Position numbers and translations under genes: made by a program
Part shown: piece by piece, positions 1 through 64,000 of the stretch
Layout: each line of letters begins with the position of its first letter
Position numbering within the stretch: position 1 is the first letter of the stretch
Notes under the pieces: generated by a model
What the model was told of the DNA's origin: nothing
The model's input: only the letters and a program-made list of their open reading frames with translations
Database searches by the model: none
Source of the DNA: Chloroflexota bacterium
GTDB lineage: Bacteria; Chloroflexota; UBA11872; VXNJ01
DNA length: 64,000 nucleotides
Direction: 5' to 3'
Assembly: GCA_965208775.1 (NCBI GenBank)
Contig: OZ242360.1
Location: 2,676,699 to 2,740,698, forward strand

Positions 1-63
1 CCCGTCTGCGGTGCCGAGGAGGCGACGTAGGAGCGAGCCGGGCGTCCATTTCAAGCTCGTGCA

Positions 64-156
64 ATGAGAGAGTCGGACATTATCCTCGTTTTGGCGATTT
101 TGGCGCTTGTCGTACTGATACTCGTCATCTTCCTGATGGTCGCGGAATGGCCTTAG
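64..156 (+). CDS. 30-aa single-pass membrane peptide (hypothetical)
   Basis: ATG at 64. Translation MRESDIILVLAILALVVLILVIFLMVAEWP is one hydrophobic helix. It overlaps the next ORF start by 10 nt. Below the ORF-track size cutoff. Confidence 0.25.
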   Translation: MRESDIILVLAILALVVLILVIFLMVAEWP

Positions 157-344
157 AGCGCGACACTCGAATAACGATCTACGTCACAGAGGAACAATAC
201 CGGCGCTATGTGGAGGCCGCCCGGCAAGAAGGTTTTGCATTAGGCGAATGGGTCCGGCAAGCCTGCCTAGACGCTGTAGTACGCCAGGCCTTGGACCAAC
301 AAGCCGCCAAGCAGCGAACGCGGCTCCGGGAGCTAGATCGTTGA
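147..344 (+). CDS. ribbon-helix-helix (CopG/Arc-like) small DNA-binding protein
   Basis: 65 aa. TRITIYVTEEQYRRYVEAARQEGFALGEWVRQACLD fits a beta-strand/helix/helix pattern. It lies 4 nt upstream of the next gene. Confidence 0.5.
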   Translation: MALERDTRITIYVTEEQYRRYVEAARQEGFALGEWVRQACLDAVVRQALDQQAAKQRTRLRELDR

Positions 345-348
345 CCAT

Positions 349-963
349 ATGAAGCGTCTTGTCGTTTCGGTCCTATCGGCGGTTGTTATGTGCGCAATCA
401 CTAGTCCGGTCGTCTTGGCCGATCACGACGCCGGAGACCCGGCATGGCGCTACCAAATCCTAATTGACTGTATGCCGATGTGGGACCCGCTAGACAAGCG
501 CACGGAAACTTGGAACGGCAAGAACCTACATAGTGAACCGGCAGAGATCGGGCTACTGTTCTGGGAGACCTGGGGGGCGCCCGCTGGCGAGACGGATTTA
601 GTATCTGGGATTCACGTACAACGTTGGCGCTGGGAATATGAGTGCACGCATCCGGCCCCACCGCCGACTCCAGGATCGGCGGGCACTTCATCTGGTAGCA
701 GCGGCGGCGGCAGTAGTGGAGGCACTGGAGGCGGCGCTAGCAATAGAGGCAGTGGCAGCAGCGGCGGCGGCGGTGGCGGCGGCGGCGGTAGCTCATCATC
801 CACGAAAGATCAGCGAGAGCCGTCCGTTCCAGAATCGGAACCGCCATCTAACCCAGATCCGAAACCGCAATCGAACCCAGACCCGGAACCGGAGACCGTC
901 CCAGAATCGGAACCACCGTCTATCCCGACGATAGAGCCGGGCTGTTTCCAAGACGGCCGTTGA
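349..963 (+). CDS. secreted low-complexity (Gly/Ser-rich then Pro/Glu-rich) protein
   Basis: N-terminal signal-like MKRLVVSVLSAVVMCAITSPVVLA. A long GSSGGG run is followed by repeated SEPPSNPDPKPQSNPDPEPE. Confidence 0.55.
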   Translation: MKRLVVSVLSAVVMCAITSPVVLADHDAGDPAWRYQILIDCMPMWDPLDKRTETWNGKNLHSEPAEIGLLFWETWGAPAGETDLVSGIHVQRWRWEYECTHPAPPPTPGSAGTSSGSSGGGSSGGTGGGASNRGSGSSGGGGGGGGGSSSSTKDQREPSVPESEPPSNPDPKPQSNPDPEPETVPESEPPSIPTIEPGCFQDGR

Positions 964-1315
964 ACATCCCGCTCAATCGGGCGATGCCACTTTGATTCGG
1001 CCGTCTACTGGGGTCAATGGCGGTCCTTGCCGTTATCCCGGTAGCCGTTGGCATATTGCTTGATTGGGCGCTAGGCGGCTTCCACGTAGTCGGCAAAGTA
1101 GAAACGCGCCTCCGCCGCAAGCCGAGGCACGTTCTGTGGTCTATAAGGAAGGTGATGTAGGGAGGCTCTGCCCGACCTTAGACACCCACGGTCGCTTGCT
1201 AGACCCAAGCGTTGCGGTTAGAGACCGCCGCCTTCCAACTCGCCTTGCCGGGCAACGGCCAATCCCGACGAACGGATTATGAATCGTCTCGTATCCCGCT
1301 ATGCAAGACGACCGC

Positions 1316-1516
1316 TTAGACGGCTGCTCCAGAGCAAGTCAGGCATTCTTTAACTTGCCCAAAGTGCTTCCGGGCTTCGACTAAGGCTGTAGCGCCTGAT
1401 CCAAAGCGGCCAAGATGCAACCGATTCCACATATCGGGCATGTGGAAGCATCCAGCCTTGTGGACTTCATGGTTTCCGCAGGACTGCGGATTCTTGTCTA
1501 CGTAGTAGCGCAACAT
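1316..1516 (-). CDS. small Cys/His-rich conserved hypothetical protein (66 aa)
   Basis: Start trimmed to MLRYYVDKNPQSCGNHEVHKAGCFHMPD, with a GGGGGA RBS 8 nt upstream. A clear paralogue sits at 41457..41657. Confidence 0.65.
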   Translation of the reverse strand: MLRYYVDKNPQSCGNHEVHKAGCFHMPDMWNRLHLGRFGSGATALVEARKHFGQVKECLTCSGAAV

Positions 1517-1738
1517 TGCTAGTTTCCCCCTTCGGAACGGCCCACAACGTCGTGAGACCTTACGCTCCAATTGTACCGAAGACTGGGGGCGCTAGAACAA
1601 GCCCAGTTGCCCAGTCTCGTCTTGGAGACCGTTCGTGGGGGCTTACATACTTGTGTACACCGCCAACCAGCGGGCGGCGGAAATGACTGCTGAAACGGTC
1701 TCGGCAGAGCTTCCCAATCCTACTGCTGCGATGCGCGG

Positions 1739-2218
1739 ATGCGGCGCATATACTTCGCGATTATCTTGGTCGTGGCCGGGCCTATGCTAGGCACCTGCTT
1801 CGCCAATTCGCTTGACTGCTGGCTACCGGCTGTCGGGTCGGGAATCATCGGCGTTTGCGTTCTTCTGAGAGTCGTCTCGACAGTGCAACAGTTTCGTCGT
1901 AACCGTAGACGCGAGTTACTTGGGCGGGCGGATAGGTTCGAGGAAGAGCGGGTGCGGGCCTTTGGGGCAGCGCAATTGCGGCAGTTTTGGGAATCGGAAA
2001 CAGGCCGTTGGGTTAGTCAGAATCCGTTCCTCGCCAACGAGTCGGTTCGTATCCTGCCCATCAATCAAGTGCATCGTCCGCGCATAACCTACGGGGTCCT
2101 AACGGAACCAATTGACGACGCGTACGTAGCCCAAGTTGAACTGGTACCCCCGAAGCACGTATCGCGCTGGCAGCAGTACGTTCGGACGGTCTCCAAATGG
2201 GTCTCATTCCTTCGGTGA
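1739..2218 (+). CDS. hypothetical membrane protein
   Basis: Two N-terminal hydrophobic helices (IYFAIILVVAGPMLGTCF, GSGIIGVCVLLRVV). No recognisable domain. Confidence 0.4.
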   Translation: MRRIYFAIILVVAGPMLGTCFANSLDCWLPAVGSGIIGVCVLLRVVSTVQQFRRNRRRELLGRADRFEEERVRAFGAAQLRQFWESETGRWVSQNPFLANESVRILPINQVHRPRITYGVLTEPIDDAYVAQVELVPPKHVSRWQQYVRTVSKWVSFLR

Positions 2219-3313
2219 CGACTTGACTCCCAATCCTAAGGCCGCATGTTGATAGACTCCCGCTGGCGCTCCCCTACAGGTAATCGGCAGATTCCCTTAG
2301 GGAGCGTCGCCTTATGAACCGGGATGCGTCGAACGACGCTCAGATTCGGGTCGATCTTCTACCCGCGCCGCGAGCGTTATGCGATACGTAGCTCGCCGCT
2401 CCGGACCTGTTTCTAATTATCGAATTCCCCTGCGAACGCGCTTCCACACCCCACTACCTAGATTGACGCCTAATGACCGCAGCCCGCCACTCGGCGGTCG
2501 GTCTTAGATCAGGCACAACAACGCGATCTCCATGCTAGGCCGCGACAGCCGGCCTCTGAGAGCCTGACTCTCCAGATCTCAAAAGTCCTCCCGGTCTATC
2601 TATAGGCCTCGATTGGGCAACGGAAGGTCGGGTATTCCAGGCTATGTGAGACGGCAACTGTGGAGCGGGATTGAGTGCTTCCAGAGCAAATATGCCGGAA
2701 CCTGCTGAGACTCACACTGATCTTATGCAAACGTGTCGCCATTCTCACGCCCATCTCATACACGACTTCTAGACTAAAACGTCACTGTCACGCCGAGGGG
2801 GAGGCGTCCGCTTGGCGTTCGTCCGGGGTTATCACTGACCGGCCCGTCCCTAACGGGAGTCGGACAAGGTTGTTGACCGGGATTGATCAGTATGCCAATC
2901 CGTTTGCCAGCGGCGGGACGGAGTCGGACACCCCTGGAGTTGCTATATCGCTCCGTGACCGGCTTCTTGAAGCGAGGGATGCCCCGGATTTCCCGCGAGC
3001 AGGCTCACGTTTTCCCTGGCCACCGGCTGCACCGGCTCCGGAAGCCGCCCGACCTGTCGCCGGAACCGGGTGGTCTTTCGATGCACCCAATCGATCGTCA
3101 AGCACGCCGGGCGCACATGCTTCACGGGCCTCCGGGATCAGGGAATTCAACCTGCCCGCTTCCGAATGGGCTTCGATCAGTGCGTCCCAGCGTTCCGAAG
3201 CCAACTCGCGCTTCCACTTCTGCAACCGGACATACTCGGGCTCGGGAAGGACGAGGATCGCCTCGGGCTGCTCGCGCTGGGCCGACGGCCTCCCGTTAGC
3301 CCTTCTCATGTAG

Positions 3314-4096
3314 ATGCGCACGGTCACCATTGGTCCGCTTCAGGCGCTCCACTGGCCGGCGACCAATCGCCAGGTCTGCCAGACGGTGCTGGCCATTCAC
3401 GGCGCATGGGTCGGTGCGCCTGTCTGGTACCAGGTCGGCCCGTATCTGGCGTCGCGCGGGTACGAGACTTATGCCGTCTGGCTGCGGCATCACCAGCCAG
3501 GCGCCGATCCCGGGCAACTTGCGGGTCTTGGCCTTGAGGACTACGCCAACGACATACGGGACGCGGTGAGTGACCTTGGCGCTCCCGTGCTTCTCGGCCA
3601 CAGCATGGGCGGATTGCTCGCGCAGATGGCCGCGATGCTGACCGACGTGTCCGGTTTGGCGTTGCTGGCCAGCGCCCCACCGTTTGGCATTCCGGTCATT
3701 CCCCGACTGTCGCTCATGTTGACCGGAATGCGCCACGCCTTCGGCGCGCCGTTTAGCTCCCGGCCCATGTACCCGTTTGCCGACGACGCCTTCCTGGGGC
3801 GGGTGAGTCCAGGCCAGCGCGCCGCCCTGACCGCCCATCGCGTACCTGAGCCGCGCCGACTGGCCAGGCAACTCACGTTCGCGGCGCCCGTCGTAAAGGC
3901 GTCCCACGTGCGCTGCCCGGTCTGGGTCGCCGGCGGGGCTGAGGATCCGGTCTTTCGCCCCTGGGTAACGCGCCGCATCGCGGCCCGCTATGGCGTGACA
4001 CCGACCATCTACTTCGGCGGTGGGCACATGCTGAACGTTGAGCCGGGCTGGTCGTCCGTCGCGAATGACCTGCTCCGCTGGGTGGAGAGGTTCTAG
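3314..4096 (+). CDS. alpha/beta-fold hydrolase
   Basis: 260 aa. Nucleophile elbow GHSMGG in VLLGHSMGGLLAQMAA, C-terminal GGGHM histidine region, typical length. Confidence 0.8.
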   Translation: MRTVTIGPLQALHWPATNRQVCQTVLAIHGAWVGAPVWYQVGPYLASRGYETYAVWLRHHQPGADPGQLAGLGLEDYANDIRDAVSDLGAPVLLGHSMGGLLAQMAAMLTDVSGLALLASAPPFGIPVIPRLSLMLTGMRHAFGAPFSSRPMYPFADDAFLGRVSPGQRAALTAHRVPEPRRLARQLTFAAPVVKASHVRCPVWVAGGAEDPVFRPWVTRRIAARYGVTPTIYFGGGHMLNVEPGWSSVANDLLRWVERF

Positions 4097-4392
4097 GCCC
4101 TGCCCCGAATCCGCCGGTACCGGCGCCGTCCCTGTTCGAGCGGGCGTTGGAACAGGAGCGGGAGCCAGTCGACGTGGGATGCTGGATCGCGAACATGAGG
4201 GAGAGGACACCTGAACCGGGAGTCCTCCCCCGCACGTCCATATATGCGGGCCTCTTTATTCCTCTTTTTCGACGGCGTACTAAGTAACGCAGTCGCAGGG
4301 TCTACGTCAAGGGTGGGGCGCTTCTTCGCCCCGTCGCTGCCCCTCACCTTCCTGTAGCCGAATGGGGGCTTTCGGCGTCCCGCCCTGCCCGA

Positions 4393-4590
4393 TCATCTCC
4401 CTGAACTGGGCCGGTCTGCGACTGGGCCGGGCTCGGCGTCCTCCCTGTACTCGCGGGCCACGGAGTAGCCGTTGGTCTTGTCGAAGTCTCTGTGCGCCCG
4501 CAACCGGGCGGACAAGGACAGGTCCACGTCCTGCCGGTCGCCGGACACCCTGGCGTACAGGGCCGCCGGCGTTAGCGGCTGCAGGTGCTT
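4393..4590 (-). pseudogene. serine recombinase (resolvase/invertase-type) N-terminal fragment
   Basis: AALYARVSGDRQDVDLSLSARLRAHRDFDKTNGYSVAREYREDAEPG..DRP matches the catalytic-Ser N-terminal domain (YxRVSxxxQ). The frame breaks after DRP, and the continuation QFREMI is in another frame. No C-terminal domain. Confidence 0.6.
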
Positions 4591-4725
4591 CTTCTTTATA
4601 CAGTCCTCCTGTATCTCAATGGGTTGACAATTTAACGTTGGCCACGCGTCCACTCTTCCCTAGCGTTGTCTTTCCGATGGAAATTGCGCAAGGCTTTGTC
4701 TGGGCGTGTGGAGATCGAGCGGCGG

Positions 4726-5166
4726 TTACCCTTTGCCTGCCCCACGCCACATTGCGTATCCGGTCGCTCCAAAGGTCAGCGGCAGGAGTATGTCAACCAC
4801 GGCCCATTTGACGAAGCCCTGATGATCGCCCACCTCCAGACCCAGAGCCAGTGAGGAGAGCCAACTGTGCAAGAGCAGCACGGTTACTCCGATGGTGGCG
4901 TAGAAGGCTATGTGGACCTCCCAGTATCTGCGGGTTGTTAGCTCATTGCCACCTGCCCCACCTTCCCGCAGCTTGCGGCGGATGTTGAAGCCCAAGGCGA
5001 TGACCGCTGCGACAACCATCAAGATGTCCAGGATGAACCAGACGTTCTCCGGGTCGTAGGACTCGGCGTGCAGCGGGTTGACGATGAAGTAGGCCGCCAC
5101 TGCGACCGATACTCCAATGAGGTAGAGCGCGCACAATCGTTGCAACATCTTTCCTCTCCCTTTCAT
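4726..5166 (-). CDS. integral membrane protein (4 TM), hypothetical
   Basis: Four hydrophobic segments. Paralogous to the 14465..14881 membrane gene (shared layout, e.g. ...HSWLSSLAL / ...HNWIRLLTL). Confidence 0.6.
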   Translation of the reverse strand: MKGRGKMLQRLCALYLIGVSVAVAAYFIVNPLHAESYDPENVWFILDILMVVAAVIALGFNIRRKLREGGAGGNELTTRRYWEVHIAFYATIGVTVLLLHSWLSSLALGLEVGDHQGFVKWAVVDILLPLTFGATGYAMWRGAGKG

Positions 5167-5439
5167 GAACTCTTTCCTTCAATCTCCTAGTGAATCTCTC
5201 TGCTCGGCATGGCGAGCGTGGGCCTCTCGTACCGGACGGCGCCGATCTACTTTGGCTTCATCCACGTCGTGCCCGCCCCTCTCTCGTCAGCGTTGGACAG
5301 GTTGAGCATCAACCTATGTGGCTCTTTTGCTTTTCAACCACTGCCGATAGGGGGTCTCATTCGGCGAACAGGTGGCCCAGGACCAGGTATCTGCGCCGCC
5401 GCCAGACGGCACAGTCCCACGTAGCGGAGATCCAGCGCC

Positions 5440-6573
5440 CTACTCAAACCAGCGGTCGGCAAACGTCTCCTGGTAGCGCCCAAGCTCGGCGTCGTTCAAA
5501 CAGCCAAAGAGCCGCAGGCCGTCGTTGGCAACGGCGACCAACTCCTCGACGGCCATTGAAGCCGGGTCGAAGTCAAAGGATTGGGCTATCCGCATGAACT
5601 CGGGGTAGTCCTTGCTGAACTGGATGATGCAAGCCGTCGATTCTTCCGACAGACCGCCCGTCAGCTTCGCGTAGGCGTTCGCGAACAGCCGGTTGTTGAT
5701 TTCCGGCCCGACACAGGCCACTCCCGCACCAATCCCCGGAATAGTAAGCGCAGCCGTCATCGACGGCGCTTCGCGCAGCAACTTCATCGATTCCTCAGGG
5801 ATGGCCGCTGACAGGCAAGCCAGCTCCTCTGCGTTAAGTACCTGCTCGATCAACTCCTCGCCCGTCGTGCCTTCGCTGTTTTCGAGCGAGTGGAGGGCGA
5901 AGTCGATCTTCTCCTGGTCTTCGAAGCACTCCCACATTTGCAGCGCGTAGACGTAGGCCGTGTCGATGCGTGCTTGAATCTCAGGCTCCGGCTCTCTTTC
6001 GAGTCCAAGCCAGACGTAGATGATCTCGGGATTCCCGGTGACGATCCCGCTAATGCAAGCGAGCGTCTCCCTCGCCCAGCCGCCTGCGTGGGCGTCCGCA
6101 ATCGCTACGCCAAGGACGGGAACGCTCTCAGCCGACAGGCAATTGAACAGCGCATTCATCAAGGCCCGGTCTATGACAGGGCGCTCGTACGGCGCGGCCA
6201 GCGGCGTGTTGAAAGACGAAGACAGAAAGCTGTCGCCCAAGTTCGCGCGGATGCAATCGGCTTCCGATTCACTCAGGCGGTCGACCAGGTCCTGGCCGGT
6301 GAGGGACGCGTTCAGGTCCAGCGTGCCCAACGCCTCAGGAGTAGGCGTAGGCACAACGGTGGCCGTCGGCACGGGCGTCAGCGTCGGCGTCGGCACGGGC
6401 GTCGGTGTAGGCACAGGCGTCGGTGTCGGCACAGGCGTCAGTGTCGGCACGGGCGTCGGACTCGGCATGGGAGTCGGACTCGGTACCGGCGTCGGACTCG
6501 GCTCCGGTGCGTCTTCGACACAGGCGGCCAGCACAAGGACGGCGGCGGCAACTGCTATTACTACAGCTTTCAC
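5440..6573 (-). CDS. lipoprotein with Thr/Pro tandem-repeat linker
   Basis: [18 protein letters not shown] lipobox, then about 60 aa of [11 protein letters not shown] repeats, then a Cys-containing globular domain. Confidence 0.7.
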
Positions 6574-6640
6574 GAAAACTCCTTTCTAGCTACCTTTGGC
6601 GGTATTTGCTAGCCTGCCAAGGCTAAGAGCTCGAAGCCTC

Positions 6641-9202
6641 CTAGTCCTTCAATTCCTCTACCACCGGGTCCCACCGTTCCCATCCCCTATCTGCATACCC
6701 CTGGGCCTCGGAGGAGGTCATGTCCGTAATGGCGTCAAAGGTCTTCAGCACCCGCATCCAGCGCAAGACGTGGTCGAAGCCCTGTTCCGTCTCCTGGGCA
6801 TAGCTCCTGACGTTGGCAACCACGGCTTGGTCGGGCTCGTATCCACCCGGCGCGTCTTCCAGCTTCTTCAGTTCCACCGCCACCGGGTCCCACCGTTCCC
6901 ATCCCCCATCTGCATAGCCTTGGGCCTCGGAGGAGGTCATGTCCGTTATGGCACCCAGGGTCTTCAGCACCCGCATCCAGCGCAAGACGTGGTCATACCC
7001 CTGTTGCGTCTCCCGGGCATAGTCCCAGACATCGTCAATCAGGTCCTGCCCGGACTTGTAGTCGTCCTGGGCCGCGGCCGGCGCGGCCGAAGGCCGTGCG
7101 GCGCGCTCGGCCCCGGGGGTGCCTTGCCCCTCTGCGTAAACGATGATCCCGCCATCGGTAAACGCCTCGACGGTGACCGCATAGGTCGTGCCGGTTTCTA
7201 GCCCCGTAAGCCGCGCCTCGAGAACGCCGCTCGCCATCGCAATCGTCTCGAAGAATCCGTTGGGGGTTGCTCTCACCCGGTAGTGGAAGGTGTCGCCCAG
7301 CGGGTTCCAAGAGACATCGAGGGCGCGGGGGTCGTCGGCAACGGTACTGATCACCAGCCCCGGGCCAGTCTGAGGAACCGGCGTCTCCTCCGGCTCATCG
7401 GCGGGTGGGGCAGCAGTAGAGAGCGCCGGGGTGTGGCGTATCTCCTCCCATTCGGCTTTGCCGGGGATGCTGCGGACCTGGACGAGGTAGTGGAGCCCCG
7501 GGTCGAAGTCGGCGATCCGAAACTCGCAGCCATCCTTGCCGCAGTCGCGCCCCTCAATCCATCGCTTCATGTGGTCGGGAGCGTCCGCCGCGGAGCTCGG
7601 CGGGCTCTCGCCGCCCACCCAGCGGAGCAGGTAGATCTGGCCGCGCCCCCGCTTCTTCTTCCGATTCCAGGTGACCAGCCCCTCGGCCGATACGGCCAGG
7701 GGGACGGCCATGGCCGGTTCAGGGGCGTCGTTGTCTATGAGTTTCAGCACCTGGGTGTCCGAGTGAGTTGCGCCGCCTATGGTCGCGCTGGCGGTGACCG
7801 TAAGATACTTTTCCGGCTCCTCGACATCGTCATCGCGGGGCGTGGCGGTCACGATGATGCCCGCCGACTTGGTTCCCGCCGTAATGCCGAAGGCTTGGAC
7901 ATGGAAGGACTCGAAGTCGTCTGCCGTCTCTCCCAGGTCGTAGGAGACGTTGACCTGCACGCGCTCGGTCTGCTCCTGGGCCAGGTCCACCCGCATCGAG
8001 AACTGCTGCCGCCCGCGCTCCTCGTAGATGCAGCACTGGTGGAACAGCGACAGGTCGAGGAGGAGAGACGCATCCCCGCCGCCGCTGTCCGGGGTGCTGC
8101 TGCCTGCGGCTCGCTCGACGGTGATAGAGAAGCTCAGGCTGGCCTTGTCCCCGTCGGCGTCGGTGGCTAGATAGGTGTAGTCGGTGGCGGCCTGGGTCCC
8201 CGTCGGGATTCCGGTGATCTTGCGCGTGGTTGAACTAAAGCTCAGGCCGGGGGGCAGCCTCCCCTCCAGCGAGTAGCTCAGCTCGCCGTCTCCCCCTGTT
8301 GCGGTCGGCAGGGTGTCGTCGACCACCCGGTTCTGCGTGTAGGTCTTGGCCGCGATCGCCTGCCCCCCGAATGAGGGCATCAGATCGGCCGCTGCCGTGA
8401 AGCGGTAGGCGAAGATCTTGTCGCTGCCCGGATCCGTGGCCCACCACGTGGTGCCATCAGCCCAGAGCCCGGCGAACTGCGTCTGGCCCGAGCTGGAGGC
8501 ATCCAGGTCGATGTCCTTGCTTGAGCTACGGCTGCGGGATGCCAGGTCGTAGGCATACAGCTTCTTGTCCGCACTGTCGAGGACCCACATCGTAGTTCTG
8601 TCGGACCATATCTCAAGGGCATCGCCGTTTGCCGCGGCCAGCGCGATGTCCTTGGTGTTGTCACGGGCAGGTCCCAGCCCCGCGTAGGCGAAGAGTTTGT
8701 TCTGGCCGCTGAAGCTCACCCACAGCGTGGTCCCATTCGACCAGATGCCTCGGGGAACAAATTCCACGTTGCCGAGTCCCAGGACGGTCTTGGTGTAGTC
8801 GTAGGCGCCGCTGACCAGTGTGTATGCGTAGAGCTTGTTGTCGGACGTGTTGGCCACCCAGATGGTGGTCCCGTCGGACCAGACACTCGTCGGCGAGTCG
8901 TTGCTGTCGTGAAGCGCGATGTCCTTGGCGCTGTCCCGCGTCCTGGTGGCGAGCGCGTAGGCGTAGAGCTTGCCGTCCGTGGGATCGACGACCCACATCG
9001 TGGTCTTGTTCGACCAGATTCCTGCGGGGTTCTCGTTCCCGGCGGCCTTGAGAGTGTCGAAGTCCTTGCCGCTGTCATGCGATCCTTGCCCCTGAGACAA
9101 GGCCTGATCGGGCGAGACGACGGCCAGCAGGGCAATGGCAATGCCCAGGACGGCAACGATCCACCTGAATCGAGCCTGGCGCAGGCGAGGTTGTGTTGAC
9201 AA
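6641..9202 (-). CDS. large secreted multidomain protein (propeller-like repeats, cadherin-like Ig, Calx-beta-like, FN3-like, duplicated C-terminal module)
   Basis: Signal/TM segment FRWIVAVLGIAIALLAVV. Five W(S/A)xxTTxWVxDxxxxKL(Y/F)AY repeats. LPTATGGDGELSYSLEG..LPPGLSF cadherin-like putative Ig motif. Two copies of a DHVLRWMRVLKT..ITDMTSSEAQGYAD.GWERWDPV module at the C-terminus. Confidence 0.8.
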   Translation of the reverse strand: MSTQPRLRQARFRWIVAVLGIAIALLAVVSPDQALSQGQGSHDSGKDFDTLKAAGNENPAGIWSNKTTMWVVDPTDGKLYAYALATRTRDSAKDIALHDSNDSPTSVWSDGTTIWVANTSDNKLYAYTLVSGAYDYTKTVLGLGNVEFVPRGIWSNGTTLWVSFSGQNKLFAYAGLGPARDNTKDIALAAANGDALEIWSDRTTMWVLDSADKKLYAYDLASRSRSSSKDIDLDASSSGQTQFAGLWADGTTWWATDPGSDKIFAYRFTAAADLMPSFGGQAIAAKTYTQNRVVDDTLPTATGGDGELSYSLEGRLPPGLSFSSTTRKITGIPTGTQAATDYTYLATDADGDKASLSFSITVERAAGSSTPDSGGGDASLLLDLSLFHQCCIYEERGRQQFSMRVDLAQEQTERVQVNVSYDLGETADDFESFHVQAFGITAGTKSAGIIVTATPRDDDVEEPEKYLTVTASATIGGATHSDTQVLKLIDNDAPEPAMAVPLAVSAEGLVTWNRKKKRGRGQIYLLRWVGGESPPSSAADAPDHMKRWIEGRDCGKDGCEFRIADFDPGLHYLVQVRSIPGKAEWEEIRHTPALSTAAPPADEPEETPVPQTGPGLVISTVADDPRALDVSWNPLGDTFHYRVRATPNGFFETIAMASGVLEARLTGLETGTTYAVTVEAFTDGGIIVYAEGQGTPGAERAARPSAAPAAAQDDYKSGQDLIDDVWDYARETQQGYDHVLRWMRVLKTLGAITDMTSSEAQGYADGGWERWDPVAVELKKLEDAPGGYEPDQAVVANVRSYAQETEQGFDHVLRWMRVLKTFDAITDMTSSEAQGYADRGWERWDPVVEELKD

Positions 9203-9215
9203 CGCTGCCCGACGG

Positions 9216-11549
9216 TTAGTCGTTATCGCGAACTATGACGGTCACCAACGCCGAATCGCCCCCGCTCGACGCCGTGTTGGTGATAACGGTGACCCTCGCG
9301 TCTCCCGGATTGTCGATGTCGTCGTCGACTGCCCGCACGCTTACCGTCTGGCGCTGGTTCCAGTTGTCGGGCGTGAAAGTCAGCGAGGATACCTCCACTC
9401 TGACCGTACCGGTGTCCAAGCTGGACACCGAGACCGTCACCGTCCCCTCCGGGCGGCTGGTCAGGTTCACGTCGTAGGAGCCGCCGCCGTCCTCGGAGAT
9501 CGCCAAGGCATACGTGGACAGTGTGATCCCCGGACCGCTGCTGCTTCCGCCGCCACCGTTGCCACTGGTTTCGTCGTCGCGGACCGTGATGGTCACCGTC
9601 GCCGAACCGGTGCGGCCCGATGCCGTGTGCGTGATCCTGGCGGTCCTGGCGTCGCCGGGATTGTCGATGTCGTCGTCGACGGACCTCACACTTACCGTCT
9701 GGCGCTGGTTCCAGTTGTCGGGCGTGAACTGCAACTGGGCAGGACTCACGGTGGCAACGCTCGTGTCCGAACTCGATACCGAGACCGTCACCGTCTCCTC
9801 CGGCCGCGAGGCCAGGTTCACGTAGTAGGAGCCGCCGCCCCCGTCCTCGGAGGGATAGAGGGCATCCGTGGACAGCGTGATCCCCGGATCGCCGCCGCCG
9901 TCGCTGGTTTCTTCGGCGCTGTCGTCGTCCCGGACCGTTACCGCCACCGGCTCCACCGACACGCCGTCGTAACCGCCGCCCGAAGCGGAATGGCTGATCG
10001 TCGCGGTGCGCCGGTCGCCGGGGTTGTGCACGTCGTCGTCCACGCCGGTCACCGTCACCCTCTGGGGCGTGCTCCAGTTGCCGGTCCCGAAGGTCAGCGA
10101 CGTGGGGTTCACCGTCGCGGCGTTCGAGTCCGAACTGGTCACCGAGATGTTCACCGTCCCGCTAGGCGGCTGCTCAAGCGATACCGTGTAGGTAGCACTA
10201 CCGCCGTTCTCGCCCACGGTTAGGTCGGTCGGCGATACGCTGGCCGCCGGTTCGGCGTCTCCCGTCGAGGCGCCGGACCCGGCTGGAGAGTACCTTGCCG
10301 ACCGCCATCCTTTGTCTCGGTCGCCGAGGACGCCGCGGACCTGGACGAGGTAGTGGAGCTCCGGGTCGAAGTCGCCGATCTGGAACCGGCAGGACTCGTC
10401 GCCGCAGTCGCGCCCCTCAGTCCAGCCGTTCCCGTAGCCCGGAGCGGCCATGGAGTCTGCGCTCTGCGGCGGGCTCCCCCCGCCCACCCAGCGAAGCAGG
10501 TAGACCTGGCCGCGACCCCGCTTCCTCTCCCGCTTCCAGGTGACCAGCCCCTCGGCCGATACAGCCAGGGAGACCACCGTGACCGGTTCAGGTTCGGGCG
10601 CGTCATTGTCTATGAGCTTCAGCACCTGGGTGTCGGTGTGAGTTGCGCCGCCTATTACAGCGCTGGCGGTGACCGTAAGATACTTTTCCGGCTCCTCGAC
10701 ATCGTCATCGCGGGGCGTGGCCGTCACGATGACGCCGGCCGACTTGGTTCCCGCCGTAATGGGGAATGCGAGGACATGGAAGGACTCGAAGTCGTCCGCA
10801 GTCTCTCCCAGGTCGTAGGAGACGCTGACCTGCACGCGCTCGGCTTGCGGCACGGCCAGGGCCACCTGCATCGAGAACTGCTGCCGTCCGCGCTCCTCAT
10901 AGATGCAGCACTGGTAGAAGAGCGACAGGTCCAGGATGGAAGGCGGCACCTTCGCGACGCCGTAGACGGCGACCATGCCGGTTTCACTATTGGTGGACCA
11001 TGCACCGGTCGAGGTGTACGTCCGGGAGAGGAGGGTGTTGGCGACGCTCCACCCCGCCGCCCCGGACTCGTCGTCCGACTCGGTGAGGATCAGTTCGGCG
11101 TCGAGGTCGGCAGCAGAGTCCATGACGATGAAGTAGGTGGTGTTCGGGTCCAGGTCGATGCCGGAGTGGGTGAAGGGGAGTGGGTCTTCGTAGAGTCGGT
11201 CTGGCCCAGTCAGCGTGCCCAGGATGGTGCCCGGCCTGCCGCTGCTCTCGGACTGGATGCTGACGGAGAGAGGGTCTGCGTTGGGCGCGGAATCCGTCCC
11301 GACGTTGAGATCGACGCGCGTCAGCGTGTAGCCGGTGACGTTGGCGCCGGTCGTGAACGCCTGGGCGAGATCATTGTGAAAACCGATGGAGACGCCACTC
11401 GTCTCGGTGAGGTTGCTGACCAGCACGCCGGACTGGCTCTGCGCATTCACGGCCCCGGAGTGCGCGCCGGTGAAGACGACCGCCAGGGCCGCGGAGAGCG
11501 CGGCGAGCAGGGGAACCAGCCCGAATAGAGAGCGTTTGTTACGGTACAT
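9216..11549 (-). CDS. large secreted protein with three C-terminal Calx-beta-like VTVRDDD repeats
   Basis: Start trimmed to MYRNKRSLFGLVPLLAALSAALAVVFTG (signal peptide, AGGAGAGG RBS upstream). Shares the module LDLSLF.QCCIYEERGRQQFSM...LKLIDNDAPEP with 6641..9202. Three tandem ~110-aa repeats end in VRDD(E/D). Confidence 0.8.
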   Translation of the reverse strand: MYRNKRSLFGLVPLLAALSAALAVVFTGAHSGAVNAQSQSGVLVSNLTETSGVSIGFHNDLAQAFTTGANVTGYTLTRVDLNVGTDSAPNADPLSVSIQSESSGRPGTILGTLTGPDRLYEDPLPFTHSGIDLDPNTTYFIVMDSAADLDAELILTESDDESGAAGWSVANTLLSRTYTSTGAWSTNSETGMVAVYGVAKVPPSILDLSLFYQCCIYEERGRQQFSMQVALAVPQAERVQVSVSYDLGETADDFESFHVLAFPITAGTKSAGVIVTATPRDDDVEEPEKYLTVTASAVIGGATHTDTQVLKLIDNDAPEPEPVTVVSLAVSAEGLVTWKRERKRGRGQVYLLRWVGGGSPPQSADSMAAPGYGNGWTEGRDCGDESCRFQIGDFDPELHYLVQVRGVLGDRDKGWRSARYSPAGSGASTGDAEPAASVSPTDLTVGENGGSATYTVSLEQPPSGTVNISVTSSDSNAATVNPTSLTFGTGNWSTPQRVTVTGVDDDVHNPGDRRTATISHSASGGGYDGVSVEPVAVTVRDDDSAEETSDGGGDPGITLSTDALYPSEDGGGGSYYVNLASRPEETVTVSVSSSDTSVATVSPAQLQFTPDNWNQRQTVSVRSVDDDIDNPGDARTARITHTASGRTGSATVTITVRDDETSGNGGGGSSSGPGITLSTYALAISEDGGGSYDVNLTSRPEGTVTVSVSSLDTGTVRVEVSSLTFTPDNWNQRQTVSVRAVDDDIDNPGDARVTVITNTASSGGDSALVTVIVRDND

Positions 11550-11894
11550 TGACCTCTCCTTGCGTTTTGGTGATGGCGTGCGTGACCGCGCGGATGTCGA
11601 GGAAGTGGCTAGAGGTGCAGCCAGGAAGCGAAAGAGAGGGCCGGGCGCGGCTGGGCCGGAAGCATCGGAGGGGCAGAAAACGTGCTCCCGGGAACGCGCA
11701 CGTGCCCGGCTGCTGTCGTGCCGGCGACTCCAGATAGCTACTAATCTCAAGTGCAGATAGCTCATCGGCGAAAACGATCACTCGCAGTTTACTTGGGCAG
11801 ATATGCAGTTAGTGTGAGTTTTGCCCGTTCTATGCGTGTAATAGGCGTGTTTTTCGGATAAGGTGGCGATGAAGAGGCCCGGACGGGGCGGCCC

Positions 11895-14333
11895 GTGGGT
11901 GCCGCGTTGACGCCCGAAGACGCTCCAAGGCGAGGTGATGAGTTGAAGGATGCCGACCGCTTACTGCGCGAGAATGAGGCCCTGCGAGAGCGCCTGTCCC
12001 GGCTGAGCGCGGCGAGCCTCCGCATAAACGAGAGCCTCGACCTGGACGCGGTGTTGCAGGGTGCGCTGGACTCCGCCCGTTCCCTTACCGCCGCCCGCTA
12101 CGGGATCATCACCCTGCTGGACGCTGGGGGAGCCGTACAGGACTTTCTCTCCTCCGGGATGACGGAGGAGGAGGCGAGGCGGCTCTGGGACACACCGGAC
12201 CGGATGAGGATATTCGACTACCTGAACGCTCTCTCGGAGCCGTTGAGGATTCCTGACCTGCTGGGGCTGCTGAGGCGGTCGGGCTTTCCCGAGTTCCACC
12301 CGCCGTTCCCGGTGGACGGCGCCCTCTCCTTCCTGTCGGCCCCGGTCTTTCACCGTGGAGAGCGAGTAGCCAACATATTCGTCGGCGACCGGGAGAAGGG
12401 CAGCGAGTTCACTCTCGAAGACGAAAACACTCTGGTTATGTTCGCGTCCCAGGCGGCGCTGGTCATCGCCAACGCCCGCAGGCTGCGAGACGAGCGGCAG
12501 GCCAGGGCGGACCTGGAGACGCTGATCGACATCTCGCCCGTGGGCGTGGTCCACTTCGACGCGCGGACGGGGACGCCGGTGTCCTTCAACCGGGAGGCCA
12601 GAAGGCTGGTCGCGGACTTGGGCAGGCCGGGCCAGTCGCCGGAGGAGTTTCTGGACACGCTGACCGTCCGGCGGGCGGACGGGCAGGAGACCGCGCTGCC
12701 GGAGCTGCCTTTGGCCCGGCTGATGAGCGCCGGGGAGACGGTGCGGGCCGAGGAGATGGTTTTGCTGGCACCCGGCGGAGGAAGCGTCACCGTCCTGGTC
12801 AACGCCACGCCCATCCGCTCGGACGCGGGAGAGGTGGAGACCTACGTGGTCACCCTGCAGGACCTGACGGAGCTTGAGGAGCTGGGCCGGCTGCGGGCCG
12901 ACTTCCTGGCGATGGCGAGCCATGAGCTGCGAGCGCCATTGACATCCATAAAGGGGTCCGTCGCCACCATGCGGGACCTGGGGCCGTCCCTGGACCCGGC
13001 GGAAACGCTCCAGTTCCACAGGATCATCGAGGCGCAGGCCGACCATATGCAGGGCCTCATCACCGACCTTCTGGACGTGGCCCGCATCGAGGTGGGCGCG
13101 CTGTCGGTCTTCCCCCAACCCTCTGAGGTGGCCGCCCTCGTCGATTCGTCCCGGAACACCTTCCTGAGCGGCGGGTTCAGACACGACGTCCTCGTCGACC
13201 TCCAGCCGGACCTGCCACGGGTGGCCGCCGACCGGCGGCGCATCGCCCAGGTGCTGGACAACCTCCTGTCAAACGCCGCCAGGCACTCCCCGGAGTCGTC
13301 CGACATCCGCGTGACCGCCGTGCCGAAGGGCGTCCACGTGGAGGTCTGCATTGCCGACGACGGCGTTGGCATAGCCGCCGAGCGGCTGCCGCGACTGTTC
13401 CGGAGGTCTTCCAGCCTCGGAGGCGAGGGCGGACTCTCGGAGTCGGGCATGGGGCTCGCCATCTGCAAGGGGATAGTGGAGGCGCACGGGGGCCGGATAT
13501 GGGCCGAGAGCGACGGCCCTGGCCTGGGGGCACGGTTCACCTTCAGCCTTCCGGCGGTCGAGGCGTCCGGGTACCTCGCACCGGCGGAGGCTGCACTGCA
13601 CCCGCCGCGGCAGGGGCGGTCCAGAAGGAACAGGATCCGCGTGCTTGCGGTGGACGACGACCCGCAGACGCTCCGACACGTGCGCGGCGCGCTGGCGCAA
13701 GCGGACTACGAGACCATAGTGACCGGCGACCCGGAGGACGTGGGCCGCCTCATGGAGGAGGCGAGGCCCCACCTTGTCATACTCGACCTGATGCTGCCGA
13801 GGGCCGACGGGATCAAGCTGATGGAGAGCGTTCCCGCGCTCGCGAAGGTGCCGGTGATCTTCCTGTCCTCCTATGGCGGGGACCGGATCGTGGCGCATGC
13901 GCTGGAGGCGGGGGCCGACGACTACATCGTCAAGCCCTTCTCCCCCACGGAGCTCGTGGCGAGGGTCCAGGCGGTGCTGCGCAGGTGGACGGCTACCGGG
14001 TCTGCGCCGCCGACCGAGCCCTACGCCGTTGGCGATCTGACGGTGAACTACGCCGAACGCAGGGTCTCCATGGCGGGCCGTACCGTGCAGCTGACGGACA
14101 TCGAGTACCGGATGCTCTCGGAGCTATCGGCGAACGCTGGTCGCGTGCTGGCCCACGCCGAGCTTCTGCAACGGGTCTGGGGTCCGGCGCACTCCGGCCG
14201 TTCCGGCGCCGTGCGCTCCGTCATCAAGAACCTGCGGCGCAAGCTGGGCGACGACGCCGAAGATCCCACATACATCTTCAACGAACCACGCGTCGGCTAC
14301 AGGATGCCGAAGGGGGAGGGGGCAGAGGCGTAG
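11895..14333 (+). CDS. hybrid sensor histidine kinase fused to receiver and OmpR-type winged-helix DNA-binding domain
   Basis: Coiled-coil/GAF-like and PAS-like N-terminus. H-box ASHELRAPLTSIKG. ATPase boxes LSNAARHS, DDGVGI, GMGLAICKGIVEAHGG. REC domain (RVLAVDDD...LVILDLMLP...YIVKPF). C-terminal LTDIEYRMLSEL...VIKNLRRKL...VGYRM trans_reg_C pattern. Confidence 0.85.
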   Translation: MGAALTPEDAPRRGDELKDADRLLRENEALRERLSRLSAASLRINESLDLDAVLQGALDSARSLTAARYGIITLLDAGGAVQDFLSSGMTEEEARRLWDTPDRMRIFDYLNALSEPLRIPDLLGLLRRSGFPEFHPPFPVDGALSFLSAPVFHRGERVANIFVGDREKGSEFTLEDENTLVMFASQAALVIANARRLRDERQARADLETLIDISPVGVVHFDARTGTPVSFNREARRLVADLGRPGQSPEEFLDTLTVRRADGQETALPELPLARLMSAGETVRAEEMVLLAPGGGSVTVLVNATPIRSDAGEVETYVVTLQDLTELEELGRLRADFLAMASHELRAPLTSIKGSVATMRDLGPSLDPAETLQFHRIIEAQADHMQGLITDLLDVARIEVGALSVFPQPSEVAALVDSSRNTFLSGGFRHDVLVDLQPDLPRVAADRRRIAQVLDNLLSNAARHSPESSDIRVTAVPKGVHVEVCIADDGVGIAAERLPRLFRRSSSLGGEGGLSESGMGLAICKGIVEAHGGRIWAESDGPGLGARFTFSLPAVEASGYLAPAEAALHPPRQGRSRRNRIRVLAVDDDPQTLRHVRGALAQADYETIVTGDPEDVGRLMEEARPHLVILDLMLPRADGIKLMESVPALAKVPVIFLSSYGGDRIVAHALEAGADDYIVKPFSPTELVARVQAVLRRWTATGSAPPTEPYAVGDLTVNYAERRVSMAGRTVQLTDIEYRMLSELSANAGRVLAHAELLQRVWGPAHSGRSGAVRSVIKNLRRKLGDDAEDPTYIFNEPRVGYRMPKGEGAEA

Positions 14334-14464
14334 GAAAGGCTTCCGCCAGGAGGCAGGACGCAGGAGTTCCATGTTCTCGGTAGGGCTGGATGACAAAGAA
14401 CCAACTGTTCACAGTTGGACGACGGCTGTTCGGCTGAAGCTCTGAAAGGCAGGTGCAGGTTCTC

Positions 14465-14881
14465 ATGACGACGGTCTTGCGAGGAATTGGCGTACTCATG
14501 ATGGCGTACTCTGCGCTGTACTAGGCGCTGTACCTCTTCAGCGCGCTCTACGAAAACCCGCAGCGCGTGTGGGACGTGATCAACGTCGTCTCAGCGCTGG
14601 GCATTATCGTCGCCCTGTCGGTGAACCTCCGCAGCGTGCGCTCGCAGCCAGCCGGCGAAGCTGCCAACCTGTCCCGGATTGGCGCGCATGCGCTGTTCTA
14701 CGCGAACACCGCCCTGGCGATCTGGTTCTTCCACAACTGGATAAGGCTGCTGACGCTGGAGCAAGGCGAGTCCACCAAGCTGCACCACGATGTGGTCCGG
14801 CAGCTCATAGCGGTGATGATCCCCCTGGTGCTCGCCACAACGGGCTGCAGGCTCTTGCGGGAGAAGTACGGGAAAACATGA
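14465..14881 (+). pseudogene. membrane protein paralogous to 4726..5166, interrupted by an in-frame TAG
   Basis: ATG at 14465 gives MTTVLRGIGVLMMAYSALY, then TAG at 14522-14524, then ALYLFSALYENPQRVWDVINVV... in the same frame. The track ORF restarts at 14567. It may still be expressed from 14567. Confidence 0.4.
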
Positions 14882-15023
14882 CTAGCGGCGGGTTGGCGCG
14901 GGTTAGCCTCTCGGCAAGGAGCCGGAAGGATGAGACGCGGTGATCCACGAAACGGGAGGGATGGTGACCTCATGCCACCCCGAGGCCTTTGCGATAGCCC
15001 GCCCCGGAACTCTGAGGTGATGT

Positions 15024-15602
15024 ATGGGCGAGCTACGACGCCGCGCCGCTGCCGTGCGTAGAGCGATACTTGGCCCCGTGTGGATTGTCATTTTCGCCGG
15101 GTTCATCGGGATAGTCCCTTCGGTCCTGTTGGAGATCTGCGGCGTCGATGATCCCAAGATCGTCGTTCCGTCGTTCTTCGTGCCAGTGATTACGGCAGCT
15201 GCAGCCGCCTGGTTCCGCGAGAGGATTGAGCGTAACAGGAACAGCGTCGGCTGGCTCTACTGCGGCTGGATATTGGGAGATCGACGTGCTGTTGGAGCCG
15301 TAGACCTTGTTTCTGCCGCGCAAGCGCGGGGTCTCGTGGTGAAGATTCCAAAGTGTAAAGAGGAATCCGGCTGTCTGTTCGTCGCGTTCGCGGCGGAGTA
15401 CTTGCAGAGACTTGCCAATCTAACGATGAGCGGCAGTCCGTGGATGTATGCGATGGAGCAGAGAGACGAGCGTATCGAAATCGAGGGTGTGGAGTACGCG
15501 GTGCTTCTTAGCCACGCCAAGCAAAAGGCCTCTCTTCTAGAAGGTATGGAGATGTTCGTCTCGCTGTCTCGCCATGCCTTGCGCCAATGGCTTCGCCGGT
15601 AG
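15024..15602 (+). CDS. hypothetical membrane-anchored protein
   Basis: Two N-terminal TM helices (ILGPVWIVIFAGFIGIV, VVPSFFVPVITAAAAAWF). No known domain recognised. Confidence 0.4.
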   Translation: MGELRRRAAAVRRAILGPVWIVIFAGFIGIVPSVLLEICGVDDPKIVVPSFFVPVITAAAAAWFRERIERNRNSVGWLYCGWILGDRRAVGAVDLVSAAQARGLVVKIPKCKEESGCLFVAFAAEYLQRLANLTMSGSPWMYAMEQRDERIEIEGVEYAVLLSHAKQKASLLEGMEMFVSLSRHALRQWLRR

Positions 15603-15831
15603 CTGTTTTGTCTTGTGTCTCCGTTGGCCCACCCCGTCCACCCGTCTGGATCGCGGCGCTAGCGAATCACAGTCCCCCGAGCCAAAGCTCGAAGACAGTT
15701 CCATCTACCGTATACGTCGGGCGGGTCAAGGGTTACCGACTTGCGAACTTTCCGGTGGGAGGCAACACAGTAGTGCCTGGCCCCTATTAGACTCACCGAA
15801 CTTGATCCGGTACGGCCAAGCCAAATTGACT

Positions 15832-16632
15832 TTAACTGTCTGCCTGTGCGTCTCTGGCCGGTGGATTCAACTTCGAAACGGTGAACTTATACTCGCCGGG
15901 GTGAGAGACAGCCAGCAGTGCCTTGTTGTCAGGACTTCGACCGAGCCTGAAAGCCACTATGCCTTTACGGGCGTCCAAACACACGACCACCAGTGCACTG
16001 CCTGGCACGGATGCCTCCGTACCGGGCCCTGACGACGCCAACTGGTGCAACTGGTCGAAGCAAAAGACAACTGTTGGACCGAATCCTTGCTCGAGGTCGA
16101 TGACCGCGGGGGCAAAGTGGATGTTGGACAGGAGTTGGCAAAGTGTCCTGAAGTCCCATTCTGCTTCCTCCCGGACCCTGTTGTCGTCGAGTGTCAGTAG
16201 TTCGTGTGCGATCACATCGCGCCGACCAATAAGTTCCTTCCACTTTGAAATCTCGGGGAACAACTGATTCAGTCCGGATTGCAGTTTCTCGAGCCGATTG
16301 TCAACTTCCTTCAGTGCTTGTCCCGTCTCCTCAACATATCTCTTTAGGGCGGCGAGAAGATGTGGGTCGTCCTCAGCCTTTAGTCTGTCGAGAACTTCGA
16401 CGGCAGCGACTGCGGATCGTGCCGCGGCAGACATGAACTCATACATCTCGACGCACGGTTCAGCAATTGGGCTGCTGGTCGAAGCTGGAAAAACGACGAC
16501 TGCATCGTCAAGCACTTTATCCACCGCGACCCTTGTCGCTCCGCGCCTTTCCCGCTCGGCGAGCCAACTCGCCAAATCTGTGGTGGTCGTGCGAAGGTTC
16601 TTCAAGGGATGCGGAGACTCTTCATCCGCCAT
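15832..16632 (-). CDS. hypothetical protein with HepT/DUF86-like Rx4H motif
   Basis: 266 aa. The central helical region contains RRDVIAHELLTLD, resembling the Rx4HxY motif of HepT-type nucleotidyltransferase-partner toxins (the Tyr is not conserved). No adjacent MNT gene. Confidence 0.4.
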   Translation of the reverse strand: MADEESPHPLKNLRTTTTDLASWLAERERRGATRVAVDKVLDDAVVVFPASTSSPIAEPCVEMYEFMSAAARSAVAAVEVLDRLKAEDDPHLLAALKRYVEETGQALKEVDNRLEKLQSGLNQLFPEISKWKELIGRRDVIAHELLTLDDNRVREEAEWDFRTLCQLLSNIHFAPAVIDLEQGFGPTVVFCFDQLHQLASSGPGTEASVPGSALVVVCLDARKGIVAFRLGRSPDNKALLAVSHPGEYKFTVSKLNPPARDAQADS

Positions 16633-17282
16633 TGGCCCTCGACTTTCTCTTCAATTCTGGTCTTCCTCCGGGGAGGTCAGTTTCTGCCTTCACTTAATTG
16701 GCTAAATCGGGAACTTGGTGCGCCCGAGTGGACCAGAGTCCTCTGCCGCCCTTGGCATCACGCCATCGCCAGTGCTACTACGTGGCCTCCATTCGCAACC
16801 TCCACGAACAGACTATGGCTGTCGAGCAGCCGCATATTCGTGAGGGGAGTCGTATCAGCGGCGTCCATTCTTATATGTCTCGACTGGCCGTCCCACAGTA
16901 CTGTCCTTGGTGATCTGCCGCCGCCCAGACTTCAGCGCCTTCTCGATGGCGTCGCCTAGCGACTCGAAGTACCCCCTCGAGTGCGTCTTGGCCGTGGAGT
17001 TCGTGTTAAACGGGTCGCAATGCAGATAACCGACGTAAGTGGAAGGTTCCGACATACGGCAGAAAGCCATGACAACGGCCACCACCAGCCCCTTGACACT
17101 CTAGCCTACTGACCGCGGACAACGTCCCCGATTTCGGAAGCTAGTCTGATCTGCACTGTATCCCCGAAAACTGACACCAACCGGGACGCCAGTCCGACTG
17201 CTCTCTCAACTAAACAGGCTCGCGGCAAGGGCCCTTGGGACACGTCAAAGGCATTTTCAAGGGACCTGGTGACGTTGACCAC

Positions 17283-17990
17283 TCAGCGGCACTCCCACTC
17301 GATCTCGGCGAGTCTTCGAATTCCTGGTGATATCGGCAACAGGAAGTTGCTCTCTTTCGGCGAACCGATCGTTTTCACCGTGAACCTATACTCCTCCTGA
17401 CACGCGAAGCTCCGCTGCTTGATGAACGACATGACTGCCGGGCGATTCAAGACTGGAGTTTCCTCAATCAGTGCTTGGGCATCGTCGCAATACTACAGCA
17501 CACGACCATGGTAGACGCACACAATCCTGTCGCTGAACCTTGACGGTAGCAGTAATCGCGGCAGGCTGCCCCAGACGCCGAGGTCGACGTCGGACCATGA
17601 CGACTGCGCCGCGAACGCAGCCCCCAGCTCTAGCGCGAACGCAGATGGATCGTGGATGGTCGTCATGCAGTCGGCGTCAAACTCCGTCAGTTGGTTCCTG
17701 CGTCGGAGACTCAATACCGGCGGGACGGAAGTGCAGAACATCCATAAGTCATCGACTCCGCAAATCACGCTTCCTGAAATCTTCGCCATACGACTTCTGT
17801 CCATAGTTCTGCATTGCGTAAGCCACGAGCGGACGTCTTCTCGGTAGCTGGCTTCCATCTCGTCACGGACTCCGACGGCGTTCCCTTCATAGGTGCGGTA
17901 GTACTCCGGCGTCGCCAATTTCAGATTCTTGGCTCGAGGTATCGCGAATTGCCTTCTGGAGAACTTGACGACCTCCGGCACAGTGCTCAC
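17283..17990 (-). pseudogene. hypothetical (DUF2971-like?) gene split by an in-frame TAG
   Basis: Reading from GTG at 17990 (VSTVPEVVKFSRRQ...) the frame hits TAG at 17493-17495. It continues in the same frame as YCDDAQALIEETPVLNRPAVMSFIKQRSFACQEEYRFTV...EIEWECR. The K..F..QEE.R tail recalls DUF2971, from memory only. Confidence 0.35.
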
Positions 17991-18544
17991 CCAGCCTCTA
18001 CTAAGGTTTACATAGAAGACAATGACTGCAACCTGCGGCAGCTGGGATTCGACAAAGGCCGATTCAACCTGTATACGATCACATCCGAGGTGGTGCTGCA
18101 GATTGCCCGTGACCTGAATTGGCACTCGCAATAGTCCCCCTCCTAGCTCCCGTAACTGACCGCTGCCTGACGGACTACGCCACCGTGAGTGGCTCGCGCA
18201 CGCTGCGAAACTAGCTCGGCAGGCAGAATAGCCGCTGGCGGCGGACACCTACAGCCATGCGAGATAAGCGTCCAAGTGGGCTGTCGGCCCAAGCTACCAC
18301 TGTCGCCCGCGTCGTCCGACTTCTAATCCCTAGGTAAGCATGCGAAGTCTGTAGGTTCACTCCACGAAACCCGTATCTGTTCAGGGTGAGAAAGTGCTGG
18401 TTGGAACGAGTCTTTTGCAGCCTGCGCCAGAGGACCGAGTTTAGTTTCAGACTCCGCAGTTTGCTCTAGCAGTAGCAGGCACAGTCCCGCCAGTTGAGGC
18501 TCACGTGCAGTGCTTAATCGGGGTCCGCGCGACTCCGTGCCCGG

Positions 18545-18707
18545 CCGATGACGAACGGTTCGTCCGATACCTAGGTGTTCGCCCGACCAGATTCTGAGTC
18601 CGTATACGGAACGTTACGAACGTCGATCCCTGGGGATCACCTCGAATCTGTAGTTCAGTAAGTGGGAGAAGGTGTTCGCAAACCCCATGGCGACCGCCCT
18701 GCGTTGA
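18545..18707 (+). pseudogene. istB: IS21-family IstB helper ATPase C-terminal remnant
   Basis: The frame gives YTERYERRSLGITSNL-TAG-FSKWEKVFANPMATALR. This matches the IstB tail (RYE..S.IITSN..F.EW..VF.D...A.A..DRL). It has an in-frame TAG at 18651 and lacks the rest of the gene. Confidence 0.5.
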
Positions 18708-18998
18708 GCTTAGCCATAGGGAAGGACGGGAATGCCATTCGACAATATGTAGTCACTTCTCATCGGGGGGGCCGATCGAAAAGCAAGCGTGATTCGAATT
18801 CCGACAACTGCCTCATTGACGTAGGTTTATGATGCGCGATTGGGCAATATTCAAACTCCCAATGCGTGCGGTCGAGCACTTGAGGGCTGCGCAAGACCAA
18901 TAAACTAAAGGGGCGCACGGGGATTGGAAGAGAGGCTAAAGGGACGTGAAGTCGGTGACGGCTTCGGACGGAACGAGGATGCGATCTGAGTCGGACAA

Positions 18999-20342
18999 GT
19001 GGCGATGAACGAGATAACGCTCGAGAACTTTCGGTGCTTTCGTGATCGACAGACGGCGCGCCTTGCTCCTCTGACTCTCTTGGTCGGCGACAACAGTACG
19101 GGGAAGACTTCATTTCTGGCCCTCATTCGAGCTCTGTGGGACGCCGCCTATGCCTCCGGCACACCGGACTTCAAGGAGGAGCCTTACGACCTAGGCAGTT
19201 TCGAAGAAATCGCACATCATCGGGGAAGCCGCGGCAGTCGGGCAGACGCCTTCCAAGCCGGTTTTCGCGTAGAGCCAACTGCCGACAGCGGTACGGCTGA
19301 TACCTTCAACTTCAGGTTCGAAAAGAGCGGTACAGCTCCGATTCCCGTTTGGCGGCGCATATCTCGAGCCGGAGTCTGGACCGATGAGACGTACAAACCT
19401 GGCAAATCCTATGCTCTTCAAGTCGGAACCACCCGAGGAAGCTGGGAGAGAAAGATAAGTTACGATCACTCGGCCGAATGGCTAGCTGAGCTCCGCTTGC
19501 CGTCGCCTGCTCCGTTTGTATTTTTGCTTCCGGATCGAGCAGACAGCCCGCCCGACGAGCAATTCAAGCCGCTGTCTGGGTCACCGCGGTTTAGCAAAGA
19601 CGACTACCAGTCTTTGCAGGCACTGTTTTTTCCTCTTCTTTTTGGTTCATCGTCTAAACCGTTTGCAACCGCCCCGGTCCGCTCTCGGCCGCGGCGTACA
19701 TACGATCCTTCTCGGACGTTTCAGGACCCGGAAGGTCAAAACGTTCCTATGTACCTTGCGAACACTTACTTCCAACAAAGGACAGTTTGGGAGGCACTGA
19801 AGAGGCGTCTTGAAGCCTTTGGCAAGACTTCAGGGCTCTTCGACGAGATTTCGATCAAGCCGCTTGGCAAACGAGACAGCGAACCCTTTCAGATCCAGCT
19901 TAGGAAGTTTAGCGGCGGACTGAAGGGGCCCCAGCGCAACCTGATTGACATGGGATACGGCGTGAGTCAAGTGTTGCCGCTGATCACGGAGATGTACCGT
20001 CCAGATGGACCAAGCCGATTCTTGATGCAACAGCCAGAAGCACACCTCCATCCCAGCGCGCAGGCTGCGCTCGGTAGTCTCTTCTGTGATGTCGCTAGCG
20101 ACAGCCGACAGCTCATCGTTGAGACACACAGCGACCACATTCTGAATCGCGTCCGAATGGACGTCCGGGACGGTGTGGGAAATCTGAAGCCTGAGGACGT
20201 ATCAGTTTTGTTTTTTGAGCGTGGCGCTCTGGACGTTCAGATTCATTCAATTCGGATAGATTCCGAGGGCAACACTCGCGGTGCGCCCGATACGTATCGG
20301 CAGTTTTTCTTGAACGAGACGCAACGGTCACTACGACTCTGA
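18999..20342 (+). CDS. ABC/OLD-like AAA ATPase (AAA_15/21-type with DUF3696-like C-terminus)
   Basis: Walker A LTLLVGDNSTGKTSFL. Walker B/D-loop FLMQQPEAHLHPSAQ. ETHSDHILNR His-switch region. Tail resembling DUF3696, from memory. Confidence 0.8.
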   Translation: MAMNEITLENFRCFRDRQTARLAPLTLLVGDNSTGKTSFLALIRALWDAAYASGTPDFKEEPYDLGSFEEIAHHRGSRGSRADAFQAGFRVEPTADSGTADTFNFRFEKSGTAPIPVWRRISRAGVWTDETYKPGKSYALQVGTTRGSWERKISYDHSAEWLAELRLPSPAPFVFLLPDRADSPPDEQFKPLSGSPRFSKDDYQSLQALFFPLLFGSSSKPFATAPVRSRPRRTYDPSRTFQDPEGQNVPMYLANTYFQQRTVWEALKRRLEAFGKTSGLFDEISIKPLGKRDSEPFQIQLRKFSGGLKGPQRNLIDMGYGVSQVLPLITEMYRPDGPSRFLMQQPEAHLHPSAQAALGSLFCDVASDSRQLIVETHSDHILNRVRMDVRDGVGNLKPEDVSVLFFERGALDVQIHSIRIDSEGNTRGAPDTYRQFFLNETQRSLRL

Positions 20343-20345
20343 CGG

Positions 20346-20843
20346 ATGTGTGCAATCGTTGACGCAAATGTTGCCCAGAAAGTATTCAGGCATGATCGCC
20401 GTACTGATTCGGAAACGATCTTCTTCGAATGGCTAAATCGGGGCAGTGGACGCCTCGTAATCGGCGGCAGGAAGCTGCGCCAAGAACTCGCCCTGAGTGG
20501 CCAAGCAACAAGAGAGTGGATGCTAGAAGCGCAGCTATCGGGAAAGATGACCGAACTCAACGATGGAGACGTGGATGCTCGAGCAGCAGATCTCGAACAG
20601 CAGGGAGCATATACATCCGACGACCCGCACATACTCGCTTTAGCACAGCTCAGTGGTGCGCGCCTGTTGTTTTCGAACGATTGCAGATTACAGAATGACT
20701 TCAAGAGCGGGCATCTGATCAACAACCCGATGGGAGACGTATTTCCTACTCCTGAAGTGGGTTCCATCCCAGACGAGACAGATTATCCTGAACGTCAGAG
20801 GCGCTTACTAACGAGGGCCAGTATCTGTCGTGCTGGAGTCTGA
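20346..20843 (+). CDS. PIN-like nuclease-fold protein
   Basis: Starts 3 nt after the ATPase stop. Has MCAIVDANV (first acidic residue), SDDPHILALAQLSGARLLFSNDCRLQNDF (later acidic residues) and a Rossmann-like alternation typical of PIN domains. Confidence 0.5.
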   Translation: MCAIVDANVAQKVFRHDRRTDSETIFFEWLNRGSGRLVIGGRKLRQELALSGQATREWMLEAQLSGKMTELNDGDVDARAADLEQQGAYTSDDPHILALAQLSGARLLFSNDCRLQNDFKSGHLINNPMGDVFPTPEVGSIPDETDYPERQRRLLTRASICRAGV

Positions 20844-21333
20844 ACGGCGTTTCCAGGCAACCTATGTCGGTTAAGCACATGAAGCTGGACGTTACATAGC
20901 TGCGGTCCCGCTTTAGGTGGGAAGAAGACTGGAACGTAGCGTCGCCGAAAGCTAAGGGAGGCCCGTCTCGACACCATGAGTTGATAGTGGGGAAACACGT
21001 CCCAACATGTCGATTCGGCTAGTACCCCGAGCGCTATGCGAAGGTGGTCATAGGCTCGCCATGCCGAGGCGCGGCCGATGCTGCTCAGATCGAGAACCGC
21101 TCCGCCGACGCGGAACAGCTATCTGCGGAGAGCCTAAACGCGAACCCGCGGGACGGAGTATTGGGCTGAGACAGCTGCCACACGCTGTAGGAAACACCGG
21201 TGCAGACCTCAAGCAGCGTACGACGACAGAAACCGGTTGGCAATGGGTCGCTGGACGCCGTCCTACCAATTGAAGCCATCGCCACGCTGGTACCGATAAC
21301 ATAACAAGCGAAACGACGCGTCGGGTTAGTCGT

Positions 21334-21783
21334 TTGCTGCAAGAAATGCCACCTGTCTCAGGAGAGATTGTGTCTGAATCAGAGGTGACATACTTTGTCG
21401 CCAGTCCTCGAACGAAAGAATATAAGCTCAGACCAGTTTTTCACTATCCGCCCGGTCATCCGTCTTCCTGTCAATGGAGTCAAGAGTTGAATCCGTCGCG
21501 CTGGCAGGAATTCGATTCGTGGGAAGATGCAAGGTCGGACGGCTACGAACCCTGCGCCGAGTGCGGCATCGACTTTGAATCGGAGAGGCCTAGGTTCGTC
21601 GCAAGTCCGCGTACCAAAGAGTACAAACTTAGACCAGTTTTTCACTATCCGCCCGGTCATCCGTCTTCCTGTCAATGGAGCCAAGAACTGAATCCGTCAC
21701 GCTGGCAAGAATTCGATTCGTGGGAAGATGCAAGGTCGGACGGCTACGAACCCTGCGCCGAGTGCGGCATCGACTCTGACTGA
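21334..21783 (+). CDS. protein with two tandem Ada-type/'sunset'-like Cys metal-binding modules
   Basis: Two identical 60-aa modules FVASPRTKEYKLRPVFHYPPGHPSSCQWSQELNPSRWQEFDSWEDARSDGYEPCAECGID. The pattern FH.P.C......N...F.S...A...GY.PC..C resembles Ada-like Zn-binding modules. Confidence 0.6.
   Translation: MLQEMPPVSGEIVSESEVTYFVASPRTKEYKLRPVFHYPPGHPSSCQWSQELNPSRWQEFDSWEDARSDGYEPCAECGIDFESERPRFVASPRTKEYKLRPVFHYPPGHPSSCQWSQELNPSRWQEFDSWEDARSDGYEPCAECGIDSD
21394..21774 (+). repeat. tandem direct duplication, 201-nt period, inside the CDS
   Basis: Unit 1 is 21394-21573 and unit 2 is 21595-21774. The 180-nt cores differ at 14 positions, all synonymous third/first-codon changes. Confidence 0.9.
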
Positions 21784-22338
21784 ACCAATGACCTTCCACG
21801 GACAGACCATAGACTACCTATGCACCGAAGTTGCGCAGCACCTGGACAGCCTCTGCATTTTTTGACGAATAGCTAAGTCCAGAGGAGTCTCACGGTTGCC
21901 ACCTCCAGCACGTATATTCGCTCCTCAACCAAGAAGTGGTGCTAACACGGCCGGGTCTTCGAGCAATGCCGCAAAGTGCAGAGGAGTCAGTCCGTCATCG
22001 ATCCTTGCCTCAATGTTGGCACCGTAGTCCAGAAGTTGCACTTGTCAATGCCGGAATAGATTTGACCCAGGATCGCCGATTTAGAATTGACCCACCCGAA
22101 CCTGTGACTTGGTGTTGTCCGGCTCCTCCGGCGATCGCGCGCAGAACACCCCACACAACTGCTCCAACCAGACCGATTACCGCTCCTGGAACCATGTCTC
22201 GCCCTCAAACTCGTCGCCATTTTCATACCGCCATCTGGGGAGCAGATCAGTGATCTTTGCGTCCTCGATACTATGGCTACTCGTGCGTTCAGGGCCACAA
22301 GTGCCTGCCGATGCAATCCCCTTAAATTGCCTCAGATC

Positions 22339-23016
22339 TTATCTGTCCCGTCTCAACCGCGCGCTAGATCGGTATCTTTTAGGTATACGCATGCGTTTGA
22401 GAACTTCGGTTTCGTGCGATTCAGCACCGGTCCTCAGGTTCACAGTAATGCGTGTCAGTCGCTCCTCGGTTTTGTCATCTATCCAATAGGCGATGAGCCC
22501 ATACATCGACATGCGAAAAACAACCTCAATCCACTCAAACACGAGATCGATTTCAGGCCGGTCAACCTCGGTTCCTCTGGTGACTCCATGCAGCAGTTGC
22601 TGAATCCGATAAACCGTGTGCTCAAATGCTTGAATGAACTCTCGCGATGCGGTTTCCAGCGTTTGCCCATCAATATGACGGCGATGTCCCAAGTTATTCA
22701 GGAAAGCCCACAGGTCTGTACATCCTTCATGCCAACGGTGTAACTCATCGGCATCGTCTTGCCAGAATTGACGCCCCTCATCTCTCACCCGTTCAATAAC
22801 TCCCATTGCCTCCCGAATGTGATGGGATGCGGGTTGAGACTCGAAGTTACTTACGATCTCGATACGTCGAAGGTTGCGCCTGTTTCTAAACCTACGCCGA
22901 TCACCTGCGCGAGTAGACTTCACCCTATCCCGCATTTGGACTGACTTCGAAACTCCACCGAGTACGGATATCTCGAACTGTAGCTGCGAAGTAGCCTCAT
23001 TTGGAGACGGAGGCAC
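22339..23016 (-). CDS. hypothetical protein
   Basis: 225-aa ORF with a reasonable helical, non-repetitive composition. No domain recognised. Confidence 0.4.
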   Translation of the reverse strand: MPPSPNEATSQLQFEISVLGGVSKSVQMRDRVKSTRAGDRRRFRNRRNLRRIEIVSNFESQPASHHIREAMGVIERVRDEGRQFWQDDADELHRWHEGCTDLWAFLNNLGHRRHIDGQTLETASREFIQAFEHTVYRIQQLLHGVTRGTEVDRPEIDLVFEWIEVVFRMSMYGLIAYWIDDKTEERLTRITVNLRTGAESHETEVLKRMRIPKRYRSSARLRRDR

Positions 23017-23444
23017 GGGCCGAGCGCCCGGCCCTCACCAGTGCGCCAGCCGTAGTCGATCGCCGGTGTGAACAGTTGTTGAACGAAGTCCACGTCTTCT
23101 ACCTCTCCCAGAGTTGTCCCCGGCGCTGGGTCGCCGAACGGTGCGGCACACTGACCGTCTAACTATACGCAGCCTGCTCCGGCTGAGCTTCGACCAGGTC
23201 AGAGACCTTGGGATAACCCGAACGCCCGTGAAGCCATCGATGAGGCTTACCGGCAGAACGGTTGGCGCAAGACGGCCCCCTCTATCGCTGAACTGCACAA
23301 TTCCCATTTTCGACGCCAACAGAGGGCTAGACGCGGAGACACAGCGCCAGAGGGCTGAGAAAGCCGCCCAGATGGCACAAGGGGAACGTGAGCTAGCAGC
23401 GGCGCTGAATGAACGGTTTCCAACGGACTAGCCTACTTGCAAAG

Positions 23445-24068
23445 TCAGTCGGGCCGGTTGAACTCTCTTCTCGTCAATTCGAAGAGCGCAATCAACAGAA
23501 CCGGCACGAGAACGACATATATAGACTTGTCGCTGTTCGTGGCCGCTATTACAACGATTTCCTCAAGGCCACGGAGTGTCCCAAAGACCAGTACAGCAAT
23601 GATGCAACTCGTTGAAACGAACGAATAGAACTCCCTAAGTGTCTTTGACTCCCATTGCTTTGTGACACCCACAAGCGTGCCAGAGGTAAGTGCAACGAAG
23701 ATCGCCATTTGGAACAGAAGGCCGCGATCAAATTCGGCCCAACCCAAAAGGCCATTCACCAAGAAGGATGCGTGAATGCAAATGATCGCAATCACGAAAA
23801 AGCTACAAACAGACAGCACAAAGCCCCGCCCTCGGTCATTGGGGGCGAATTTGGCCGTTATCGTGGTCGCTAAGAGCCGCCCAATGAAGAAGCCAAGAGG
23901 AAGGCTTGCCATTCGCACTGCGCCAGCCACCGGTGACTCCGGCGGCGACAAGAACCAGAGTATCCCAAACGCCAATGGGCCACCTCCGACATAGATAAGG
24001 CCTAATACGACCACTCGCCGTTGAATCGACATCGCTAGAGTTCCTTGATCTGTGCTGGATGCAAGCAA
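23445..24068 (-). CDS. hypothetical polytopic membrane protein
   Basis: 207 aa with about six hydrophobic helices. Confidence 0.5.
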   Translation of the reverse strand: MLASSTDQGTLAMSIQRRVVVLGLIYVGGGPLAFGILWFLSPPESPVAGAVRMASLPLGFFIGRLLATTITAKFAPNDRGRGFVLSVCSFFVIAIICIHASFLVNGLLGWAEFDRGLLFQMAIFVALTSGTLVGVTKQWESKTLREFYSFVSTSCIIAVLVFGTLRGLEEIVVIAATNSDKSIYVVLVPVLLIALFELTRREFNRPD

Positions 24069-24089
24069 TTGCTTTTAGGGCAGAAGTGC

Positions 24090-24931
24090 CTAGGCCGCGA
24101 TTAGCTCCACATATCTCAGCCGCTTCCCGTCCATGCCGGCGAAAAGCGTCGCCATTTCATCAGCCGTGTCTAGCTTCCGCTGATTGAACCGGCCTGGAAA
24201 TACGTTGATGTACTTCGCAATGTGCTTGCGCGAGAACGAATGACATTTGCCATGGTGGACGACCAAAAGGAGTCGATTCCGTTGGTGTGGGCGTCGCCAT
24301 CCTCTGAGACGTATTCCCTCGCCGAGTGATTTGCCGCTCGGTGATTGAGGGGCATACTCTCATACGCCTTGGCGTCGTCTGTGTGGACCGGAGTCCACCG
24401 CTGGGTTTTCCGGACAACACAGCCCTGCAAGGTTGCCGCCGTTCCATCTGGAACGGGCCAAGCATAGACTAGGCCAAGGTGTCGATCCTTCATGCTGAGA
24501 ACCATCGTTTAACCTTCCGGCCAGCGGTCAACGAGCTTCTTGTCACCATGCTTCGAGCGTTCCTTGTCGCCGACGTAGGTTTCATCTACCTCAACCGGGC
24601 CGATGAATCTGATCGGTTCCGGCCGCCAGCCTTCTCGCAGGCGATGCCCAAGAAACCAGGCGGTCCTGTGAGTCAATCTGAAATAGCTGGCCAGCTCCTT
24701 GGCGGAGGCGCCTTTCTTGTTTGAGACCAACGTGTAGATCGCCATCGCCCACTGGCAGAGCGGGACCTTTGAATGTTGCATGGCTGCCCCGGTTAGGACG
24801 CCGAAGCACTTCCTGCAGATATATTGGCTCCAGAGGGGCAGACGAGGCTTTAGTGACGGAGTTTGTCGACGCCGGTGGGCATCTCTCATAGAAACTTGGT
24901 TTGTGAAATGAACGAGCTTCAAGAATTGCAC
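24090..24931 (-). pseudogene. IS1595-family (ISXO2-like) transposase, decayed
   Basis: YICRKCFGVLTGAAMQHSKVPLCQWAMAIY...EVDETYVG, then in-frame TAA at 24506-24508, then ...HTDDAKAYE...HTNGIDSFWS. A frameshift leads to the tail HIAKYINVFPGRFNQRKLDTADEMATLFAGMDGKRLRYVELIAA. The N-terminal Zn ribbon is missing. Confidence 0.75.
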
Positions 24932-26014
24932 GGCGTCATAGCCAGTGCATGTGGAAAAACTAATGATCCCTTGCTGTATCGAGGAGAGAGCAAGGACTAC
25001 CCGGAGGTCTCGTCAACCCTTTGGCGAATGTGTAACGACTGGCGCAAACGAAGCAAATGGAATCTGAATGACCTCCAAAGAGTCCTCACCAACATATCAA
25101 GTAAGCATGACAACCCGGAGGCCAGAAGGCCAAGACAGAGCGAAAGCTACGTTGCCATTTGGTCTGGTGGCTATGACCCTACAGAGATGACAGAACAGGA
25201 AGTAGAACTGATGGGGGAACTGCAGCATTGGGGGGCTGCCACAAATCTCATCGATTTCACCAGAGACATGAACGTAGCCATCTATTTCGCTTGCGAAGAA
25301 AAATGGCAAAGCGATGGCAAGATAGTCATTCTCAGAGAGCGCGAATGGGCCAGGTGGTGTCTCGACGCGAAGACGCCCGCCCACAGAGCAGAAGCGCAGA
25401 AGAGCGTATTCCTCAGACATCCCGACGGCGTAGTGGCACCTTGGCGGGAAATCAAGATACCCAACCGGGATAAGCCCGTGCTATTGGACCAACTTAGCCA
25501 ACTGGAATCACCGGTAACCGCACTCACCGTATATAACGACATTTACGGCTATATCCGTCTGAACAATCGTTATCTTCAAGGGATGGACTATTACCACGAG
25601 GGAGTGGAGCTACTGGATCGCTATGCCAGGCTACTAGCGAATGAAAGTCCTCCTCCGGAAATGCTAGCGAGAATAAAAAATCTACACAGCAAGGCGGTAG
25701 AAAAGCTGGCTTGGATGGGAGGGCTTTGGGCAGAGCTTGGGCGAATACACTTCTATAGCTACGAGTTTGATGAAGCCAAAAGAGCGATTACGAAAGCGCT
25801 GCGAATGGAATATCGCCAGCCCTACATGTATGGGATTCTGGCAGAGATCGCCTTCAATGAAGGGAAGAAGAACGTGGCATTGGAGCATCTAAAGGACGCA
25901 TTGGCTGTGCATAGAGAATTGGACGGCGAGGAAGGTGCGAACCAAGGCGTATTCGATCAACTGGAAGCGCTCAAGGCCAGAGTTACTGCAATGGAAAACA
26001 CGGACGGCCAGTGA
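24908..26014 (+). CDS. FRG-domain protein with C-terminal TPR-like repeats
   Basis: LLYRGESKDYPEVSSTLWR and LQHWGAATNLIDFTRDMNVAIYFAC match FRG-domain signatures. The C-terminal helical repeats (WAELGRIHFYSYEFDEAKRAITKAL...) are TPR-like. Start trimmed to the ATG at 24908. Confidence 0.65.
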   Translation: MNELQELHGVIASACGKTNDPLLYRGESKDYPEVSSTLWRMCNDWRKRSKWNLNDLQRVLTNISSKHDNPEARRPRQSESYVAIWSGGYDPTEMTEQEVELMGELQHWGAATNLIDFTRDMNVAIYFACEEKWQSDGKIVILREREWARWCLDAKTPAHRAEAQKSVFLRHPDGVVAPWREIKIPNRDKPVLLDQLSQLESPVTALTVYNDIYGYIRLNNRYLQGMDYYHEGVELLDRYARLLANESPPPEMLARIKNLHSKAVEKLAWMGGLWAELGRIHFYSYEFDEAKRAITKALRMEYRQPYMYGILAEIAFNEGKKNVALEHLKDALAVHRELDGEEGANQGVFDQLEALKARVTAMENTDGQ

Positions 26015-26274
26015 GAGTTGATGGTTAAGTTGAACTCTGGCGCTAGGATTCTGTCCTATCCTGCCTCCAATCCCTCCGGCCTCCCGTGGCTCGAGGACGT
26101 GCCTGAGCATTGGGAGGTTGTCCGCCTAGCAAGTAGTGGCGTCTTCTCCAAGGGAACTGGTTGAAACAAGGACGACGTGGTCCGCTACGGAGCACCTCCG
26201 TAATCGCCGGTGCAAGAATGACCCACTAGCGCCGGAATGGAATTGACCCACCCGTAGGCAGAGAGCACCTTGAG

Positions 26275-27060
26275 TTGGGATGTGGAATCCGACATGGAGG
26301 TGCGGAGGAGATTGCTGAGAGGTGGGACGGTGAAGGACACGTACAAGTTGAAGGGTCAGGGCGGTCGATGCGTGGGATAGCGCGGGAACTGGGAGTCTCG
26401 CGGAACTCGGTGCGCAAGTATCTGAGGTCGCCTGGAGTACCGAGGGAGCGGCCGACGGGGCGTCGGGCGTCCAAGCTGGACCCGTACCGGGAGTACATCG
26501 CCGGGCGGCTGTACGAAGAGCTGGAGAACTGCGTGATGTTGCTGCGAGAGCTGCGGGCGCTTGGCTACAGCGGCGGCTACACGATCCTGAAGGACTACGT
26601 TAAGCCCCGTCGCCGGCGTCGGCAGCCGCGCGCAACGGTGCAGTTCGAAACGGGCCCTGGAGAGCAAGCGCAGGTCGACTGGGGGAGTATGGCGTACCTG
26701 GCCGAGGACGGTCGCAGGCGCCGCGTGTGGGCGTTCGTGATGGTGTTGAGCTGGTCGCGGGCGATCTACGTGGAGTTCGTGCGACGCTGCGACGTAGCGA
26801 ACTTCATGCGCTGTCACGTCAATGCGTTCGAGTACTTCGGCGGGGTGCCGCGGCGGTGTCTCTACGACAACGCCAAGGTGGTGTTGGGGCGCGACGCTGG
26901 CGGTCATGTCGAGTGGAACAGCCGGATGCTGGACTTTGCGTTGCGGGTGGGCTTCGAGCTGAGGTTGTGCCAACCGTACCGTGCGCAGACGAAGGGGAAG
27001 GTTCAGAGGGCGCTCCGGGCCGTGGGACGCAGCATGAAGGTCGAAGTCACCGCCGCCTGA
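26275..27060 (+). pseudogene. istA: IS21-family IstA transposase, C-terminally truncated
   Basis: HTH IARELGVSRNSVRKYL and DDE-region motifs QVDWG, VWAFVMVLSWSR, YDNAKV, PYRAQTKGKV. The homology stops right after TKGKV. No istB follows. Confidence 0.8.
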
Positions 27061-27533
27061 ATCAAGCCCAGAACTCCCCTTTATGAGATGATTGCGATCT
27101 GGATCACCCGCAAAGCTAATCGCGCGGCCTAGCATGAGCGACGGAACTAGTATCTCGGGAACCTCAGAAGCGGCCCCCAAGAGCCTCAGTCGGCGGAGCC
27201 GTCTACCTTAGGCTAAGTCTTTTCGAGAGGCGACACTCTCCCCATAGTTCATCGTCTTGGGAGGACGCCCTCGGAGTTTCTTCTATGTCTTACCAGTGAG
27301 CGGAGGCGGGACGGTGAAAGAAGCTAATTTTGGCCGGTTTCTCTGCTTGTGGCCGTAACGCCGCGCCCTGGCGCGGTGAGGGGATATCCCTATGGCGTGG
27401 TTCCGATGGCTCCGCTTGGACACCGCCCTTAGGCTCAAATGCTCATGCTGCCCGACACAAAGAGGTTCGGAAACGAGCTTCGAAGAAGCTGATCGTGTAG
27501 GTTAAGTCTCTGCTGAGCGGTTTTTCTTATTCA

Positions 27534-27989
27534 TTGAATAGAGAGAACATGAAGGCTCTTATCGTCGTCATCTGCGCGGCGCTTGTTGTGGCCTGTGGTG
27601 AGACACAGTACATAGAGGTGGAAGTGCCCGTAGAGGTTGTCAGAACCGTAACGGTCGAAGTTCCCGTAGAAGTATTTGTAGAGGTGCCGGTAGAGGTCGT
27701 TAAGACAGTTAGGGTGTCTGATGGAGACCTAAGCGCTCAAGTTGTGAGCTTGCCCGCCAGTCAACACTACGAGTGCTTTATAGAGATTGACGCGGACACA
27801 CCTCATGTTTTCAGGACAGTTGTAACATCTCAAAATGCCTTTCATAGCGGAAATACGGCTGTCCTGACGAGAGGAACGCACCGACTTGACTTCAGAGTGT
27901 CTCCACTTCCGCGTGCTCCCGGCACGTTAGTCGTAGCAAGAACTCAGGGGACGGGTGAGTGGAAGGCGTATTGTGTCGAACACGAGTAG
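27534..27989 (+). CDS. lipoprotein with VEVPVEV repeats
   Basis: MKALIVVICAALVVAC lipobox. Repeated (V/I)EVEVPVEVV units, then a small globular domain. Confidence 0.55.
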   Translation: MNRENMKALIVVICAALVVACGETQYIEVEVPVEVVRTVTVEVPVEVFVEVPVEVVKTVRVSDGDLSAQVVSLPASQHYECFIEIDADTPHVFRTVVTSQNAFHSGNTAVLTRGTHRLDFRVSPLPRAPGTLVVARTQGTGEWKAYCVEHE

Positions 27990-28121
27990 CTTCATCTAAT
28001 CCAATTGCCCCAATTGTCGAGGGGCAGGTCAAAAGCTTCCTACAGTCTTCGTTCTCCATGGAAAGCTCCATCACTTCGAGCGACCAATTCGGGACTCTTT
28101 GGCAGAGAGTCCGGATAGCCG

Positions 28122-28538
28122 GTGCGTACCCGCGATAACAGACGACTGCTCAATGCCGTCCGACAGATCCGCATAGCAAGCCTTCAGGCGCTTTGGACAG
28201 ACGATCCTGAGGCGTTCCCCAACGCTGATCATGAGCAGTTCTGGTGGGGAGTTTGGTTACCAGTTCGGCAGGACCAGCACCGAACTGCGGCGGCATTCCG
28301 CGACCTAGCTCAGGCCCAGGAAATGCAGGTTGCAGAGCGTACATTGTTGTTTCCAGAGCACACCGGTCTGGTTGTTTACACGCCAATCGAGCAGATGCAG
28401 TGTTCGATCACCACACTCAACAGCCTTGCCTCGTTGCGGCGCACTAAGGAAACCGCAGGTTTTCTCGATTCGCTGCCCGTTGACGAACAGCTTGAGTGGC
28501 TCGACGATATTTCTTCGGCGGACCGAATATGCCGCTGA
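28122..28538 (+). pseudogene. orphan N-terminal fragment (possibly of a defence-island S8 peptidase-type protein)
   Basis: The 138-aa ORF ends right at the mini-CRISPR. The FWWGVWLPV...LLFPEHTGLVVY... pattern recalls the non-catalytic N-terminal region of some S8 peptidases. This is from memory only, and no catalytic domain is present. Confidence 0.25.
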
Positions 28539-28578
28539 GGACTAACGTGTCCCCAATGTCTGCATGGTGTCGTAGTAG

Positions 28579-28668
28579 ATCTATCCCCGCGCGTACGGGG
28601 GACCTCCGCCGCGGAGTACGACGGCCTGATAAGCGCGGCGTCTATCCCCGCGCGTACGGGGGACCTCC
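28579..28668 (+). CRISPR. mini-CRISPR: two 29-nt type I-E-like repeats and one 32-nt spacer
   Basis: Repeats (A/G)TCTATCCCCGCGCGTACGGGGGACCTCC sit at 28579-28607 and 28640-28668. Spacer is 28608-28639. The 61-nt period and CCCCG...CGGGG palindrome are typical of I-E-type arrays. There is no convincing third repeat and no cas genes in the window. Confidence 0.6.
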
Positions 28669-28802
28669 CCTGGGCCGCCTGTACGCCACCTACAGCTCGA
28701 TACGGCCCTCAGGCGTCGTTAGGTGCGGACCGGCGCTTTGGTCGCCCTGGGGCCTAAAACCGCCCGCAAGTCCTGAGCACCCGTCGGACCGAGTGGTGGC
28801 GG

Positions 28803-29900
28803 CTATCGACCGCCGATCGTCTCGAAGACGGTGTCGGCCGCAGCCAGTTCGTCGGGCGAGACCTCGATCCCGAGGCTGCGGGCCCGCGCCAGGTTGACGG
28901 TGGTGTCGGTCTGTTGCGGGTCGACGATGGGCATGGCGGCGGGGTCGGCTCCGTTCAGGATGTCCGCACCCAGCGCGCCGACGTAGGCCCCGGTCTTGAG
29001 CCCTGAGTTACCCACGGCGACCAGGAGGCCGTCCCGCGCCCAGTCGGCCACCAGACCAACTTCCGGCAGGGTGTTCTCCGCCACCATCCAGTCGATCACG
29101 GCGGCGGGTGGGACGATATCGCCGCTGGCATCGCGAAGCTGGTGGAAGTTCAGCACGGCGATGAGGTCGACCTTGTCCTGGTAGTCGGCGACCGCGCGCT
29201 TCCACTGGTCGAACGTCTCCAGGACCAGGAAGTCCAGGACCTCGACGGGCCTGGCGTCGGCGGCCTGGTCGTCGCGCTGGAAGGCGGCGCGAACGGCTAC
29301 GGAACTCGTGCCAGCATCCGCGAGGATGACGACCCTGGCCGCATCGGGAAAGAGCCGCGTGGCGGTTGCCAGGGCCTGCGTGTACGGGATGCGCTCCAAG
29401 GACCCGGTGATCGACCCACCGGGCACGTCCAGACTGCGGATGGGGGCGTAGACCGTCGGGTCGACATTGATGCCGGCAAAGACCGTGGGAAGCGGCGCGT
29501 CGGGGTTCTCCTCGGCGTACCGGACGGCCACGTGCTCCAGCGCGACATCGTCCGTGACAAACAGGAGATCGGGCGCAAAGGCCCGGAGTGCCGCAAGCGC
29601 CGCGGTCGCCCGCTGCTCGATCTGCTGCGGGCTGGTGAAGGTGATCCGGGTGTCCATCTCGAAGGTTTGTAACTGGTAGTCGCGCCCCGCGATTAGCCCG
29701 TTCCGGGCAAGGCCGTCGACGATGCCCTCGTGGAGTTGCCGGGTCCAGGCAAAGGCGTCGCTATACGAGTGCACGACCAAGATGCGATGCGGCGCATCCG
29801 CAGGGGCGGGGCCGTCGGGCGCAGGGGGCGTCGAGTCGCAGGCCGCGACGACGGCCAGGGCCACCAAAAGCAATGCCAGCCGCCATACGATCCGGGGCAT
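28803..29900 (-). CDS. ABC_sub_bind-type periplasmic substrate-binding lipoprotein
   Basis: Start trimmed to MPRIVWRLALLLVALAVVAAC (lipobox). RILVVHSYSDAFAWTRQLHEGIVDGL and the overall alpha/beta alternation resemble the PF04392-type binding-protein family. Confidence 0.65.
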   Translation of the reverse strand: MPRIVWRLALLLVALAVVAACDSTPPAPDGPAPADAPHRILVVHSYSDAFAWTRQLHEGIVDGLARNGLIAGRDYQLQTFEMDTRITFTSPQQIEQRATAALAALRAFAPDLLFVTDDVALEHVAVRYAEENPDAPLPTVFAGINVDPTVYAPIRSLDVPGGSITGSLERIPYTQALATATRLFPDAARVVILADAGTSSVAVRAAFQRDDQAADARPVEVLDFLVLETFDQWKRAVADYQDKVDLIAVLNFHQLRDASGDIVPPAAVIDWMVAENTLPEVGLVADWARDGLLVAVGNSGLKTGAYVGALGADILNGADPAAMPIVDPQQTDTTVNLARARSLGIEVSPDELAAADTVFETIGGR

Positions 29901-30045
29901 GAGACGCCGTTCAACCACGTCGATCACGCGCACACCCTTCATAGGAAATGGCCAGCGAACCCGGTCGGGTAGCGTACGCCCCCAGAACCACCCACCATCC
30001 ACCCGGTGGACCATAGGGCCGCCGTAGCGCCACGTACAGCCCGTG

Positions 30046-30074
30046 GTCTATCCCCGCACGTACGGGGGAACCCA
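30046..30074 (+). repeat. orphan degenerate CRISPR repeat
   Basis: GTCTATCCCCGCACGTACGGGGGAACCCA has the same orientation as the 28.6-kb repeats. It carries one loop change and a diverged 3' end. Confidence 0.55.
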
Positions 30075-30075
30075 A

Positions 30076-30219
30076 CCACGCCTTCCACCTTGCTGAATTC
30101 GTGACCGCGCTACGAGCCGACTGTCGACTGTTGTATCCCGCCCGCCGGGCGATCTCCGGGTACGTATGACCGGCGATCCTCAGGTCCACCGCCTCGTCCC
30201 GTCTCGTCCGACCGTCCAT
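30076..30219 (-). pseudogene. truncated HTH regulator, paralogue copy 1
   Basis: MDGRTRRDEAVDLRIAGHTYPEIARRAGYNSRQSARSAVTNSARWKAW. The homology to 32847..33395 ends exactly where the orphan CRISPR repeat begins. Confidence 0.55.
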
Positions 30220-30354
30220 CAAATTCCCTTCGGCATCTGTCCTTGGCACCCGCTGACTTACGCGATCCCATCGAACCAGATCTCTTTCCAACATTCATAG
30301 CGTATATCGGGACGGGTTTGGAGGGATGTCTGGTCTATCGACCGACGATCACCA

Positions 30355-30582
30355 TTGGTCGTCGCGAAGGCTAAATGCATCACACGGCTCGGAGGCACTC
30401 CGGCAACGCCTACCGACACCTGTTCCCACACCTCCCTCTGCCGTGACTGCAGCACACCTATACACGACCGTGAGCATCGCGGGGGCTTCTCCCTCGACTG
30501 CGTGCGCCGCAGCAAGAACGCCGGAGATCGCGCCTACAACGGGGTCAATCGGGCGCGCCTTTACGACAGTCACCGCAGTTGA
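30355..30582 (+). CDS. small Cys-rich ORF, paralogue of 36668..36850 (coding status uncertain)
   Basis: CRDCSTPIHDREHRGGFSLDCVRRSKNAGDRAY aligns with CCDCSESVRGRNLRAVFRLECLRRHKNDKVRTY. The nucleotide similarity is also visible (ctgccgtgactgcagc vs ctgctgtgactgcagc). Confidence 0.3.
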   Translation: MVVAKAKCITRLGGTPATPTDTCSHTSLCRDCSTPIHDREHRGGFSLDCVRRSKNAGDRAYNGVNRARLYDSHRS

Positions 30583-30886
30583 AGTCGGCAGCGCAGACCG
30601 GGATGGGATCTTGGACTACGGTCGCCCGGCCCGGGAGCATGCCGGAATCCGCTTCGCAATTGGGAATCCTGGACCGCCATGCCGAGCCAACTCCTGAACT
30701 GCCGACGCGCTGCCAATTTCTCACGCGACCTTCAGTGGCCGGGGCTCATTGATGACCTAACCCTGACACGTAGTGCCCGCGCTGCCACCTGGCCTCTCCA
30801 CTGGCGCCGTTTCCGGCATCCGACCTAGTGCAGTCTTCGACGGCCAGGCCAATCGCGGACGGTATTTGGCCGACGACTAGGTCTGT

Positions 30887-31660
30887 CTATGCAAAACTAT
30901 TACGAATCAAATCCGCAATCTCCGCAGCTATTTCCTCGACTGTATGAGTCGCAGTGCTGCGCGCCACTTTGTCCGCTAGCGAGGGACTGAAGGCGACCAC
31001 CGTGTCCTTAGAAATATTGTGCCAGATAGGAAGCAATACTTGGCTTCCATCCACGGATCTAGTGACTATCCCGTCAAGTTCGTAGTTAGTCCATCCCTTA
31101 GCAATAAAGGCCTCCGAGAGCACAACAAGACCGACGCTAGACTTCGCTAGTCCACGGTCGATTTTTCGACGCAGACTATCTCCTAACCTCAGTTCAAATT
31201 CGTCATACCACACCGTCAGCCCTTCGGCTTTGAGAGCATTCGCCAAGGGACGTACAACAGCGTCCTTGTCTTCAGACGCGTGCGAGATGAACACGTCGAA
31301 CTCTCTGGTCGAGTCCCCGGAGTCGTTGGCCGGAGGATGCTGGATCAAACCGGGAACCTGAGAGAGTGGAATATCTTGAAGCGGCGGAAGGGCGCTTGGG
31401 AGAATCCTCGCTGACGAACGAACGCTTCCACCTAACCCCTGCATGTCGACTGCTACGTGCCAATGGCCAGAACGCGGAATCACTAACCGCACGGGAGACT
31501 TTTTGGCCAATCCGCCCGTGTATCTGTGTCGTCTCCCATTGCGGTAGTTGCTGAGATTCGAGCTGTCGAGCAGTCTGACATTCGCAGCGTTCCCGCGAAG
31601 GCTGATCTCCACAATTTCGCCGGCTCTCCGTTGACCGAGATCATGGTGAACAAATCTCAT
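30887..31660 (-). CDS. DUF1883-like N-terminal domain fused to a TIR domain
   Basis: Start trimmed to MRFVHHDLG (GGAGGG RBS upstream). The N-terminus resembles DUF1883, from memory. C-terminal TIR: FDVFISHASEDKDAVVRPLANALKAEGLTVWYDEFELRLGDSLRRKIDRGL...GWTNYELDG...LPIWH. Confidence 0.85.
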   Translation of the reverse strand: MRFVHHDLGQRRAGEIVEISLRGNAANVRLLDSSNLSNYRNGRRHRYTGGLAKKSPVRLVIPRSGHWHVAVDMQGLGGSVRSSARILPSALPPLQDIPLSQVPGLIQHPPANDSGDSTREFDVFISHASEDKDAVVRPLANALKAEGLTVWYDEFELRLGDSLRRKIDRGLAKSSVGLVVLSEAFIAKGWTNYELDGIVTRSVDGSQVLLPIWHNISKDTVVAFSPSLADKVARSTATHTVEEIAAEIADLIRNSFA

Positions 31661-32846
31661 TAGCCCTCCGATATACGATGATTCATTGGGATGCGAAACG
31701 CTGCTGAAAGTCGTGGGGTTGATGCGAGTCGTAATATTCGGCCTGCAGCCCGCTTGTCGGCCCCGCAGCGAGGATAGATGCCGGATAGCGTGCGCCATCT
31801 GAACGTGTGGACACCGGAAACGAACGAAGCACGCGGGGCCGAATGGACGAGGTGCACCAGTTCGCTGGTGAAAGGCAGTACATGAGGCTGCAGGTTATTG
31901 CCAAGGACAAAGGGCGTGACCGCTTCGGGCGGCTGCCGGCGGATGTCCATTTGGTCGATAGCCGCCGCAGCGATGCACTGACGGCCGATGACTCGAACGC
32001 GTCTATGACGGCCGCACCAAGGAGGATCGGAGTTCGAAAACTAACGTACATGTCCCAGATGGGGAGAGCCGTGTCAAGTTGCCGTAGGCTATTTTGACAC
32101 GCCCCAGTACCTAAAGCTGGACTCCCCTCGTGCCGGCGGAAAGTATGAGACTTACTGGAACGTGGTCGACGATGTTATCCAACTACTCACACCGCCTGAG
32201 AACGCGCGTCCGATAGTTTGGATTGTTCGTCAGCGGTCACTAGGTGTTGAAGCCTTACAGTTGCAACCGAGGTCGTCATTTGTACGCGCAGCAGGCCGAC
32301 GCTGCCAGTTCATGCTTGGGCCGACCGGTTCCCTCGATATCTCGCCGAGCAGTCCAGACCGGTCGGGGCAAAGTTGGCCTCCATGCGCATTCAACCGGCG
32401 CACACTTCGTGAGGGACCGCCTATCAAATGCCGACATCGCCCGGGATGCCGTTACCCCCTTAGAGCACCCCTACACCGCCGTCACACGGTCTGAATCGAC
32501 CACATTCAGGGAGGTTAATATTCTCTGCGCTTTCTTGAGCAAAGAGGTTTGATATCGTCGTGCGAGGGACACGCGCATAGGTTAACGCTGGACGGGAGCG
32601 GTTTTGGCGCAGTGCCCCCAGCTCGAGGGCCGCTTCCTCGGCGACCGCCCGGCCCGCAGTTAGATGCAGCAGGTCGCCGGCGTAGAGCTCCGCGGTTGAC
32701 AGCTTCCAGCGGTGCTTGGCCGAATGACGCCCGGGCCGAACTGCCCCCTGGGCATTAACGTGGCTACCGCTTCATACAGTGCCTTCATGTTGACGATACC
32801 GAGTCGGTAGTTAGCACCATGCCGATTTGGGGGACGATTATTGCGC

Positions 32847-33395
32847 TCAAGACGGCTCAATGCCGAGTTCGTCCAGCAGCTCGCGAGCCGCCTCGAGACT
32901 CGGAGATTCCAACCCCTCGCTCTCCGCCCATGCCAGCACGGTCTCCAACGCGGCCCGCATTCGGTGGTGCAGAGAAGCCAAGGCTTCGTCAGGCTCTCCA
33001 ATCACCGACAGACCACTCCGGCCCGTCATTCCAGAGCCATGTTTCTCCAGCCAGCCTTTTCGGACCAGTTGCGCTACACATTGATGGATGGACGATCGCG
33101 CCCGGCTCAGCCCACACGCCATTTCCGTAATTGTTGGTGACCGGCCTTCCCTCTCTATGAATCCGCGTATGAATTCGTAACACCGTCTCTGCGTGGCTGT
33201 CAGCGGATCCCTGGACCTTCGATCGCCCTCCGCCAGAATCTGGTTGGCCGCCTTCGCCTGCCGCCTCGCCCAAACGCGGACCACGCTATGCGCCGAATGC
33301 CGGCTGCTGTATCCGAGCCGTTCAGCTATCTCCTGGTAGGTAGCACCCGCGATCCTCAGCTTGACCGCCTTTTCTTGTCTCGTCCGGTCGTTCAT
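32847..33395 (-). CDS. two-domain DNA-binding protein: sigma-r4/LuxR-like HTH plus LexA-N-like winged helix
   Basis: MNDRTRQEKAVKLRIAGATYQEIAERLGYSSRHSAHSVV, then LTATQRRCYEFIRGFIEREGRSPTITEMACGLSRARSSIHQCVAQLVRKGWLE (LexA DNA-binding-domain pattern). No peptidase S24 domain. Confidence 0.6.
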   Translation of the reverse strand: MNDRTRQEKAVKLRIAGATYQEIAERLGYSSRHSAHSVVRVWARRQAKAANQILAEGDRRSRDPLTATQRRCYEFIRGFIEREGRSPTITEMACGLSRARSSIHQCVAQLVRKGWLEKHGSGMTGRSGLSVIGEPDEALASLHHRMRAALETVLAWAESEGLESPSLEAARELLDELGIEPS

Positions 33396-33687
33396 GAGGC
33401 TACTCTCGGTCAGCACCACGCCAGCCGTGCTCGTTTGTCTCAGTCATCCTTACGCAAATGGATATCTTGCCGCTGCACGTGTGTCTAGCTACTCGCCTGA
33501 CTGACGATCCTGCCCGTAGGCGCCGCAACATCCCCTGATCGAAGCTTGCGAACAATCTTCTCGGGCGTGCACTTGCTCTCTGGCGTCCGCCTGTGGCTCA
33601 CCGCATAGTGCCCCTGATTCAACAACCCTGTGGCGGCAGGTCAGCCTTTCCGACTGACGCCGGCCAAAAGGGCAATGCCTGTATCGA

Positions 33688-34668
33688 GTGTATGCTGCCA
33701 CAAGCACCGTTAGTCCCCGTGGAGACTCGCTCGTGGACTTCGACCGGAATCACGACGCGAGAGTCAGAACGGCGGCCTTTGACTGGCTCGCTCGGTTGAC
33801 TTCGCTTCATGGCGACGTTCTGCCCCGCGACACGCTCGCCGAAGGGTTCGAACTCGACCAGCGACGTGTACCGGTGGTTGGCCCGCAAGGCATATTCAAA
33901 CCCGCTCTGATGCAGGTACCGCTATCGATTACGACTGCTCCTAGGGGACCCTATGACGATGCGATCGGCCCCGATAATCTCCTGAGGTATCGGTACCGCG
34001 GTACGGATCCTAGCCACCGCGACAACGCCGGACTACGGTTTGCAATGAACCGCAGCCTGCCGCTCGTGTATTTTCACGGTATCGTCCCAGGGCGATACTT
34101 AGCCATGTGGCCCGTGTATGTAGTCGGCGATGAGCCGGAATCTCTCACGTTCTCGATCGCACTCGACGATGCGATTCACTCAGGTCTCTTTCCTGATAGT
34201 TCGGGGGCTCTAGGCGCAGACACAGTCAAGGCCGGCGAGATCCGCAGAGAGTATGTAATGTCAATCGCCCGCCGTCGGCTGCATCAAAGAGCCTTCCGCG
34301 AGCGGGTGCTTCGTGCGTACCGACATCAATGCGCTCTGTGCCGTCTGCGCCATAGGGAGTTGCTCGACGCTGCCCACATCCTGCCGGATGCAGAACCCGA
34401 AGGTGAGCCCGTTGTCCGCAACGGCATTGCGCTATGCCGCTTGCACCACGCAGCGTTCGACCGGTTTTTCCTAGCCGTGCGACCGGACCGCATCATCGAG
34501 GTCCGTGCCGACGTCTTGGAGGAAGTCGATGGCCCGACGCTTAGGCACGCAATCCAAGGGTTGCACGGCAAACCCATTGTGTTGCCGGCGAAGTTGTTGG
34601 AGCAGCCCGCCCATGAGTTTCTAGCCGAGAGATACGAGCGATTTCTTGAGGTGGCGACAGCGCGATGA
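33688..34668 (+). CDS. HNH endonuclease (HNH_2-type), putative modification-dependent restriction enzyme
   Basis: C-terminal HQCALCRLRHRELLDAAHILP...NGIALCRLHHAAFD HNH motif. The N-terminal GPQGIFKP...PLSITT...LRYRYRGTDPSHRDNAGLR region is typical of stand-alone COG3440-like restriction endonucleases. Confidence 0.75.
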   Translation: MYAATSTVSPRGDSLVDFDRNHDARVRTAAFDWLARLTSLHGDVLPRDTLAEGFELDQRRVPVVGPQGIFKPALMQVPLSITTAPRGPYDDAIGPDNLLRYRYRGTDPSHRDNAGLRFAMNRSLPLVYFHGIVPGRYLAMWPVYVVGDEPESLTFSIALDDAIHSGLFPDSSGALGADTVKAGEIRREYVMSIARRRLHQRAFRERVLRAYRHQCALCRLRHRELLDAAHILPDAEPEGEPVVRNGIALCRLHHAAFDRFFLAVRPDRIIEVRADVLEEVDGPTLRHAIQGLHGKPIVLPAKLLEQPAHEFLAERYERFLEVATAR

Positions 34669-34734
34669 ATCCGGTCAGTTAGCCGGGTTGATCCAATTGA
34701 AGACCGAGGCCTAAATCCATAGCCGTTCCCGGGG

Positions 34735-35646
34735 TCAACTGACAAGCTCCAGTAGATCATCGGTGATCTCTTCAACACTGTTTACTGATGTGTTCAAGGC
34801 GACCTTGTCTGCCAGCGTTGGACTGTAGTGAGAGACCTCATCAATCGACACTTTGTGCCAAATCGGTAGAATCCGACTAAGTCCCTTCGATTCGAGGGTT
34901 ACAAGTCCATCTAGCTCCTTTTGCGGCCACTCCTTCTTGAAAAAGAATTCTGAGAGAACCACTACTCCGAATTGTGAGTTCGCCAACCCGCGGTCAATCT
35001 CCCTGCGCAGGCTATCGCCCACGTTGAGTGCGAATTCGTCGTACCAAACTCTTGCTCCCTTGGCTTCCAGCATCGTCGCCAGTTGGCGAACAAATCCGTC
35101 CTTATCTTCACTGGCATGACAAATGAAGAAGTCATACTCTTCTCGGCTGGGAGGATCGACCTGAGGCGCTCGGGCTATCTGCGCACGTTGTGTGATTTCG
35201 GCCGTAATCCGACGCTCATGTGCCTCTCGTTCCATAATCAGGCGTCTCTGTGCTTCAGCGACTGCCCTTCTGTCTTGCGCACTCTTCCGAGCTTGCCGGT
35301 CTCTCTCTGCTGCAAGCTTCTTCTGCTCTCGTTGATTCTCGCGCGCTTGACGTTCCTCATACGAGTGGAGCCTCTTGGATCTTTCGGCGATCCTGATTGC
35401 CAGACTTGCCAATCGCTTCTCTACCGTTGCAAGGTCTCTGTAGGCACTCTCCGCCTCTCTGGTCCTTGACTTGAGGGTTGCCGGGTTCTTGGCTCTCAAA
35501 GCAGCATCGTTCGCACGGTTTATCTTCGCCAACAGTGCCGCCTGCTTCTGACGCTCCCGTGCCTGATTGTTCTGGAGTCTTGCGATTTCGCTGCTGAGAC
35601 TGTCTATTTGGCGATTGATCATCGAGGCAAGACCACCCGAAAGCAC
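34735..35646 (-). CDS. coiled-coil N-terminal domain fused to a TIR domain
   Basis: About 160 aa of heptad-rich, Arg/Glu/Ala-rich sequence, then YDFFICHASEDKDGFVRQLATMLEAKGARVWYDEFALNVGDSLRREIDRGL...EWPQKELDG...LPIWH. The TIR domain is paralogous to that of 30887..31660. GTG start at 35646; alternative ATG at 35622. Confidence 0.85.
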   Translation of the reverse strand: MLSGGLASMINRQIDSLSSEIARLQNNQARERQKQAALLAKINRANDAALRAKNPATLKSRTREAESAYRDLATVEKRLASLAIRIAERSKRLHSYEERQARENQREQKKLAAERDRQARKSAQDRRAVAEAQRRLIMEREAHERRITAEITQRAQIARAPQVDPPSREEYDFFICHASEDKDGFVRQLATMLEAKGARVWYDEFALNVGDSLRREIDRGLANSQFGVVVLSEFFFKKEWPQKELDGLVTLESKGLSRILPIWHKVSIDEVSHYSPTLADKVALNTSVNSVEEITDDLLELVS

Positions 35647-35653
35647 ACGACTC

Positions 35654-36157
35654 CTAGGTCGCTGTCAAACGAAGGTTTCGGTATACCGGAAATCTTCGGC
35701 TTAGAGAGGAAGCGTCCCACCTGATTCTCTCAAACGCTGGCACCGGAGCTGCGCGTCCGGCATAACTCCATATACAAGTCCCCAAAAAACCGGGAGAGTG
35801 ACTGCCGATCTGAAGACGTGCGAGTTCGTGCACGATTATGCTTTCGATCAGCGATGGCTCCGGCATCATTGTGCGCCAGTTGAATCGCAGCGTGCCGTCG
35901 GGGGCGCAGCTTGCCCAACGCCGCCGCAGGTCGCGGATGAGGTTTGACGGCTTGTGCCCACAACCTAAGCGGGGCCACCAGCGGTGGACACTTGGCGGTA
36001 ACCGCTCTCGGGCGCGAGTGCGATACCACTTCATAACGGCGCGCCGGATTCCCGCGTAGCGTTCCTCCTCGTTGGGACCACGGGGGGCATCCACCAGGAA
36101 CCGCCTGTGTTCGAAACGGACCAGCGCGGATCTCACGTCGGCAGACTCAACCACCAC
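35654..36157 (-). CDS. DUF45/YgjP-like (M48-related) metallopeptidase-fold protein, degenerate motif and probable frameshift
   Basis: RRWASCAPDGTLRFNWRTMMPEPSLIESIIVHELARLQIGSHSPGF matches the WGSC...HELxHL..xNHS..FW family, but the second His is Arg (HELAR). After GF a T6 run (35765-35770) shifts the frame. Removing one T gives the canonical FWGLVYGVMPDAQLRCQRL...stop at 35701. Confidence 0.6.
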   Translation of the reverse strand: MVVESADVRSALVRFEHRRFLVDAPRGPNEEERYAGIRRAVMKWYRTRARERLPPSVHRWWPRLGCGHKPSNLIRDLRRRWASCAPDGTLRFNWRTMMPEPSLIESIIVHELARLQIGSHSPGFLGTCIWSYAGRAAPVPAFERIRWDASSLSRRFPVYRNLRLTAT

Positions 36158-36211
36158 GCGGACGTTGCGGCACAGATAGGGCAGCGTGACTGTCAGCGGG
36201 TCCTTCGACCG

Positions 36212-36388
36212 TCATCCGCCAGTCGCCAGAATCTGGTTGGCTGCCCTCACCTTCCGCATGGCCCAATTCCGGACCGCGCTATGTGCCCGGTGCCGACTCT
36301 CGCATCCCAGCCGCTTGGCTATCTCCTCGTAGGTACGACCCGCGATCCTCAGTTTGACTGCGTCGTTTTGTCTCGGCCGGTCGTCCAT
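36212..36388 (-). pseudogene. truncated HTH regulator, paralogue copy 3
   Basis: MDDRPRQNDAVKLRIAGRTYEEIAKRLGCESRHRAHSAVRNWAMRKVRAANQILATGG-stop. Nucleotide homology to copy 2 continues past the stop (..SKDPLTVT) and then runs into the DUF45 gene start. Confidence 0.55.
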
Positions 36389-36667
36389 CAGACTGCTATC
36401 TGTATCTCCCAGTGCCACTCGCGCCTGCCGATGTCCGCGATCCTGGCAGACGAGGGCTCCAATTCGTTCGGAGCTTAAAGCGTTCATTTGCCAGAGTCGG
36501 CGCGTCTTTGTGCTGAGTGGTGACTTTTTATTCGCGCAGGGTCAGCGAACTACCGCACACATCAGGATAGCGGTCACGGGTACAGTTTCGCTCGGACGGC
36601 GAGTTGCAGGCGTGGAACGAACAACGTGTAGAGGCCGAGGACGGAGATCGCCGGTGAGCTTGAAGGG

Positions 36668-36850
36668 ATGGCTCGGTCACGTGGCACTTCCCAAGGCCCA
36701 TCATGTGCCTTTATTCACCGCCAGACCTGCTGTGACTGCAGCGAGTCTGTTCGCGGCCGCAACCTTCGCGCGGTCTTCCGCCTCGAATGCCTGCGTCGCC
36801 ACAAGAACGATAAAGTTCGCACCTACAGTAAGGTCGACGAATCCGCCTAA
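36668..36850 (+). CDS. small Cys-rich ORF, paralogue of 30355..30582 (coding status uncertain)
   Basis: See 30355..30582. Shared CxDCS...F.L.C.RR.KN...R.Y pattern. Confidence 0.3.
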   Translation: MARSRGTSQGPSCAFIHRQTCCDCSESVRGRNLRAVFRLECLRRHKNDKVRTYSKVDESA

Positions 36851-37189
36851 ACAACCGCCTCCACAAAGGGAAGCCATAGCGCAGACAGCTTCTAAAGATC
36901 CAGACGGCCTCCACGTGACCGGCCGGACGTGTTTTCCGTAAGAGGTGAGCAGCGACCAGCGTTGTAGAGGCGCCGATTCCTACTGGCACTCCACACTGTG
37001 ATCAACAACCGCTCCGCCTTTGCTGCGCACATTCTGTCTGGTCCAATCACGCGTAGTCCGGGAGTAATGTCAGCAGTCGCCCTCGCGCAATTCACACCAG
37101 CGCCATAGCTAAGCGCCCCCCCCACCAGCCGGGCGGGATTGGCGGACCCTTAGGGGCGGGAGACCAGAGATCTTTGCCCTCGCCACACA

Positions 37190-37612
37190 TCAAGCGGGTC
37201 TCCGCATGTACTGTTTGACCTCACCATACAAGTCGCCCTCCAACTCGGTAGGACTTTCATGCTCAATGTCCTCACGGTTGCCGAGCTTGCTAGTCCACCG
37301 GCCGGTACGGAGCTGGCGGGATGCGTGTTCAACTCCCTGCGGCGACTCGTAGATCGCAACCTTCTCAAATCCATCTTCCAAGGCACCATCGGCGCACGGC
37401 TCGTAGCCTAGAGTGCTGAACGCCGCCACGAACGCCGCGAGGTTAGTCTCCATCGGAGCCTCGGCCGGCCAATATGTATCTGGATGAGGCCACATCCAGA
37501 CGAGAGTGTCCATGCCCGCAGCCCAAGCGATGCAGTTGTACCGTGAGTCTTCAGGGCTGGTTATGCGAAATCCACGGAGAGCGGGAAAGCTGCAGCGCAG
37601 TTGATCAGCCAA
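37190..37612 (-). CDS. conserved hypothetical protein with Cys/His pair (YNCIAWA family)
   Basis: 140 aa. FRITSPEDSRYNCIAWAAGMDTLVWMWP...YWPAE...EKVAIYESPQGVEHASRQLRTGRWTSKLG..EDIEH. I recall close homologues annotated only as hypothetical. Third gene of a coupled operon. Confidence 0.7.
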   Translation of the reverse strand: MADQLRCSFPALRGFRITSPEDSRYNCIAWAAGMDTLVWMWPHPDTYWPAEAPMETNLAAFVAAFSTLGYEPCADGALEDGFEKVAIYESPQGVEHASRQLRTGRWTSKLGNREDIEHESPTELEGDLYGEVKQYMRRPA

Positions 37613-37615
37613 ATC

Positions 37616-38095
37616 TCAGATATAGCGCCGATTCTTGCCCCATTCGATCCAAGCGACCGTCATGGCCTGAACGTTCCCGCGGTCGTCAGGACTCACTGGA
37701 GACTCCCTGGTAATGGCTCTGAGAGCCCAGAACCACTGTGCGTGAGAAACCTCTAGATCTCGCAAGATCATAGGAATGGCTGCCTTACCCATTCCTATGA
37801 TCTCTTGGTACGCGTGGTGCTGTGCAATAGTTGTTAGCGACGACAGATATGCCGTTTCCCGCTTCCACTTGCATGCCAGTTCTTCAAACTCCGCTTGGAG
37901 ATCGGCCTCGGCGTCGAGACTGTCCCGAGTGGGAAAGAAATTCTCGATCGTTTGCGCAAAGCCATTAATCGCCCCAGGGTCTCGCCGTGGATGCCACTGG
38001 CCGAGTGGACTTGTGTTGGATCCGTCGTCTAACTGAGTCCACGTGGAGGGTGGCGAGCCGTCCTGTGTGAGTTCGAGCAGACTCAGCGTTGTCAC
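37616..38095 (-). CDS. conserved hypothetical protein (middle gene of three-gene operon)
   Basis: 159 aa. The GTG start overlaps the upstream stop (GTGA). WKRETAYLSSLTTIAQHHAYQEIIGMGKAAIPMILRDL...WFWALRAITRESP pattern is seen in many uncharacterised proteins. Confidence 0.7.
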   Translation of the reverse strand: MTTLSLLELTQDGSPPSTWTQLDDGSNTSPLGQWHPRRDPGAINGFAQTIENFFPTRDSLDAEADLQAEFEELACKWKRETAYLSSLTTIAQHHAYQEIIGMGKAAIPMILRDLEVSHAQWFWALRAITRESPVSPDDRGNVQAMTVAWIEWGKNRRYI

Positions 38096-38454
38096 GACAC
38101 CTCCGGTGAATTGCCCTGTGGAACGTTCCGATCAGCCTCGCGCCACTCATCAATCTTGTCACCGATCCAATTATAGAGATTTTGCGCCTCGCTCATGCTC
38201 ATCAACACCTCGACCTCACATTCGCGCTGTATGTTGTCGGGCGAATCACGGCTGACTTCGGGTCCGAGCTTCCCATCAGGTGTCATTAGGTGTGTCACTG
38301 TCCGCGGTATTGAATGCCGCTGCGAGAAAAATGTGACCGAGAGTTCCCCATTCGGCGTGACTCCCCCCCACGCTCCATTAGAATGGACAACTCGAAAAAA
38401 GGGACTACGAACGAAGTCGAAACCGACTCGTTCGACATGCTTCTTTGTACTCAT
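38092..38454 (-). CDS. hypothetical protein (first gene of three-gene operon)
   Basis: 120 aa. The stop overlaps the next start by 4 nt. No domain recognised. Confidence 0.6.
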   Translation of the reverse strand: MSTKKHVERVGFDFVRSPFFRVVHSNGAWGGVTPNGELSVTFFSQRHSIPRTVTHLMTPDGKLGPEVSRDSPDNIQRECEVEVLMSMSEAQNLYNWIGDKIDEWREADRNVPQGNSPEVS

Positions 38455-38578
38455 GTAGGCAACTCTCTTCCATCAGTTGCTTAGATTTAGGCGCATCCCT
38501 CCCAAACGCAGCTAGGCATCAGGTCCCGCCACAAGGTCACACATGCTACAACAACGATGCTGAAAGTAGGCAGGCTGA

Positions 38579-38974
38579 TCAGGATATCGAGCCAGTCAAA
38601 CATGGCGGATGAGCCGATTCTTCGTCCTTCGCGTGCGCCATGGTCGCCAGGACACTCCGCCTAGGTTCTCCCTGGATTCGTAGGCCACTTTCAGTCACTC
38701 CGAGTGGATTCTCAACCGAGCACGCAGCAGGTCCTCGAGCGTCCGTTTGTCCGGACTGAGGCCCTCCACCAATTGCTTGACCTAGCAATTCACGTCTTCG
38801 AGGAAATCGAGTCGCTGCATCTCGCCGTCCCATGGCGACAAACCACTTCCTCCACCGGTCTAACGTCTGCTCGGCGATGCCCATCTTTTGACAGATCTCC
38901 ACCATGCTTTTCCCTCTCTCTTGCTGCTGCAAGGCGAAGGCGATCTGCCACGACGTGTACTAAGCCGCCTTCAT
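38579..38974 (-). pseudogene. IS3-family transposase OrfA/OrfB-start remnant
   Basis: MKAA-TAG-YTSWQIAFALQQQERGKSMVEICQKMGIAEQTLDRWRKWF (HTH of IS3 OrfA). A frameshift then gives MQRLDFLEDVN..VKQLVEGLSPDKRTLEDLL (leucine-zipper region). Truncated at about 38579. Confidence 0.6.
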
Positions 38975-39261
38975 GGTCGGCTCTCCCCTCTTCGACGGTA
39001 CGCGGAAAGCACTTCCCAGCGGAAGCAGTTTTCGGGGGAACGGCCAGGCGGACGCGTTGCAAACCGCACCGTCAGCCGGGCTCCGAATGACGCCGCCCCT
39101 GAGTCTTCCGGCCCTTTTCACACACAGGGCTTCAGGATTCTGCAAAGCTGTGCCACCGTCTTTCGCCTCTCTCTCGCCGCTTGTCCCCCTTTCTGCTCTC
39201 GTATAATTGTCAATACTGTGGATAACTGACCCGCTAGTCGGGGATGTCCTGTCCATAGTTC

Positions 39262-39498
39262 GTGGACAACCACGGGAGTAGGCGCATGAGTCCAGTCCTT
39301 GGCGTCGCGATTCTCGTGCTGTGCGTCTGGTTCCTCTTGGCCGTCGTCAGCTCTGCCATCGCCCTGCGTAAGAATCGCTCGGCAATGCGGTGGTACCTGC
39401 TCACCTTGCTCTTCGGCGTCGTCGCGTTTCTCCTGATCCTCTTCCTGCCATCGCTGCAACCAGTTCGCTTCCTGCCTCTCCAGCGCCTGCGGATCTAG
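39262..39498 (+). CDS. small two-TM membrane protein
   Basis: MSPVLGVAILVLCVWFLLAVVSSAIAL and WYLLTLLFGVVAFLLILFLP helices. More plausible than the antisense 39118..39612 ORF. Confidence 0.4.
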   Translation: MDNHGSRRMSPVLGVAILVLCVWFLLAVVSSAIALRKNRSAMRWYLLTLLFGVVAFLLILFLPSLQPVRFLPLQRLRI

Positions 39499-39909
39499 GC
39501 CTGCTCCTGAATTGACTCGAGACTCATTGCCGAATACGCGTAGCTTGACTCCTGGCGCGACTGGCTTCGGCGTTTCGGTCTGACTCCGATCTCCGACTGT
39601 TGCCCAACTCAAATGGTTATGGATGCGTGAATGAAACCACTGGTCACGCTCAGAGAATTGTCGCCGCTCGGCGCTGAGTCGACGTCCTCGGCATGGCCGT
39701 TGAAAACCGTCTTAATCACGGCTTCGCCGTCCTGCACCATCCCGCCTGCCGCCGGGCCATTGCCGGCGCGCTGCGCTTGGAGTGGCCCCGCATCTCGTTC
39801 TCCCGGCAGGTCCGATCCATCATCACTCTCAACCGCTGCCGACGCCCTCGTCCAATCCGCCGCCCGCAGGATGGAGCGATTCTGTAGTTGACCACGGTCA
39901 GTTCTTAAA

Positions 39910-40665
39910 ATGCCGGTGATGAACGCTACGAAGACAAACGAAGACGAATGCCGTGCCAAGCGGTGGTTGGAGTCGCAAGGTCACACCGACATCATCAGGC
40001 CGTGCGAGGACCCGCCGGACTTTGTCGTTGAAGGCTGTTACGCGGTCGAGGTACGCCGACTCAACTGGATGTCGGACATCGATGGCAAGTACGAAGGCAT
40101 CGAAAACTCTGAAAAGCCGTTGGAGAGATATGTCGAAGAGTTGCTGGAGCCATACTTGCCGGCACCCAACGGATACACGGTATTCGTTGACTGCAACTAC
40201 CCATGCGATCCCCCAATTCCAAAAAAGGACGTGATCGGCAGGGAAGTCAAAGCGGCTGTGGAGAAATTCAAAGAGGAGATGCGAAGGGGCTTGGAGTCGC
40301 GACGTTGTCGACGGCTATCGCTTGAATGTGGGATAGAACTCCTATTCTGGCCGGACAGAACGCCAGGCACCGGCGGATTCGAGCTCAATGACGTTGATGT
40401 TGCGACGGGCAATCGAGGTTTCGTAGTGAGAGACGCCATTGACAACGTCGTCCGCAGCATTCAGGAAAAGACGCGTAAGGTCGTGGGGCGAGACAGAGTT
40501 AACGATTTTACGGCGTGGTGGCTTGTGCTGGTCGATCATATCCACGCGGTGCCTTTGCGGGAGGTCGATTTGAACAAGATCCGACGGGCACTTCCCGGCA
40601 GTGACATTTGGTCGAGAGTGATCGTTGTGAGTCCGGAGAATCCCAAGTGGTTCTTCGAGTTGTGA
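39910..40665 (+). CDS. hypothetical protein with PD-(D/E)xK-like nuclease motif
   Basis: 251 aa. The N-terminal ECRAKRWLESQGHTDIIRPCEDPPDFVVEGCYAVEVRRL fits an E...PD-x(n)-(E)V(K/R) restriction-endonuclease-like core. Confidence 0.45.
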   Translation: MPVMNATKTNEDECRAKRWLESQGHTDIIRPCEDPPDFVVEGCYAVEVRRLNWMSDIDGKYEGIENSEKPLERYVEELLEPYLPAPNGYTVFVDCNYPCDPPIPKKDVIGREVKAAVEKFKEEMRRGLESRRCRRLSLECGIELLFWPDRTPGTGGFELNDVDVATGNRGFVVRDAIDNVVRSIQEKTRKVVGRDRVNDFTAWWLVLVDHIHAVPLREVDLNKIRRALPGSDIWSRVIVVSPENPKWFFEL

Positions 40666-40843
40666 CCGGCTGGGTCACTGAGAAACGGCCGTTGACAAGC
40701 CGGGCAGTGTTCTGCTTTAGAAGGAGCCTGCAGAGTCTCCTCCGTGAATCGGCAGCCTTGAGCACTAGGTCGGCGAGACTTTCGACCAAGCCGTAGTCGA
40801 GCGAAGGCGCCAGGCGCCCGCCGCAGAAGACCACCATCGCGTA

Positions 40844-40969
40844 TTAGAGTGTTGCTTGATACTCCTTTTGATCCTCGCGAAGTAGCTCCGCCGCGTATTC
40901 CGACATGCTGGCGTTGTCTTCGGAAAAAGAGGGTAGCCATTCCTCCAACTGCGGCGGAAGGCTCGACAT
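40844..40969 (-). CDS. possible very small RHH-like protein
   Basis: MSSLPPQLEEWLPSFSEDNASMSEYAAELLREDQKEYQATL resembles a ParD/CopG-type helix pair. No partner toxin seen. Confidence 0.25.
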   Translation of the reverse strand: MSSLPPQLEEWLPSFSEDNASMSEYAAELLREDQKEYQATL

Positions 40970-41456
40970 AAAGCGGACATGCTCCAGATGCTCAGGCCTT
41001 GGCCGACGTCCCGGTATCCGTCTACCTGGATTTACAGATCTTCCGGGACAACCGGCTCGTAGGAACATCTTCAGAAGCTCTCGCTATCCTCGTGCGGAAG
41101 CGGCTTTAGCTTAAGCGCGTCATTGATGCTGTAAGTCCGACCTTGAAGCGGGGCGTACTGTTTGCAGGCTCCGTTGCCGAACGTCTGAATCTCTACATCC
41201 GTGACGCCCATATCCCCATAGGCTTCCCGGCAGTGGAGTACCTGATCCTGGTTGGCGGCTCGGAAGCACGGGAACGCGATCAGCGCCCTGGTTGAACAAC
41301 ATCAAGGCTCTTCGACAGCGAGCCATCATCGCCGAATAGGAAGTCCGGGTCGTCACGTCGTCATCTTGAAACTCCGGCGACGTGGCTATGTCGAATTGCG
41401 GAAGAGTGGCGCTAACCTCGTGATCGCCAGTCCGGACAAATACTTCGCCTCGGCAG

Positions 41457-41657
41457 CTAGGCGGCCTTCACGGAGCAAGACCGACATACGATAACTTGCT
41501 GAAAGTGTTTCCGGGCCTCAATCGAAGCCGTGGAGTGCGACCCAAAGCGCCCAAGATGAAGGCGGCTCCACATGTCCGGCATCCGCAAGCATCCATGCCG
41601 ATGAAGTACATGGTCTCCGTTGGATTGCGGATTCTTGTCGACGTAATAGCTCACCAT
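41457..41657 (-). CDS. small Cys/His-rich conserved hypothetical protein (66 aa), paralogue of 1316..1516
   Basis: MVSYYVDKNPQSNGDHVLHRHGCLRMPDMWSRLHLGRFGSHSTASIEARKHFQQVIVCRSCS. The same RBS and upstream hairpin as the 1.5-kb copy. Confidence 0.65.
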   Translation of the reverse strand: MVSYYVDKNPQSNGDHVLHRHGCLRMPDMWSRLHLGRFGSHSTASIEARKHFQQVIVCRSCSVKAA

Positions 41658-42332
41658 GGCTAAGTTCCCCCTTTGGAACGGCCCACAACATTGTGGGACC
41701 TTCACGCGTCCATTTTACTAGGTTTCCCGCCTCCGGAACGAAGCGCCCCTGGCGCGGTATCGGCTTCCACGCCAGGGGCCAGGCGACGGTAGGTTGACGG
41801 TGAACCGTGTGGCGCAACAGGTGCGTAGGGGGCGGCGATGGGGCGTAGCCTGCGCTGGCAATCTCAGAGTCGCGCACAAGCGCCTATATAGCGCCTATAT
41901 ATAGAAAGAAGGTTTAGATAGAGCGGGAAGCACTGCTCGAAGGCGAAGAGTGAGAAGACCCGGCCTCCGACAGCGATCATGCGGTAGAGGGGGCAGTAGC
42001 TACCGGAAGCGGGGGCCCGCCAGGACTGCTGCGCGGTCATCCTTACAGCAGGCACATCTATGGAATGCAGGCGATACCCGACACGGCATGGAGCGAAGCG
42101 CGGGCGTCACCGCTCTGAGTTGACCCCATCACAGCACCGGATGAGAAGCCACTATTAGCAAGTCATCCGACCAGAGCAGAGTCAGACTAGACGGGGATTT
42201 GGCGCGGTCCGGATACCTGGGTACGTAAACCCTCAGGTTTACATAACTGGTGAGCCGCCCTGGCGGTCCGAGCGGAGAACTTGCGCCAAGGAGACGACCG
42301 GAATTGGGTCTCTGGTCAGACCGGCCGACGCC

Positions 42333-43316
42333 TCATCGAGGCTCAAGCTCCTGAATTCGCTGCGCGAACGCGTTGTGCAAGCCCTCCAGCATTTCCAGCA
42401 GCCATGCGTACTGTTCATCGCGCGTACCAAAAGCCTCGGCGGATGTCAGCTGGCGGACGACGATGCGGCATCTTCGACGATTCTGCTGCTTGATCCACTC
42501 AAGCGCATGGCCGATTTGGCTTTCGATGTCGGCCTGCTCGGCAAGGAGCTGATCGAAATAGTCATGGGCGTGGTCCAGGTCGTCAATGGCGACCTCGGCG
42601 CGCAACTCTTGGACGGAGAAATCTTCATCATCGGCATCACCGGTCGAGATGTAGGCGAAGAGGTAGAAGCGAGTTTTGCCTAAGCCCAAGCGCATCCAGT
42701 TCTGAGGACCGGGATTTGGAGGTGAGATAGGCGACCCATGTGCCTTGACGTGCTCTCGAAATCCGGTCCAAAAATCGAGCTGAAACCGTTTGGCGGGGCT
42801 GAGGTTGCCGGGTCTGGCGCGGCCGCCCTTGGTCCAGGAGTTCGGCTTGGAGACAACCTTGAAGTCCGGTGCCGGCAGGGAGTCGCCGATTCGGAACACC
42901 TCGATCTCCAGCCCGAAGAACTGGATGTCATCGGCCGAGATCTCATTGAGCCAGTCGAGGGCGGCGCGATGCTCGTCGGTGAACCGCCGCGCGATCCAGG
43001 CGATCGTGACGGCGTTGAGGCCTGCTGCGTAGGTGAGGATTTGACCGAGGTGGACGTGGTTGGAGGCTTCGAGCTGGTTTTCGACGAGTACCCAGTTGTC
43101 GGTGCCGACCTCCCTGCAGACCAGGTCGGCCCTGTAGGGGCCGACGTCCTTTTCGCGGCTCTCCAGCTCCAGTTCGATGCCCAGCTTGTCGCCGAGCAAG
43201 TCGAGGTTTTCCTTGACGGCGAGCCAGGGCGTGAATTGTTGCGGCTCGCTCTGCCAGATCTCGCGGAGGTCGAGCTGCACGAGCCTGCTCAACTGGGTGT
43301 GGCAGACGGACGGCAC
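42333..43316 (-). CDS. PD-(D/E)xK nuclease-like N-terminal domain plus DUF4268-like C-terminal domain protein
   Basis: IWQSEPQQFTPWLA...VGPYRADLVCREVGTDNWVLVENQLEASNHVHLGQILTYAAG...DEHRAALDWLN, then FWTGFREHV... The start is uncertain; I chose GTG at 43316 (track ORF extends to 43433). Confidence 0.65.
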   Translation of the reverse strand: MPSVCHTQLSRLVQLDLREIWQSEPQQFTPWLAVKENLDLLGDKLGIELELESREKDVGPYRADLVCREVGTDNWVLVENQLEASNHVHLGQILTYAAGLNAVTIAWIARRFTDEHRAALDWLNEISADDIQFFGLEIEVFRIGDSLPAPDFKVVSKPNSWTKGGRARPGNLSPAKRFQLDFWTGFREHVKAHGSPISPPNPGPQNWMRLGLGKTRFYLFAYISTGDADDEDFSVQELRAEVAIDDLDHAHDYFDQLLAEQADIESQIGHALEWIKQQNRRRCRIVVRQLTSAEAFGTRDEQYAWLLEMLEGLHNAFAQRIQELEPR

Positions 43317-43721
43317 GGGTGCCCCCTCGCTGAAAGAGATGTAGCGGGTTGTGCAATCCGTCAACGTCTGGCAGACCGCGAGGGAGCGCGAAGCTACACC
43401 TCGCGGGCAGGCCCGCCAGGACACGGATTGCACGAGTGGAATCTATCAAGCAGAGCCAGGGCCTGTCCACCGCTCCGATGTGCGCGGGGGTTGCGAGGCC
43501 GGTCAATCGGCAGACCGAGGCCGGTTGTGCCTTAGTCCGACACAGACTCCGACTTGGGGCCGGGACCGGGCCGTTGCCCTGCACTTCCGAGAGAGGGGCC
43601 AGGCGGCCGGTCGTGCACCGGGCCACAGGACTGTGCTCGTCCCGGGCGGGACAGCTCACGCCGACAGGAGCCGCCCGATAGCGGCATTGTCATCGGAGGC
43701 GGGACGCCGATGCGGGCCGTT

Positions 43722-45431
43722 TCAGTTGCTCGGTCCGGTTGCCGCTCTCAGGAACTCATCAATAACCTCATTGACGAGCTCCTTGACCTCATCCTTTTCA
43801 TTTATGGACCAGAGGCCTGCGATGCGCCCATCGTGGACGATCTCTTTGGCAATGCGCCTGCTAGCTTCAACGACTCCGGCGTCGATGTCCTCCGGGGCGC
43901 CGTTCTCACCGTCGGAGGCATGGTCTTGCCCGAGTTGCTCAAGAGCCGCCAGGCTCAAGAACGCCCACATGGGATCATCCGGGTTACCGCACGCGTCCAC
44001 GGCATCCACGAAGCGGCGGATAGCGGTGCGGCGATCGTCGAGCAGGTCGGCTACCTCGGCATAGACGATTTCGCAGTTTCTGAAGTAGGTAGACCGGATC
44101 AGGGTTACCGCGGCGGCGAGTCCGTCCAAGACGGTCAGCAGTTGCGCGGCGCGGTCGCGCAGCTGGATTTTGGTCTCGCCAAACTGATCGGGGATGCCCA
44201 GCCCCGTGGCTCGTGCGGCGGCTTCCAGGCGGGTGAGGAGGCGTGACCTACCGGCCAACTGCCGGCGAGCCGAGACCGGGTCGTGGACGATCCAGGTCTC
44301 CTCGTCGTCCAACGGTTCGATCGTCTCGACCGGAATACCGCCAAGGCGGGCCTTGCACCCTTGGTTGTTAACCCATTCGTTCCAACTTGCCAGCACGATG
44401 CCGGCTTCCACAGAGGCGTCAAGTCGAGAGCTGAGCTTGCGGGCGCGCCACTTCTGGTAGAGGGAGAAGTTGACATAGGGACGACCGTTGAAGTTGCGGC
44501 GTTTGCCGCGATAGGAGCGGACGCGGTCACGTGCGGCCCGGAGGGCGTCAAACCAGGAGGCGTCGTCGATCGGCGAGGCTTCTCCGTAGTCGTCGGTTCG
44601 GACGACGCGCTCCCAGCCGAGCTGGTGCAAGTCTGCGGAGTCGCGCTGAGACCAGCCGCCGTCGCGGAGGATGACACCCAGTTCGGCCAGTTCGAGGGCG
44701 GTGATGTCGATCCAACGGCCTTCGAGCAGTGGCGCCGAGCGGAGGAAAAGATGCGGCGAGTCGTTCAGCGAGACTCGCTTGCCCGGCTCGATTTGTCCGG
44801 ACCTTGCGAGGCGTCTGATCTCGCGTTCGACCCGGCGGGATTTCCTTATCGCGCAATCGTATGAAATCTCTTCCTCGCTATTGTTCTCAAGTTCCTGGTT
44901 AATCCACCTATCGATAGTCCCCAAGTCGTGGAGGTTGATCCAGGACTCGACGTAGTGAGGGAGGGCGGCCTCGACCGCGGCGGCCGTCTCGGTATCAAGC
45001 GGGTAGGGCATGTCGAAACACGCCGTGACCCACGTCTGCTCGGCGTCGCACCGGCGAAGCACATCGAGCACGATACTGCGATATTCGGAAAACAGGAGCG
45101 GGGTGGTGGCATCGGCGCGAGCGATCTCAGCGCAGATGCGATAGTTCATCTGAAAGTGGATGTCCCAGAGGAAGACTACGTCGCGAAGATACTGCCGGAG
45201 AAACCTCTTGATTGTTGGGTCAGGTTGTTTCTTAGTTATCTTGAAGGCGGCGTTTCGTGCCATCTGGGTCATCCGGTGGCGTGGCAACCCGGTCCAATGA
45301 GAGTCTCTGAGGATCCGCAGATACTCGACCATAGATGGCACTCGCGAGATCGTGATGAGTTCACGAAGGACCATCTCGGTCGGGTCCAGATCCTCGCAGA
45401 GGTCCTCAAGTCGTCTGGCTTTCGACTTCAA
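43722..45431 (-). CDS. large hypothetical protein (569 aa), third gene of the methyltransferase operon
   Basis: The TTG start overlaps the upstream stop (TTGA). No Walker, nuclease or other motif that I can recognise. Non-repetitive, helical-looking composition. Confidence 0.7.
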   Translation of the reverse strand: MKSKARRLEDLCEDLDPTEMVLRELITISRVPSMVEYLRILRDSHWTGLPRHRMTQMARNAAFKITKKQPDPTIKRFLRQYLRDVVFLWDIHFQMNYRICAEIARADATTPLLFSEYRSIVLDVLRRCDAEQTWVTACFDMPYPLDTETAAAVEAALPHYVESWINLHDLGTIDRWINQELENNSEEEISYDCAIRKSRRVEREIRRLARSGQIEPGKRVSLNDSPHLFLRSAPLLEGRWIDITALELAELGVILRDGGWSQRDSADLHQLGWERVVRTDDYGEASPIDDASWFDALRAARDRVRSYRGKRRNFNGRPYVNFSLYQKWRARKLSSRLDASVEAGIVLASWNEWVNNQGCKARLGGIPVETIEPLDDEETWIVHDPVSARRQLAGRSRLLTRLEAAARATGLGIPDQFGETKIQLRDRAAQLLTVLDGLAAAVTLIRSTYFRNCEIVYAEVADLLDDRRTAIRRFVDAVDACGNPDDPMWAFLSLAALEQLGQDHASDGENGAPEDIDAGVVEASRRIAKEIVHDGRIAGLWSINEKDEVKELVNEVIDEFLRAATGPSN

Positions 45432-45895
45432 TTTAGAGATGCGTCCTTGGGGCCGTCGACCTCGGCCGGATCGATATCGAAGGGAGAGGCGAGGTCCGGC
45501 GAGCGCGCGCCCATGGCAGCCCTGATGTCGGCGAAGCCCTGTTCGAATTGGCCCTTGTCGTGGAGTTTCAACAAGACTTCACCGACACGCGCAATGGCAT
45601 AGCAACGGGTGGTGGAAGTCTCCATGCCGAGGAGATCGAAGGCGGCGATTTCGACGAAGCGGCGTAGGCCCTCGATCGAATCGAGATTCTCGGGGAGGTT
45701 GAAGGCGCCCTCGATGGTCTTCTCGCGGCGGCGGCGTAGCCCGCCGAGGCGCCTCGCTTTGGCCGCGTCCTGCTTGTGATCGGGGTGGTGCCAGAAGCAA
45801 AAGTCCTCGTCGCGCATGGGATTGGCGCGGCAAGGCAAGCCGTCCTCCTTGACGTGGGTGCAGCGGGGTCCACGGGGGTTAGGTCCTAAGAACAT
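45428..45895 (-). CDS. hypothetical protein with N-terminal Cys/His cluster
   Basis: Start trimmed to MFLGPNPRGPRCTHVKEDGLPCRANPMRDEDFCFWHH (C-x9-C-x11-C-x2-HH zinc-ribbon-like). Overlaps the methyltransferase end by 10 nt. Confidence 0.6.
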   Translation of the reverse strand: MFLGPNPRGPRCTHVKEDGLPCRANPMRDEDFCFWHHPDHKQDAAKARRLGGLRRRREKTIEGAFNLPENLDSIEGLRRFVEIAAFDLLGMETSTTRCYAIARVGEVLLKLHDKGQFEQGFADIRAAMGARSPDLASPFDIDPAEVDGPKDASLN

Positions 45896-47184
45896 TTGGC
45901 AACTCCTTGTTTCTCGAATTGATTTGCGTCGTTCTGCAGGGAAGCCGTATCGCCCGTAAACGCCTCCCACCGCCGGACCGCCACGTCCACGTAAGCCGGT
46001 TCCTGCTCGATCGCGTAGCAGATGCGGCCCGTGCGCTCGGCCGCGATGATCTGGGTGCCCGACCCTGAGAACGGCTCATAGACGATGTCTCCCGGCTCCG
46101 TGTGGTACTCGATCGGGCGGATGAATAACTCCACCGGCTTCTGTGTCGGGTGGACCCCGAAGCTCTCGAAACGCTGGTCGACGTTCCAGATGGTCGAGAC
46201 ATTGCTGGGAGGCTTACGCTTGGGCATCTTGCCCTCCACCCACCCGACAAAGCACGGCTCGTGTCTCCAGAGATAGAAAGAGTGGGTCAGGACGCCCCGG
46301 GCCTTACACCAGATGATCTGCTGATGGACAAGAAGCCCGGCCTTGATCCAGGCCTCCTCGACCAGCGCCTGCCTGCGATGGGCATGCCATTGATAGACAG
46401 CGGAGTGAGACGCGAGGTGCGCCAATCCTGCAGAGAGAAACTTGAAGTAGAACTCCACCGACGACTCGGGATCGTGGTAGTCGTCCCAGTGCTTATCTCG
46501 GTTCGGATCGCCTTTGTTCGACCTGCTGGCGGGGTGACTTCCGCCCCGATAATCGACGAGATACGGCGGGTCCGTCGCCATGAGTGAGGCCCGCTCGTCT
46601 CCGAACAGGCGGCCCACGTCGGCCAAGTCGGTCGAATCGCCGCAGAGCAAGCGATGGTCGCCCAATTTCCATATGTCGCCGGGTTGCGCCACAGTGTCCG
46701 CCTTTGCGGCGGCCAGGGCGGCCTCTGGATCGAAGTGCTCGATGCGCTCGCGCTTGTCCTGGGCGTCCAGCGACCTGAGCAGCTTCGCAACCTCGTCATC
46801 GTCGAAGCCGGAGAGCGAGACGTCGATATCGGGAGTAGCGTCCAGCTCCGACAACAGTCGGGCAAGCAGTTCCTCGTCCCACGAGCCGGAAATCTTGTTG
46901 AGGGCCAGATTCAACAACCGGGCCTGCTCGGCCGACAAGTCCACAAAGATCACCGGCACGGAGGCGAGACCGAGACGACGGGCCGCGAGTAATCGCTGGT
47001 GACCTCCGATGACCGTCTTGTCCTCGCGGCGTGCGATGACCGGATCGACGAACCCGAACCTGCGCATTGATCGAGTCAAAGAGTCCAGCTCCGAGTCTGA
47101 TATGCGCCTGGGGTTGGCGGGATCCGGGCGCAGGTCGTCGATGGGCATGTGGACAACGGAAAGCTTGCGGTCAGTGGTCGACAT
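45886..47184 (-). CDS. ParB-like N-terminal domain fused to a beta-class N6A/N4C DNA methyltransferase
   Basis: ParB-N: PIDDLRPDPANPRRISDSELDSLTRSMRRFGFVDPVIAR...IGGHQRLLAARRLG. MTase: DPPY (LMATDPPYLV) precedes the AdoMet motif EPFSGSGTQIIAAERTGR, i.e. the beta-class permutation. Confidence 0.85.
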   Translation of the reverse strand: MSTTDRKLSVVHMPIDDLRPDPANPRRISDSELDSLTRSMRRFGFVDPVIARREDKTVIGGHQRLLAARRLGLASVPVIFVDLSAEQARLLNLALNKISGSWDEELLARLLSELDATPDIDVSLSGFDDDEVAKLLRSLDAQDKRERIEHFDPEAALAAAKADTVAQPGDIWKLGDHRLLCGDSTDLADVGRLFGDERASLMATDPPYLVDYRGGSHPASRSNKGDPNRDKHWDDYHDPESSVEFYFKFLSAGLAHLASHSAVYQWHAHRRQALVEEAWIKAGLLVHQQIIWCKARGVLTHSFYLWRHEPCFVGWVEGKMPKRKPPSNVSTIWNVDQRFESFGVHPTQKPVELFIRPIEYHTEPGDIVYEPFSGSGTQIIAAERTGRICYAIEQEPAYVDVAVRRWEAFTGDTASLQNDANQFEKQGVAKCS

Positions 47185-48066
47185 TTTGAATCTCCTCTAG
47201 TTGGTAGCCAGAGCGTCGAACGAAATGTACGAGGTCGATGTGGCAATGATAGAGCAACTTCGTGTCACTCGCTGCGTAAAAGATGTCGTATTGCGGTACC
47301 GAGATGCTATTTTGAGTCCTCAGGTGGGGACCACATGCCGCTCGCCGGATCTTCGCAATGGACTTCCCCCGCACGGCTGATTCCGATGCGTGATTCTGGG
47401 AGGGGTCGCTACCAAGGCAGTGCCAGGCTAGATCGAACCTGTCGACACAAGTTTGACGGCCGCGTCCCGGGGAGTCGTGATGGACGGTTACTGGCGGCCG
47501 CCGTGCCCGCGTAGAACATGCCGCGAACCGTCTTGTCAACTTGGTAGGGCAGAATCGGCGTCAAGAAGGGGAAACGACATCAGCCGACCGTTAAGAATCA
47601 GTCTGGCGATGAGACTCTCAAGGGGCGGGATGAGCTCAGCTGATCATGTATTGTTCGCCTGGTGGGTTGTTGTGCCATTGTTGAAACAGAATCGCTCCGG
47701 CGAGGACTGCGGCAGTCAGCGAGTCAATGTCAAGGCTTCAAACGTTGGCCGCAGAGCGGGTCGGTTGCTCCGTCAGTAGCGCAAGAACCGCAAGCCACAG
47801 ATCAGGTTTACAGCTGTCGGCTGTGGATCGATCGCAGTTGCTCAAGCGCGACGTACGCACGCTGCTTGGAGAGGCCGGGCACCCCCGGTGTGCTCCATGT
47901 GCTGAGCGTTACGTGTGGGGTTGACAAATCTTGGTAAACCGGCTGTTTCGGAATCCAGATATCGAGGATGACGGCGGGCGGCGTCCGGCTGCCGAGCCGA
48001 CCGTTTCACCGGCGGAGTGCAACGGGTGCGGTGCAACGTCCTTGCGAAGTCGGAAAGTAGCCTCAA

Positions 48067-48732
48067 TCACATCAGCGCGACGCGGTAAGAAGACAGGATC
48101 TCCTCCACGTAGAGGCGTCCCGCGCCGGAATCGAGATTGCGGTCTGCCGCCGGCACCGGCAGACCGTCGGTGACCTCCTTGAAGCAGCCGTCGGGGCAGC
48201 GGTCCGCAAAAAAGACATATGCGAAACCGTCCGGCTCCCGATGGGATCGCCACGTCAGGCCGGCCGCCGACGGAGCCCACGTGCGGATGGCCGAAGACCA
48301 GCGTCGTGTCATGGCGTAGTCGGCGGCGGGCGCGGTCGTCAGCCAGGAGTCTTGTCCCAGCGCGGCCAAATCCACGCCCGACCGGAGACTGACGAGTTCG
48401 AGCTCCAGAGTCGTCGCGAGACAGCTGATTCGCAGATCCGAAAGTCTGATGCTTGGAAGCAGGCGTGCACCGTAGTCGTCGAACGGGAGGTCACGGAGCA
48501 AGACCTCTGCGACGGCCGTCGGATCGCTGTCGGCCGCGTAGAGAAATGCGTACTCATCGCCGGGCGTCGAATCGAACCGGCCACCTTGCAGATCGCTTCG
48601 AGCCACCGTCGGATTGAAGTCGACGACGTCGAAGGCGGCGCTATGGATGCGGGTAAGCCTGGTACCTGCCGGCAGAACGTAGAGGCGTGGGACTCCCCGG
48701 TAGCGTGGCGGGGGAGCTTGATACGGCGGCAA
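48067..48732 (-). CDS. RES-domain toxin
   Basis: GGRFDS (Arg), LYAADSDPTAVAEVLL (Glu), GLTWRSHREPDGFAYVFF (Ser) in the usual RES order. Confidence 0.75.
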   Translation of the reverse strand: MPPYQAPPPRYRGVPRLYVLPAGTRLTRIHSAAFDVVDFNPTVARSDLQGGRFDSTPGDEYAFLYAADSDPTAVAEVLLRDLPFDDYGARLLPSIRLSDLRISCLATTLELELVSLRSGVDLAALGQDSWLTTAPAADYAMTRRWSSAIRTWAPSAAGLTWRSHREPDGFAYVFFADRCPDGCFKEVTDGLPVPAADRNLDSGAGRLYVEEILSSYRVALM

Positions 48733-48738
48733 GCCCGC

Positions 48739-49455
48739 TTACCCGACCGGTTCGACGACGGCCTCGGCGACGTTGACGAGGTCGTCCGCACGGCCGGTCC
48801 CGACTAGGTCGACGGGGCGGGCATTGAGGCGCGCGTGCCGGGATACCCACCAGGATGCTACGCCCCAGGGATCGCTCACAGCTGAGAGACGTTGGTTGAC
48901 CGCCCGCACCTCGGGAAAGGTGTTACGTCGTTCGGGGTCGAACTGGAACGCGGGGTATACAAACCCCCGGCCGGATGGCAGACCGAGCAGCCAGGAACGT
49001 TCGCGATACTGCCTGACTTTCTCTCGATTCGTGCGTTTTGCGCCGAGCGCTACTGCAGCGTTTCTCGACTCGAGCATAGGCTCGCGCCAAATCGTCTGGA
49101 TGGCCTCGCCTCGGGTCATCGCCTGGTCCATGGTGGTAAGTCCGGTCTCATGGAGCACGCGATGGGGCTCGCCCCCGAGTTGCCTGGCGAGATCGGTTCG
49201 CAGTGCGACCAGCGTCAGCCAGCTGCGGAGCTGGGACTCGTGGCCCTCCAAGGCCTGGTGGCGTGCGGCGAGCGAGGCCGCGGCATCGAGCAGGTCGGGG
49301 TCGCGTAGCGGCAGTTGACCTATGAGTCGCAGCAGCAGTGCGCCGGCGTCGCAATCTCGGCGTGAGACGAAGAACAGGAGCGCTTCCTCGAGCTCCTGAT
49401 CGTCAAACTCCTGCTCCAGCTCCAGGATTCGTCTGTCCAGTTCGCGCTGACTCAC
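48739..49455 (-). CDS. Xre/MbcA/ParS-type antitoxin (DUF2384-like C-terminus) for the RES toxin
   Basis: Lies 6 nt upstream of the RES gene. The C-terminal ...SDPWGVASWWVSRHARLNARPVDLVGTGRADDLVNVAEAV resembles the toxin-binding domain of RES antitoxins. Confidence 0.6.
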   Translation of the reverse strand: MSQRELDRRILELEQEFDDQELEEALLFFVSRRDCDAGALLLRLIGQLPLRDPDLLDAAASLAARHQALEGHESQLRSWLTLVALRTDLARQLGGEPHRVLHETGLTTMDQAMTRGEAIQTIWREPMLESRNAAVALGAKRTNREKVRQYRERSWLLGLPSGRGFVYPAFQFDPERRNTFPEVRAVNQRLSAVSDPWGVASWWVSRHARLNARPVDLVGTGRADDLVNVAEAVVEPVG

Positions 49456-49614
49456 GATGACATCCCCTGCACTGACAGTGGCACAGCAATCTTATCATCG
49501 TCACGATTGTCAACCTCATCAAGTTGTCATATATCGACTGGAGAGATCCAAGGGGCAATTGGTGGGGCGTCTGGTGTGGTCGAGCCGGGTCATCGAGACG
49601 GTCTCGGAAGTACT

Positions 49615-49785
49615 GGTCCAGCTAGCGATAAACGCTTGTTTGGAGGCTAGCAAATCATTTACGAACACTACCCTCGGTAGCAATCGGGATTTGGTAGTGA
49701 ATGTTGGTCAGGATCGGACGAGAACCGGGCCAGATCTAGCGCCGTTCTGCCGGCAGGGGAGGCACACGAGCGGAGTCAGGGGCCA
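49615..49785 (+). repeat. copy A of a ~170-nt paralogous non-coding element
   Basis: Aligns with 56845-57015. Shared blocks are gtccagctagcga.aaacgc, ctagcaa, ggtagtgaatg.t.gtc.ggatcggacgaga and cgccgttctgccggcaggggaggc.cacgagcgg.gtc.gg. Confidence 0.7.
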
Positions 49786-50195
49786 GTGAAATCCGTGAGT
49801 CGAAAGCTGTGCTGATTATGAGCATGCGCCCAGGTTCGCACGTGTCGGAGTTCGTTAGCGCGATGTGGCGACAGCGCGGTGAAGTCCACCGCTGCCCGGC
49901 TACGCCACCATTGCCCGCCTTGCGCTACTTCTCGCCCGTAAGCCTGAAGACGAGGCCGTTCATGATGAGCACCGACGGGATGAAGGCGAGCACAGTCACA
50001 AAGGACGCCCCCATTTGTCGACGTTGTAGGTCAGGCCCTGCCGTACCGCTATAGTCATGCTCGCAAACGTCCACACAAAGGTAAGCAGCACGATCAGCAT
50101 TCCAATGGGACTTACGTTTCAATATAAACACAAGCGCCCGATCTTACGCTTGACTTGAAATCCGCCTTTCGTCCGCTGGCGCTCACTTTCTTAGC

Positions 50196-50471
50196 CTATT
50201 CTTCCCCCTCAATCTTCCGAAGAATCCTCTGTAGTTCGGAGACTTCGGCTTTGGTAAGCATGGATAGATCCGGCTTACGCAGCTCTTTGCCATCTTCCCT
50301 CGTCCATGCGATCCATTCCTCGACCCTAAATCGGGCAATTGCGTTACCGTCACGCTTGAAGGTCAAGTCTCCACTTCCGGGATTCTGATTGTCGGCCTCT
50401 ATCTCAATAGGGGCTTCACGGTCCTTAAGGTAGACCCGGTAGGTGTACAGTTGAGTTTCTTCTCCGGCCAT
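50196..50471 (-). CDS. hypothetical protein (91 aa)
   Basis: Clean ORF with balanced composition (MAGEETQLYTYRVYLKDREAPIEIEADNQ...). No domain recognised. Confidence 0.4.
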   Translation of the reverse strand: MAGEETQLYTYRVYLKDREAPIEIEADNQNPGSGDLTFKRDGNAIARFRVEEWIAWTREDGKELRKPDLSMLTKAEVSELQRILRKIEGEE

Positions 50472-50915
50472 CCGGTTCCTCCTGAACCCGTAGGCTCCCG
50501 CTCGAAAGGGCCGGCGGAGCGGGTATACCGATCAGTTGGGGCGGGGACAGCCGTGAAATGCCCCCCATCAGTCACGGCTGCCCCCTCGTCATATGTTCGT
50601 CGGAATCCTCAAGCTAGCTCGCGGCACCATGTGGCATCACCACCGTTCGCCTGCTACACTCCACGCGAGTGGCTAAGCCCGTGCGATAGGGGCCACAAAA
50701 ACGACGAGCGAGTCGCAATCGCTCTGAGGGCATTGTAGCAGCCGGTTCGTAGAAACTGGCTGCTTCTGCTTTCTGGACCTACAGCATCTAGCGACCGCGC
50801 TACCTGCCATACGAGATATTGTGGGGCGTTGGTCTCACCGCGCGACCAAACATCCCCGTCAACTAGATAGCTTCGCCCCGTTTGTTGATTATCATTTCAT
50901 AAATGAGGCGGAACG

Positions 50916-51881
50916 ATGGCACGCAAGGCACCGGAAAAGTGCCACCGCAAGGGCATGTCGCTTGAGGACCTGTTCGACCGGTTTCCCGACGATGCCGCTG
51001 CCGGGAAGTGGTTCGTTGAAGCCCGCTGGCCGGACGGGATCCGCTGTGCTCACTGCGAAGGCTCGAACGTAGCCCGCTCCACGCACCCGACGATGCCAAA
51101 TCACTGCCGCGACTGCCGGAAGTTCTTCTCGGCCAAAACGAAGACGGTCATGCACTCTTCGAAGATCGGCTACCGCAAATGGACATTGGCGATCTACATC
51201 CTGACGACCAACATCAAAGGCGAGTCCAGCGTCAAGCTACGCCGCGATGTCGGCCTGAAGACCCAGCGGGCCGCGTGACACTTGGCCCACCGAATTCGCA
51301 AAGCTTGGCAGTCCGAAGGCGGCATGTTCGCTGGCCCGTTCGAGGCCGATGAATTGTTCGTGGGAGGTAAGGAACGCAACAAGCACGTCGGTCAGTCGGT
51401 AAGCGGCTGAACGCCGGACGTGGCACAGTCGGCAAAACGGCCGTCGCGGGCGTGAAGGATCGCCCTACGAACCGCATAGCGGCCAAACCCGTGGACGCCA
51501 CGGACGCTACAGGGATTTGTCGTAGAGCCAACAGAACCGACGGCAACCGTCTACACGGAAGGCGCTCGCGCGTACGATGGACTGCCAAAACTCCGCGAAG
51601 CCGTACGACACAGCGTCGGAGAGTACGTGCGCGAGATGGCCCACACGAATGGGATTGAGTCCTTGTGGGCAATGTTCAAGCGTGGCTACGTCGGCACGTT
51701 CCACAAGCTGAGCGAGAAGCACTTGGACCGCTACGTAGCCGAATTCGCCGGTCGGCACAATCAGCGCCCGCTCGACACGATTGACCAAATGACCGCGATG
51801 GTTCGCGGCATGGACGGCAAGCGGCTCCGCTACGTAGACCTCATAGGACCGCCGGAGAGGCGACAGCCCAAGATGTTGTAG
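50916..51881 (+). pseudogene. IS1595-family transposase with internal stop and frameshifts
   Basis: N-terminal Zn ribbon CAHCEGSNV...HCRDCRKFFSAKTKTVMHSSKIGYRKWTLAIY. The frame is lost after 51278. The C-terminal part HTNGIESLWAMFKRGYVGTFHKLSEKHLDRYVAEFAGRHN...GKRLRYVDLI is in another frame (51627..51881). Confidence 0.8.
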
Positions 51882-51923
51882 GCGGGCATTGCCACAACAC
51901 CATATGCTGTAGCCCGGACGCAA

Positions 51924-51987
51924 AACACGCTAGCCCGAATCGGGCTAGCGTGTTAATTTCTTTACAGAGGCGTCGCAAGCGCCTCTG
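51924..51987 (+). terminator. two consecutive perfect hairpins after the IS1595 remnant
   Basis: AACACGCTAGCCCG-aat-CGGGCTAGCGTGTT (14-bp stem, 51924-51954), followed by aatttcttt. CAGAGGCG-tcgcaag-CGCCTCTG (51965-51987). The T-tract is weak, so they may instead be IS-end or REP-like structures. Confidence 0.4.
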
Positions 51988-52083
51988 AACATCTTGGCTT
52001 CATGCGAAGGAAACCACAACAGGCCGGATTTTATCGGCCCTCCGCGCGGAGCCGCAAGTCCGCACGAGCGGAGGGAGGACGTC

Positions 52084-52254
52084 ATGAAAGACGCCTACGA
52101 ATCTCAGGATCCAAAGGCCGAGGTCCCGAAAGTCGACCGTGACCAGAAGGATCCGGAAAAGACGATCCATGTGCCGGCGCACTGGCGACGACCGCCGCGT
52201 CGGGGAGCGAAGGCGACACCACCGAAGCGATTCAGAGTTCGCCTGCACGGCTAA
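52084..52254 (+). CDS. small basic hypothetical protein (56 aa)
   Basis: GGAGGGAGG RBS just upstream of the ATG at 52084. MKDAYESQDPKAEVPKVDRDQKDPEKTIHVPAHWRRPPRRGAKATPPKRFRVRLHG. Confidence 0.4.
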   Translation: MKDAYESQDPKAEVPKVDRDQKDPEKTIHVPAHWRRPPRRGAKATPPKRFRVRLHG

Positions 52255-52330
52255 GCGAGTTCGCCTACAAGAACGGGAGGTAACAACCATCTATTTCGAC
52301 GATGTAGCGTTCGCAAGGTTGCGAGAAACG

Positions 52331-52765
52331 ATGCGCCAGGTGGCCATTGCCCAAAAGGCTGCTGCGATACATTTTGAGCAAATACGTCGATTCCAGGAGC
52401 TGCATGCCGGTACGGTCAGAGAAGCCGTCGAGACCGTCTCAAGAGCGATAGATTCGAAGGGACTGTCGCTCACTCTTGAGCGACTCGGTAACGTTGCGAC
52501 ACCAGTGAACAAGCAACTCATGAACGCGGAAGTAGCGAAGGCCTCGCAACAACTAGCCATCGCGGCGGCATCGAGGCAGCATGCCGCTCCAATTTGCTAT
52601 GCGCCATCACCCGATCGCCAAAGGAGACTCGCCGATCTAGAACGCCGTATCGATCAGTTGGAACGAAAAGAGTCTGCGGCTCCAAATCGAGGTTCTAGCT
52701 CGCCCAGAGGCCCCGGGAAGCAACGGCGAATCGGATTTCTAGCAGACCGGAGCGAGGATGACTGA
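52331..52765 (+). CDS. hypothetical coiled-coil protein
   Basis: Trimmed to MRQVAIAQKAAAIHFEQIRRFQELH. The upstream part of the track ORF is Arg-rich junk overlapping the previous gene. The start is uncertain. Confidence 0.35.
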   Translation: MRQVAIAQKAAAIHFEQIRRFQELHAGTVREAVETVSRAIDSKGLSLTLERLGNVATPVNKQLMNAEVAKASQQLAIAAASRQHAAPICYAPSPDRQRRLADLERRIDQLERKESAAPNRGSSSPRGPGKQRRIGFLADRSEDD

Positions 52766-52773
52766 GTTCGGCC

Positions 52774-53010
52774 GTGCGCCTCTTGAGAAGCGGGACGGCA
52801 GTCATGGGTGATAAAGAGGAAGAGCATGAGGGTGTGCGTTGGCGACCCAACGTCTTGTTGCTCATGCTCCTGGCCTACGGCTCGGTGATAGGCCTTTTCG
52901 TAGGGCTGGTGCTATCGGGGCTAGGGGCGATGGAAGCGTATAACCTAGTCAGCGTTCCGTTCGTGGCCTTGATCGGCGGGACGCTTGCGGTAGTCAAAGA
53001 CCTGCTCTAG
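52774..53010 (+). CDS. small two-TM membrane protein
   Basis: NVLLLMLLAYGSVIGLFVGLVLSGLGA and VSVPFVALIGGTLAVV helices. Confidence 0.4.
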   Translation: MRLLRSGTAVMGDKEEEHEGVRWRPNVLLLMLLAYGSVIGLFVGLVLSGLGAMEAYNLVSVPFVALIGGTLAVVKDLL

Positions 53011-53076
53011 CCCCAACAGACCTTCACTACAAATGCAAGGGAACTATATACGTGTGTACCCCAAGGGGCGGGGAGG

Positions 53077-53313
53077 CTAGTCTTGGCTAAAGCATTTCGG
53101 GCATTTGTAGAGATATCGTGCCTCAGCGCGGTTTGCGTAGGCGACAAGAAATCCGAAGGAGATATCGTTGTCACATTGCACCCTGACTCGCCGTCCATGG
53201 TCGCTGCTTTCGCAAACCGCTAAATGCAAACTGTCTTTGCTACTTGGAGCGATGGATTTAACGTAGCGCCCGGCTAGCCTAACTTTCACGCCTTCGTTTA
53301 GTTTGATTTCCAT
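53077..53313 (-). CDS. hypothetical protein (78 aa)
   Basis: GGGGAG RBS upstream. Ends with a CPKC pair. Last gene of a small same-strand cluster. Confidence 0.45.
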   Translation of the reverse strand: MEIKLNEGVKVRLAGRYVKSIAPSSKDSLHLAVCESSDHGRRVRVQCDNDISFGFLVAYANRAEARYLYKCPKCFSQD

Positions 53314-53319
53314 ACTCCC

Positions 53320-53580
53320 CTATCCCCCCAGAACTTTGCGATGCTGAATGACGCGATTGAAAATTAGGTTACTCAAGCCGCTGGTCGCCATCATTAACTC
53401 AAGCATGTTCGTCTTGCGCTGATTAATTTCATCGTCCACGTTACTCCGCAAGGCTCCTTGAATCTGGTCGGGAAGAGGATCGGGCAGCTCTTTGATGATT
53501 TCCGGCAGCACAAGACAGACGGCATCAATGGCAGTTTCCAGATCGGCAATTCGTTCGTCAGCGTCATCGCTAGCGGCCAT
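53320..53580 (-). CDS. hypothetical helical protein (86 aa)
   Basis: Start trimmed to MAASDDADERIADLE, with a GGGAGAA RBS upstream. Confidence 0.45.
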   Translation of the reverse strand: MAASDDADERIADLETAIDAVCLVLPEIIKELPDPLPDQIQGALRSNVDDEINQRKTNMLELMMATSGLSNLIFNRVIQHRKVLGG

Positions 53581-53623
53581 TAGGTTTCTCCCTTGCTCGA
53601 TCCCAAGACGGAGCCGCCGTCGG

Positions 53624-53923
53624 TTACGGCGCGATCCCGTCAGACAAGCCATTGCGGACTAGATGGCTCTTAAGCTGATCCTTTTGGCTTAGACAGTCCT
53701 TTAGACAGTTAATGTCGTCAAGGACGGACTGTAGCTTGCCTAAGTCTTCCGCGTTGCGATTCGTAACCTTTAGAAACCGGGAATGCTCTAGGTCATCCAA
53801 AGTTTCCGCTACAAGTTCAAGCGCGTTTGTCGCCTGTCTTATCCTCTCGCACAGGTCTTTGATTTGACGCTCGTTCTTGCTGTAATCCTGCAACCAGCGG
53901 CCTACCTGGGCATCGTTCGGCAT
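53624..53923 (-). CDS. hypothetical coiled-coil protein (99 aa)
   Basis: GGGAGGAAG RBS directly upstream of the ATG at 53923. Helical, heptad-like sequence. Confidence 0.5.
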   Translation of the reverse strand: MPNDAQVGRWLQDYSKNERQIKDLCERIRQATNALELVAETLDDLEHSRFLKVTNRNAEDLGKLQSVLDDINCLKDCLSQKDQLKSHLVRNGLSDGIAP

Positions 53924-54072
53924 AGCTTCCTCCCTTACCCGACCTGTCGCCGCTTGTAGAATGTTTGAGACCGGAGCCGTTTTTGCGGTCCGACTCCGGT
54001 CTCAATAGCGGCAGTAGTCTTGCACACAAAAATGTACCGTCTCGTATACCGCCGTGCAAGGCAGGCGCGGGA

Positions 54073-54561
54073 CTAGCGATCCAAATAGTCCACAAAGCGC
54101 CAAGGCGGTCGGCGCGGCTTCCTGCCCAATTGCCTGCCAATCCAGTACCAAGCGCGTTCGGATAGGAGCCTGCGGTTGGCAAGCCAGTCCGTCGCACGTA
54201 GAAGCCGGGTCCGCCGGGTGGGGCGGGAGCGCAACGTAATCTTGACCAGTCTTCGCCGGGCGTCGTAGTCAACATCGTTGTTCACCTTGCGCACGAGCGG
54301 GAGCACACGGTCAATCTCGCATTCTACGAAGGCATTCTCGCGAGACTGTTCTGCATCACGAGCACGCTTGACGATCCGGTGCGCTGGGTTGAAGAATCCG
54401 CGAATCTCGTCAAACCAGTACACAGGAGCGATAAGCAGACAAGCGATCAGGACGTAGATCGTTGTGCGTGCCCAGAGAGGGACGAATTCCGTAGTCTCGC
54501 CAATAAGCGCAGTGCCGACCTGGATCACGATGAGAATTCCAAAACCGACAGTCTTCCGCAT
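54073..54561 (-). CDS. hypothetical membrane-anchored protein
   Basis: Two N-terminal TM helices, then a basic soluble tail. Confidence 0.45.
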   Translation of the reverse strand: MRKTVGFGILIVIQVGTALIGETTEFVPLWARTTIYVLIACLLIAPVYWFDEIRGFFNPAHRIVKRARDAEQSRENAFVECEIDRVLPLVRKVNNDVDYDARRRLVKITLRSRPTRRTRLLRATDWLANRRLLSERAWYWIGRQLGRKPRRPPWRFVDYLDR

Positions 54562-54632
54562 CCGCGCATCGTAGCAGTAAGATTGGTCGGCATTGCCGAC
54601 GCCGTTTCAGCGGTCACGGTGTACACAGGTAT

Positions 54633-55005
54633 CTAATTCCCTTTTTTGAGACGTAGGTCCCATTCCAATACCGGTATGAAGCTGATCACTTCGAGCAGCG
54701 CCGGCGTCTGCGCGAATCCCGTGCCGCGAGCCAGTTGTCCCCAATCGGCTTCGGTCTCTTCCGTCCTCGAAATCGTCGCGCCGATCAGCCATGTGAACGC
54801 CGCCCAACTCACCACTCCACGTATGTTGCCCAGGACGAGTACCCTCACCACGTCGACTTCCTCACCAGCCAGCATCTGGCCAACAAAGCTGGCAATCGTG
54901 ACGAGCACCACGACGATCAGCGCCTGTCCGGTAGCGCCCCGATCTCTCTAGCTCGTCATAGGTGTCTGCACTCAAGCGGGCGGCGCCCAGCATCCTGTCT
55001 AGCAT
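54633..55005 (-). pseudogene. Yip1-family membrane protein, frameshifted
   Basis: MLDRMLGAARLSADTYDELER (frame of 54862..55176) continues in another frame as ...LVTIASFVGQMLAGEEVDVVRVLVLGNIRGVVSWAAFTWLIG (54633..54911). Confidence 0.45.
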
Positions 55006-55302
55006 TGAGTCTCTCCACGTAGGAATGCATGTGGCTGGCCGCGATCCGCTAAGTGACCTGTACCAGGTCCCGAATCCCCGGCTGTCTTTTTCCCGCCGGC
55101 GTCCCGAAGAACTTCGCCCCAAATGCTCCGGCGGTTGTTCGTTGAGCCACGAAACTGACTTTCCAGTTGGTACCAAAATGAGGGCAAGTCCGCATCCCGG
55201 TTTCCTACAGCCCTCCTGGCCCCATTCTCGGGGCCGCGGTCGTAGAGGCAGTGTATTGTCGTTCTACGCCGTGCGGCGGTATACTTTACGGAACGGTATC
55301 TG

Positions 55303-55617
55303 GTGATGGAGACCGGTGTGCGGCGATTCACCGATGAGGATGGGGTCGAGGTTCGGCTCACCGACGAGCGGCTCAGGCACATCTTGCGAAGGCACCCTGA
55401 GATGGCCTTCCAATTGCACCGATTCGCCGAGACCCTCGCCAGCCCGGACGCGGTAAGTCCCTCTAGGTCCAGCCCGGCGGTCCAACTCTACTACCGGCTC
55501 TACCAGGATCTGCGAGGCAGGAATCGCTACATCTGCCTCGTGGTGAAGAGAGAGACAGGCTACTCCTTCATCCTTACCGCCTATCTCGACCGGAGAATCA
55601 AAGGAGAGCTGCCATGA
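55303..55617 (+). CDS. RelE-fold/PBECR- or DUF4258-like putative toxin
   Basis: VRLTDERLRHILRRHPEMAFQLHRFAETLASPDAV...YICLVVKRETGYSFILTAYL follows the HI..RHPE...I..TL..PD pattern. The ATGA overlap with the next gene suggests coupling. Confidence 0.5.
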   Translation: MMETGVRRFTDEDGVEVRLTDERLRHILRRHPEMAFQLHRFAETLASPDAVSPSRSSPAVQLYYRLYQDLRGRNRYICLVVKRETGYSFILTAYLDRRIKGELP

Positions 55618-56039
55618 CGAGCAAAAAGGTCTATGTCTCCTATGACCATGAAGGTGACATGCTTGAGGTCCTGTGGGCGTTCCGGGAGGGATACTTCACC
55701 CCCACCGACGACCAGCGTGTGTTAAAGAGGCTTGATGACGACGGCGAGGTCATCGGGTTCCTGATTCACGAGATGAGCACTCTCAAGCAGCCCGATGCAG
55801 TCGAGTTCGAGTTGGCATCCGAGGTCCCCGCCGATGACGTCGCAAACGTGACCGTGCGAGAGGCAGCCACTCGACTGGGCATCTCGGAACGACGGGTTCG
55901 ACAGCTTGCTCAAGAAGGGCGGGTCCGGGGAGCGATGAAGACGGGAGCGGAGTGGCTAATTCCGACTCCGGTGGAGGTCAAACCTGGAAAGAGGGGCCCC
56001 GTTGGAATTGCTGGGCGCGCAGATGTCAAAGCGGAGTAG
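55614..56039 (+). CDS. DUF2283-like domain fused to an excisionase/MerR-type HTH (putative antitoxin)
   Basis: VYVSYDHEGDMLEVLWAFREGY...DDDGEVIGFLIHEMS (DUF2283 pattern). VTVREAATRLGISERRVRQLAQEGRVRGAMKTGAEWLIP (HTH_17-like). Confidence 0.6.
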   Translation: MTSKKVYVSYDHEGDMLEVLWAFREGYFTPTDDQRVLKRLDDDGEVIGFLIHEMSTLKQPDAVEFELASEVPADDVANVTVREAATRLGISERRVRQLAQEGRVRGAMKTGAEWLIPTPVEVKPGKRGPVGIAGRADVKAE

Positions 56040-56193
56040 ACGCTCGACCCCGGGAGAGCGACGCATGAGGCCAAGTACCTCGGCGAGTTGTTTCCCGCGT
56101 CGATCACGTCCGACCCGGAGGGAATGTCATTCCTTGAATTCTTCCAGACAGAAAAGGACACCGGTCAGGCAAAAGGGATCGTTGCTATAGACG

Positions 56194-56634
56194 TTGAGGT
56201 CTCAGGTGATCAAGAACGAGCGTCAATACAGGCTCACCAAAGCACAGGCCGCGCGATTTGCGAAGACTCTGAAGGGACTCGAACAAGGTCCCAGCGGAGT
56301 TGACGTAGTGCATCCCCGGATCGTGCAAGCTCAGCAGGATGCGGTCAGTAGCCAGCTGGCGGATCTCGAGCGAGAGTTGCGCGAGTCTGAAACGTCAAAG
56401 GAGGGTGGATTCACGCCTGATGAGCTAAACGTCGTAGACGAGTTGGCAACGGTTCTGATCAAGGCGCGGATCGCTCGGGGATTGACTCAGAAGGAACTGG
56501 CGGAGCGGATCGGAGTCAAGGCACAGCAGATTCAGCGCTACGAGGCGACCGACTATAAAACTGCCAGCCTTGCTCGAATGAAAGAGGTCGCGAGCGTGCT
56601 GGGAGCGAGCAACCAAGAGGCCTCGACCGGATGA
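56194..56634 (+). CDS. XRE-family HTH protein (HigA-like, with N-terminal extension)
   Basis: LIKARIARGLTQKELAERIGVKAQQIQRYEATDYKTASLARMKEVASVLG. Confidence 0.7.
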   Translation: MRSQVIKNERQYRLTKAQAARFAKTLKGLEQGPSGVDVVHPRIVQAQQDAVSSQLADLERELRESETSKEGGFTPDELNVVDELATVLIKARIARGLTQKELAERIGVKAQQIQRYEATDYKTASLARMKEVASVLGASNQEASTG

Positions 56635-56844
56635 GGCGCACCGCCCGCTTGGTCGTTGGCTCTGCAAGGTTCGTGCCAGCAGCTAAGTCAGTGCTGCGAG
56701 CAGCTGGATCGGTCCCGGTAGGAAAATGAGCTCGTCGAGCGGAGATGGAGACCGGATAGCTGCGCCGGAGGGTTGTCGGCGGCGGTATAATGGGGCAGAC
56801 GCTAGACGCAGATTTGAGCGAGGATTCGCAGAGTAGTCGGAGCG

Positions 56845-57015
56845 GCGAGAGGCCGTCCAGCTAGCGAAAAACGCGGGTCTGGGGACTAGCAACCATTACC
56901 AAACGGTACCTTTGGTAGTCAAAAGGCCTTTGTGGTGAATGGTAGTCGGGATCGGACGAGATTCGGATCGGATCGAACGCCGTTCTGCCGGCAGGGGAGG
57001 CGCACGAGCGGCGTC
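56845..57015 (+). repeat. copy B of the ~170-nt paralogous non-coding element
   Basis: See 49615..49785. It lies immediately upstream of the decayed comM remnant. Confidence 0.7.
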
Positions 57016-57149
57016 TGGACCGGGCTAGGGGAGACGCGGACAATAACCGAACAGCTCACGAGAAAGCGCTTTGCGGCGCGTGTCTCGTCGAAACCGGCCG
57101 CAAATCGACTCATGCTCAATCAAGGTCCCCGGCTCGCCCTGCGGCGCGA

Positions 57150-57925
57150 CGGGTGCGGACCGGGCGGCCGTCGGTTCGTTGTAGCCAGGACCGAAGACCT
57201 CGACGCCGAGCGGCGGCGTTTCGATGTAAAGAGCCTGTTCTAGAACCTAGAACGGTCTTGTGGCGAGCAGTCGTCGGAGGCACGGAGCGGGCATCGGGAG
57301 GCGACCGGCTGGGCTCAAACCGCGAAGAACCTAAGTGGGGAAACTGGAACTAGGAGAACCGTGCCCGGAGTTGAAGCTTGAGACGTCCCGGGCGCAAGGA
57401 CTAGGCGTCAGATGGCCAGGATTCTCAGCAGTGTGTAGCAGTAACTGGCAGCGATGCCCCTGCGGATATCTCGGGGACGCGCGCAGAGAGTGCACCTGCA
57501 CGCAGTCGCAAATCACGCGCTATCGCAGGCGGATTTCCGGTCCGCTTCTGGATCGAATCGACGTGCATGTTGAGGTGCCGCGGGTGAAGTACGAAGAGAT
57601 GGCGGGAGTTGCGACCGGGGAGCCGTCGGAGAGCATAGGACGGCGAGTCACGGAGGCGCGAGAGATCGGAGCCAAGCGGCTGACCGGGACGGGAAGACTC
57701 ATGAACGCGGAGATGAATGCGAAGGACGTGGACAGGTTCTGTGACACGGACCGGGATGCAGAGTCATTGCTGCGGCACGCACACGACCGGTTGCAGCTTT
57801 CGGGGCGTGGGTTTCACCGGGTGTTGAAGGTGTCGCGCACGATAGCGGACCTAGACGGGGCCGAGCGGATCGGAGTCTCGCATCTGGGCGAGGCTCTGCA
57901 ATATCGCGCGCGGGCTGAAGACTGA
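57150..57925 (+). pseudogene. comM: comM/yifB (Mg-chelatase-like ATPase) 3' remnant, 5'-truncated and decayed
   Basis: The tail is well conserved: CPCGYLGDARRECTC...YRRRISGPLLDRIDVHVEVPRV...GRGFHRVLKVSRTIADLDG...HLGEALQYR. Upstream homology (TSRAQG..F.AV..SN; VVGG..GD) is weak and needs a frameshift. No Walker A/Lon-like N-terminal half anywhere in the window. Confidence 0.75.
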
Positions 57926-58123
57926 CAAAAAATCCCGCAATGCCGGGCTCGATCTTGCGGGCGGATAGTCATCCTGTGTGCGCCAAGATCTGGCTTATGG
58001 AACCCCGCCTGGTCTGGGACCACATCGACGGCGGTAGGGGCGGCTCGACCGGCATCGGCTACGAGCCGGGTCTCAGGTAACTCTTCCGCTGAGTTCGTTC
58101 GGTCTCTGCAACAGATATCCGAC

Positions 58124-61100
58124 TTAGGACTCTTGGGGGCCTTCCTGACGAGATTCGAAGCTCGCATCCAAATCCAGGTAAAGCTGCAACAGTTGCTTCC
58201 GTATTTCAGGCTGGGGATCTTTCCAAAGCCCCCGCTCCATAGCTTCCAGCAACCTTTCCACCATTTCCCTTAATGCCCAAGGATTGCTTGTCCGAAGGAA
58301 CTTCTGCGTATCGGACTCGAGCACGTAGTTCTCAGTAACGTCCTGATACATCCAGTCATCGATGATTTCGGCTGTAGCGTCGTAACCGAACATATAGTCC
58401 ACCGTCGCAGCCAACTCGAACGCACCCTTGTAACCGTGGCGTTTCATCGACTGAATCCACTTCGGATTCACAACTCTGGTGCGAAATACCCTTCGGGCTT
58501 CGTGTCGGAGATCTCTGTTCGTGGCACGTGCAGGATCGGCGCTGTCGCCCATAAATTGGCGGGGCGCGCGCCCAGAAAGAGCGCGGATTGTTGCAATCAT
58601 GCCGCCGTGAAATTGCATATAGTCGTCGCTATCGAAGATGTCGTGCTCGCGAGTGTCTTGGTTCTTGGCGGCGACCGCGATTTGCTCAAATCGTTGCTGG
58701 AACTGTCTTCGTGCGGAGACGCCGTGATCCTGCCGCGTGTACGCGTATCCGCTCCAAGCGGTGTATACCTCCGCTAGATCTTTCACGCTGTCCCAATTTC
58801 GCTCGTCGAGAACCGCAAGAATGCCTGCACCGTAGGCACCAGGCTTGCTTCCGAAGATTCGATACAGACTCCGATTGCTCGCCTTGCACCTGGCGACAGT
58901 TTCCGTTTCGGCCTGACAATCCTCCGGGGGATCCTCCAGTCGCGTCAGGTCCTCCGACAGATGCTTGACAACGTAGTTGTCCTCAGGAGACTCATCCTGA
59001 GAGGCTGCTATTTCCACCGCCTCGTCAAGCAGGTTGATGAGATTGGGGAATGCGTCTCTGAAGAATCCGCTGATGCGGATGGTAACGTCGATGCGCGGAC
59101 GGCCCAGCTCGGTCAGAGGTATAACCTCCAAGCTCAGAACTCGGCCGCTCTCCGGCTGCCACACGGGGCGGACACCCAGCAAACGAAGTATCTGAGCCAC
59201 GTCGTCCCCGTGAGTGCGCATAGCCGAGGTCCCCCAGACGACCATGCCAACCATCTCTGGGTATCTGCCTTCTTCGTTTTGGAATTTCGCAAGAAGGGAC
59301 TCGGCTAGTTGAGTTCCGGTCTCCCAGGCAACTTGAGAGGGAACGGTCTTGGGGTCGAGGGAATAGAAGTTGCGACCTGTAGGCAGTACATTTGCCATGC
59401 CGCGCGTTGGCGCACCGCTAGGTCCGGGCGGAATGAAGCCCCCTTCCAATCCCCGCAGCAAATTGCGAATCTCGTCCGGCGTCCGCATCAGGGCGGGATA
59501 TACGGTCTGCGCGACGTAGTCGAGCACCGACTTCGTTTGCGCGTCGGGCGCTCCCAGGACGCTGTCAACCGCATCTGCTGATTCTCGAGGTTGAAAGCCT
59601 CGTCCAAGAGCCTCGCGGTAGAGCTGCCGACATAACTGTTCTATCCGCTCCAGGACATCTCCGTTAGTACGGACCGGCGCTTCGATGTCCATTTGCTTGA
59701 GTACGTCGGGGATCGTGCTGTTTGGGGGTGCTCCCAGATGAGCCGTCAGTTGGGAGTAGTCGAACCCCAAAGCGTCCGCTACCGAACGCCGCAGGCTCGG
59801 GACACTTCCGATATCGAGGCGCGTCAGAGCGGAGAGCATTTCAACCAACTGATCGCCGCGGGGAGACTCTCCCAGTATGTGGAGGCCATCCTTTATTGGT
59901 GAATCCTTGAGTTCACAGAGATAGTGATCGATGTCTTGCATGAATTCGTCAAAATCGTCGGGCGGATGCTCAACAGCGAGATCTCGGTGTAGTTCAGCCT
60001 GATGCAAGATCTCCCATATCTTTGTTTCCAAGACAGGGAGCTTTCGGGGGTCAAGGGTCCGACACTGGTAGTGTTCATCCAGCAGTTGCTCGAGCCTGGC
60101 GATGTCCCCGTAACTGTCGGCGCTCGTCATCGTGGGAATCAAGTGGTCCACGATCGCGGCGTGAGCACGGCGTTTCGCCTGCGTACCCTCGCCGGGATCG
60201 TTGATGATGAACGGGTAAAGGACGGGTACGTCGTCGAGAACCACGTCCGGCAAGCACGTCCGAGACAGACCGATTCCATTTCCCGGCAACCATTCGAGCG
60301 TGCCGTGTTTACCGATATGAATGATCGCGTCGGCTTGAAAGACGTCGCGAAGCCAGCGGTAGTAGGCCAGGTAGTGGTGTGTCGGCACCATGTCGGGACT
60401 GTGGTAGATCGCGCCGGGATTCTCTCCGAACCCGCGTGGCGGCTGCAGCCCGACAAAGATGCTGCCGAATTCTAAGCCGGCTATCGCCAGATTCCCGTTA
60501 CTACGGTAGACCTCCCCAGGAGGTTCGCCCCAAGCCTGAGTCAGCCTCCTCGCCACCTCCCGCGGTAAATCGGAAAACCAGCCAGTGTATTCCGAAGCGT
60601 TCACGTGGCCTGCTGCAAGGCGGAGTTGTTTGTCAGTAAGGAACTCGCGGTCACTGCTACAGCGGTCGATGATGCGGTGGATTAGGTCGTCACCGTCATG
60701 AGGAATGTTGGTAACGGTGTAGCCCTGGTCTTTGAGGGCATGGAGCACGGCGACTACCGATGCCGGCGTATCCAGTCCCACGGCGTTTCCGATGCGTCCG
60801 TCTTTCGAAGGGGAATTGCCGAGAATAATGGCAATCTTTTTCTCCGAATTCGGCTTCCTTCCGAGGTTGGCCTGCCTGATCGCCAGACGGGCCGCCGCAT
60901 CGACGCGGTCAGGCCTCGGCAGATATCGCTGCAGCCGGCCGGAGAAGGTGGAGGAATCACTCAGAGAGGACTGTTCCTTGAACGAGATTGGCACAGAGAT
61001 GAGTCGTCCATCGAACTCAGGCAAGGCGACGTTCATCGCTGTATCGATAGGTCCCAGGCCAACGGAACTGTTCAGCCAAGCTTCCTGCGTATCGACACTC

Positions 61101-61990
61101 ATGATCGCCTGGACTATTGGTATGTTCAGGTTCTCCAGATAGTCCGCGGACGAGCCTGAGGTGACGGCCCTACCGCGCGTGGTAGGTTGGCTCGCCGACA
61201 TGCCCATGGTATTGATGATGCAATGGACCCTAGGCAGGCCATCCGGGCCAACCAACTGCTGTGTGAGGGGCCGACGGGCCTCTTCGTCGCCGTCGAGTCT
61301 ATGTCTAAGGCTGAAGGCGAACATGGGAAGCACGTTGGCCCCCATGCGCTCCAAGCTGCGGATGAGGCTGTCAATCGGGGCGAGATTTCCGCTCATCCAA
61401 TGCGCTCGATAGAACAGAATGCCGACTGAAGGCCTGCCTGGTCGGAAATGCCGGCTGACGAAGGATTCCACATCAATCGATTCGCCGAAGTCGGGATGAT
61501 AGATCCCTTCCCAGGGAAGCGGAGTTGGCGCTTCGTAGCCGTGGGTAGTGCCGAAATACGTATCACTAAGACACAGGAACAAGCTTCGGAAGTTCTGAAC
61601 GCCGCCCTGCATGAGATAGGCGAATACAGTCTTCACCTCGGCCGCCGACACTGTGCAGGCAGCGGCCAGGGCCTCGTCCCACTCTTGATGTCCGGGGCAG
61701 GCAATCAGCGGTACGCCGTTGATGCGGCAATATCGAGCCAACTCGTCGAACGTTTCCGGCATGGCTCGCCGACCTCCCAGCAGCCGCAGGACGATCACTT
61801 CAGACTCGTAGGCAAGAGCCATGATCTCGCGAGCAAGGTCGTCGCCACCCCGGATTGAGTCAATCGGCAGGGACCCCGGGTTGACAGCGGTTACGCGAGG
61901 CGAGTCTTGAGACATGCCGGATAGTGCCCGCTCAGCCGTGAGGATGTCCGTATCGGCAGTGGTTATGAAGAGGATGGATTTCTGACGCAT
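58124..61990 (-). CDS. cobN: cobaltochelatase subunit CobN
   Basis: 1288 aa, colinear with CobN/Mg-chelatase H-type large subunits. Adjacent to a corrin methyltransferase and a B12 riboswitch locus. Confidence 0.9.
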   Translation of the reverse strand: MRQKSILFITTADTDILTAERALSGMSQDSPRVTAVNPGSLPIDSIRGGDDLAREIMALAYESEVIVLRLLGGRRAMPETFDELARYCRINGVPLIACPGHQEWDEALAAACTVSAAEVKTVFAYLMQGGVQNFRSLFLCLSDTYFGTTHGYEAPTPLPWEGIYHPDFGESIDVESFVSRHFRPGRPSVGILFYRAHWMSGNLAPIDSLIRSLERMGANVLPMFAFSLRHRLDGDEEARRPLTQQLVGPDGLPRVHCIINTMGMSASQPTTRGRAVTSGSSADYLENLNIPIVQAIMSVDTQEAWLNSSVGLGPIDTAMNVALPEFDGRLISVPISFKEQSSLSDSSTFSGRLQRYLPRPDRVDAAARLAIRQANLGRKPNSEKKIAIILGNSPSKDGRIGNAVGLDTPASVVAVLHALKDQGYTVTNIPHDGDDLIHRIIDRCSSDREFLTDKQLRLAAGHVNASEYTGWFSDLPREVARRLTQAWGEPPGEVYRSNGNLAIAGLEFGSIFVGLQPPRGFGENPGAIYHSPDMVPTHHYLAYYRWLRDVFQADAIIHIGKHGTLEWLPGNGIGLSRTCLPDVVLDDVPVLYPFIINDPGEGTQAKRRAHAAIVDHLIPTMTSADSYGDIARLEQLLDEHYQCRTLDPRKLPVLETKIWEILHQAELHRDLAVEHPPDDFDEFMQDIDHYLCELKDSPIKDGLHILGESPRGDQLVEMLSALTRLDIGSVPSLRRSVADALGFDYSQLTAHLGAPPNSTIPDVLKQMDIEAPVRTNGDVLERIEQLCRQLYREALGRGFQPRESADAVDSVLGAPDAQTKSVLDYVAQTVYPALMRTPDEIRNLLRGLEGGFIPPGPSGAPTRGMANVLPTGRNFYSLDPKTVPSQVAWETGTQLAESLLAKFQNEEGRYPEMVGMVVWGTSAMRTHGDDVAQILRLLGVRPVWQPESGRVLSLEVIPLTELGRPRIDVTIRISGFFRDAFPNLINLLDEAVEIAASQDESPEDNYVVKHLSEDLTRLEDPPEDCQAETETVARCKASNRSLYRIFGSKPGAYGAGILAVLDERNWDSVKDLAEVYTAWSGYAYTRQDHGVSARRQFQQRFEQIAVAAKNQDTREHDIFDSDDYMQFHGGMIATIRALSGRAPRQFMGDSADPARATNRDLRHEARRVFRTRVVNPKWIQSMKRHGYKGAFELAATVDYMFGYDATAEIIDDWMYQDVTENYVLESDTQKFLRTSNPWALREMVERLLEAMERGLWKDPQPEIRKQLLQLYLDLDASFESRQEGPQES

Positions 61991-62035
61991 TTTCAGATCT
62001 GAGGACCCCGGACAAACGTGGGGATACTGATCAAT

Positions 62036-62755
62036 CTAACAGCGGCGGAAGACCATGATAGATAAGTCGCTGAAATCCTCTTCAACCTCGCTGCAGTCCC
62101 TCAAAGAGCCAGTCCAGCATTGTTCGTCCGCCAGAGTAAGCCTCTGATAGACCGTAACCGGTACCTCATCGCGAATGCCCGAATCGAGCAGTGCGGTGGC
62201 GATGGCTGCGGGCATAAGATCGTAGGGTCGAGGCAACAAGACGATGTGCCTACGTCTCTCCTTAAGGTAGTGAGCCAGCTCTTCAACGTCGCTCGTCGTA
62301 TCGGACCTCTTGTGCAGGGTGACGAATACAGTGTCCTCCAGTGAGATTTCAGCACGAGACAACGCCACTTGAATCGAACTGACGCCGTTGATCAGCTCTA
62401 CGTTATGAGCGCGTCGACGCACCCTGGCCAACAACTCTGACGCCGATACTGTGAGGTCTCCCCAGCAGCAAACTACACAATTCCTGCCTCGCTGGGACTG
62501 CCCTTCCGCGTATTGAAGGACTTCCTCCTGATCTCGGTACGTCATGGGGCGTACTTCGGTATTGTCAAGCCACGGCCGGACGACGTTCAGGACGGTCTGG
62601 AAACCGATCACCAAGTCGGCCTTGAGCAATGCATCACGTCCTTGCAGCGTCAGCATGTCGGGGTTGCCGGGTCCCACGGCGACTACTGTTATCAGGTCGC
62701 TGCGGTTGTCGCCGAGATCAAGACTTGAGCCTGGGTTAGCCAATGTTGGTGTCAC
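62036..62755 (-). CDS. cbiE: tetrapyrrole (corrin) methyltransferase, CbiE/CobL-N-like
   Basis: VVAVGPGNPDMLTLQGRDALLKADLVIGF is the TP_methylase N-terminal signature. 239 aa. Upstream of cobN on the same strand. Confidence 0.75.
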   Translation of the reverse strand: MTPTLANPGSSLDLGDNRSDLITVVAVGPGNPDMLTLQGRDALLKADLVIGFQTVLNVVRPWLDNTEVRPMTYRDQEEVLQYAEGQSQRGRNCVVCCWGDLTVSASELLARVRRRAHNVELINGVSSIQVALSRAEISLEDTVFVTLHKRSDTTSDVEELAHYLKERRRHIVLLPRPYDLMPAAIATALLDSGIRDEVPVTVYQRLTLADEQCWTGSLRDCSEVEEDFSDLSIMVFRRC

Positions 62756-63208
62756 TCTCCAATCGATTAGTTGGGACTGCAGCTTCTCCTGAGCGTCGAG
62801 AGACTTGCGTCAATCGCCTCGCACTTCAGACAGTCCTAGCGTGCCCAATGGGACTGGATGAGGAACGAAACCATCGATGTAGAGTACTCGACTGGCAAAG
62901 GTAGTCCGACTGGTTCATTCGGATGCTGGAACCGTGGATTACGCCCTCTCGGTTGTCGATCGAGGACTCCCGGCGACAGTAATCGGAACAATCCCGGTGA
63001 AGCGTGATTTCGACAATATCAATTCTGGTACCACCAGCCTGGACACTACCAACTAGCCCGGCTCGTGACACTCTAACGACCTCGACGGCTGGCTGGAGTT
63101 ATTGGGGCAGACTGATCGGTCCGGCGCGTATTGGATTGTCAATGGGTCTGTGATCTTGACAGGCGCTCAACCCACTGTTAGGTTCCGTCGACCATTTTTA
63201 GGCAAGCC

Positions 63209-63370
63209 AGCCCGGTGCGCTCGATAAGCGTGCGCGAATTTGGGAAAGCGGTGAGAATCCGCTGCGGAGGCGCCACTGTAACCGGTTAGCCGCCCGCTAA
63301 TGCCACTGTCCTTGATGGATGGGAAGGCGCGGGAATGGCCATGATCCGGAAGCCAGGAGACCTGCCGGGC
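63209..63370 (+). promoter_or_regulatory. cobalamin (B12) riboswitch aptamer
   Basis: TGGGAAAGCGGTGAGAATCCGCTGCGGAGGCGCCACTGTAACCGG core. B12 box GAAGCCAGGAGACCTGCC at 63348-63366. Closing helix GCCCGG (63209)/CCGGGC (63365-63370). Confidence 0.85.
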
Positions 63371-63454
63371 TGGACTGAGCGGTCGCTCCTCGTCCAGGGA
63401 GTGCTCAGGTTCCAGAGGTTGCCTGTCGAGGGCGACTGACGGATCATCGGAGTG

Positions 63455-63490
63455 ATCCCTGCTGTACGAAAGCGGCAGGGATTTTTCTGT
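63455..63490 (+). terminator. intrinsic terminator (riboswitch expression platform)
   Basis: ATCCCTGCTG-tacgaaag-CGGCAGGGAT followed by TTTTTCTGTT. Confidence 0.7.
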
Positions 63491-63558
63491 TGAACAGAGT
63501 AAATTCCGGGGCACCGGACCTGTGCTCCGATGAAAACAGGCCTGGAACCGGCGAACCG

Positions 63559-64000
63559 ATGGCACACCTGTATGGCGGTGCCGCAAGCGATGCCGGGACG
63601 CCGTGGATATCCCCTGTCCTACTGAGACTAATCGGCGGTGCAGTGCCTTTGGCGACTGCCGGTTTTGCCTTAGTTGTAATTGCAGCCGCGGTTGGGCCCT
63701 ACTCCATTCCTACGTCGCAGACGTTCGATATCGTGCTGGAGCAGGTAGGACTAGGGCAGTCTTCAGCCTCTGAAACAGAAGTGGCGATTGTCGCGACAGT
63801 CAGGCTGCCGCGCATCGCTCTAGCGCTTGTAGTCGGAGCGGCCCTCGGTGTGGCTGGGGCAGTGATGCAGGGGCTGTTCAGGAATCCGATGGCGGATCCC
63901 GGCATCATCGGCGTGTCTACTGGAGGGGCGTTAGGCGCCGTAATCGCGATCGCTCTAGGAGCGCAGGCGCTCTTTTCCCTGGCGTTACCCGCCATGTCCT
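63559..64000 (+). CDS. BtuC/FecCD-family ABC permease (5' partial, runs off the window)
   Basis: My own translation from the ATG at 63559: [60 protein letters not shown]...[54 protein letters not shown]. This is the classic FecCD N-terminal pattern. It is not in the ORF track because it has no stop in the window. Confidence 0.85.

Follow-up and report, generated by a model that had tools for sequence, protein, structure and literature searches.

What does a DNA methyltransferase gene do when it is translationally coupled to two genes of no recognizable function within a defence island of a Chloroflexota bacterium: does such a triad constitute an immune system, or is it part of something else? 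We addressed this question for three minus-strand genes, denoted A, B and C, located in a 64,000-nucleotide stretch of the genome, hereinafter the window. The triad and its junctions are as follows:

45886..47184, minus strand: gene A, 432 aa, ParB_N domain and beta-class N6A/N4C DNA methyltransferase
45886..45895, minus strand: 10-nt overlap of the A stop and the B start
45428..45895, minus strand: gene B, 155 aa, zinc-knuckle protein with a C-terminal helical region (alignment and AF2 model)
45428..45431, minus strand: TTGA, overlap of the B stop and the non-ATG start of C
43722..45431, minus strand: gene C, 569-aa protein read from a TTG start (alignments and AF2 model)

Gene A starts with an ATG preceded, 8 nt upstream, by AGGAGA, and its product matches ParB_N (1e-10) and N6_N4_Mtase (5e-18) in Pfam, phrog_498 in PHROGs (6e-126 over 419 residues) and the PADLOC model MTase_II. 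The ParB domain contains the GxxRxxA motif (GHQRLLA, residue 61), and DPPY (motif IV, at 205) precedes FSGSG (motif I, FxGxG, at 372), which is the motif order of the beta class; the Pfam matches and the motif positions agree with the ParB-N/beta-class methyltransferase fusion, with DPPY before FSGSG, recognized in the original prediction. Homologues that are 35-38% identical to protein A are present in 240 phage genomes, and, on sequence, the protein is a clear member of the phage orphan ParB-N6/N4 methyltransferases (PHROG 498). A homologous ParB-methyltransferase is encoded directly 5' of terS-terL in Lactobacillus phage CR191, with a gap of about 160 nt, and about 2 kb 5' of terS-terL in Streptococcus phage Javan29, with four small genes in between. 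Whereas in phages the orphan methylase is followed by terS-terL, the next genes here are B and C.

The 10-nt and TTGA overlaps by which the three genes had been proposed to be chained were confirmed at the above coordinates, and equivalents are found in relatives. In related loci, the A/B overlap is 7 nt, and TTGA or GTGA, with GGAGCC before it, occupies the B/C junction in 11/11 cases; in the wider B family, the downstream partner starts with a 4-nt overlap of B in 53/68. Support for the TTG start of gene C comes from the first 33 residues of the product, which can be aligned to the N-terminus of every homologue; at 536 aa, the public gene call P0001 begins too late. For gene B, a longer open reading frame with a GTG start extends to 45970, but homologues begin instead at the ATG, which has AAGGAG upstream.

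The cysteine/histidine cluster noticed in protein B corresponds to residues C12, C22, C33 and H36, all kept in the alignment, and residues 11-40 are modelled by AF2 with a pLDDT of 91-94. The protein also contains an invariant motif, ARRLGGLRRRREKT. The zinc knuckle and the arginine-rich motif are conserved across hundreds of relatives, which suggests a conserved nucleic-acid target; at least 319 relatives are metagenomic. The sole hint of a family affiliation is a weak, sub-threshold match of relatives to DUF5763. In protein C, helical domains at the N-terminus (residues ~1-130) and the C-terminus (~416-569) enclose an inserted middle domain (~131-415). The AF2 model of this protein is poor (mean pLDDT of 59), with the confidently modelled N- and C-terminal parts being helical. 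The middle domain, which possibly includes a winged-helix-like stretch around residues 225-290, is the most conserved part of C within the Chloroflexota clade (column identity of 0.76) and is rich in conserved Trp, Tyr and Arg, in addition to an ELAELG helix; these features suggest nucleic-acid binding rather than inhibitor mimicry. The C family is large, comprising about 950 representative clusters (50% identity) at E<=1e-3.

Searches of Pfam, PHROGs, PADLOC and PDB sequences returned no match for protein B and no significant match for protein C, none of the PADLOC-DB v2 component models matched either protein at E<=0.1, and tblastn of both against 50,697 phage genomes was equally negative. 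Foldseek against the PDB yielded no structural match for B or for C, the latter searched with the poor AF2 model. Neither B nor C yielded a signature of a nuclease, ATPase or other effector, including in a scan of 47 members and with a 47-sequence profile, nor was any enzymatic or toxin signature apparent in the Pfam, PHROGs, PADLOC, profile and Foldseek searches. A recognizable endonuclease fold (PD-(D/E)xK, HNH, GIY-YIG or PLD) that could partner the methylase is likewise absent from the Pfam, PADLOC, PDB and Foldseek results, although the poorly modelled middle domain of C could harbour a novel nuclease. The description of C in the original prediction as a protein without a recognizable domain stands after the profile, PDB-sequence and Foldseek searches, and neither PHROGs nor the phage genomes identify it as a known phage protein.

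The triad, with equivalent overlaps, recurs in Chloroflexota genomes. As a case in point, a 3.80-Mb Chloroflexota genome harbours seven copies, all in the same orientation, in which the A proteins are 90-98%, the B proteins 54-100% and the C proteins 55-99% identical; when two further Chloroflexota-type loci are added, the respective ranges are 89-98%, 54-100% and 50-99%. Combinations of B and C are mosaic among the copies. The window's gene A shares 82-84% identity with its counterparts from other Chloroflexota loci. Eight loci share a common order, namely, integrase, serine recombinase, variable region, M78 and HTH, A-B-C, Mrr-like or GmrSD gene, and variable cargo. A tyrosine integrase and a large serine recombinase are present in L001, L003, L004 and L006; in intact relatives, a divergent pair of HTH (Xre) and M78-peptidase genes lies immediately 5' of the triad, and type IV restriction genes are located directly 3' of the triad in relatives. 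The recognized defence genes around the triad vary, with the triad itself being the constant part. Co-occurrence of the three genes in other genomes is widespread and, judged by its recurrence in many independent loci, the arrangement is beyond chance; furthermore, the homologues are not confined to intact prophages.

Against this template, the following features of the window become interpretable:

42333..43433, minus strand: DUF4268 gene, PADLOC candidate PDC-S11 (5e-106), first cargo gene after C
48067..49455, minus strand: RES toxin gene (RES in Pfam, 2e-19) and its 238-aa upstream partner
50916..51881, plus strand: remnants of an IS1595-family transposase, a zinc-ribbon fragment and a DDE fragment
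57335..57925, plus strand: 3' fragment of comM (Mg-chelatase-like, Pfam), putative end of the inserted element
57405..57433, plus strand: element-side sequence abutting the comM breakpoint (junction alignment)

The DUF4268 gene occupies the position of the Mrr-like or GmrSD type IV enzymes of related loci, and the RES pair (RES gene, 48067..48732; presumed Xre partner, 48739..49455) stands where these loci have the Xre/M78 switch. Of the neighbours named in the original prediction, DUF4268 and RES were both confirmed, but the Xre label of the RES partner was not, this gene having no Pfam match at E<=0.1. The statement that phage morphogenesis genes are not nearby agrees with the Pfam scan, in which such families were found in 0/34 window ORFs, these being the larger ones from ~11.9 kb onward (some only 82 aa), with ORFs below ~11.9 kb left out. 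The comM fragment covers positions 132-206 of Pfam Mg_chelatase plus Mg_chelatase_C, and the ComM homology starts at about 57434 (CPCG). The same breakpoint is found in six B-bearing loci (L038, L045, L063, L053, L072 and L010), and the abutting 29 nucleotides show partial conservation with GGTGTAGTTCTGACCTTCACGG, which six other loci have at this position. At the opposite end, a 5' half of comM was found in neither the window nor the related loci, so that the delimitation of the element and the model of its integration are incomplete. By tblastn, the window contains no remnants of an integrase, serine recombinase, M78 or HTH gene; a primase/helicase replication module is absent between 47 and 57 kb, and terS is found neither in the window nor in the Chloroflexota-type loci. 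Decay is indicated by the IS1595 remnants, which lie between the triad and the end marked by comM. On balance, we read the window as holding a decayed Chloroflexota-type copy, in which the end next to comM would have persisted together with the triad and the cargo, whereas the recombinases, the switch and any replication genes would have been lost.

In the wider set of B-bearing loci, a methyltransferase is encoded within 1.5 kb upstream of B in 31/38 loci with enough upstream sequence. The downstream partner of B belongs to the C family in 34 loci, mostly in the form of mini-C, and to the y360 family, which hhalign relates to C with a probability of 92.7%, in 22 loci. Mini-C, a ~265-aa helical protein without the middle domain, is the commonest partner of B; its relatives match the C profile at positions 1-125 and 465-604 only, and this all-helical form is the ancestral partner. 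The gene order of the small form is comM 3' fragment, primase-helicase, (small terminase), ParB-methyltransferase, (RAMA/DUF2924 protein), B and partner, with the RAMA-domain protein present between A and B in many relatives. Neighbours of the B cassette include primase-helicases of the PrimPol-D5 or Toprim-AAA_25 type (the module is present in L010, L020, L021, L027, L038, L041 and L049), serine recombinases (L020, L027 and L041) and small terminases of the Terminase_4 family (L020/L034-36, L021, L041 and L066). Capsid, other structural and TerL genes were not found in the B-bearing loci examined, and no conjugation or relaxase genes were seen in relatives. In two loci, host ABC-transporter genes follow beyond the partner, at 0.2 kb (L069) and 2 kb (L045). 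Some cassettes dispense with the methylase: L069 and L096 carry intact x143-B-partner cassettes with no methyltransferase in the 2-4 kb upstream, and L107 has B and C without one. Given that all of the wider loci were chosen for carrying B, so that the same backbones without A-B-C fall outside the sample, carriage of A-B-C as cargo on these backbones is still compatible with the data.

We lean towards reading the triad not as a stand-alone immune system but as the conserved operon that forms the backbone of a family of integrative mobile elements, satellite-like and associated with comM. Sevenfold occurrence in a single genome, with methylases sharing 90-98% identity, fits a multicopy mobile element, whereas an R-M-like system would be redundant in this number. 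The modification-dependent self/non-self system preferred in the original prediction is not the best fit, the triad being constant beside the integrase/recombinase and Xre/M78 genes while the defence genes vary. The other possibility raised there, a leftover of a phage anti-restriction module, comes closer, except that the source would be a satellite-like comM-associated element and not a phage, given the lack of tblastn matches.

Under the mobile-element reading, A-B-C would be transcribed as one message on derepression or entry, and the ParB-methyltransferase, made first, would methylate the element DNA, and incidentally host DNA, affording protection from restriction. B and C would then be translated by termination-reinitiation at fixed ratios, decreasing because of the weak TTG/GTG start of C. 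Protein B, with its zinc knuckle and arginine-rich motif, and protein C, as a helical scaffold whose inserted domain is probably DNA-binding, might form a non-enzymatic nucleoprotein complex on the element DNA. The role that we prefer for such a complex would be to mark the element DNA for packaging or helper hijacking, or to act in establishment; a packaging mark matches the location of terS-terL, which follow the homologous methylase in true phages. A landing pad for defence cargo would be provided by the site immediately 3' of C. Tentatively, and with only a modest chance of being correct, the methylase, B and C could be viewed as a new methylation-centred nucleoprotein machine (immune, counter-immune or DNA-marking), the invariant anchor of undescribed comM-associated elements that reach seven copies per genome and assemble Chloroflexota defence islands, with B and its partner being a widespread uncharacterized module.

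Among the alternatives, an anti-defence module, in which the methylase would defeat restriction and B and C would bind and neutralize host or helper-phage functions at entry or induction, is unlikely in our estimation. It draws on intact relatives, in which the triad follows the Xre/M78 switch as the first operon, on the kinship of its methylase with typical phage orphan methylases, and on the character of B and C as non-enzymatic proteins without known domains, whose divergence is rapid and mosaic, as is that of many anti-defence proteins. However, the conserved middle domain of C and the zinc knuckle and arginine-rich motif of B speak for binding to nucleic acid, and C, at 569 aa, is above the usual size, known anti-defence proteins being usually smaller.

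A methylation-linked, R-M-like defence, with the methyltransferase marking self and B-C acting as sensor and effector on unmethylated incoming DNA, is weakened by these results and appears quite doubtful. Such a system, in which the coupling behind the methylase and the weak C start would prevent autoimmunity, could often be carried as cargo by integrative elements. Neither B nor C shows a nuclease, ATPase or effector signature, even with the 47-sequence profile, or has a PADLOC match, although the triad is situated in a defence island, flanked by PDC-S11/DUF4268 and RES, and type IV restriction genes are directly downstream in relatives. The methylase is strictly first, the overlaps are conserved, and C diverges much faster than A, similar to specificity or arms-race components, but the commonest partner of B is mini-C, which lacks the middle domain, and seven methylases of 90-98% identity in one genome would be redundant. 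A RAMA domain, typical of R-M neighbourhoods, intervenes between A and B in many relatives; nevertheless, the cassettes of L069 and L096, with no adjacent methyltransferase, are at odds with dependence on the methylase. The divergent HTH/M78 pair resembles regulators of the CapH/CapP type, an Xre/M78 pair of CBASS that adjoins and regulates some defence operons; yet, it is the triad that is constant and the recognized defence genes that vary.

Finally, a degenerate terS/terL pair from a prophage packaging module, a positional argument based on the placement of terS and terL after the same methylase in Javan29 and CR191 and on similar sizes (155 and 569 aa), is highly improbable and largely refuted, because C has no Terminase match in Pfam or PHROGs even at E<=0.1 and no match to a P-loop family, its modelled ends are helical, relatives encode a genuine Terminase_4 separate from B, mini-C is only ~265 aa long, and neither B nor C has a tblastn match in phage genomes.

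Like phage satellites (PICI-like; VEIMEs, Eppley et al., 2022, PMC9618062), the relatives are small integrative elements that combine recombinase (serine, tyrosine or both), primase-helicase and methyltransferase genes, in some cases together with a small-terminase gene; neither capsid nor TerL genes were found, and the defence cargo lies at one end. The label 'satellite-like' refers to gene content. By contrast, no described satellite gene corresponds to the B-partner cassette, the forms from Chloroflexota are multicopy, of larger size and loaded mostly with defence cargo, and the window copy has no recombinase, primase or terminase genes. With ImmR/ImmA-controlled elements of the ICEBs1 type and CapH/CapP operons, intact relatives have in common the divergent Xre and M78 pair 5' of the triad, which may control either element induction or a defence operon; however, this pair is absent from the window, and conjugation or relaxase genes were not seen. 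As a counterpoint to the element-backbone reading, an Xre/M78 pair is also found beside regulated defence operons, and the setting is a dense defence island. Type II R-M systems resemble the triad in combining a methyltransferase with coupled partners in a defence island, and many relatives have a RAMA protein in the cassette, but here there is no recognizable endonuclease, the partner is often short and helical, the cassette is multicopy and some loci lack the methylase. Coupling behind the methylase, another counterpoint, would be used by an R-M-like system as well. The comM-targeting islands of Acinetobacter (Tn6022/AbaR type), which are Tn7-like transposons, similarly disrupt comM at a constant position, next to which a resistance or defence island is found, whereas the relatives described here have serine or tyrosine recombinases and primases, and the 5' half of comM was not found.

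If the mobile-element reading is true, the window offers a view of defence-island building in a phylum that has received little study: a small element, whose methylase-B-C core is fixed, integrates at a fixed site, multiplies within the genome, gathers different genes of the restriction, TIR, Bil, Kiwa or GmrSD type immediately 3' of the core and then may decay in place. B and the C superfamily constitute a large unannotated protein pair, and their tight coupling to a phage-type methylase makes them a target for work on the protection, marking and packaging of element DNA. For annotation, a methylase accompanied by unknown genes in a defence island is possibly an element backbone and should be checked as such before an immune system is named. 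Four relatives of B were found on IMG/VR contigs, the sole hint toward helper-dependent encapsidation.

The three overlapping minus-strand ORFs foreseen in the original prediction are all present, with a 10-nt overlap between the first two and a TTGA in which the stop codon of the second meets the start codon of the third:

45886..47184, minus strand, ParB-methylase gene A, 432 aa
45428..45895, minus strand, zinc-knuckle protein gene B, 155 aa from ATG
43722..45431, minus strand, gene C, 569 aa from TTG

A purine-rich, Shine-Dalgarno-like stretch precedes each of the three starts. Given that residues 1-33 of C align with every homologue and that the TTGA/GTGA overlap at the B/C junction is kept in 11 of 11 related loci, the TTG is the genuine start of C, and the public gene call P0001 (536 aa) begins 33 codons late and is too short.

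Protein A combines ParB_N and N6_N4_Mtase domains (Pfam), carries an intact ParB GxxRxxA motif at residue 61 and has DPPY (205) preceding FSGSG (372), confirming the proposed ParB/methyltransferase fusion; it matches the phage methylase family phrog_498 at 6e-126 (PHROGs). The Cys/His cluster predicted for B corresponds to a conserved C12/C22/C33/H36 knuckle, accompanied by an invariant ARRLGGLRRRREKT motif, and the confident part of the AF2 model (mean pLDDT 74) consists of this zinc knuckle and, after it, three or four helices. In the model of C (mean pLDDT 59), the helical N- and C-terminal parts are confident and the middle domain is not resolved. Within the Chloroflexota clade, this middle domain is the best conserved part of C (column identity 0.76 versus 0.5-0.55 in the flanking linkers), with many conserved Trp, Tyr and Arg residues and an ELAELG helix followed by strands, which might represent a winged-helix-like arrangement.

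Neither B nor C has a significant family match in Pfam, PHROGs or PADLOC, phmmer searches against PDB returned only chance-level matches for both, and Foldseek comparison of the AF2 models with PDB yielded nothing at E≤0.001. For C, no significant match was found among PDB sequences, in a Pfam scan of 47 diverse relatives or in a PDB profile search, in agreement with the earlier view that it has no recognisable domain. No ATPase, nuclease or toxin signature was detected in either protein by family or structure searches. In tblastn searches, C had no match in phage genomes and B none in phage and plasmid genomes, and a scan of IMG/VR with C was also empty. We found no description of DUF5763 or of the A-B-C gene combination in the literature.

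The close family of C comprises only ~30 cluster-level relatives at 38-49% identity, plus P0002, a paralogue of 90% identity encoded at another place on the window's own 3.24-Mb contig. All of the corresponding loci, where named, belong to uncultured Chloroflexota and share a single architecture, in the following order:

first, a tyrosine integrase and a large serine recombinase
second, a variable stretch
third, on the opposite strand, an M78 peptidase and an Xre-type HTH protein
fourth, the triad A, B and C, overlapping in the same way, in some loci with a second C paralogue behind it
fifth, a gene for type IV restriction (Mrr/HARE-HTH or GmrSD)
sixth, defence cargo that differs between loci, among it type I R-M, Kiwa, Bil, UvrD-PDDEXK and AAA_15/DUF4276

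The 3.80-Mb Chloroflexota MAG contig OZ253578.1 carries seven such loci (L012-L018), all in a single orientation, among which identities are 90-98% for A, 54-100% for B and 55-99% for C (89-98%, 54-100% and 50-99%, respectively, with two more Chloroflexota-type loci included). The B/C combinations are mosaic; for instance, L016 joins the B of L012 to a C of the L014 type. The window proteins are 82-84% (A), 51-57% (B) and 39-48% (C) identical to those of related copies. On the common architecture and these identity values, the A-B-C triad is the constant part of the loci and the recognised defence genes are the variable part.

The seven loci of OZ253578.1 span 3.16 Mb to 0.07 Mb, and their defence cargo differs from one to the next. 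Three are separated by just 35-52 kb, a spacing suggestive of tandem accretion. In three other loci, a second C paralogue (38-45% identical) directly follows C without a B of its own (L006, 11714-13669; L011 and L005, ~11960-13632) and is a tandem duplication. In L014, L018, L006 and L011, the interval that separates A from the HTH gene contains repeated TTGC-N-GCAA-type motifs, reading ACAATTGC...TCGCAAT...GGCAATGC...TCTCGCAAATAATACAC, at ~110-250 nt upstream of A. They look like candidate operators of an Xre-type repressor. These repeats are absent from the window, where the promoter region upstream of A shows no conservation with relatives.

A profile search of 1.84 billion representatives retrieved ~950 relatives of C at E≤1e-3, 454 of which reach E≤1e-10; a third homology search with a broad alignment added nothing new. 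For B, there are 319 relatives in JGI metagenomes and four on IMG/VR contigs, and 80 loci from the JGI set were retained for analysis. Of the 38 loci with enough upstream sequence, 31 have a methyltransferase no more than 1.5 kb ahead of B, and two more have one within ~2.2 kb. The start of the downstream gene overlaps the stop of B by 4 nt in 53 of 68 cases. Co-occurrence of the three genes in other genomes is seen both as Chloroflexota triads and as methyltransferase-B-partner arrangements in metagenomic loci.

The gene directly after B belongs to the C family in 34 loci. Most of these partners are short proteins of 250-330 aa (mini-C), whose match to the profile is confined to positions 1-125 and 465-604; C is therefore a helical scaffold with a domain of ~340 residues inserted mid-protein. 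Twenty-two further partners form a 360-aa family that hhalign aligns with C (probability 92.7%, E 4e-7), and a 292-aa partner type has no detectable relation to C. Long C relatives also directly follow B in L108 and L109 (609 and 646 aa), and L107 has B with a 641-aa C and no methylase nearby; fragments of the 360-aa type and the C-type partner stand there in tandem behind a single B. In many loci, a small extra gene with DUF2924/RAMA features and a C-terminal zinc ribbon is inserted between A and B, as in L106, which reads ParB-methyltransferase, RAMA protein, B and a 623-aa C. Comparison by hhalign ruled out that the middle domain of C is a fused version of this protein.

In the longer loci, upstream genes encode PrimPol-D5 or Toprim-AAA_25 primase-helicases, a DnaG zinc ribbon with AAA_25, DUF3854 proteins, serine recombinases and four variants of a Terminase_4 small terminase. 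Host ABC transporter genes are found beyond the B partner, at 0.2 kb (L069) to 2 kb (L045), and metabolic host genes lie upstream in L034, so that host DNA occurs on both sides of the elements. The loci examined yielded no capsid, portal or large-terminase gene. This gene set is that of a small integrative and replicative element resembling phage satellites. VEIMEs mix the same genes, namely, tyrosine or serine recombinases, primase-helicases, small terminases and methylases (PMC9618062), and we infer the B-bearing elements to be satellite-like. In L020/L036 (IMGVR_UViG_3300039412_001175 and a JGI contig), two inverted methylase copies (2200-3453, plus strand; 7131-8384, minus strand), together with a serine-recombinase fragment opposite a full copy, flank a terS-x135-B-mini-C segment; the segment looks invertible or duplicated.

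A link between the window and these elements is provided by a truncated gene:

57335..57925, plus strand, 3' part of comM (Mg_chelatase profile positions 132-206 and Mg_chelatase_C)

Homology to comM begins at the CPCG codons, ~57434. In tblastn searches, this fragment matched six B-bearing loci (L038, L045, L063, L053, L072 and L010), in all of which the comM fragment begins at the same codon, lies on the strand opposite the cassette of B and its partner, and is located just outside the primase end. The element side of the breakpoint is conserved as well, with GGTGTAGTTCTGACCTTCACGG before TGCCCCTGCGG, and a recognisable version is kept in the window. The common breakpoint and the conserved junction indicate that the window triad belongs to the same comM-associated family. 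The fragments beside the six unrelated metagenomic loci are intact ORFs at 40-54% identity, suggestive of selection. Neither the window nor the other loci yielded the 5' half of comM, which leaves the element boundaries and the integration model incomplete; no repeated att core was found in the window.

Between the comM end and A, the window holds only toxin-antitoxin-like small genes, RES and remnants of IS1595, the zinc-ribbon and DDE parts of which fall in separate ORFs, as expected of a decayed insertion sequence:

50916-51278 and 51627-51881, plus strand, IS1595-family transposase

There is no remnant of an integrase, serine recombinase, primase, M78 peptidase or HTH gene in the window, which holds a decayed and immobilised copy of the element. 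The finding is best classed as a decayed representative of a family, not described before, of comM-associated, satellite-like integrative elements. At the core of such elements is a ParB-methylase of phage type, coupled in translation to a two-protein cassette that is widespread but uncharacterised.

What might B and C do? Phage homologues of the ParB-methyltransferase precede terS-terL, immediately in Lactobacillus phage CR191 and by ~2 kb in Streptococcus phage Javan29, where four small genes intervene; here, by contrast, that position is taken by B and C, which are not terminases. We favour a model in which the operon would supply the first transcript after the Xre/M78 switch, its methylase would protect element DNA, and B and C would be made at fixed, decreasing amounts through reinitiation at a weak start codon, forming a predicted DNA-bound complex for packaging/hijacking or for establishment. 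Most of the data would agree with an anti-defence role of B and C inside the element, as they would with one in packaging or establishment. The R-M-like defence role of A-B-C at the centre of the original prediction appears rather unlikely: although the triad lies in an island, is coupled with the methylase first, has a RAMA neighbour and includes a fast-evolving C, it holds a constant-backbone position and reaches seven copies with near-identical methylases, mini-C proteins are devoid of an effector, and some cassettes have no methylase. The earlier interpretation is partly borne out, short of a new immune mechanism. That B and C are a degenerate terS/terL pair is essentially excluded, because C has no Terminase family match, the parts of it that are modelled with confidence are helical, and true small terminases occur alongside B. 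The B/partner pair is large, conserved and wholly unannotated.

As for the genes flanking the triad, the assignments of DUF4268 (also PADLOC candidate PDC-S11) and RES hold, and the supposed Xre partner of RES has no Pfam match:

48739-49455, minus strand, 238-aa gene upstream of RES, without an HTH/DUF2384-type Pfam match at E≤0.1

Another group of genes in the window is probably additional defence cargo of the same island:

30887-31798 and 34735-35646, both minus strand, two TIR-domain proteins, one with DUF1883
32847-33419, minus strand, LexA/MarR-type wHTH protein
33688-34668, plus strand, HNH_2 protein
35654-36157, minus strand, YgjP-like metallopeptidase

A further stretch, which begins at ~14.5 kb behind a histidine-kinase region of high GC (0.65-0.69), is lower in GC (0.53-0.58):

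15832-16632, minus strand, HepT-like RNase
18999-20843, plus strand, AAA_15/AAA_21 ATPase, with an adjacent 165-aa partner (3-nt gap)
24863-26014, plus strand, FRG and TPR protein
26275-27060, plus strand, rve-type integrase fragment

An ABC substrate-binding gene (28803-30014, GC 0.645) may separate two islands.

Follow-up and report, generated by a model that had tools for sequence, protein, structure and literature searches.

The window analysed here (the whole 64,000-nt stretch of the Chloroflexota bacterium assembly GCA_965208775.1, contig OZ242360.1, positions 2,676,699 to 2,740,698) contains the right end of a 230-kb insertion that splits comM. The N-terminal ChlI domain of comM lies at genome position 2502648-2503010, 231 kb upstream, and the C-terminal half (Mg_chelatase_C) at genome position 2734315. 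The insertion comprises three tandem elements of 71.6, 60.8 and 98 kb, each of which begins with a large serine recombinase (LSR) and a tyrosine recombinase and ends with a right-end unit ~430-500 nt inside a TGC crossover. Alignment of the four junctions shows that only TGC is common to all, with three of the four leading into the same 2.8-kb left end, which encodes the LSR (Resolvase, Recombinase and Zn_ribbon_recom domains; at L011:3080-4687) together with a Phage_integrase protein (Pfam). Three LSR copies, 93-100% identical, are present in the genome, and the junctions at 2575283 and 2636126 join the P arm to the LSR left end. Across the TGC, the comM reading of AAMNP followed by CPCGY is restored, giving two recoverable gene halves. 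The insertion is a tandem composite of comM-targeting LSR integrative elements formed by serial integration, as had been hypothesized in an earlier note on this DNA, which envisaged serially accreted elements retaining their end sequences. The features of the window relevant to this analysis are as follows.

41702-41940, plus strand: third, shorter relic of the right-end unit (nhmmer, hmm 287-523, E 1.3e-10)
48067-48732, minus strand: RES toxin gene (Pfam RES, 2e-19)
48739-49455, minus strand: 238-aa partner gene of RES (no Pfam match)
49507-49535, plus strand: promoter-like TTGTCA, 17-nt spacer and TATATC just upstream of A (by eye against the unit consensus)
49550-49848, plus strand: copy A, right-end unit in truncated form, spanning roughly unit positions -62 to +238 (unit profile in nhmmer, hmm 49-349, E 4e-30)
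49616-49790, plus strand: 175-nt core of copy A (sequence-only model R1, 138 bits)
49849-56039, no strand assigned: variable cargo containing a remnant of IS1595, small ORFs and the PBECR2/HTH pair (elements 1 and 3 lose homology across 49780-56044)
56040-56195, plus strand: 5'-truncated DUF6932 gene preceding unit B (Pfam, 4e-39)
56194-56634, plus strand: HTH_3 gene preceding unit B (Pfam, 7e-11)
56739-57461, plus strand: copy B, element 3 right-end unit, complete (nhmmer, hmm 6-586, E 7e-73, plus hmm 668-799)
56786-56791, plus strand: TATAAT, resembling a -10 box, 65 nt before the B core (read from the sequence)
56851-57030, plus strand: 175-nt core of copy B (model R1, 146.7 bits)
57059-57204 (approximate), minus strand: block II, a pseudogene-like ParB-methyltransferase fragment inside the unit (residues ~133-196)
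57455-57457, plus strand: TGC crossover core of attR, inside the comM Cys codon (four-junction alignment)
57457-57925, plus strand: 3' part of comM (Pfam Mg_chelatase_C, 1e-30)

Copies A (49616-49780) and B (56855-57018) share 78.9% identity over 166 nt (BLASTN, E 2e-29) and both lie on the plus strand, i.e. in direct orientation. This bears out the earlier description of two aligned direct elements of ~170 nt: its coordinates hold to within ~10 nt, A and B align end to end (MAFFT), and all three identical blocks quoted at the time are present. A palindrome then put forward as a structural signal, CTGCCGGCAG, is confined to the copies of this genome and not conserved in relatives. The repeat extends further than first noted, with the unit profile matching 49550-49848 for A, and 56739-57325 and 57333-57461 for B; it represents the best-kept 175 nt (core) of a non-coding right-end unit of ~800 nt. 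Profile coverage spans hmm 49-349 in A (A3 in the genome-wide series), 45-632 in its paralogue A1 (genome 2572814) and 6-799 in B. The A core is 93% identical to that of A1, the two lying within 6.3 kb that elements 1 and 3 share at 97% identity, and the B region includes a 1.4-kb block 95% identical to the end of element 1.

For element 3, B marks the live right end, and attR lies ~430 nt beyond it to the right. Homology among the flanks of B1, B2 and B3 ends at window position 57457, and the attP left half-site pattern has a single occurrence in the window, at 57434-57456. Contrary to the earlier placement, copy B does not abut the truncated comM: the two are separated by ~430 nt of element DNA, the last part of which is the attP half-site. 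The core itself was rejected as an att site, given that the crossover TGC is ~430 nt to the right of B, and no att half-site was found at A; the view that the copies are not att sites thus stands, the crossover being outside both. The LSR stop codon falls ~47 nt past the crossover core, such that the last 15 LSR codons cross attP, with the unit beyond.

Five copies of the core occur in the genome, all on the plus strand and within 2.57-2.73 Mb, inside the comM insertion. Four related Chloroflexota MAGs (G416, G390, G415 and G414) carry 32, 13, 7 and 6 copies respectively, mostly 460-500 nt from an LSR gene, and most run unbroken into it. LSR positions track unit positions in these relatives, and most elements carry a single unit. 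Orphan units are also found there, with 32 units to 21 full-length LSR genes in G416; here, A, A1 and the relic at 41702-41940 are the corresponding recombinase-less remnants, truncated units that retain an end with no LSR behind. Exact-pattern scans detected no core copy in 185,579 species genomes outside this genome and its relatives, nor any in JGI metagenomes and IMG/VR. The copy-number comparison does not support a genome-wide MITE, one of the hypotheses of the earlier note: a MITE/REP-type repeat was rejected based on the restriction of the five copies to one island and the proximity of relatives' copies to LSR genes, and a MITE with fixed ends because homology stops variously at +167, +194, +231, +297, +336, +385, +521 and +684. 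The 57-copy alignment shows no terminal inverted repeat.

Unit A is preceded by the RES gene and its 238-aa partner as end genes (48067-49455, minus strand), and the same 238-250-aa gene lies directly upstream of full-length, LSR-continuing units at six loci of relatives. Of the Xre-RES pair previously proposed beside A, RES is supported by Pfam and Xre is not, the 238-aa ORF having no match. Between the copies, Pfam identifies the zinc-ribbon remnant of the decayed IS1595 noted earlier and the PBECR2 and HTH genes (55303-56039). In element 1 the whole cargo segment between the two units is only ~0.6 kb. Element 1 also displays a simpler stacked state, in which A1 is followed by an intact DUF6932 gene, HTH_3 and then B1; DUF6932 residues 1-189 are intact there and only residues 136-187 persist in element 3 (tblastn). 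From these present structures, A would be the beheaded right end of an element that formerly stood in tandem upstream, and a deletion would have removed its attP part, the recombinases of the next element and most of the left side of that element, fusing the two. If A is a truncated end left by such a fusion, the 7-kb stretch is therefore probably residual and later-acquired cargo of the downstream element rather than a module moved by the repeats. A and B are two stacked element ends, one truncated, and do not mechanistically bracket a module as once suggested. They form sister lineages in the tree (99/97 support), and therefore within-genome duplication of an end segment may alternatively be the source of the pair.

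It is extremely improbable that A and B are paired attC-like or pdif-like recombination sites that capture or exchange the 7-kb cassette. Such sites would fit the direct orientation around variable cargo, the tyrosine recombinase in every element, and the loss of high identity between elements 1 and 3 inside A, at unit position +167. However, past +167 both A1 and A continue as diverged unit sequence, indicating a conversion breakpoint there and not an element end, and the right edge of the variable segment (56040-56044) falls within the DUF6932 gene, not at B. Most elements also possess a single unit, and no reliable A x B joint was found in the source reads. The preferred reading is that A and B are copies of the non-coding unit conserved at the right end of LSR defence islands, a lineage-restricted family inserting in the comM Cys codon; including the origin of A given above and the mechanism proposed below, it is assigned a probability of about 0.72.

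No coding signal was found in the unit, consistent with its earlier description as non-coding. The unit profile also matches window positions 46602-46746, inside a real ParB-methyltransferase gene, and this protein matches units at E down to 5e-8 (tblastn; 49% identity over 39 aa). The p-distance of the core is 0.23, compared with 0.36-0.46 in neighbouring non-coding DNA and 0.25 at LSR third codon positions. The core evolves at a rate similar to that of third codon positions in the LSR, so common ancestry, not function, could account for much of its conservation. An unlikely explanation is that neither the core nor block II has a function, both being scars left when an old rearrangement cut into a ParB-methylase gene next to attP; all descendants would have inherited them, and only the youth of the family would keep them recognizable. 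Block II, with its stops and lack of 3-nt periodicity, clearly represents part of a methylase gene, and in one copy its frame can be traced on colinearly as far as the right half of the core, where it gives a weak DPxR...DYH match; the closeness of 0.23 to 0.25 and the lack of covariation described below agree with such an origin. On the other hand, the core and block II accumulate changes ~40-50% more slowly than flanking non-coding DNA of the same unit, the core is preferentially kept in truncated copies, and critical positions of a -10 box are conserved.

Functional alternatives for the core are an element-borne structured non-coding RNA gene, which is very unlikely, and a cis-acting DNA site bound by a backbone protein (the ParB-methylase, a 569-aa protein, the tyrosine recombinase or an HTH regulator), which is rather unlikely. 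Relative to shuffles, folding of the plus strand is somewhat favoured (z -1.2 to -2.0) and that of the minus strand is not, RNAalifold with RIBOSUM predicts a two-helix hairpin and a 3' hairpin, and a local hairpin (columns 50-57 / 65-72) is weakly positive, beating nearly all shuffles (5/500). However, covariation over the whole structure is no higher than in shuffles (0.126 against a mean of 0.129; 393 of 500 as high), the top mutual-information pairs are not Watson-Crick, and G·U (114) equals A·C (110) once four pairs with G·U as the commonest combination are removed, leaving no G·U excess. Block II likewise lacks a consensus fold or covariation. Rfam 15 gave nothing at gathering score for A, B and a relative's unit, only noise up to E 10. 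The earlier view that the copies match no known RNA is therefore upheld, while the accompanying suggestion of a structured RNA is not. Inverted repeats conserved without compensatory change suit a DNA site better than an RNA, and the best-conserved part of the core contains four GGTAGT-type half-sites in two inverted pairs, about one helical turn apart, together with an 8-7-8 inverted repeat (CCAGCAAA / CACTACC / TTTGCTGG) whose arms change together between subfamilies. With its fixed orientation and distance to attP, such a site could be an origin, could serve transfer or packaging, or could assist recombination as an accessory site. Against this, left and right arms are mismatched in ~20 copies, the absence of the motif from phage contigs weighs against a cos/pac mimic, and LSRs are, to our knowledge, not known to need accessory sites.

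The preferred reading of A and B as right-end units carries a proposal for how an intact unit works. A -10 box, defined as at least 5/6 matches to TATAAT with T1, A2 and T6 kept, is present upstream of the core in 31 of 49 distinct upstream contexts (19 exact) and missing in the other 18; T1, A2 and T6 are at least 80% conserved in a region where 46% of sites otherwise differ. The TATATC near A sits at about the same position of the unit. No canonical -35 was found 16-18 nt from the -10 box, and a consensus promoter scanner flagged nothing, including the signal at 49507-49535. Tentatively, and at somewhat less than even odds, the intact unit may act as a promoter that faces outward, is probably under repressor control and gives rise to a transcribed leader. 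The conserved -10 box lies inside a short palindrome ~65 nt upstream of the core, and transcription would cross the 175-nt core and then the old methylase-gene fragment on its way to attP. The transcript would meet the LSR gene only where attP is intact, in a circle or tandem array, which would tie recombinase expression to integration state. It is quite doubtful that the unit goes further and serves as an integration-state sensor, in which a ~430-nt non-coding RNA (leader, core and antisense methylase fragment) would converge on the LSR gene at intact attP and damp or time its expression, which would make it the equivalent of lambda sib working by convergent transcription. We know of no such integration-state control described for LSR elements.

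Several known systems resemble parts of this arrangement. Retroregulation of lambda int by sib, reportedly worked out by Guarneros, Echols and colleagues in the early 1980s, depends on a defined RNase III hairpin on the int transcript, located downstream of int beyond attP and linked to int only when the phage is unintegrated. The likeness is one of geometry only, the unit lying across attP from the 3' end of the recombinase gene; here no structure is supported, and the sole promoter-like signal points at the LSR gene in antisense. Outward or junction promoters of mobile elements, such as the circle-junction promoters of IS911 and IS30, drive transposase in the sense direction and share with the unit an element-end promoter (here putative) whose target shifts between joined and integrated states, whereas that of the unit would converge on the recombinase gene. 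In staphylococci, Ccr serine-recombinase SCC/SCCmec cassettes pile up head-to-tail at one site, with defence cargo, recombinase-less pseudo-elements and repeated ends. The comM elements share the stacking, defence cargo, remnants and repeated end sequences, but SCC repeats are the att core (ISS/DR), whereas the present repeat lies 430-500 nt from the core and is not a recombination site. Composite SCC/SCCmec arrays of this type are located at rlmH (PMC11470126). Among predicted site-specific LSRs, 12.4% target the Mg-chelatase/ComM (YifB) family according to Durrant et al. (2022, PMC10083194), and the elements of that study are alike in LSR domains (Resolvase, Recombinase and Zn-ribbon), comM insertion and a very short core. 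They differ in that three to more than 20 elements stand in tandem here, the recombinase gene itself crosses attP, and a conserved non-coding unit of ~800 nt, undescribed in PMC10083194, lies beside attP.

The A/B pair is an ordinary scar of island pile-up, with one working end and one left over from an earlier island. The 175-nt core provides a marker for the present and former right ends of comM-targeting LSR defence islands, which in one relative fill about a quarter of the chromosome. It allows past integrations to be counted and the growth of composite islands, through tandem insertion and later deletion within the array, to be traced. Should the outward promoter prove real, the unit would be a simple natural case of LSR expression coupled to integration state, and such coupling would be of interest to users of LSRs as genome-engineering tools.

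The two direct non-coding copies in the window, A (49616-49780) and B (56855-57018), align by BLASTN with 78.9% identity over 166 nt (E 2e-29). Both lie on the + strand and both contain all three identical blocks quoted in the earlier note, whose description of two paralogous aligned stretches is real and its coordinates good. By BLAST and a sequence-only covariance model, the repeat occurs exactly five times in the genome (3.24 Mb), always (5/5) on the + strand.

Copies of the repeat (BLAST and covariance model; genome coordinates are those of the contig)
genome 2572814, + strand: copy A1
genome 2574680, + strand: copy B1
genome 2635530, + strand: copy B2
window 49616-49780, + strand: copy A3, the window's A
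window 56855-57018, + strand: copy B3, the window's B

With these five copies, all inside the comM island, the repeat is not dispersed, and the genome-wide MITE proposed in the earlier note does not fit. The copies include two subtypes, A1/A3 and B1/B3, and in a tree of their best-kept 175 nt (the core) these pairs are sisters (support 99/97), with B2 clustering with copies from the related Chloroflexota genome G416. The explanation of this repeat is ordinary: element ends are stacked in a composite island built by large serine recombinases (LSRs), and A and B are right-end backbone of such islands.

The island splits comM, with the ChlI domain at genome 2502648 and the C-terminal domain at 2734315. 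When the 230 kb separating the comM halves is compared with itself, one 2.8-kb sequence recurs, beginning at genome 2503635, 2575283 and 2636126; minus-strand genes in this left end encode a 535-aa LSR and a 335-aa tyrosine recombinase. In an alignment of the four junctions the comM reading AAMNP/CPCGY is restored across a TGC core, and comM thus holds three tandem elements (elements 1, 2 and 3; 71.6, 60.8 and 98 kb).

Junctions in the split comM
junction 1: comM 5' half, TGC, LSR end
junctions 2 and 3: P arm, TGC, LSR end
junction 4: P arm, TGC, comM 3' half

The LSR stop codon falls ~47 nt past the TGC core (genes at genome 2503633-2505195, 2575239-2576843 and 2636082-2637686, outside the window), so the gene crosses attP and integration swaps its last ~15 codons; the attL copy aligns to residues 1-521 of 535 only. 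LSRs are known to target the gene family of comM, which is reported to be hit by 12.4% of predicted site-specific LSRs (Durrant et al.; PMC10083194). Since every B copy lies ~430-440 nt left of a junction, the repeat is not itself an att site, in line with the earlier note. The ORF running into the C-terminal part of comM begins within element DNA (window 57335-57457), and there its Pfam Mg_chelatase match extends 29 codons left of the crossover, more likely through resemblance of the attP and attB half-sites than as decayed comM.

In most copies in relatives, homology is unbroken from about -110 (+1 being the first base of the core), across the core and on into an LSR gene that begins ~460-500 nt downstream, and LSR positions coincide with those of the repeat (21 full-length LSR genes in G416). 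The repeat is therefore the best-kept part of an ~800-nt unit that bridges the final cargo gene and attP. Gene content on the upstream side of -110 varies by copy; among the genes there are RES with its partner, DUF6932 with HTH_3, nucleotidyltransferase, PIN, M78 peptidase and IS110. In four copies (L033, L036, L040 and L051) an IS110-family transposase gene lies ~300-1450 nt upstream of the unit, which may reflect targeted insertion into conserved backbone sequence. The RES partner, a 238-aa ORF beside the RES toxin gene left of A, also precedes full-length units running into an LSR gene at six loci in relatives; RES, partner, unit and attP thus constitute a normal right end.

Copy A is a truncated version of this end. 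The unit profile covers positions 6-799 in the B copies, 45-632 in A1 and only 49-349 in A3 (window 49550-49848), so that A lacks the attP-proximal part. The proposal of serially accreted integrative elements retaining their end sequences fits the tandem LSR elements and this truncation. A third, shorter relic at window 41702-41940 matches profile positions 287-523, a stretch that includes the TATATAGAAAG motif, and points to another former end stacked within element 3. Element 1 represents a simpler stacking: A1 is separated by ~170 nt from an intact DUF6932 gene (genome 2573471-2574028), after which come its partner HTH_3, B1 and attP. The DUF6932 gene of element 3 is 5'-truncated at window 56040 (remnant 56040-56195). 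This cut is where the variable cargo ends on the right, with 6.2 kb of further cargo intervening. The high identity that elements 1 and 3 share ends at +167; because both A copies run on as diverged unit sequence, this is a conversion breakpoint rather than an element end. A MaxChi-like pairwise breakpoint scan was discarded, as it followed rate changes and not recombination. Among source-sample contigs over 48000-58500, one joins 49779 to 57133; this joint is uninformative, as one of its sides spans only 30 nt and the contig belongs to the paralogous element 1. In the most economical history, two elements would have come to lie in tandem, a deletion that began inside the first unit and reached into the second element would have removed attP and the recombinases, and the composite right arm would later have been duplicated between elements 1 and 3.

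Features of the unit (positions relative to +1)
about -65: -10-like hexamer, often within a short palindrome CCTCGA ... TCGAGG
+1 to +175: core, with GGTAGT-type repeats in inverted and direct orientation plus an 8-7-8 inverted repeat
+209 to +354 (window 57059-57204, approximate), minus strand: block II, resembling ParB-methyltransferase residues ~133-196
near +375: AT-rich motif
near +684: attP half-site, then TGC

Block II resembles the island's own ParB-methyltransferase around GDxWxLGxHRLLCGD (tblastn E as low as 5e-8), and the unit profile also matches window 46602-46746, inside the real gene, with which block II shares its orientation. With stops present and codon periodicity absent, it is a pseudogene-like fragment, whose frame in one copy can be weakly traced on into the core's right half. 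Control of the methylase mRNA by trans-antisense pairing is unlikely, given the imperfect match to the real gene (longest perfect run read in the alignment, 8 nt). A coding role for the unit was likewise rejected: 3-nt periodicity is absent from -200 to +655, in contrast to the LSR gene with its strong, three-fold phase effect, single-base indels are common, and ORFs across the region differ between copies.

Mean pairwise p-distances
core: 0.23
block II: 0.22
other non-coding parts of the unit: 0.36-0.46
attP region: 0.13
LSR codon positions 1 and 2: 0.095
LSR codon position 3: 0.25

The core evolves at about half the rate of its non-coding neighbours and about as fast as LSR third codon positions, indicating moderate constraint at best; part of its conservation probably reflects simply shared descent. 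The reading tentatively preferred for the intact unit (probability roughly 0.4) is an outward promoter. This candidate promoter would probably be repressor-controlled, and its predicted transcript would cross the core toward attP, converging on the LSR gene only where attP is intact. TATAAT is matched at five or more of six positions, with T1, A2 and T6 kept, in 31 of 49 distinct upstream contexts (exactly in 19), and these three bases are at least 80% conserved in a stretch otherwise differing at 46% of sites. No -35 element lies at canonical distance from the hexamer and a promoter scanner reported nothing; nor did a scanner find an intrinsic terminator on the + strand. Near +355 to +385 many copies have a GC hairpin with a T/A-rich stretch after it, but this feature is inconsistent between copies. 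A near-consensus DnaA box was seen by eye in some copies only and is not conserved.

Of the other readings, a cis-acting DNA site is unlikely yet the foremost, followed by a largely functionless scar, which is doubtful. A structured RNA, suggested in the earlier note, is unsupported and improbable. Single-sequence folds are mildly better than shuffles on the + strand only, and one local hairpin is weakly positive (5/500 shuffles), a score that related sequences can reach without any structure. RNAalifold on 57 rows gave no structure, and the one consensus structure from a filtered RIBOSUM run shows covariation not above background (0.126 vs 0.129 in shuffles). The top mutual-information pairs are not Watson-Crick and mirror subfamily linkage rather than base pairing, G·U and A·C are balanced (114 vs 110) once four G·U-majority pairs are omitted, and block II has no consensus fold. 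Rfam returned only noise for A, B and a relative's unit at E up to 10, in keeping with the earlier note's statement that the copies fit no tRNA, tmRNA, SRP or riboswitch consensus; at gathering thresholds the whole window yields only a cobalamin riboswitch elsewhere (RF00174, 115 bits; 63196-63383, + strand, outside the island). That A and B, direct copies as they are, serve as cassette recombination sites is most improbable of all. The window has a single match to the attP half-site pattern and thus no spare attP sites.

Beyond this genome, a search covering the order recovered the core from the window's own family alone, with 32 copies in G416, 13 in G390, 7 in G415 and 6 in G414. An exact degenerate pattern built from its best-conserved part matched only these four among 185,579 species genomes, with no matches in IMG/VR or JGI metagenomes. 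In G416, contig C1 carries 21 full-length LSR genes and 32 units from 3.13 Mb to the contig end plus 0-0.30 Mb; if the contig is circular, these cover ~0.97 Mb, about a quarter of a 3.8-Mb chromosome. The unit is a previously undescribed, lineage-restricted sequence. Within this lineage, identical or near-identical 175-nt cores occur across two genera (locus L026 in G414 and L029 in G415; L036 in G414 and L040 in G415), a sequence similarity that points to recent horizontal exchange of the elements.
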